From Jimgerdemannia flammicorona (Eukaryota), in the NCBI GenBank assembly GCA_003990765.1, contig RBNJ01000220.1:1-36408 (forward strand): a stretch of DNA of 36,408 nucleotides, read 5' to 3'. The notes under the pieces were generated by a model that saw only the letters and a list, made by a program, of their open reading frames with translations, was not told where the DNA came from and ran no database searches. This document shows, piece after piece, positions 1-36,408 of the stretch. The translations under genes were made by a program, and so were the position numbers. The first letter of the stretch is position 1, and every line of letters starts with the position of its first letter.

Positions 1-75
1 TTTTTTTTTTTTTTTTTTTTGAAAACTTGTGAACACCTCACGAACCGCATCTATTCTTTTCCCTTGTTGCATCAG

Positions 76-929
76 CATCGCCGCAAATATCCTCGGTGCC
101 GGGTAAGCTCTTGCTAGCTACACTTTGTCCCTGTCGGTTTTCACTTGCTGGTACCATAGCGCGCTCAACCAACATCTGTAACCGTTCATCAGGTACTGTG
201 TCGGCTTCGACATCGACCCCGAGGCGATCGAAATCGCGCGCCAGAACTGTGAGGATTTTGAGATCGACATGGATTTCGTGTTGACGGACTTGGGTGCCGA
301 GGAATCTAACTTTGATATGTTCCCCGAGAGGTTGGATACCATCGTGATGAATCCGCCGTTCGGGACCAAAAATAAGGGAATCGATATGGTGTTTCTGAAG
401 AAGGCTATCAACGTGAGCCATTCTGTGGAGTGCGATTTTATATTGGAGGGGGGAGGGGCTTTGTGTGTTGTGATAACAGACAATTTTTTTTTTTTTTTTT
501 TTTTTTTTAGCTCGCAGAGACCGCCGTATACTCTCTACATAAGACGTCAACACGAGAAGTACGTTATTCGACAAGATTCCAACCCCTTTTTTTGTGAAGT
601 ATTACATGGTAGTTTACTAAGCACTCGTCGATAAGATACTCCACACTTACCATCATGCCCCGAAACAGCATATTTTAAAGAAGGCCAAAGAATGGGGTGT
701 TGTGTGCGAGGTAGTCGCCGAAATGAAGGTTGGTAATATTTTAAGCTCGAATAGCGTCATATCTTACGACGATTCGGTTTGATCTTACATCAACGACTCC
801 ATCTCTCACCGTCGAATCCCACCCTTCTCGCAGTTCGACGTGCCCATGATGTACAAGTTTCACCAGAAGAAATCGGTCGACATTGCGGTCGATTTTTTAC
901 GGTTCGAGAAGGTAAAGCAGGGGCGGTAG
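76..929 (+). CDS. METTL5: METTL5-like N6-adenine rRNA methyltransferase; 5' part lies outside the window; exons approx. 76-102, 193-412, 511-558, 669-728, 834-929
   Basis: Spliced translation IAANILGAG-YCVGFDIDPEAIEIARQN...[86 protein letters not shown]; carries the NPPF catalytic motif and the YSLHKTSTR and YKFH motifs typical of METTL5; canonical GT-AG introns. Confidence 0.92.
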
Positions 930-1303
930 CACGGACGTCGACCGTAATGTTCAAACTGAACAAGCCTTTCCTTTGGGAGTAATGATGGCAGTTGGTGAGA
1001 TTTTATGCGAACGCCAATGCAGCGCCAATGAAATAGACTTGTTTCTTGCGTCATCAATAGCAAGGAACAAAGTGCCAAAGAGACTGTATTGACGGATTGA
1101 AGATGTAACCGGTGGCCCAAGAATTGGAAGCCACGAGGAAATAGATATTGAATTGATAGATGACCGTGATCCAATGTATCAGAACTGACAAGAGTGGTTT
1201 TGAGCCACTTGGGACATTAAACTGTATCTTGCTGTCACGATTCGCCTTCATTAAATAGTCGTATAGTCGTGCCATATCCTCCCTTCATTCTCTTCAACCC
1301 AAA

Positions 1304-2281
1304 ATGACTCGCATGGTAGACCCGCCGTCCGACAACTTTGACAAGAGCATTTCGTCATGCGTCGACGTCTTCGCGCAGCTTGCAACGTTCACATCCATCG
1401 ACGCGAAAATCACTGAGAAGATCTGGATCCAACACGAGTTGTTCAAGGAATTGCTCGGCAAGTTGGTTCATTTCATCTACGATTTGGTCGCCGAAGCTGA
1501 ACACATCCAGGATGTCCTCCAGTCGCTCAGGGGCTCCATTCCCGTGGAAAGGGCTCAACAGAAGCTCGGAGTGCTCGTAGCGCGGTGCAATGTGATGGAA
1601 GACGAATCGAAAGATCTAGTAGAAAAGTTCAACGAGATCAAGAACGGCCTCCGCGACCTTGAAAGCTACACTGATGCGTTCTCGATCAGAGTGAGAGGAA
1701 GCATCAAACGAAGAGAGGAAATCAAAAATATGGCGCATTCCATTGCTAGTGCAATCGATAAAATCCCTATACTCACGTCGTGTGTAAAGGAGTTTTTTGC
1801 TAGACCATTTCTTGTGGTATCGAACGGTATGTAGACATACTCCTGATGCCGTGTTTTTCGTGGCCCAGAGAGAGCGTGTACTGATTCTCTTGAAATTATG
1901 GGTTGAACGTATGAAACGCCAGTCTGCTCCGATAGCATTGACCACTGGGAGGAAAAACTTGGCTACGTTTCGCAAGTCACTACTGAAGCCAAGAATATCA
2001 ACAGGGATGTGTCGGATTTCAACAGCTTAATCTGCCGTAGAATATTCTCCTACTTGAAAAGCCGCAGAAAGTCACTGGAAGACTTCCGTAGGGAAGCCGA
2101 GGCCGGCCAAGCTATCGACCTCTGGGCCATCGACGACAAAGACCTTGCAATCGAGCTCGATAGCTGGCAAGATCTAGTTACCAGGATGCAAGCCGTGAGG
2201 ATAGTGATTGAATTACACTCCCTCCGACTTAGACCACGGGGAAGGGAGTCGTCCTGGTTTGCTCGCATGTTGAGGTGGTAA
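1304..2281 (+). CDS. Hypothetical alpha-helical/coiled-coil protein, ~293 aa, two exons (1304-1826, 1923-2281)
   Basis: ORFs 1304..1834 and 2009..2281 share a frame; a 96-nt GTATGT...CAG intron (1827-1922) removes both intervening stops; no family motif recognised. Confidence 0.65.
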
Positions 2282-2815
2282 TAAGGAATGATTGAGGGGA
2301 GATGTGGGACACAGAATGTAATTTCATAGGATATTTTATCATTGTCAATAGTGTTTGGTTCACGACTCTTCTCATGAATTATCCAGTAGCAGTTTTGTTG
2401 AATAGCTTGTTCGATTGGTTCTGTTGTACTTTCAATAGCTTACAATATATTTTCAATTACGAGCACGTTCTGTACTATGTTCCGTTCCATTCTTGACGGC
2501 AAGTGTATCCTACCCACCAAAATCTGACGTTACACCACTCAAATAACATTTTCCGTGATCAATTGTTGCATTTCTAAGAATGAGGATATATTATTTATAC
2601 ATGGTCGCGATATGTCGAGATAATCTATGGTTTATACATGTTGTGTACGCGGGAACTTCCAAACTTTGTGAGCGTTGTCCTCCTGCGATTGTTACATTGA
2701 GGAGCAGTCTATTTATATCATCTATACCCTCCCAGCGTGCCTCGCGGATTTGTACCAACGCTCTATAAATATGTATGGGTATATATATATTACGGCAGCA
2801 TCGACTGCATCACGA

Positions 2816-3599
2816 CTAAAACCTTGTGGCGAGCTTGGTGATTTCCTTCCAAAGCACCTGGTAACTGGGAACGAGAACAAGCCAAGGGTGAATATTTGTG
2901 GATCCTCCCCAAAAGGCCAAAATAAAATAAAATAAATAATAAAATCCGCAAAAGGTCGAGAGAAATACTTACTCCTCGTCGCTCCGGACCTCATCCTCCA
3001 CGAACCCAAACCTCAGACACACCTCACCCGACACATTCTGCTTCTCGGATCGTTTGTTTAGCCCGAACCACACATCCTGGTTCTGCGGGTCGTCGTAGTG
3101 TCGAGCCTGCCCGCCCATCGCCTCGCCACCGTTCCGCATGAACAGGTTGCCAATCGGAATGTTGATCTCGCCCAGGTAGTCCCGCCCATATGTGTCCTTG
3201 TCCCATACTGTCAGGTGGATGAAGCGCGGGCACCGGCTCGCGTTGAGCTTCAGGTCGATGGTATAGTTCCACTCGGGATTCAACGTCTGGTAGATAACGG
3301 GGGTTGTGTATTTCTTGTCGCTGGAGGTGAGGTGGCGATTGGGTATGAGAATGGATTGGTAGAGCTTGTGGAGCATTCGTAGTAACAGTGGAGGGATGAA
3401 TGCTTACTTGACTCGCATCACAGCGTACGGGTCCGAAAAACCGGTCTTGTCTCTATGATGCAGAGCGTTGGGAAGGTCAGCTCTATGTTTTATTTTGCCA
3501 TTTACTGATCGTGCTTCGCTTGTCCGAGCTGCAAAATACTTACGCAATTGCGAGATCCTTTGCCCTGATCACACCGATGCGGAAATGTACAGTTGGCAT
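2816..3599 (-). CDS. Stand-alone C2-domain protein (~165 aa), resembling the C2A domain of phosphatidylserine decarboxylase Psd2; four exons
   Basis: Spliced MPTVHFRIGVIRAKDLAIADKTGFSDPYAVMRVNDKKYTTPVIYQTLNPEWNYT...LTVWDKDTYGRDYLGEINIP...WFGLNKRSEKQNVSGEVCLRF; typical C2 motifs SDPY, TLNPEW, WDKD, DYLG. The TAA at 2969-2971 lies within a GTAAGT donor, so a last exon (DYQVLWKEITKLATRF*, ending 2816) is likely. Confidence 0.85.
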
Positions 3600-5759
3600 G
3601 ATGATGAGAGAATGCGTGTGCTGGTAAGAAATCGGTTGAAGACAAATATCTCCAAACGCACAAATTTATGTAATGCCTTGGAGGTCCGCGGATAATAAAA
3701 AACGCACCTTTGTATCCCCTTTTCAGGAATGGAAATTGTCTAAATATATCTTCCCGATCCACGATTCGTTGACTCGGCCGCCACGCGGAATTGTAGTCAT
3801 TGATTGGCACGCAGGTTCGGCCGTGTTTGTACGCAATTACTCTATGAAGAAACCTGTATTGTCGTCATCGCCGTGGTTTGGATTCCATCTGCTACAACGT
3901 GATAGCGGATTGGTGTTGCCGTTTTACCGATTACGGTATCCGATTGAGTTTATCTTTACGATTCCCAATGTCATGATAAAAGAGCTGCACACAATTGGCG
4001 TCTTTGGCTCTTGTGCAAAGTACGGAATAGTGGTAGTTCCGGAATTGACTCTATCTTTTTTTGCTCCACGTATCATTTAAAATGTAGAGATCGACGGGTA
4101 TCAAATTTAGCCGATTCATCGAACCAGATCTCGGGGCACACCAAACTGAATTCAAAAAAACACTGCCAAGAATCGCAATGGAGCCACGGAGTTTGTCGTT
4201 GGATATGCATACACCGCCAAGCCGATCACGTACTCTGCCTCAAAGGAACTATTGGCCTATGGGAAGCCTGCCTTACCTTCACGTTATCCGAATGCCCATT
4301 ATCACAATAACGCACCCCGTGCATTAATCTTTACCATCTTGTAATTATGTCAACGTGCTACGGATTGCATATAGACTTGCTTATATCTCCATGGAAAGAA
4401 AATTTAGACCCAGCAGGAACAAAAGGAAAATGAAATATAAAAAATATTTGGAAAGCCGTTATAGATAAAAAATGATATTCCAGCTGGATATATGTCTGCC
4501 ATTCATAACGTCTCCCAAATAACCCAGTTAAATCAGATAGATTCTGAAATATAGGACAGCAAAATATGCATTGCAAAAAAGAATGTTATACGAGAAAAAA
4601 AAAAAAAATGTTCACACCCCTCCTATTTTGTATTTACACTAGCAAACCAACCTCTCTGTGGGCCATTGATCTCCTAACAAGTCAACCTGAATTGAATCAG
4701 ACCTCAAATCAAATCAAATAAATAAATAAAAATGGATCAATTAAGATTTGGAGTACTAGGTATATTGCATCCATATCTCCAAAATGATTTTCTTGGGGGA
4801 TATTGTCGAGTATTGTATTTGAGAGTGACGCTACATGCAGAGAGCCGCCTGCAAACAATGGGATCGGTCTTTAGCACCCACCAAAAACACAATCGCCTAT
4901 ACGAAAAATCATCTATATATTTAAATTGATCCAACTCCATAACCCTTCGCAAGATCAAATAGACCGTTTGCTAGCTCCCCCCCTCCGTTCCACCGACATG
5001 ACCCCTGCGCGGGTTCTCTGAAAGGCATCATCCTAGAAATCGTGTTTCCAGCCTCGCAGCTACGAAAGGTTCGCGAATTATCTATGACGTTAAAACCAAA
5101 CACATGATTGAATCACTGCAACCTATCACGTATTTGATTGTCCATTGTCACTCCACATTGGGTTGCAGCTGAAAAACCCCGACCGATTTGACCAACATCC
5201 AATGAACCAGGAGGGGCAAGAAGAAAAAAGAAAAAAAAAAAAAACTCACAAGAAATCATAGAGATGGCAGGCAATTTTTGTAACGTCTTTCGTATTCTAC
5301 AGTGACATTGTTAGCTCTATCACAGTGCGATCAATCATCAGCCGTGCTGCTGATTGTGGGTTAGGACCTGACAGCTACATAACTTTCGATAATGGAATGC
5401 CGTTTCGTCCGACTTCTTCAAAAGAAGGCTAGGATAAGTTATGTGTTTAGAAGTAGTGAGGAATTTATATATATATATTTAAAAAAAAAGACCGAGCGGA
5501 TATGATGCGAATCGCAAATACCATCGTGATAACGCACTTAGGATCCAATTTCATCACTTCTGCGAAAAATACATGGGAATATATTAAACCAGAAGAGGAC
5601 TATGACACACAGATAATATTAACACACGAAGCACAGAACTCAGCAAACATTCGATGAATACAAGGAATATTGCAGTTTCGTCATTTATATCCCCACCGAA
5701 GCCAAATTATCCTCGAAGCACGAAAACAAGCTATACCCCTTGTCCATCCACACAATCGT

Positions 5760-5990
5760 TTTCACCGTTCCCACTGTTCCCACAGTTTTCCATCGTTTCC
5801 ACGGTTTCCACCGTTTTCACCGTTTCAACCGTTTCACCGGTTCCACCGGTTCCACCGGTTCCATCATTTCCACCGTTTCCACCGTTTCCACGATTTCCCG
5901 TTTCCACGATTTCCACCGTTTCCACCGTTTCCACGATTTCCACGATTTCCACCGTTTCCACCGTTTCCACCGTTTCCACCGTTTCCACCG
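5760..5990. repeat. 9-bp minisatellite (TTCCACCGT and variants), about 25 units
   Basis: Directly visible tandem repeat, open in several frames (VST/PPF/HRF on +, ETV/GNG on -). Confidence 0.95.
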
Positions 5991-5997
5991 CTTGCTC

Positions 5998-8028
5998 CTA
6001 CTCCACCCCCTCCTCCTCAGCCACGCTTCTCATCACCTCCCTTGCTACCTCCACGTATCGCTCCTTCGTCACCCCAAGCAGCACACAATCCACCCCCTCG
6101 TCCTCTGCTAGGAACTCCAGCGCGAACCGTTCAATCCGGCCGCCGACGACCCCCTCCTCCGGTGGCAGCTCGATCCCACGCGCCTCCAGGAACTGCTCCA
6201 CGCTTCGGCTCCCGCGGTATCGCACCTCCTGCTCGTGCGCGTCCAGGTATAGCTGCAGCGGTCTGAGCCACTCCGGGTGCATCTCGTTGGACTTGCTGCG
6301 CAGGAACCGGTACACCTGATGGTGGATCGACTCGTAGTCGAAGACGGAGGTGAGCCGAGGGAGGGTGGAGTCAAGTTCATTGATCAGCTGAGAGAGGAAG
6401 TGGGTGGGCGGCAGGTCAGAGAGCGGGGGCTGCGCGACGGTTTGTGAGAGGACGGAGGCGTAGGGAGGATTCGGTGGCGGGTAAGAGGCGAGGCGGAAGG
6501 CGCCGTCTTGGTTGAAAGCGTTGAGGGGGCGGTTGATGAAGACCTTCGGTTTGAATTGGGGGGTTGAAAAGGATGGACAGAACCGGATGCTCGGCGTTTA
6601 TTTAAGATGGGCATGGAATATACAATACGCCATACGTAACGCCTTTAAACACGCCGCAATCTCCACAAAATATTACATCCTACCTTTAATCCGTTTTTTT
6701 TGGCCCACTTGGCTGTGACCTTCAGCCCTTCCTGCTCCAAAAAATTCCCGGGCATTTGTATGGCCGCGAACCCGTGCACCTCTGGGTCCCCACTGACCTT
6801 TCGCGAGGCGCTCCTCGCCAGTTCGACGAGCGAGTGGTATGGGAGGAAGTGCGGGTCCTCGGGGGGTACGGAGAAGGAGTTGGAGGAGATGCCGTACTGG
6901 GGTGTGTGGGGTGTGTGTGTGTGTGTGTTTGGTAATAGAACGATGAAAGGAGGAAAGAAGGATATTTACGGAGCGTATAGTGCCTTTCGCAACCTCTTCT
7001 TCGAGGGCTTCGAATGTTTGGCCGATGCGTTCAAGCATTTTGGATTGGAATCCTGTGTCAAACCAATGAGATGAGGAAGATTGTTGAGTTGCTCAATTCA
7101 CAGTATCCAAACAAACATGTATATACCTCACGATAAGTGAGCGAAACATATTGCGGTGCTCTTTGGATATCGTATGTCTGTCTGCTTGGATCATCCCTGT
7201 GTCATCACTCCTGTGTTCTTTGACATTCTCACCTTTAATATCGGCATTCGGTGACGTGATGTTGTGCTTCAAAAAGTACTCTGGATTGTGAATGAATAGG
7301 GTATCGAGATACTCTGTTTCAAGGCGACCGAGGCTGCGCTTGAGCTGGTCCCTGGCGGGGTAGAAATGTAGAAAGAATTGGGATCCGCCTTTCGAACGAA
7401 TTCGGGAGGCTGAGACGACAAGAAACTCACCTCACGAAATCGGGGTGGATGCAGTGGTAGCAATCCGGCATGAATTTTACGAATTCGGTCTCAGGGACCG
7501 ACTTGAAAAGGTTGGAGATCAAGAATGAATAGAGTCCAAATGAGCTGACGTCAAGTCAAAAGGCTATCCATAGCGTCATTGGAACTAAAGCACGGCAATG
7601 CACGCCTACCGAAAACGCTCCCTGTTTGTACAAAGTCATGTTTTGGCCCTGGAGGTACCCGAACTTTGAGGCGATATGGAGCTCATTGCGGGAAAGGGTG
7701 TCCTTCTCGGGCTGAGTGAGGATCTGCGTGATAAATATGTGGAAATCATCGCATCGTGGGGGTTTTTCACCCAAATCCAATTCACTCGGATGCCCTATGC
7801 ACGTCCAACCTTCCCAATCAGCCTCTCAGCTCCGCCACCCATGTAGTTGGTACTGGTGTCAATGGTGTTGATCTGCACACGCGGATCCGGCTGGCGCGAT
7901 AGGGCACGGTAGATGGCACGCTCATTCTCGGGCGAGCCGAGGGTCATGCGGTAGGTGCCAATGGCAATGCGCGAGACGGGGGTACGTGCGATTGTGTTTG
8001 ACGTGAAGGAGAGGCGAGGGAGGGGCAT
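5998..8028 (-). CDS. Aldo/keto reductase family protein, about seven exons; start at ATG 8028 or 8076
   Basis: VSRIAIGTYR...INTIDTSTNYMGGGAERLIGK; SRNELHIASKFGYLQG; DQLKRSLGRLETEYLDTLFIHNPEYFL; FEALEEEVAKGTIRSYGISSNSF; FAAIQMPGNFLE; VFINRPLNAF; VDCVLLGVTKERYV. D-Y-K-H catalytic tetrad motifs are present. Confidence 0.88.
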
Positions 8029-9577
8029 CGGGGGCGGTGGATTGCGGCGAGAAAGGGAGCAGTGGTGACTGTTCATCGTTCGGTCACGTGTGGATCACGT
8101 GCGGCATATCGGTGAAAATATTTTTTATGCGCTTATTACTAATGGCGTGTTCGTCAAGTGACGTGACAGGCTGTGCCCCTTTCGCTTGGTCCGATTTGGC
8201 TACATTGAATTTTATTAACAAGTCTTATAAATGATGAACCTAGGGGTCGATGAGTGCCCCGAGCAATTGTTTGAGCTGCCGCACTATTGAATAATGCGGT
8301 TTCGGTTTCGTTGGAGCCATGAACTTTACGAACTTATGCTATTTGAGATGAATTTTTTCAAAAAGGTACCAATCCAGATGTACTTTTTAACAAACTTCGC
8401 CTCATTTGATGGACGCCGAGCGACTAGGCTGTGAAAGTGAAAGGACGGATGCTTACATTACTTAATGATGACGTCATATACATACTCTTACCTACACAAA
8501 TTCCCAGGAACCTTCCTTTAGTAGCCGCCCCGAACCAAGAAAACATGGACGAGAACACCAATCTTGTTGACAACAAAGGGGAGCATGGGCTACACCAGTG
8601 TTACCCAAATTTCCTTGAGTCATCCCCACCATCATTGTTGTCAACCGCCCTTTATTAGTATCATGATGGGACACAACTATTTTGGGCCCTGCAATCAGGG
8701 AAGGGATGACCGAACCGTTTAGAACCATTTGCTAAATTTATGTTTGCAGGTCAAGTAAAACGGGAAAAAAAAAAAAAAAAAAAAATGCATACGGCAAGTA
8801 CAAACACCGACCACCATATTTAGGGACAAAGTGCCATTCGTGGTTATCAAAATACCTTATGTTTTTTTTTTAAAAAAGGTCAAGTCCGTCGCCCCCCTTC
8901 CCCAACGGAAATAGCCCGTAAAAATAGCGCCCAATTAATCTTTGTCCGGATTGGCGGATCGGAGGATCCTAGAATGGAATGTATACGTGTTTGTGCGTGT
9001 TTATGCTGGATGAGTCCGTATCGCCGGGCAGAGTGAAACTGGATCCCAAGGTCCAAGACCAAGCATGAATGGGAGAGTGCGGGTGGGAGGGTGAAAGGCG
9101 GGTTGGGTGGGATTGCCCGATTTTGACGAGATGAACCCTGGGTTTCAGCTGATTGTAGCGCGTGGAGGTCGGGTCGGAGGGTCGGAGGTCGGAGGGTCGG
9201 TGGCACATGGGCCATTTCTGAAAACGCAATATAAATTCGCTGGGCTTGGATCGGTGGGCCCTTGCCTGATCTTTGAAAGGGAGTTCCTGGAAGCTCTCCT
9301 TCATCCATAGACCCGACAAAAGACCTTTCCGAAACCTTGTGGACTCGCACATACCGAATACAGAACTATTCCTCGCGTTGGACTCTAGAGCCGAAAAACC
9401 GACAAACGCTATTCGTTCCCTCCACCTGAACTGACAGCAGAGAACAATATTTACCCTAGTTTTACCCTAGTTTTACCCCCCCCTGAGTGCACTCTTGGCC
9501 TCCAGTGAAACTCGTACCCAAGAACAGTACATAAACAATATTTCTATTACTACTAGACCCCTCACACTACACTAACA

Positions 9578-11805
9578 ATGAAATTCACCCACACTTCCGC
9601 CCTATGGGCTCTCATTGCTAGCGCGCTTGTCGTTAATAACGTCAATGCACAAGGTATTTCCAGCGGCGACACCAGCACCCCGACTCTCGTGCCGATCGTG
9701 AGCGTCACTCCGACGCCCGCGCCGATTGATAGCGGCACTCCGACGCCCGCGCCGATTGATAGCGGCACTCCGACGCCCGCGCCTATTGATAGCGTCACTT
9801 CCGTCATCCCTACTTCGGCCTTGCCCCCGTCCCCAACCACAACGGCATCTGTTCCGGACATTTCCAACGTCCCGGGTCTCCCTCCCAATGCCACCCTCAA
9901 TCAGGTTCAGCAGCGCGCGCTCCAGTCGTCCTGTAACACACTCCAGCAGCTATGGACCCAGATGAATGGGTCAAGCTGGCTCGTCTACAATGGTTGGGAT
10001 TCCACTAATGCGAATAGCACGATGAGCTGCTGCTCTTGGGTAAAAGTCACTTGCAATATCGTCGGCGTCGTGACGCATCTGTGAGTATGGTTTCTCAGCA
10101 TAATTGTTACATATTTCGCGTGTCTCCAATTCTCTGTCGTTCTCAATTGCGACGGATCACATTATTCGCATTTTTCTCAACATCTCGCTTTCTCACGCGC
10201 TGATCCACAGGGATCTGGCAGGTAACAACCTCCAGGGCAACATTTCCTCGATCCTCAGCCAACTCCCTGGCCTCATCCGTCTGTACGTTCTCCAACACCT
10301 GCACATCTTGTCTCTGTCTGTACTGCATCTGTCCATTCAAAAGAAACAAAAAAAAACCCCCCTCCGGCTTCTTTTGTGCCCGCATATAGTCATCAATTTT
10401 CCATTATCCGATATCGACATGCATTGTCAATGGATTGCATGATTACCCCTGCACAATATCCTCTTTCGGAATGTCCTTTCTAATCAATTCCAACCCTTTT
10501 TCATCATTGTTCGACTTCCCAACCAATAGTGACATGAGCCAGAACAACCTTGCGGGCACCATCCCTGACAATCTGGCCGGCCTGATCAATCTACAGGTTA
10601 TGTAAGTAGCGTGGGCGGATTGACTGAAAGTATAATCTGCACGAAGGAAATCTGAACAATTAACGCGCTCGTATTCCACCCACCCCCTTACTATTTACAG
10701 CAACTTTGAGTACAACAATCTCAGCGGGCCCTTGCCGGGCTCTCTCGGTGCGCTTCCGTCCCTGCAGAAGCTGTATGTAATAGACAGTGAAGAACTCTTC
10801 GCGCTCCGCCTTCTTTGAAACCTTTTCGTCATTACGGCCTCCGTGTTTTGTTTCTTGCAAAAACGTATAACATGATTTCCCTTGCCAGTCATCTCCGCAA
10901 CAACTCGTTCACTGGTCCCATCCCCGATACGTGGGCGAGCATGGCCACCCTATCTGGCTTGTAAGTTTTGAGCTGCACTTAGAATTTCGATCTGCGTCTG
11001 CCGAAATATTGCGGTCCTTGATACGAACACATCCATTACCCTTCCAATCATTCCCCTTCAGATTCCTGAGCAACAACAAACTTACGGGCCCAATACCTGC
11101 CTTCCTGACCAAGCTGACTTTTTTGACCAGCATGTGAGCTCCCTGCTTGTATTTCCTCACCTCGCTTCGCCTCCGAAATGATCTATTGAGGCGCCAAGAG
11201 AAACTGGGCTGTTTGGCTGATTACCTCTCGATATTCTAGTGCTCTTGATGGCAATGCGTTCACCGGAATGATCCCATCCGACCTCGGCAATCTCGTTCAG
11301 CTGCAGACCATGTAAGTGTCATAGGCATGGCGTCGATCGCCAGGATGTGGATGAAGGACGCAAAACGTTGGTTGTCTAGTTACGTTTGTTTCACGTCAAC
11401 TCATCGATTGCTGATCCTGTCCCATGTTGTTTCGTTTCGATAGTAACTTGAAGGGCAACCAGCTCTCGGGTCCCATCCCGGACTCCATTGGCAATTGCGT
11501 GAGCTTGAACGTTATGTAAGTGGCGTGTTTGAGGACTGGGGCCTATGGGTAGAGGAGTCCTTCTCATCGTTATGTTGGTGTCCATGCCCAAAGTCATGTG
11601 TTGAAGCAAATTCTATTTTTGCGAAATGGTATTAACCACGTGGTGGTTCCTCTTTCCTTTTCCCGTCAAACGCAGAAACTTCTCCGGCAATAGTAAAATC
11701 AATGGCAGCATCCCAACCACAATGGGCAACATCCCTGGGTTGCAGTGGCTGTATGTAGCATCTTGATCGCATGCATCCTTTATCGCATGTGAAGCCATTT
11801 GACAT

Positions 11806-11844
<39 letters not shown>

Positions 11845-14078
11845 AAAAGAGAGAAGCCTCATTGTACTCTATCTTATCTTATTTTATTACTTATTCTAAT
11901 GCTTCTCTCCTTACTGTTCATTTTATATACTTTATCTCTATGCTTATTTCAATATACTATTCATTTTATTTCATTCTAACATACTTTCATTTCAATGTGC
12001 AGCCTTGCCTCATTACTTATTCTAGTATCTTGTCTTGCTATACTGCTTATTCCAATATTGTACTCACTACAACAGCCTTGATCTGATATTTTGAAAGATT
12101 TGTTTTTTTTTTGAAGAGAGAGGAGCCTCATTGCTCTATCTCATCTCATCTTACTACTCATTACAATGCTTCTTGCCATTCATTCTACATATTTCATTCT
12201 AACATACTGTTCATTTTATTCCAATATACTGTCTTGCCTCACTACTTATTCCAACACCTTGTCTTATTACACTGCTTATCCTTGCTATACTTTTCAATGT
12301 GTCCTACTATACATAATAGTCTTGGAAAGGTTCATTTTTTTTTAGAAGAGAAGGGAGTCTCATTGTTCTATCTTATCTTGTCTTATCACTTATTCTAATA
12401 TACTATTCATTTTATTCCAACACACTGTTAATTTCATTCTAACATACCATCTTGCCTTGCCACTTATTCCAGTACCTCATCTTACCACATTATACTGCCC
12501 TTGCTACACTTTTCAATGTGCCCTACTATAACAACCTTACTCTGACATTCAAAAGATTTATTTTTTTTTGAAGAGAGAGGAGCCTTATTGCTCTACCTTG
12601 CCTTATCTTATTGCTTATTTCAATACTTCTCCTTACTATTCATTCCATGTACTTCATCTTATCACTTATTCCACCTTATCATTCATTTCATTCTAATGTA
12701 CCATCTTGTCTTACTACTCATTTCAATACAATCCCAGCTTTAGCCTATAAGTGTGCCTACTTTATCTCCTCTACCCTATTCACCTCTACATCTGTCATCT
12801 CTGGACCCACTACTTCCACACCCACCATCTCTGTATCTTCCACATGAGGAGAGGCTCTGACAAACATATTGTCTCTTGAAATAACAAAAAAGAAATAAAA
12901 GAAATTGAAATTCATTTCTATCAATTATTAAGTTGAAAGTGGATTCTATAATTGCAGGTCAAGATATCAGAAATAGTGTATAAATAGTCTTGATAAATAA
13001 TATATATATCATACTACCTTTTCAAAATATCTCATCATAATGGAAGTGAGGTTTTTTTAAGCAACTTTGGTTTAAACAATATCATATATAATGGAAAGAT
13101 AATTAAAAAGAATAAATCATATAAAGTTTTTGATAGTGACAAATTTAGAATTCCAAATCTTTTTTTTTATAAAATCAATCTGAAAAATAATGTAAATTTA
13201 AAAGAGTGGGGCAGTTTGGAAATTATAAAGGAATAAAATATATAAAAAGATTGATACTGAATATCATTCTACCACTGGAGTATAGCTGTATTAAATAACA
13301 TTCAAGTAGTACATGTACTGGAAATTGAACTGCCACTATACTCTAGCTGTATTATTCGATTATCTGTACTAATAACTGTACCACAATTAGTGCTCCTAAC
13401 GAGCATCCGAATCAACTTGGATGGGATTCGAATCAACTATTGTTTTGATTTCCAAATTAGATAATTAAATATTTACATCAATAACTCAATGAATAATCAT
13501 CCAAATTTGATGATCTTAGTGTCATTTGAAAGCCCTTAATAAGGCCTATCTAATGATACCAAGAACATTGAAATCCGATCACGCATTGCCGAGTTATGAA
13601 GGAAACCGTCTGAATCGCCGATTTTGGAAATTCTTCGATTTGCCGATTTTGGAAATTTCGTCAAATAGAACGTTTTCCTTAATATCTCGGCAACACGTAA
13701 TCTGATTTTAATGTTCTTCATATTATTAGAAAGGCCTTATTAAGGGCTTTCAAATGACACTAAGATCATCAAATTTGGATTATTATTTATCGAGTTATTG
13801 ATGTAAACATTTAATTGTCCAATTTGGAAATCAAAACAATGGTTGATTTGAATCCATCCGGATGAGATTCGAATCCAATCCGAGTTGATCCAGATGGGAT
13901 TCGAATCCATCCAAATCCCATCTGGATTGACTCGTTGGAGCACTAACCACAATATCAATATAAGAAATTAGTTGTAATAGTATTATAAATAGTGTGCTGT
14001 CTATATCTAGGGAATTTTTAAAAAGAAAGATTGTTCTTCTTGATCAGTAGATTTCCAAGTATCTTGAATGTATTGTAT

Positions 14079-14113
<35 letters not shown>

Positions 14114-14735
14114 CTTGAATGCTCGCTGACGAATACTCTCTCTTCTCTTTGCTCTGCAGCGACCTGTCTTCTAACGCATTATCTGGCGAGATCCCGGCGC
14201 AGATTGGTAATCTTGCCAATCTGCAAAGGTTGTAAGTGAACATTTCCAGATTATCTGTTGATCCGTACTTCCCTGCAAATACTACACCTTTATCGTCCCT
14301 TGCTTTTATATCGTGTGCACCTGAATAACGCAACCACCTTTTTCTCTTTTTTTTCTTCACCATCCGCCGTTCGCTCCGACCGCCGAACCTAGCATTATCG
14401 ACACCAATAATATCAAGGGACCCCTCCCTTCCCAAATTGCCCTTCTTAACCAACTCCAATACCTCATCATCAGCCACAACAACCTCGACGGTGGCTTCCC
14501 GGCCATTGCCGCGCCCCCGCTCCTCGGTTTCTGCCGTGCCACACCAAATACCTTCCAGACATGTCCGCCCACGGACGTCATGGCCAACCCTTCCTCCCTT
14601 GCTTTCGCTTGCTCCTTCGACTGCACCGGATCGGGAAAGAAATCTACCACGAGCGCGGCCCCAGGGGGATACGCAAACGCCACGCCCGCCGTCATAATCG
14701 CGACAGCCCTCGTGCTGCTTATGTCATGGGCTTGA
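9578..14735 (+). CDS. Secreted, probably GPI-anchored plant-type LRR protein (~498 aa); exons 9578-10080, 10211-10282, 10530-10601, 10701-10772, 10889-10960, 11062-11133, 11240-11311, 11444-11515, 11676-11750, 14160-14231, 14393-14735
   Basis: Signal peptide MKFTHTSALWALIASALVVNNVNA; Thr/Pro-rich stalk; LRR N-cap (GW...CCSWVKVTC); repeats LxLxxNxLxGxIPxxLGxLxxL; Cys-containing C-cap; hydrophobic terminus AVIIATALVLLMSWA*. All introns are GT-AG, phase 2, and the frame is intact throughout. Confidence 0.9.
9700..9800 (+). repeat. 30-bp coding tandem repeat (TPTPAPIDSG x3) in the LRR protein stalk
   Basis: Three near-identical copies of ACTCCGACGCCCGCGCCGATTGATAGCGGC. Confidence 0.9.
11810..12850 (-). 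repeat. Four degenerate tandem units (~225-270 bp), each poly(A)-terminated on the minus strand; probable non-LTR retroelement 3' ends inside LRR intron 9
   Basis: Poly-T followed by GAA(G)AGAGAGGAGCCTCATTGCTCTATC-like sequence at ~11843, 12113, 12345 and 12570; CpG essentially absent. Confidence 0.65.
13388..13945. mobile_element. hAT-type MITE (558 bp) with long inverted arms and an 8-bp target-site duplication
   Basis: Ends TAGTGCTCC...GGAGCACTA; TSD ACCACAAT at 13380-13387 and 13946-13953; inverted arms ~13420-13547 versus ~13732-13858. Confidence 0.9.
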
Positions 14736-15892
14736 AGGGTGGTTGGTGTGGATGGGGAACATTGAACGAAATGTAGATTTTTGAGCCGATAGAGACTTTT
14801 TTGTTTTTTTTTTGTTGCCTTCATTGGTTTGACTTAAATTACAAGCTCGTAACCACAATAACTCGTCATCGTCTAATTACAAAATCATAAAGCCACATTT
14901 TTCTTTCCCTTGCATTCCATCATTCCCCTATTTATGCGAAATGTTCTACGGCGTTGCCTGGCAGTGTTGTGGGGCGCGTCAGATTATTTTGTATTCGTTC
15001 CAATACATACCTCTAACTCGGGAAGTGACTCCAACTGCCCATAGGTTCAGGTTTTGCATGTCGTTGGATTCGTTCTATTCAACCCCTCCTTAGGATTTAC
15101 GTGATAGCAGTTCAACACATACATCACGCATACGTCAATATTCATACATATAGCGGAGCGATCTGGTGAGTAAGGTTTCGGGGTTTGGGTCTGCAATAAC
15201 ATAGATATGTATAGAATTCCCACATGATGGCTAAAGATGGTGGGACATGATTATATTTAGATTTAGAAGGGCGTAACCAATACTCTGAGAACTTTATTTT
15301 GTGAATAAACTTTTAACTGCTGAATTTTCCCCCCAAAGTCTGGCCGAGAGGACTGTTATACCCTCCTTCAAAGACCAAAATTCCCGGAGGTGGTACCCTA
15401 AATTTATTAAATGCTGTTGTTGGCAGGGGTGACACCCATAACTGCAGAAAGGCTGGTGCACCCGACCAAGGACCGGGCATTTTAGATAAACCCCGACGGG
15501 CCAAGGAACGGGAAAACGGCTCATTCTCAAACCCGTGTTTCCAATGTCCTGTTTCCTTCACATGTTGAAGCTGCCAAGTCCGCGTCGGTGACTATGAGAA
15601 TAAATAAATGGAGGCTCTGTCCAACGCCTCTTGGAGGACATCCTCAGGATGCTTCGAACCCTCGAGCAACGAAGATTCCGTGAGATCAAGTCGCTGCTAA
15701 TATGAAATATTTCGCGCTGCCTCGTCCTACAACCTGCTATATATATATATATCCAGGATCCTAATTTACCATCTTTGGAATGAGACTAAGCCTCAATCGT
15801 CGCTAAGTCGCGAGATAGACTTCGCAAATTGTTCGTCTGTCTAATTATGTACTTTAAAAATGCAACTGGAGACAGATACCGCCGTTTTTTTT

Positions 15893-15941
<49 letters not shown>

Positions 15942-16399
15942 GTCTTCGCATCGGCCAAACGTCCTTTAACTCTTCCTCCGGAGATGGGCAAATCAGCGAT
16001 TCTCTTTGCCAACCAGAGAAATAGGATTACGGCTCGGAGACGTCATCGATACCAACATATCCGATCTCCGGCTCATTTCACAACGTAATCCTGGCGACAA
16101 CTGTCTTCTTGCCGCGCAAGAGAGCGTTAAGGAGTGAGTACTTTTGTGCCGTGTTTGCCTCTCGTGCAGCATGCCTTACAAAGTATGAAAGCATAGCTTT
16201 TACTCATACCAGTGGGATCTTTTGACATCTACATCATGAAAAAAAATTTGAACATCTCACCTGACAATCTGCATCTGGGACATTTCACTCTGCATCTGCA
16301 TAAAGAACATCTCTCACTTATATCTATGATATCTAAGTCATCTAGTATTAACATAAATTCAGAATTAAGAATATTGTTGAAAATCAATTTTGTATAAAA

Positions 16400-18180
16400 A
16401 AAAATATATCTTTGATATAATTATTCAAATCAAATTAAGGGTCAATTCAATTCAAAGTCCAATTTAAACCTGATTTTTCAAAATTCAATAACTTAACCAA
16501 AATATATCTAAATTTAATAAATTTTAGCTTGTTCAATGTGCCTTATGATAGAGAATCTAGTACAATAAAGAATATTAAATTTGGACATATTTCCATTGAG
16601 TTATTATATTAAATCAAATTGAACTTTAATTTGATTTGATCAAATTGAATCAGGCCTCAATTCAATTCAAAAAAACCCCAATTTAATTCAATTTCAATAA
16701 CTCTCAATTTATTTAAAAGCACTAGTTGGATTTCTTATCTATCAAGTTTTTCATAATCTTTTATAAGAGCTTGTCTTTGACTAATTTTAGTACTTTTTAT
16801 CTTATTATATTTATACTAATAGTTATAGAGAAAAACTAAACAGTGCTATCTCTAAATAACTATATCTATTATATATATTGTCAAATAAACTAAATAAGCT
16901 ATAATATGATCTCTTTCTAAAAGTAATTAAAAATTAGATATAAAAATAATAAATATAAAATTAATATCTTTTAATTTTAAAAATTATAAATATTAACTTT
17001 AATACTCAAATTAAATTAAATTAAATTAAATTTAACTCTAATTCAATTCAAATTTAAATTTTTAAAATTTAAATTTTAGTTTATTAGATTTATCTAAGTA
17101 AATTTAACATAATAAAAATTATATATTTTGATTGAGTTATTGTATTTTAAAGTTTAACTCTTAATTTAAATTTACTCTAATTTAATTTATTTAAAAGTAC
17201 TAGTAAACTTTATAAAAAGTATAGATTTGTTATTGTGTATTAGATTTATCTATATCTAAATAAATTTAGTATAATAAGAATTATTAAATTTGAATATTTT
17301 TTATTAAGTTATTATATTTTAAATTTCAACTCACAATTTTAAATTAAATTAGACTTAAATTTAATTTAATTAATTCAAATTGATTTAATTTATTTAAAAA
17401 TACTACTCTATAATTAAGCTATAATAGAAATATTTTAGTAAAGTTTAAGATTAGATTTTTTTTTTTTTTTTTTTAATTAATATTATTTATAATATTAGTA
17501 AAAATAAAGTAAAAGTGAGATAAAGATATAATTGTTAAAAATATTACTTTATTATTTCAACTTACTTTATTACTTAAAGCTTAAGATATATAAATATGTA
17601 TTTTTAAAGAATTGTTTAATAAATATAAAATAAGAATAAAAATATATAATTAAAAAAAATATATATAACTAATATTATAGAGATAATTATATATTACTAT
17701 ATATGTAAATATTTTATCTTTATATATTAATAATAAAGTAAAATTTAAACTATTTAGATATTTGATAAACAAAAAGAAGAATTATTAAAAATAATAATAT
17801 AAAGTATAAAAATATATATCTATATTATATAAAAAAGATTATTATATAAGAGACTACTATATAAGAAAAATTATATAATAAAAACCTATATATGTATATA
17901 TACTTATTAATCATTAATTGTTAAAAGATATTATTTATCAATATTAGTCAGAAATCTTTAAATAATAAATACATTTCATTATCTATTATTTTTATATTAT
18001 AAAATCAATACAGACTGAAAAGATCTATAAACAATTTAGAGAATGATCCTTTAGACCTCAGAAATGATATTACTCTCTTTAAACATCATCAATTATAAAA
18101 ACATTATTTATATACTTTATATATATATATTGATAGAAATAAAACTGAGCAGAGCTGATATAGAATGCAATGTTCTTCTA
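16400..18180. mobile_element. Very AT-rich cluster of decayed MITE/DNA-transposon fragments related to the 13388-13945 element
   Basis: Right-end variants AAAGCACTA (~16717), AAAGTACTA (~17194), AAAATACTA (~17397); shared AAATTTGGA...GAGTTATT internal motif at ~16578 and ~17287; AATTCA subterminal repeats. Confidence 0.6.
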
Positions 18181-18327
18181 TAAAGGACACATTCAAAACT
18201 TTAGGCAGCCACATTTTACACATTCAAGCATCCACACCATTGCCCACTAACAGTCTTAAAAAAAGGTTTTGTGTGATATATCAACGGATGGCCAATAAAT
18301 TATGAAAAAAGAGGTGGGAAGGAGACC

Positions 18328-18974
18328 TTACTCCGTCTTAGTCTTCTCTTGCTCGCTCGCATTGCTCTGCGCCCTTGTCATGAGCAGCGTTCCTGTGACT
18401 ATCAAGCTCGCGCCGCCCCACCATTGCAGAGCGAGCGGTTCGCCAAAGACGACGTTCCCGAGGATGGCCTGGTGGTTGATGAAAAATGATGGTTTGTCCT
18501 ACGGATGGCTTTAAAAAGTCAGAGATATGTAACAGAAAAGCAGGATATGTACCGTGGCGCAGAAGTTGATGGCGCTGTTGACGACAGTGACCTGCACCGA
18601 GGACGTGGCTTTGTTAAGGGCCTTTGTGAAGAGAGTCCACATCAACGCATTGCAGCCGAAGATGAGGGCGAAACAGGTGCCGCGGACAACAAGGAGCAAC
18701 TGCGGCGAGGAAAAATTGCGAGGGTCGGTCACTAATCACAGCGACAACACGGCAAAGCTCACAATTCTCCACTGCTGGATATCTGATCACGTACAACATT
18801 ATCTCCTTGGTTGGCACACAGATCCAGGCCCGCATAGAGCTGGGAGGCGGAGCATATCCACTGGATGGCGGCGTCTGTCCTCGTGTCGGTAAATAGCTTT
18901 GCAAAGACAGAGGCGAGAGAGGCGAATAGGCCGGACAAGAGGGCGAAGGGCAGATAGGCGAGTGCGGCAGACAT
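18328..18974 (-). CDS. TMEM42: TMEM42-like small DMT/EamA-fold membrane protein, three exons
   Basis: ALLSGLFASLASVFAKL...NALMWTLFTKALNKATSSVQVTVVNSAINFCAT-AILGNVVFGEPLALQWWGGASLIVTGTLLM; matches the TMEM42 pattern; GT-AG introns at ~18701-18793 and ~18469-18552. Confidence 0.85.
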
Positions 18975-19154
18975 GGCTCTGACTGAATCACTGATGTGCT
19001 GAATTACTGATCTGACTGAATGTGAGTCCGTCACGTGGCAAAAACTACTTACGTCATCTCCCCTCCTCGCTCACAACAGAACCGCTCATCCCTTCTTTGG
19101 CGAGTGGCGAGGCGCGTTTGACCCTGTCCAAGTCGCACCAACCACCGACGAGCA
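18975..19154. promoter_or_regulatory. Probable bidirectional promoter between TMEM42 and the nucleoporin gene
   Basis: The two start codons diverge only 180 bp apart; contains TCACGTG (E-box, ~19031) and TTACGTCA (CRE-like, ~19049). Confidence 0.55.
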
Positions 19155-19954
19155 ATGTCCTTCTCTTTCGGTAAATATTTATAATTCAAATGTTCTCTTC
19201 AACACAAGCCAAGTCCACGGACGAGTCGCGCAAGGCACAGGCCGTGGCCAACCCGGGAGAGCAGACGAGCAATAAACGTTCAAACACACAGAGAGATAAT
19301 GTTGACGATTCCGATTCGTCATCTTTTAAACGTCTCGTCACAGGCACCCCCGCCGCTCAAACCACCACCTTCGGTAGGTCCACCATCCGCCCTTTCTTCT
19401 TGCCGTGTAAAACTCATCTCGTCGGGGCCGCCACTGGGGCTGCCCAACCTAACCGCCTCACCCACAAAACCGCGCCTTGATCCGTCCGATCATGCCCTTC
19501 TGCGATTTAGGCCTTGGCGTGACCCAAACTCCCCAACAGACCCCCTCCTTCAATCTCAACGCCACCGGCCAGCCCTCTACCTCGACGCCCGCCCTCTTCG
19601 GCGGCGGCGGCGGCGGCTCGTCATTCTCCTTCGGCGGCAGCGCCACCACACCGGCCACGTCCCAGCCCGCGGCATCCGTCGCCCCGACCTCGACCTTTGG
19701 TGGCTTCGGCTTCGGAACGGCCACGGGCCTGTTCGGCCAGACCCAACAGTCCTCGCAGCCCGCACCCACACAGTCTCTGTTCACTACCCCAGCCCCAGCG
19801 ACCACGAGCATAGGCCTGTTCGGGTCAAGCACGTCCGCTCTTGGTGGTGGGACCGGGTTGTTTGGCGCAAAGACGACCGCGGCTCCATCGAGTTTTAGCT
19901 TTAATACCCAGCCGGGCGGGTTATTTGGGGGGTCGGGGACGACGGGTTTGTTTG

Positions 19955-20020
<66 letters not shown>

Positions 20021-21658
20021 AACAGCAGCAACAACAGCAACAACAGCAACAGCAGCAACAGCAGCAACAGCAGCAACAGCAACAACAGCAGCAGCAATAC
20101 CTCTTCAGTATGTAGTCATGGGATTTGGGGTGTGTTCGGGTTATTGCATATTGAAGCGGCGGAGGAACGATTGAGGACTAATTGCTAGTAGAATGTGGCT
20201 TCTTTTGTACAAATGTTATGGTTGATATGTTTGATATCCATTAAGCGCAATTCCTTCTTTCAACGCAGACGCACAAGCGCAACAGCAGCAACAGCAACAG
20301 CAAGCACCCAACCCCTGGGACAGCTTCATGTTGATCAAGGCATATTGGGACCCGAAGTCACCACATTGCCAGTTCAAGGTATTTGCTTCTCTATCTCCAT
20401 GAACGCTATTCGAGGTGCTTTAACGTGGTTCGGGTTCAAAGATATGTTTTGCGTATGATGCTATGTATTAAGCAGGAATAAATGAAACTAATATGGTCAT
20501 CTCGGCCCACGAAACAGCACTACTTCTACAACATGGTACATCCAAACGACGCCCATAACTACGGGCGCCCCGCGGACCAGGACGAGACGTTATGGAACCA
20601 GGCGATGAGGGATAACCCGGACCTCAGCTGGTGGGTGCCCTTCATACTGTTGTGGTGCAGTGGATAGAGGATGAGTTGTTTATTGAGATTCATCCGACTC
20701 ACAAGCTTGGCATCGGTTTTCCATCTTTCGTGGGCGCAATAGCATGGTGCCCGCCCTAGCGGTTGGTTTCGAAGACATCAAGAAGCGCACCGAAATGCAA
20801 GAGCAGACAAGCATGGCCCACCGGGCTAAGCTGGCGGTTTGTATATTCCCATTGCTCTTTGTTTTCCATCTTCCCGTTATACATTTTCACTCCTGATGGG
20901 TTATAAGGGATTGTATTTTGATGCTGACGATGGTCAAATATGATACTCGACGCACAGGAAATCGCGGACAAGATCCAAGCACTCCAACAGCAACATGACC
21001 TTAAAACGAGTGTCAGACTGGAAGAGTACAAGAATCGGCATTCGATGATGGCACATCGAGTCTTGCAGGTATAAGAGATTCTCTGGAGGCGATTGTGCTT
21101 TCGCAGGTGTTGACTTGGCATGTTTTGGGGTGGATGTTGAGAGCTCTGTTCTTTCCCAACAAAACCAGCTCATGTCCAAAGTCGAGCTCCTCCGCAACAA
21201 AGGTTTCTCGATCCGGCCCGAAGAAGAGCAACTGCGGGCGCGCCTCGAGACGCTGCAGCAGCACCTGCGAAAACCGAACCAGTTCCGCGGCAAGGTGAAT
21301 GAGCTCTGGGCGCAGCTGCAGACGATCCATGAGGCGAAGCAAGTCTACGGCGGTAGAGGAAGCGGACCCGAGACATGGGAGGTCGTGGACGACTCCCAGC
21401 TCGCGGTGATTGCTAAGGTGGGTGTTGGAGATTGGTCTCGTAGGAGTCGGCCCTTGGATTCGATGAGGTGGTGGGCTCGGTTAATTTGGTTTTATTATAT
21501 TTTGTTTAACGCATGCCCATCTATTTTGGCCATGATCCCTCTCCCAGGTTTTCGCGGAACAGCAAGCCGGGCTGCAGCATGTGACGAACGTGTTGCAGAA
21601 TTATGAGACCGACTTGAAGATCATCGATACGGGGTTGGCAGAGGCGCCGAGGTCGTGA
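19155..21658 (+). CDS. NUP57: Central-channel FG/GLFG nucleoporin Nup57/Nup54, multi-exon with two 5' micro-exons
   Basis: MSFSFG start; FG/GLFG repeats; polyQ; then WDPKSPHCQFK-HYFYNMV...LWNQAMRDNPD...MVPALAVGFEDIKKR...LRNKGFSIRPEEEQLRARLE...RGKVNELWAQL...FAEQQAGLQHVTNVL, matching the Nup54/57 alpha-helical domain. Confidence 0.92.
19957..20097 (+). repeat. CAG/CAA trinucleotide repeat encoding 47 consecutive Gln
   Basis: 141 nt of uninterrupted CAG/CAA codons in frame with the GLFG domain. Confidence 0.97.
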
Positions 21659-22092
21659 GCGTGAGAGGAGGATCTTGCATAGGAGGGTATTGAAGGATGG
21701 CGGGCGTGTGGCGTATTGTACTGATGTATGATGGATTGGGATGGGCGTGAAAACATGTCGAGTGGTGGTTTTTGCGTGTTAGTTTGGGGGGAGGGAGAGC
21801 GGTAGTGTTGTAATTCATGTACTCTTTTTGTTGACCTGCATATCTTCGAGGACATTTATGCTTACAGCTCTTTTGTTCTAAAAATACACTTGTGCTTTTT
21901 TTTTTCTCGTCTGTTGGTTATTTTATTAGGTATAGAATTATGTCAATGCATGGGATGTGTCATGTGCGAGTCATGTGATGGTGTGATGATTGCCAGTCAC
22001 ACCAACCTATGACAACCCACGCGTAGCTCTTTACCTTCTAACACTCGAAAACACTCCACCCCGCTAAAAGCAACCTCGGGACCCCAACAGAA

Positions 22093-24169
22093 ATGTCCCT
22101 TCTGTCCACCCGCTCGCTCGTCATGCGCGCCTGCGCACCACGCCTCCTCGGCTCCTCCTTCTCCCGCGCCCCGCTTCGTCTCACCCATTCTCGCCCTTTC
22201 ACACGCTCTGCACTCGTCGCCAAAGACGTGGACGCCGATGGTAAGGACACCTTGCCCGGGAAGGCTGGAAACATCATCGAGTCCATGCTCTATGGGTCGA
22301 AGAAGATCAAGGAGGAGGAGGAACAGACGTACTCCAAGAAGCTGGCTAGGGGGAAGTACGTCCACGAGTTGCAGAGTGAGTGTTTATTTTGTTTATTTTT
22401 TATGGAGGGGGGAAAGAGGGGGGAGAGAGATTAACGTGTAGGAAGGAGGGTTGTGGATCTGCGAATGACGCGAGCAAATTATAGCGAGACTAGTTTCGAC
22501 TGTCTTGGGAAGGTTTGCTAGTAAGGATACGCGAAGTAGACAAGGCACGTTTGAGCTCCCACAGGCATGAGCCATGCGGAATTTGCGACTGCGCTTCGTG
22601 TGATCACGTCACGTAGATACCTAGGCTCCTAATGGGAAGCTGAATACTCCACAATGACTCATTCACCCATTCCCCATTCAACAGAGCACAAGGTGAAGCC
22701 GAAATACGTCGAGGACTATATCAAGCTTATGTAAGCGTCGTCCTAGAGAAAACTGTCGTACCTTCATGGTTCCATTGGAATGCTTTGTGGAATAGGGACT
22801 TCGTGTTGGCTTGCTTACTCCAGAACACCGATCAATTGGGCTCGGAAACATTATCGCCACGTACTTTGATTGACCAATATAAAAATCATTTATTTATCTA
22901 GTTCCGTCCATTACCCCCGCATCGCCAGCGATCCTGAGAACCAGGTCAACCTGTGCGGTAGCTGGCAGACTGAGATCGGCGATCAGGATTCCTTTAGTGA
23001 GTATTCAGGGTATTGTTAAATACTTGGTTTATTACGGCCGCAAGCTGAGATCCGGTATGATGAAAGGAGAGTGAGTGGGTCATTGATGGACTAAATGCGT
23101 GTTTCACGGTTAACTCTTCTTTGCTTCGTGAATCTAGTTCACGTCTGGGAGTACAGAGGATACCCAGGCCACAAGCAGACGATGACTAGGCTTCGTGAGG
23201 ATGAGGTGAGGATGAAGGGTGGTCAGGAGGCGCTGTTGAAATCCCGTCTCCCAAAAAAAAAAAAAACCTCCCTCTCAAAGACAACAATCCTCCCGTGTTG
23301 CGGAACCACAGCATTACCAAAATTTCATCCGCGAGCTACTCCCGATGCTTGTCTCGCGCGAGAACCAGATGTGCCTCGAGTTCTCGTTCTGGGCCACCTC
23401 GCCGCCGCGGGTCACCAATGGCATCTACGAATTGAGGAGCTACTTGTTGAAGGTAAGGTCGAATTCTAAAGAGGTGGGAAATGGGGTGATTGGTGGACGA
23501 ATTGTTATTGCTTGTATGATGAGGGACTTACCCAGATGGTTATTCGCTTTACAGCCCGGAAATCTTCTTGAGTGGGAGCTTAATTGGTATATCTTCCGTT
23601 TTACTTATGTATGGGGTGGAAAATACACATACAGACACGAACACATTATTGATGTAAATTTCTTACACGTATTGTTGCCGCAGGCGCAAAGGACTCGAGT
23701 GCCGTAGCCAGTTCTGCGAGCCTGTTGGCGCGTGGTTCTCGCAGCTAGGCCCGCTCAACTTCGTTCACCATATGTGGAATTACCCGTGAGTAGGGTTTAT
23801 TGTCAAGGGTGACCCGCTCTTTGTCATTCGAGTATTTCGCTCTGGTGGATTTCATCTGTATGGTGATTGATTGTTTCTGTTCGTCAATTGCAGTGACCTC
23901 CAAGTGCGAAAGGAAACCCGTGAGCAAGCTTGGCAGGTCAATGGATGGGCGGAGACCGTGTACAACACTGGTACGATCCTTGTTACATGGATTTAAAGTG
24001 TCTTGGTGAATGGGCGCGCGGATGCTGTCGTTATACACGCATGGCGGCAACCTTGCATGAGTAGATATCTGATTCGCGCCTTCTATTTTGGTTCCTCTCT
24101 TCAGTCCGCCTGATCAACACCATGAACACGGCGATCCTTTCCCCGTTGCCGTTTAGCCCGCTCAAATAA
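22093..24169 (+). CDS. NIPSNAP: NIPSNAP family protein with a likely mitochondrial presequence, about nine exons
   Basis: Arg/Ser/Leu-rich N-terminus; YSKKLARGKYVHELQKHKVKP; LCGSWQTEIGDQD; HVWEYRGY; IYELRSYLLKPGNLLEWELNWRKGLECR; VGAWFSQLGPLNFVHHMWNYPDLQVRKETREQAWQVNGWAETVYNT; ILSPLPFSPLK*. Confidence 0.95.
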
Positions 24170-24670
24170 CACGCAATCAACTCAAGTCGAATGTCGAGTT
24201 GAATAGTCATTGTTGATATAGTGCACGGGAGGCATAGTTGATACAAACATTTACTCAAGGCGTTTGTTGAGGCTCAGTGTGCATGATAATCTTCTTTCAC
24301 TTCTCTCTTCCTTTCCCCTTTCGTATGCGTAAAGATTCAATGGAACCAATGAACTCTTTCTCCTTCTAGACCATGATCTTCTCCCTATCCTATTCTTCTT
24401 ATATTGTCCAAATCGCGCTTGAACCCCTCTTTGTTTTCACGAACTTTTGGAGAGAGTATTTATGCGACAATACATTGGCACAACTTGCCTCGATGTCAGG
24501 GAGAAGATAGGAAATGTAAATCGTGTGTTGGTGTTGAATAATAGTTATTGGTGTTGAATATTGCCAATGTCACAAAATTTCAGATAGGTCAGGTCGGATG
24601 GCTTGAGTAGGACATTGATAAACAATGTTGGTCATTGCTAGTCATTACTGCCAAATAAATCAATGCCAAC

Positions 24671-25216
24671 TGGTGCTCTCTAAGGGACAGCTCCACTCAG
24701 CAAAGCCTGAAGGAAATTCTTCAAGTGCATACATTATGGACTTGAATATAAAAATCATTATAGTCTAATATATTGTATCACTTATCTCCTCTATTAATGC
24801 TTCTCTTTATTGATATCATCTCAGTTTAAAATATAGAAAATAATAATAATAATAATAATAATAGTTATTGATATAAGATATGTATCTATATAAAACTTTT
24901 TAATAAAGATTATAACTATATCAATAAAGAGTCTTTTAAAGCTTTGAAATACATAATTAAATAATAATTGGTCTCTATTACTATATATATATAATTGTCC
25001 TTGAGACTCTTATAATAGATATATTACTAGGTATATTGCTAAATATATTATATACTAGATATATTATTAGATATATTATTGAGTATATTCCTCAATTTAA
25101 TTTAAATTTGATTTGATTTAAACTTGATTCAAATTGAAAAATCCCCAATTCAATTTGATTCAAATGACCCTCAATTTGATTTGATTCAAATTGATTCAAT
25201 TTATTTGGGAGCACTA
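24671..25216. mobile_element. Degenerate hAT-type non-autonomous element (~546 bp)
   Basis: Left TGGTGCTCTC, right GGGAGCACTA with GATTCAAATT subterminal repeats; flanking 8-mers ATGCCAAC and GTACTAGT differ only by transitions. Confidence 0.5.
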
Positions 25217-25224
25217 GTACTAGT

Positions 25225-27600
25225 TTGGAAAAATATAATCAAAACAAACTTTGCTACAAAATTGGAATCCAAATGAGAAGGATTTTATCTTGTATACAAT
25301 ATCAGAGAAACTAGTATCTATTTAAGAAGTATAGATAGATGAACTCTGAGGATACCAGTATATATCAACTGCCTCAAGATATATCTCTTCTCCTACTATG
25401 AATTAGACAATTGACCAGTATCTCTAGACTCTTATCCTTAGTTCATTCCAATCCCTCCCAGTTCCCCTACCACAATTTTACCAAGTCAATGGAAATCTCC
25501 TCCAATGAATCCAGACTCACCAAGAGAACCTTATCTTAGCCAGATATTTACTATAAGCCTACCAGCTATAGGCCTACTATATAATTGGAGAATAGTTGTA
25601 GAACCTTCTAACCCCAGACCTAACTATATTAGAAACTCCACTGACCTAACTTAGAAGAACACTATTACTGCAGACAGACTGTATATAATCTACAAATAAA
25701 AAACTATAGCTCTGATACAGATATAATTCTTTCTGAGTAATATATAAGAAATGAATTCCACTATCTATCTGAGTATTATCAACTATATCAAAATTCTATT
25801 CTTAGAGAAAAAAGAAAAATCTGTTAAATAGAGTAACTCTGATCCAAATGAAGATAATGGTTCAGATATTGATGCTGAAGATACTTATACATATTGGAAT
25901 GATGACTAAAAGATAGTCCAAGGACAGACTATCTTTTAGTAAGAGCTGATGTGATAAGCAGTATAACCATACTACTGAAATTATAAATTAGCTATATACC
26001 ATATCTAGTATACTAGATAATTAAGACTGCTTTATTGCACCAATCTGTATAATTAACCAGAGATATCAGAAATAGTATATTTATCTATTCTGAACCAGTA
26101 TACTATGCTAACCCAGTATACTATACCAGTCTAGTACACTATATCAGTCTAGTATACTGTACTATCTAAGAATACTTATCATATATAACAATCTATTATT
26201 AGTCATATAGTAACTAGATAGCAACTACAACTATATAAAATACCCCAGAGACAAAAGTGAATAAACCTCAGTTTGAAAAGTCAAAGAAAAGCAGAAAACT
26301 TTCTTTTTCTACTTTAGTCTACTTTCTGATATAAAGATTAATTAGTATACTTACCAGACTAAGTCAGAAGAAAAAGAGTCTGAAAAGTTTAAAAGTAAAA
26401 GATAAGTCTATCTACTATACTTTGAGAGGAACTCTAAAGCTACTACTAAGAGATTGTGAGCTTACTTTCTCTACTCTGGTTTACTTTCCAATATAAAGCT
26501 TTGAAGAGAAGTCTACTATCTCAGTTTTTTGATACAACTTTGCAGTAGAGCCAGTCTATTCAATATTACTCTATATAAATAAAGCCTATCTCTGATACAA
26601 CTTTGCTAAGAGAAGAGAATCTGAGTTATTTTTCAGAGAAGTCTACTGATTCAGAAAAATTTTATATCATTCAAGTTATCCAAGTTATTATTTAAGAACC
26701 TTACTATTTCCAGAGAGTCTACTATAAGAAATCTTGCTACAAATTAGTCTTTTGATACAACTTTACAGTAGAGCCAGTTTATGTACAAATAAAGCCAGTC
26801 TTGACATAACTTGTCAAGAATCCATATCTGAGCTATTGAATTATCTACTATCTGAGTTATTTCTAAGAAATCTGCTAATTTAAGAAGAATTTATATCATT
26901 TACCATTTTTGAGTTATCTGAGTTATCAAGTTATCTATCATCTAAGTTATTCAAGTTATCTAAGTTATCTATCAATTGAGTTATCATCTAAGTATCAGTT
27001 ATATTTAGGAAGTCTGCTAATTCAGAAGAATCTGCACTCAAATTGAGTTATCTATTAGGTCTGTATAAGAAATACTACCAAGATTATCTCACTAGAAATT
27101 ACATATTTTTGGAGATCATTATACTATATAGAGATCACTATCACTTAAGAAAAAAAAACTGCTAAATTGTCAGACTCTCATATATACTACACTATATATA
27201 TAAATCACTACTTATACTCAAGAACTCATCCTAATAAGAAAATCAACTATTGTATTCAGATTGACTATTATATTACTAAACATCAATAAGAAATCTTAAA
27301 ATATTTTATTACTTTTGACAAAGTAACTAGGAGCTCAAGCCAAACTACATCAATCCCTAATCTTGTAATTTGTCTCTATTAAGTCAGATATATTATAATA
27401 AATATATTCAGTATATCATATTTAACCATAGTCTTAAATCTATATAAATATTCTTTATACTAACCTTAGCTCTACTTTTCCCTCTTAAAAATAAAGAAGT
27501 ATTTTTATCAAGAACTCTTAGATCTAACTTATTAATAATTCTAAATCTAATTAACTTAAAATATAAGTATATAGTACTTTGAATAAGTTGATTCAAATTA
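25225..27600. mobile_element. Heavily mutated AT-rich repeat relics, possibly LTR-retrotransposon derived
   Basis: No CpG, TpA-rich, no long ORF; internal duplications (GATACAACTTT at ~26531, 26594, 26754; GAGTTATC arrays at 26900-27050). Confidence 0.4.
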
Positions 27601-27654
27601 AATCCAGATTCAATTTATCATATAATAGTTTGATCCAAATCTCAAATCTGAAAT

Positions 27655-27825
27655 AATCTGAACCAACTCAGATTAATCTGAATTACTCAATCTGAATTAC
27701 TCAATCTGAATTCTTCAATCTGAATTTTTTAATCTGAATTCCTTAATCTGAATTAATTAATCTGAATCCTTCAATCTAAATTCTTCAATCTAAATTCTTC
27801 AATCTGAATTCTTCAATCTGAATTC
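27655..27825. repeat. 14-bp tandem repeat AATCTGAATTCTTC, about 11 copies
   Basis: Directly visible. Confidence 0.85.
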
Positions 27826-27882
27826 ACTATATAACTTATATACTAGATATATCTATATAAATATATATATAAATATATATAT

Positions 27883-30625
27883 TGTAACAGTGATCTCAGA
27901 ATGATGACATTAGCACAGGAGATAGCCTTTTCTTGCAAGCTACCAGATCAGAGCATAAGAAGATCATATAGCATATGAGATGAGCAATAATGACCAACTA
28001 TCATGCCTCCTTTCTTTGCTACCTTACTGGTCATAAGGTTTGGTAGGTGACCTTCCAAGTCCCCCTTCCCCTAATATTACCCCCTCTACCTCAGGTTGGT
28101 TTGTTATGCCTGCAGGGATATGGTGGGAGGAGGGTAATGGTGATGAGTTGCCCCTTTTATCAGTATTGGATTGGTGCTTCCTCCACTTTTTTGCAGATTC
28201 TAATGCCTTCAGCTGTGTCTGGGGTATACCCATTTTGGTGCGGTGCCTTCTTCCTTTTACTATCACTAACATGGAGTTGTCTCGGTGTGTCTCAGGCTAC
28301 ATAGGGAGTTGGCCAACCTTGGGCATCAAGTGCTCAGTGTAGATTACCTACAGATCTTCAGTGCCTGTGGTGGGGCCCTCTAGTTTTGGCAAGCTTCCCG
28401 GCAAGCATGGTTCTGGTGTAGGTGACTGTTTTTTGGGTGTTGTCAGGATGGGAGGGGAGATGGCCATCACAGATAGGAGGAAGGATAATAATGGTGAACC
28501 AGTAGGGTGCCAGACTGGGGGTGGTTATTGGGGCTGGGGCAGGTACTGCTTCGGTGGAGCCTTTTGATTGGTGCAGCACAGTTAGGTAGTAGGTGTCACT
28601 CTTGGCTTCTTTTGGCAGTTAGCGGGATTGGGCCCCAGTTGTCAGGGGGGGTCAGGGGGCCCAAGGCTACCCATTTCAGGCATCTTGGCTGCACTCAACT
28701 GGAACCAGGAGCTGATACAGCAACATGATTGAGGCCCACAGGCTTGAGTAGTGGGGTATTGGAGGCTTCCTCTCACCTCATGTGTAAGTCCTTTACTCAC
28801 CTTGACTGGAAGAACCAGGCCCTACCCACTATATTGTACTTTGATGAGGGTTTTTCTTTATCTGTCATTCTCTTTGGAGTGGCAGGGGCTATTCTATTCA
28901 GCTCGAGCATAGCCTTGTATATACATTGGGTTCTCAGGCATGCACTTTTAGTTGTTGGCATATGGTTGGATTTCCCCTGGTGGTAGAGAGAGCATGGTGT
29001 ACAGAATGAGGTGCAGGCCAATATAGGCCCTGCTGTGCCTGACATAGTCGAGCTGCTAGACAATAGCTAGTCTAAGTTAATGGGGGGACAGTGCTTGGTG
29101 GGTGGTGGGGGAGGGTTTTGGACTATATAGTCTAGGTTCCCTTTCAATAAAATTCCGTGGGACATGAGTCTATTAAAAAAAAAAAAAAAAAAAAATAATG
29201 ACCAACTATGAGTTATTGTGACCACAGTACAAGCATCTTGAGAAATATAAAAGAAGGATCAAGGAACCATAGTAGCAGCAATCAACAAGACCCACTAATC
29301 CCAAAATAGCTCAAAGACTCACTACAAATGAAATGCCTGCTGCTTACCAAACCTCAAGGTCAAGGAACTACTAAGGTATCTCAGTCAAAGAGAGGATGTT
29401 CCAAGACATCAGAAGAGTCATGAGGACCCACTCAAGAAGGACTCCTAGTGTCAACCTGGATACTGGTGACCCTAATTACTATATCCTCTACTGCTATGAA
29501 ATAGAAATAAGGATCACCATTACTACTAAATGCCTCCAAATGTGGCAGGAGTATGAAATAGGAAATCTCCTCTGCTGAGAGTTCCCACTCAAGAGCTACA
29601 AGATACTACTTCCATGGATATATATGAAATAAGAATAGCTAAGAAGATCCATCAGATCTTCAGGCATATACTATGGTTGATCTCTAACTTGGAATATGTT
29701 AGAGTCTCAGATTTCAGAGATCTGTCATTCTGCCATATCAATGCACTAGAAGGCAGGGTGGCTACAGAAGCCCAGTCTACTATTACCCTCAATAGTGATA
29801 AAGTAGAAGACTTCTGGCATCCTATCCTTCAGGACAACCCAGACCAATTCCTGCAAGGATTGATCTCAGTATTTCAAGGCCCAAGTATCCAGGTTAGATC
29901 TCTCCAAGACCCCACATTTGTTTCCTATTTTGTAGAAAAGAACCTCATAGACTAGAGAGCTCCAGATCTCTTTCCCACCACTGAATGTGATGACATCATC
30001 AGCAATGACATCATCCTACACAACATATGCGAGATGCATGATGAAGCATACAAAGTACATGAAATATGCAATGATGATGAATTTGTGGACCTTATCTCCT
30101 TTGAAGACATCCTGACCTCTGATGATGAAGCCTCTATAGTCCTGAACATTCTGCTCTAAGTCTCTTGGTTATACTGAATAATACCAATACCAGCATTCTG
30201 ATGTAATACTGAATAATATCAGCACCAGCATTCTAATGTAATACTGAATTATACCAGCATTCTGAACCTATACAACTATCAGTACTGACTCTGGAACTTA
30301 GCAGTTTTTCCTGTCCTGGCATTTTATTTTAGTTATTGGAATTTATATTTAGCTTTATATCTTAACAACTATTGAATTATATTTTATATAAATACCTCTC
30401 TTATTTTCTCTGAAATAAAGTCAGTCAACTCAGTGCAATATATACACTTCCTTATAAGTAATCTAAGAGATAATAAGATAGTTAAAGATAAGAAGTTTGA
30501 GGACTATAAGATCTTGAGAAGGCACTCCAATAAGAACTTACTTATAACAAACTTGAGTTAGTCTAAGAGATACACCTTGAAGAGAATCTAGTATATTTGA
30601 AGGACTCAGCAACTACTATGTAACA
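27883..30625 (+). mobile_element. Probable solo LTR (~1.5 kb once the nested insertion is removed)
   Basis: Begins TGTAACA and ends TGTAACA (TG...CA); ATAT on both flanks within a TA tract; AATAAA at ~30414-30419; internal short tandem repeats at 30170-30265. Confidence 0.6.
28002..29195 (+). mobile_element. Poly(A)-tailed retroposed insertion (~1.2 kb) with a 16-bp TSD
   Basis: AATAATGACCAACTAT at 27986-28001 and 29194-29209; AATAAA at 29146 followed by A21 at 29175-29195; GC content markedly higher than its flanks. Confidence 0.88.
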
Positions 30626-33600
30626 ATATATATATATAGTATACTTAAGTACTTATGTTGACAGACCAATCTTTAATAATTTATAGTACTAATGATACTT
30701 CAAGTTAAATATCTTTGATGGTTCCATATACTTCTTGTAATTCTCATTCTAAAATCTGGCAATATTATACTAAGATTAGCAATAAGATTATTTATAATTA
30801 CTATAGGTGAATATATATATATTTGTAATATAACTAATATATTAAATAATATATATATTATAATATAGTAGATATATAACTGTGTAAGTATATTAGATTT
30901 CTGTATCTTAAAAACTTGATCTTCTTTAACTCTGCAGAGTTCTTGAGATATAGAGATAAATGAGTTCAAAGTATATCTATCTATAGGTTTACTAGTTCTT
31001 TTGCTTTCTCTTTGCTTTAAACTATTTCAATCTGAGGTTTATTCACTCTAAATACTGAAAATATTTATATAAGTTTGTTAGCTATAAGATAGCTAAGTTA
31101 TGACTATATTTTTTATAAGTTACTTTTCACAAATATTAATCTTTGACATCTGTTAAATCTTTAATATCTGTAAAATCTTAATATTTGTGAAAATATTAAC
31201 ATTTATCAAAACTTTAACATTTGTAAAATAACTACTATTTGTAAGACTATATTATATTTTGAAATCAGATTTAGATACTATGATCAAATATTTATTCTAT
31301 AATATATAATATTAATCTTATTTAACTCAGTTAATTTATATATTATATAGTCAGAAGTTCAAGGTATATAATAGTTTAATTTCAAATATATACTAATATA
31401 TATATATATAGGAGAAAGATACTTTAACAAAATCAAAAAGAATATATAAATAAATAAAATCAACTTTCAAATTATAGTAAGTATAGTTATATTCTAAAAT
31501 ATAATTGCCTGACTCTTCTATATCAACAATCTTATTTAATCAAAATTTTTTAGCCATATACTTTAGTAGAGTTTTAAAATTAGCTCATTTACTAAATTGT
31601 ATATATAGATTAACTATTTATAACTATCAAGAGTAACTAATTATATATATGATATCTTTGGTCTTCTCAAGTATAATTTACATCTATCAAGTACTGATAC
31701 TGTTCACAATAATGTCCTGGAGATCTATTAGAAGGAGTATGATAATCTCTATCAGATACTTTAGATAAAATAAGAGTAATACTGTAATATTGTATTTCCC
31801 CTCTCCTCTCTTAAAAATAAGCTCAATAATCTAATCTTATATCAAATAAATAGAACTTGGTAGATAGAATTTTATTCATAATTGATATATAAATATCTCA
31901 TATACCTTTCTCTACTACTATTTATATATATTATATCAAACTTCACAATACACTTTTGTACAGTTTATTGAAGAAAAGTACTATCAATATATCAGTAAAT
32001 AGAAGATCTGATAAGTATACTGGATCTGATAGATCTGAAGTATTTGAATAGTAGTATATATATAGAAAGAGATTATAGTACTTTTTTTTTTGATAATACT
32101 GGTAGTTAGAGAGGAGTTAGAGAGAGTCAACAGCTAGGCTCAGCCAGTAAGAGATCAGGCTAGATGAGTTTTGCAAATAAGGTAAAGGCTAGTAGTTGGC
32201 CTGAGAGTGTTCAAGATAGTAAGCTAGGAGAGAAGAGAAAGATGAGCACTAGAAAAGCTGAAGAGATACTACCAGATAGAGCAGATATAGAGACTGAGAG
32301 AGTTATAACTACTAAGATAGTTTTGGGTTTACTTGTAAATCAACTAATAGAGTTATCTTAGTGAAGTTCTTATATAGGCTAAAAGAAGTTAAGATAGGGT
32401 TTGAGAAGAAGGAGCTACTGGCAGAAGCCTTGAAGACTAGGCTATTGGTTAGTGAAGTAGTAATACTGATGGCTAGATATCTGAGATAGGATTCAAGGGT
32501 CATGCAACTTTTAGTGAAGAGAATATCTATGGTTATAACTCTGAAAATAAGGAGAAAAGTTGAGAAGATGATAAAGGAGTATAGAGAAGTAATGAATGTT
32601 GGATTCTATATGAAGAGTATTATATTTAGAACAGATAATATAGATAATAGGCTCTAGTATACTAGAAAAGAAACTACTAAGAAGGCTAGAGACTGGTCTA
32701 TAGTACTTATATATATAGAATACTTTTATCTATAAGGTAATGAAGATGAAGAGAAGTAAAGAGAAAGAGGAGAATTTGCTAGAGATTTTAGAGGAACTAG
32801 ATAGAGTGGTAGAGTATTATATAATAGTATAGTAGACTTATTTAATATTGATATATTTAGAAGTGGTAAATGGCAAAAGGATTTATATAGATAAAATAAT
32901 ATAGGAGAAGACTCAGAAGAGAAAGAGACAGTAGGATCTATTGGCTGATTTGATAGAGAAGATGAGAAGCAGAGCTGAAGAGAGAGAGAGAGAAGTAAAG
33001 GTGAGTAACTAGACTATAAGTAGAGAGGGAAAGAGAGGGGTAGACATGAAGTCAAGCAGGAAGGTGAGGAGTTAGCAACTCTATGATAATAGTATACTCA
33101 AAGTCTGAGAGAAGGAGATGGAATATCCAGTATAGGAAGATGTTCTGAAAAAGAGTAGTATAGAGAATGTAGAGATAAGTAATATATATAAGATCAAATT
33201 TGGGATACTAAATATCAAGAAGAGAGGGCAGATGGTCAGGGTGAGAGAGAATAAGTTACTGGATATTTCAGAGGTAGAGTGGAATAAGTCTGTAAGTACT
33301 AGAGCTAATGTTATCTTATTAATAAAGGAGAGGCCTATGACTCCTAGTAGAAAATATCTAAGAGATATATACTTGCTGAATGTTTTTAATGATGAGATAG
33401 TTGGCTACAGATAAGCTATAAGAGATAAATATATATATTATTAGTGAGAAAGTCTGAGAAAAAGAGTTGAATAGTGAGAAAGTAGTGGTGAGACTGAAGT
33501 CTGAAGTTCTGACTATGATGTTAGAGACTGAAGGCTATGAGGTCAATGAGGAGAGAGAGGCTGATTTGGTAGTAGTTGCTGAGAAGTATACTAATTTTTA

Positions 33601-33679
33601 ATAGAGATAGTAAAATAGATTGCAGATCTGATAGCTGTTATGTAAAGAGTATAAAGAGTTGTAGAGATAGGGGTGGAGG

Positions 33680-36260
33680 ATTGGAGGTTGGAGAGGGCGA
33701 AATTGGAGATAGCGGAACTACAACAGGTGCTGAGGGAAGAGGAGGAGGCACATATGTGGGGCATGACGGCTAGGCTGCGGTGGCAAGGGCTTGAGGAGGG
33801 TGAGCGGCCCACTAAGTACTTATCATGACTTCTCAAAGCTAGGAGGGTGCGTCATCGGTGGGATGGGGTCCTGGATGCTGATGGGGGCATGGTTCACGGC
33901 ACACAACAAATCCTGGGGGTCTTGAAGGAGAGGTGGCAGGGTTTGTGGAGTGAGGAGGAAGGGGGTGCAGATGAGGCGGAGATTGCAGATACACTGGAGG
34001 AGTGGGAACCACCGCAGGTTGATGGATTGAGGGATCTGATCTTACCGGTCCAGGGGGAGGAGATCCAGGGTGTCCTGGCAGCAACTAAGCTTGGGACAGC
34101 GCCAGGGGAGGATGGATTGCCTTGGGACTTCTGGAAGAAGATGGTAAATGTCCCCGGAGTGTTGGCTGAGATGGCCGATCTTTGTGACCATGTCCTTCAG
34201 AGTGGTACATGGGTTGGAGAGCAGGATCTGGGGCTGGTGGCCCTATTGTACAAAGACAAGGGAAGAAGGGAGGACTGGAAGAACTGGAGGCTGATCATGC
34301 TTTTGGATATGGACAGGAAGGTGGTGACTAAGGTAATTGTCGCTAGGCTGCAGAAGGTTGCCCAACAGGTACTGGGGGAAGAGCAGAGGGGCTTTGTTGG
34401 GGGTAACTAATAAGAGACAGGACTGCTTAGGTCCATGGTGTCATTGAAGGGGCCCGAGCCTGTAGACTGGACGGGAGGCTGGTCTTTCTGGACCAGGAGA
34501 AGGCCTACGACCGGGTTAGGCGGGTGTGGCTGGGAAAGGTGTTGGACCGCATTGGAGTCTCCACGACATTTAGGGCCTCTATGCTGAGTCTGCTGGAAAG
34601 TAGTCGGGCTGCGCTGACATGTAATGGTCACCGCGGGAGGGTATTTCCCTTGGAAAGAGGAGTACCTCAGGGGGACCCTCTTTCCCCGATTCTCTATGCC
34701 CTTTCACTAGAGCCGTTGATGGATAGAATTCGCCAGAAGATAGCAGGGCTCTCTATCTATAGTATAGTGTGGAAGGTGGGGGCCTTTGCTGATAATATGG
34801 TGGTTGGACTTGGGTCGGTGGTGGATGTAGAGGAACTTCGGGAGACAGTGGAATGGTACAAGACTCATTCCGGGGTGAAACTCAACTGGCATAAGTGTGA
34901 GACAATGGTGCTAGGGAATGGGTTGGTGGGTGGGGACGTCATTGGAACAATTGTCCCTACTGGTGAGGTGGTGAGGTATCTGGGTATCTTCCTCTCTGTC
35001 TATGGTTCTGTCTTGCCAAGGGTGTGGTGGGAGAGCAGGGTACATAGTTGGGGGGAGGCCCTTCGAGGTTGGGGAGGCCGCCATATCTCTTTGGCAGGGC
35101 GGGTGTCGATCTTGAATGTATATTGGTTCCCTAAGCTGTGGTATGTGGCATATCATCTGGACTTCCCAGCATGGGTAGTGAAGAAGCTCATAAAGGTGGC
35201 TAGGGATTGGATTTGGGCAGAGAGGAGGTCCCAGGTCAGTTGGGATACTCTTGCGAGACCAGTAGTCAGGGGAGGTCTTGGCCTGGTGGATTTCCCTAAG
35301 AGGCTGCACTGCTTGAGAGCCTGGTAGTTGAAGAGAGCTGTGGAATTGCGAGGTGGCAGTTGGGTGCCTCTGATGCAGAAGGTATGGGAGATGCATACGT
35401 CCCCTCAAGGGTCCTCTGGGGATCTGCTCTCTTTGGTGGGGCTGAATGGAGTTCGGAGGCTGCAGTTCAAGGGGTTTTGGTGGAGAGTGGCTGAGGGGGC
35501 ACACCGTATTGGCCTGCGATGGCAAGGCGATGAGGGGGAGGCGGCGTGGGGGTCTAATATGTGGCGTTGGGATAGACTGCTCCTGGGGGGTACTCCCCTG
35601 GCTGAATTCGATATTGGGGAGGGAGTGGAGTGTCAGCAGGGACTTGGCTGGGACCTTTGGCCAGGTGGCTGGCAGGTGGTTGGGATCGGAGAGGAGTGGG
35701 ACTGGGCAGGCATCTGGTCTTGGAGTGCTGAGGTATGGCAATGGCTCCCACCCAAGTACTGGGTGGTGTGGTGGAGAATGTTGCGGAGGAATATTATGCT
35801 GAATTTCCGCTCAGGGCATTTGGCGGAGGGTGGACAGTTTGACTGTGAGGAGTGTTATGGTGTTGGGTAAGCTGGGGGTTATGTACAGATGCCGGAACAT
35901 TGGCTGGGGGAGTGTGAGGTCTTGGGGGAGTTTTGGGCAGAGGTAGGGGATAGACTGGGTGTTGAGCGTCGGCTGGTGGGGGAGGGGGGTCGCTGGGAAG
36001 ACTTAAAATCTCGGCTAGTGGGTGGGGTGGGGGATAGTTGGCTCACTGTAGGATGGGTGTTGGCAGTATGGGTGGGATTGGCGGGCCATTGGCTCTTTGT
36101 ATTTGAGGAGGGGCAGTGGCTGGGGCTAGATGCGAAGGTGCTATGGTGGGAGGAGCTGGTGGGGGATCTGCTGACCGGATGGTGGGTGGGTTGGGGACCT
36201 CAAGGAGGCCGACGTAGAAGTTTAGTGGTGAAGATCTGTGAGCAGAGTAGTGGGGGATAG
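33680..36260 (+). pseudogene. LINE ORF2 reverse transcriptase pseudogene
   Basis: Stops at ~33826, 34408, 35325 and 35868; frameshift near 34410-34480; catalytic (Y/F)ADD reads FADN. Confidence 0.88.
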
Positions 36261-36408
36261 ACTGCTCCTGGGGGGTACTCCCTTGGCTGCATTCGATATT
36301 GGGGAGGGAGTGGAGTGTCAGCAGGGGCTTGGCCAGGATCTTTGGCCGGGTGGCTGGCAGGCAGTTGGGATTGGCGAGGAGTGGGACTGGGCAGGCATCT
36401 GGTCTTGG
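36254..36408 (+). repeat. Diverged direct copy of 35569-35723, running off the window
   Basis: GGGATAGACTGCTCCTGGGGGGTACTCC...GGCATCTGGTCTTGG occurs at both positions with a few substitutions. Confidence 0.92.

Follow-up and report, generated by a model that had tools for sequence, protein, structure and literature searches.

A conserved plant-type leucine-rich repeat protein encoded by one-repeat exons in the Endogonales fungus Jimgerdemannia flammicorona

The DNA analysed here is a 36,408-nt stretch of the Jimgerdemannia flammicorona contig RBNJ01000220.1 (hereafter the window), and it carries on its forward strand a gene for a leucine-rich repeat (LRR) protein at positions 9578–14735. A neighbouring open reading frame (ORF) encodes a fungal METTL5 that is 100% identical to a J. 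flammicorona protein, which places the window in the Endogonales (Mucoromycotina) and bears out an earlier note that had assigned the sequence to an early-diverging fungus; a Nup54 ORF is also present, for which an Atlas search gave no hit of use for taxonomy. Contamination with plant DNA was considered and rejected, given that the contig carries the fungal METTL5 and that the closest full-length relatives of the LRR protein are fungal. A protein-family scan of 61 of the 84 window ORFs of at least 90 aa revealed no kinase family, and a bacterial promoter and terminator scan 5′ of the gene, which is irrelevant to a eukaryote, returned nothing.

The gene model was assembled from a search for candidate exons flanked by AG and GT with an open phase-2 frame, and it comprises 11 exons and 10 introns with a coding sequence of 1497 nt, the product being 498 aa (plus stop). 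All ten introns run from GT to AG and all ten lie in phase 2, a run for which we calculate a chance probability of roughly 2e-5 at about 1 in 3 for each intron, an assumption that follows the control figure of 34% given in the available text of PMC6564038. Between the first and last exons lie nine others, of which eight measure 72 nt and one 75 nt, and each encodes one LRR of 24 or 25 residues; the model and RNA contigs thus agree with what the earlier note had described, namely the start and end of the gene, the exon sizes with one LRR each and the phase 2/2 splits within the same codon. Eleven LRR units were listed in the 498-aa protein, arranged as tandem 24-residue repeats that fit LxxLxLxxNxLxGxIPxxLxxLxx, and the ten occurrences of the core motif N.[LIVMFA].G.[LIVMF][PS] in the window all fall within the gene (0–5 occurrences in shuffles).

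Exon 1 (9578–10080, 503 nt) is covered by RNA contigs, and inspection of its translation shows a signal-peptide-like start (9578–9649, the first 24 aa), a Thr/Pro-rich low-complexity stretch, a Cys-containing N-terminal cap and the first part of LRR 1. A 30-nt tandem repeat in this exon (9675–9799, forward strand, 4.2 copies, 88% matches) encodes units of the TPTPAPIDSG type, and in root metatranscriptome contigs it shows in-frame indels (minus 3, 3 and 12 nt in X3; plus 12 nt in X4). The 72-nt LRR exons that follow on the same strand are exons 2 (10211–10282), 3 (10530–10601), 4 (10701–10772), 5 (10889–10960), 6 (11062–11133), 7 (11240–11311) and 8 (11444–11515), and these are followed by the 75-nt exon 9 (11676–11750), which encodes the single 25-residue unit. 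Intron 9 (11751–14159, 2409 nt, GC 0.31) is filled with repeats: runs of T34 (11810–11843) and T31 (14081–14111) bracket an AT-rich repeat insertion, which includes about four degenerate tandem copies of ~250 bp (11830–12730) alongside an inverted repeat with 205-nt arms (13405–13609 and 13670–13874). Beyond it lie exon 10 (14160–14231, 72 nt, one LRR) and exon 11 (14393–14735, 343 nt), the latter encoding a further two LRRs, a C-terminal cap with four Cys, a linker rich in Ser, Thr, Ala and Gly and, at the very end of the protein, a 14-residue hydrophobic tail (14691–14732) that by inspection resembles a GPI signal.

Contigs from four RNA runs (X1–X4) were compared with positions 9400–11800, a span that holds the joints of introns 1–8, with those of introns 9 and 10 lying outside it. 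All eight testable joints were recovered base-exact in X1 and X2, including the two that flank exon 2 (10080>10211 and 10282>10530), and two of the eight were also found in each of X3 and X4. Exons 3–9 of the model are represented in the RNA contigs, exon 6 also in X3 and exon 8 also in X3 and X4. The contigs read exon 9 straight into exon 10 across the 2.4-kb intron, which is thus spliced out in RNA: the loose end behind 11750 in X1 and X2 corresponds to the first 30 bases of exon 10. Intron 10 is placed by its canonical sites, the open frame and a gap-free alignment to relatives over the junction rather than by a direct RNA joint. Intron 2 is retained in one low-depth contig (depth 73 versus 2770). 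Minor joints with 2–3 extra letters (10769/10770>10889) were rejected as alternative splicing and read as error or variant contigs, their depth being at most 23.7 versus 1912.9 in X1 (about 1% or less). Spliced transcript pieces were found in two root metatranscriptomes. We take the LRR gene to be an ordinary gene of an Endogonales fungus, and one that is actively transcribed.

Relatives were sought with the last exon, which gave 10586 matches; the best 150 were considered and 10 of these 150 were looked up. Among the best 150, four proteins match the C-terminal cap as well, and these derive from Phycomyces blakesleeanus (P0179), Backusella circina, Linnemannia exigua and a Logan/JGI cluster. 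P0179 and the window protein form one colinear alignment (163/412 identical, 40%; E 5e-95), whilst the Backusella (81/179 identical) and Linnemannia relatives are partial. The cap and hydrophobic tail of exon 11 are common to P0179 and the P0207 cluster, and the tail ends all three proteins. LRR units of the same rank in the window and Phycomyces proteins are 45% identical (n=10), against 31% for units of different rank (n=100), and the same-rank Phycomyces unit is the best match for just five of the ten comparable units. A counterpart of exon 7 is missing from P0179; because the predicted structure of this protein has pLDDT < 50 at residues 268–276, the gap is read as a probable gene-model error, although it could be true repeat-number variation. 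The window gene is therefore a member of a conserved Mucoromycota family with colinear relatives, and within this family intron number differs whilst intron position is kept: contiguous ORFs span the exon 10/exon 11 junction in the related sequences P0190, P0207 and P0208, and in P0209 a junk translation runs up to an R directly before the DLSNN unit. Further searches yielded little: exon 1 had no match to longer proteins at E<=0.001, its cap region gave 185 pattern matches in metagenome contigs with none confirmed, and the best 120 of 1001 matches in a word-indexed protein search with P0179 comprised itself, mostly plant LRR proteins and some metagenome proteins, with no added fungal relative. 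A metagenome scan with the C-terminal alignment gave six loci, five of which (L001–L005) were rejected as generic contiguous LRR ORFs. The sixth, L006, resembles Mortierellaceae, sharing 69% identity with P0162 across 51 aa, and has four donors at phase 2 in a Leu codon, with exons of one, two and three LRRs; it counts as weak evidence because it contains in-frame stops and one acceptor lacks a placement. Searches of the open-access literature yielded no description of a fungal gene with one LRR per exon, nor of this Mucoromycota LRR family.

The earlier note had seen in the symmetric exons a set of cassettes that could be skipped, duplicated or swapped to generate diverse recognition receptors, in the manner suggested for the ROCO genes of brown algae. 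The layout permits this, since the frame is kept in all 55 forward donor-to-acceptor joins, with L, I or F as the junction codon, and the frame-neutral modularity that the note described is thus formally real. In brown algae (PMC11378527) and in Tetrahymena (PMC6564038), layouts of this kind have been tied to the shuffling of exons and to alternative splicing, at least in the available text of both papers, and the repeat insertion in intron 9 shows that the locus tolerates rearrangement. However, no exon-skipping joint was seen in the contigs of the four runs, which is weak evidence of absence given that contigs drop rare variants, and the 36-kb window holds no LRR exon outside the gene. The nine LRR exons are mutually as unlike as shuffled sequence (mean pairwise nucleotide identity 0.53, range 0.43–0.63, versus 0.49 with a maximum of 0.60 for shuffles), which indicates that they are old, and their order and content are colinear with the Phycomyces protein, that is, with a protein of the Mucorales. 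Concave-face x positions, compared between the window and Phycomyces proteins as a crude proxy for selection, are no less conserved than other x positions (17/40 versus 25/100 identical; Fisher p=0.065, not significant and from a single protein pair). It is therefore very unlikely that the exons serve as cassettes for a diversifying receptor family, and the results come close to the ordinary structural LRR gene that the earlier note itself had named as the contrary case. What stands of its interpretation is the fungal host, the appearance of a surface protein and the plant-like exon plan.

The fold was assessed on the relative P0179 rather than on the window protein. P0179 matches Pfam LRR_1 (3.7e-26) and LRR_8 (3.3e-20), whilst exon 11 of the window gene has a weak LRR_1 match (E 0.01) and the window exons, taken singly, are too short to clear the threshold (best E 0.01–0.05). 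An AlphaFold2 model of P0179 (pLDDT 81.8, pTM 0.72, residues 90–400 mostly > 90) ends in a short low-confidence linker (434–440) and a terminal helix (442–460). The best PDB match by phmmer is the FLS2 ectodomain (3e-117), and the top Foldseek matches are the plant LRR ectodomains of MIK2, ERL1/2, PEPR1, HSL1, GSO1 and FLS2 (E 1e-19 to 1e-15), so that, as modelled for this relative, the predicted fold is an LRR solenoid like those of solved plant ectodomains. The caps are less plant-like. P0179 has no match to the LRRNT_2 N-cap (PF08263) at E<=0.1, and neither a Pfam search with exon 1 nor a PDB search with the N-cap alone gave a match at E<=1; full-length alignments to BAK1, MIK2 and ERL chains nevertheless start inside their caps, a sub-threshold resemblance to the LRRNT_2 cap. 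None of the PDB alignments passes query residue 385, and thus none enters the C-cap. In our picture of the window protein, a Cys-containing N-cap and a four-Cys C-cap specific to the family flank a solenoid of about 11–12 LRRs of the plant 24-residue type.

ERECTA and SERK are plant LRR receptor kinases with intron-rich LRR regions. In rice, the available text of PMC3050792 describes a ‘group 5’ of LRR kinases in which 72-nt exons each encode one LRR and phase-2 introns split the first Leu of xxLxLxx, and the window gene shares this repeat length, exon size and Leu split, so that the plant-like layout claimed in the earlier note holds. Plant LRR kinases and receptor-like proteins also supply the best sequence and fold matches; however, the window protein is fungal and does not continue into a transmembrane helix and cytoplasmic kinase, its coding sequence stopping directly after the GPI-signal-like hydrophobic tail, and its family differs from the plant chains in an N-cap below the LRRNT_2 threshold and a four-Cys C-cap that aligned to none of them. 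The brown-algal LRR-ROCO genes likewise have tandem 72-bp LRR exons of uniform phase with one repeat each, but according to the sections available their products are cytosolic LRR-ROC-COR GTPases, their many shuffled exons are nearly identical, they give rise to several splice variants, and concave sites are under positive selection (PMC11378527); the window exons, in contrast, are diverged and conserved in order, no variant was seen, and the exon of the brown algae has a different starting point within the repeat. Tetrahymena LRR genes resemble the window gene in their equal-length exon arrays and extreme phase-2 bias, but, as far as the source text available goes, they have 90-bp exons and form thousands of young, species-specific, clonally expanded genes (PMC6564038), as against one conserved LRR gene in the window.

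These likenesses raise the question of a direct link with plants, in which the family would have been taken from the plant lineage, or would share an ancestral LRR exon unit with plants, and would function in this root symbiont where fungus and plant meet, perhaps as a receptor or decoy for peptide signals from the plant. The plant-type 24-residue repeat, the plant peptide-receptor ectodomains that make up all of the best PDB and Foldseek matches, and the intron position and phase shared with rice LRR kinases, the exon of brown algae having its start at another point of the repeat (on the parts of PMC3050792 and PMC11378527 available), would fit, as would the spliced transcripts in root metatranscriptomes. 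The nearest Atlas clusters are TOO MANY MOUTHS and Piriformospora-indica-insensitive-2-like plant proteins (score 0.90), which are similar in size (about 450–490 aa) and have an LRR-only ectodomain, TOO MANY MOUTHS chains also being among the PDB matches; their caps differ, however, and the likeness lies in language-model features with a low overlap (133 shared features), which makes it a lead only and not orthology. Against such a link, relatives occur in saprotrophic Mucorales and Mortierellomycotina, so the family is old and not symbiosis-specific; the N-cap falls short of LRRNT_2 and no PDB alignment enters the C-cap, and among the best 150 of the 10586 last-exon matches, high-ranking ENA and eukprot proteins also have plant-type LRRs. 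A plant-derived or plant-directed role is accordingly unlikely. The fuller version, in which a Mucoromycota counterpart of plant LRR receptor-like ectodomains, alike in repeat type and in the exact position and phase of its introns, would be a relic of gene exchange between early land plants and the first of their fungal partners or of a shared ancestral exon, and would sense or intercept plant peptide signals at the root interface of the mycorrhizal Endogonales, strikes us as decidedly speculative.

Instead, the gene probably encodes a conserved, secreted, plausibly GPI-anchored plant-type LRR protein of Mucoromycota with an inherited exon layout and no active variant-making system. The GPI-type features (signal-peptide-like N-terminus, small residues and terminal hydrophobic tail) were recognised by inspection and fit the cell-surface location proposed in the earlier note. 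The signal peptide would direct the protein to the ER, where the C-terminal hydrophobic signal may be exchanged for a GPI anchor, and the LRR arc would then be exposed on the plasma membrane or cell wall. With its concave face it would bind a putative partner conserved throughout the phylum, perhaps a protein or a peptide. The one-LRR-per-exon, all-phase-2 layout would be a structural legacy of the way in which such arrays were assembled, one that the window gene has retained and its relatives have lost in part. We also considered a protein without a part in signalling, either a secreted inhibitor or a structural component of the wall, comparable to PGIP or LRR-extensins: PGIP and LRX chains are among the PDB matches, LRX 6qxp_A having the top target-normalised TM-score (0.78), and by inspection the Thr/Pro-rich N-terminal stretch resembles a glycosylated wall-associated segment. 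This stretch is not conserved, however, being acidic and Ser-rich in Phycomyces, and the conserved hydrophobic tail favours membrane attachment over free secretion; the present results do not distinguish enzyme from peptide binding, and we regard a wall or inhibitor function as quite improbable.

The preferred reading, a GPI-anchored surface LRR protein, has a possible precedent. Extracellular LRR receptors have been reported to be almost absent from fungi (PMC2939053), and Soanes and Talbot (2010; PMC2939053), in the text available, found LRRs with one predicted membrane helix and no other domain in no more than a few fungi, two zygomycete species among them, exon structure not being treated in that text. 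Their description would suit the window family if the C-terminal tail was scored as a helix, and it is tempting to guess by analogy that their proteins belong to it. The gene described here is transcribed in a root symbiont of the Endogonales and encodes a plant-like, presumably surface-located LRR protein, one that has been conserved across the Mucoromycota. It offers no evidence for a fungal receptor-diversification system; with an exon plan that matches plant LRR kinases, it provides a testable case for the inheritance of LRR arrays and their introns, and, for a fungal lineage that has received little study, a candidate surface binding protein.

Nine LRR-encoding exons were found on the forward strand by scanning for AG-exon-GT candidates with an open phase-2 frame, and these are joined to a first exon, E1 (9578–10080, 503 nt), and a last exon, E11 (14393–14735, 343 nt), in a coding sequence of 1497 nt, or 498 codons plus a stop. 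Eight of the nine internal exons measure 72 nt, namely E2 (10211–10282), E3 (10530–10601), E4 (10701–10772), E5 (10889–10960), E6 (11062–11133), E7 (11240–11311), E8 (11444–11515) and E10 (14160–14231), and one, E9 (11676–11750), measures 75 nt, all on the plus strand. All ten introns are of the GT..AG type and in phase 2, each would introduce an in-frame stop if retained, and their lengths lie between 99 and 247 nt with the exception of intron 9 (2409 nt). The codon formed at the junction is L, I or F in each of the 55 possible forward donor-to-acceptor joins. Given these exon lengths, phases and joins, the earlier note's description of eight 72-nt and one 75-nt phase-2 LRR exons is exact, and the frame-neutral modularity that it pointed out is formally real.

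This layout now also has support from RNA. Part of the stretch was found in five runs, two from one organism and three root metatranscriptomes, and the contigs of four of them were aligned to positions 9400–11800. In runs X1 and X2 the joints of introns 1–8 (10080>10211 through 11515>11676) are as predicted, base for base, with two of these joints each seen in the root metatranscriptomes X3 and X4, and contig depth is zero in five intron-internal bins. Beyond 11750 the X1 and X2 contigs continue with 30 letters that match the start of E10, which shows that the 2.4-kb intron 9 has been spliced out. The predicted joint of intron 10 rests on canonical sites, on the frame staying open and on relatives aligning over the junction without a gap. 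No exon-skipping joint was found among the contigs of the four runs over 9400–11800, where contigs prove presence, not absence. Intron 2 is kept in a single X1 contig, whose depth is 73 versus 2770 for the spliced form (~2.6%); this contig covers 10253–10559, spanning the longest of the ordinary introns (247 nt), contains two single-base indels and derives from pre-mRNA or from trace DNA. At 9450–9478, some 100 nt before the start codon and still within RNA contig coverage, there are 2.6 copies of an 11-nt unit, TTTACCCTAGT.

Intron 9 (11751–14159) contains an AT-rich insertion (GC 0.31) that is flanked by poly-T runs (T34 and T31) and includes some four degenerate tandem copies, each of ~250 bp, plus an inverted repeat whose two arms of 205 nt show 86% complementarity. 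The poly-T runs excepted, no further copy was found in the window. The insertion may be a non-autonomous transposon; despite it, the intron is still spliced correctly in the RNA contigs. Elsewhere in the window, an RVT_1 reverse-transcriptase ORF (34431–35327, E 7e-19) and a weaker one (33829–34410) lie in a stretch of strongly positive GC skew (0.33–0.54 across 32000–36408) that is probably a retroelement. Very-low-GC blocks at 16000–18100, 24000–28000 and 30000–32000, with a minimum of 0.11 at 17001–18000, are flanked by gene-like stretches of GC 0.45–0.60. The lineage is Endogonales, Mucoromycotina: the aligned part of a METTL5-like methyltransferase ORF (182–634, plus strand) shows 100% identity to a protein of Jimgerdemannia flammicorona; identity to an Endogone protein is 77%, followed by matches in Mucorales and Mortierellomycotina. 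Neither this gene nor the neighbouring C2-domain protein (2969–3403, minus strand) or FG-repeat/Nup54-type nucleoporin (19185–21606, plus strand) hints at a functional connection with the LRR gene.

By inspection of the translation, the protein consists, from the N- to the C-terminus, of an initial segment resembling a signal peptide, a stretch rich in Thr and Pro that 4.2 copies of a 30-nt repeat encode, a Cys-containing cap (N-cap), eleven units of 24 or 25 residues with the plant-type LRR consensus, a four-Cys cap (C-cap), a small-residue linker and a terminal hydrophobic tail of 14 residues, the last two together resembling a GPI signal. Ten occurrences of the core LRR motif fall in the gene, and the rest of the 36-kb window has none. 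Root metatranscriptome contigs depart from the window mainly at 9739–9824, in the exon 1 Thr/Pro repeat, with in-frame deletions of 3, 3 and 12 nt and 8 substitutions in X3 and a 12-nt insertion in X4; in the LRR exons the same contigs show 0–1 differences. The exon 1 differences look like length polymorphism of a low-complexity N-terminal stretch between strains or close relatives.

Relatives were sought by searching 1.84 billion representative proteins with E11. The search returned 10586 matches, mostly long multi-LRR proteins, and among the best 150, for 10 of which names were looked up, four proteins also matched the C-cap. The C-cap matches are P0179 from Phycomyces blakesleeanus (461 aa, full length), P0138 from Backusella circina, P0162 from Linnemannia exigua and a Logan/JGI cluster (P0190 with P0207–P0209). 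One colinear alignment joins the window protein to P0179, with 163/412 positions identical (E 5e-95); with P0138, 81 of 179 positions are identical. In the public Phycomyces gene model a counterpart of E7 is missing and 11 unrelated residues stand in its place (residues 260–280); since AlphaFold2 pLDDT drops below 50 at 268–276, exactly where the counterpart is absent, a gene-model error in which a 72-nt exon was overlooked is suggested, a real difference also being possible. Across relatives, the position of introns appears to be kept while their number varies. Contiguous ORFs cross the E10/E11 junction in P0190, P0207 and P0208, and P0209 carries junk translation as far as an R immediately before the DLSNN unit, as would be read from an AG acceptor plus one base. 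L006 (1600–2700 of a metagenome contig), a Mortierellaceae-like homologue with 69% identity to the Linnemannia protein over 51 aa, has four phase-2 donors in the Leu codon, at the same repeat position as in the window gene, and exons with one, two or three LRRs apiece. In-frame stops make it weak evidence on intron position; it further has one ill-fitting acceptor and is either a pseudogene or a poor-quality contig.

The earlier note went further and suggested that this could be a modular, diversifiable recognition receptor family, a reading that the comparisons do not bear out. Mean pairwise nucleotide identity among the nine LRR exons is 0.53 (range 0.43–0.63) versus 0.49 in shuffled controls, giving no sign of recent exon duplication. 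When the window protein is compared with P0179, 67 of 100 framework positions are identical, as are 17/40 concave x positions versus 25/100 other x positions (Fisher p=0.065). Different units of the gene have only 16% of their concave residues in common. Same-rank units of the two proteins reach 45% identity, versus 31% for units of different rank, and the own-rank unit is the best match in only 5 of 10 cases. Read alongside the colinearity of the relatives, these identities favour purifying selection on a fixed array, on modest statistics from one protein pair.

Exon modularity is reportedly also a feature of human NLR. Rice LRR kinases have 72-nt exons, and their phase-2 introns interrupt the first Leu of xxLxLxx (PMC3050792); the intron position is identical in the window gene (e.g. 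T-H-L/D-L-A-G at E1/E2). Brown-algal ROCO genes have 72-bp LRR exons of uniform phase, with shuffling, splice variants and positive selection, and the exon begins elsewhere in the repeat than that of the window gene (PMC11378527). Tetrahymena has arrays of 90-bp phase-2 exons (PMC6564038). P0179 matches Pfam LRR_1, LRR_8 and LRR_4, and by sequence it is closest, among PDB chains, to ectodomains of plant receptors (FLS2, 3e-117, then GSO1, BRL2, MIK2 and ERL1/2), in agreement with Foldseek. No PDB alignment extends beyond its residue 385, and the C-cap is thus specific to the Mucoromycota LRR family; the N-cap falls below Pfam LRRNT_2 and matched no PDB chain by itself. Literature searches found no paper on a fungal one-LRR-per-exon layout or on this family. 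LRR receptors are nearly absent in fungi according to Soanes and Talbot (PMC2939053), with few exceptions including two zygomycetes, and the supplementary tables of that study may include the family. That the intron position is shared with plant LRR ectodomain genes through common descent or by transfer from plants, and that the protein would act at the root interface, is considered quite improbable. It is likely instead that the gene encodes a conserved surface LRR protein of the Mucoromycota, whose exon plan is inherited and does not serve as a working device for diversification.
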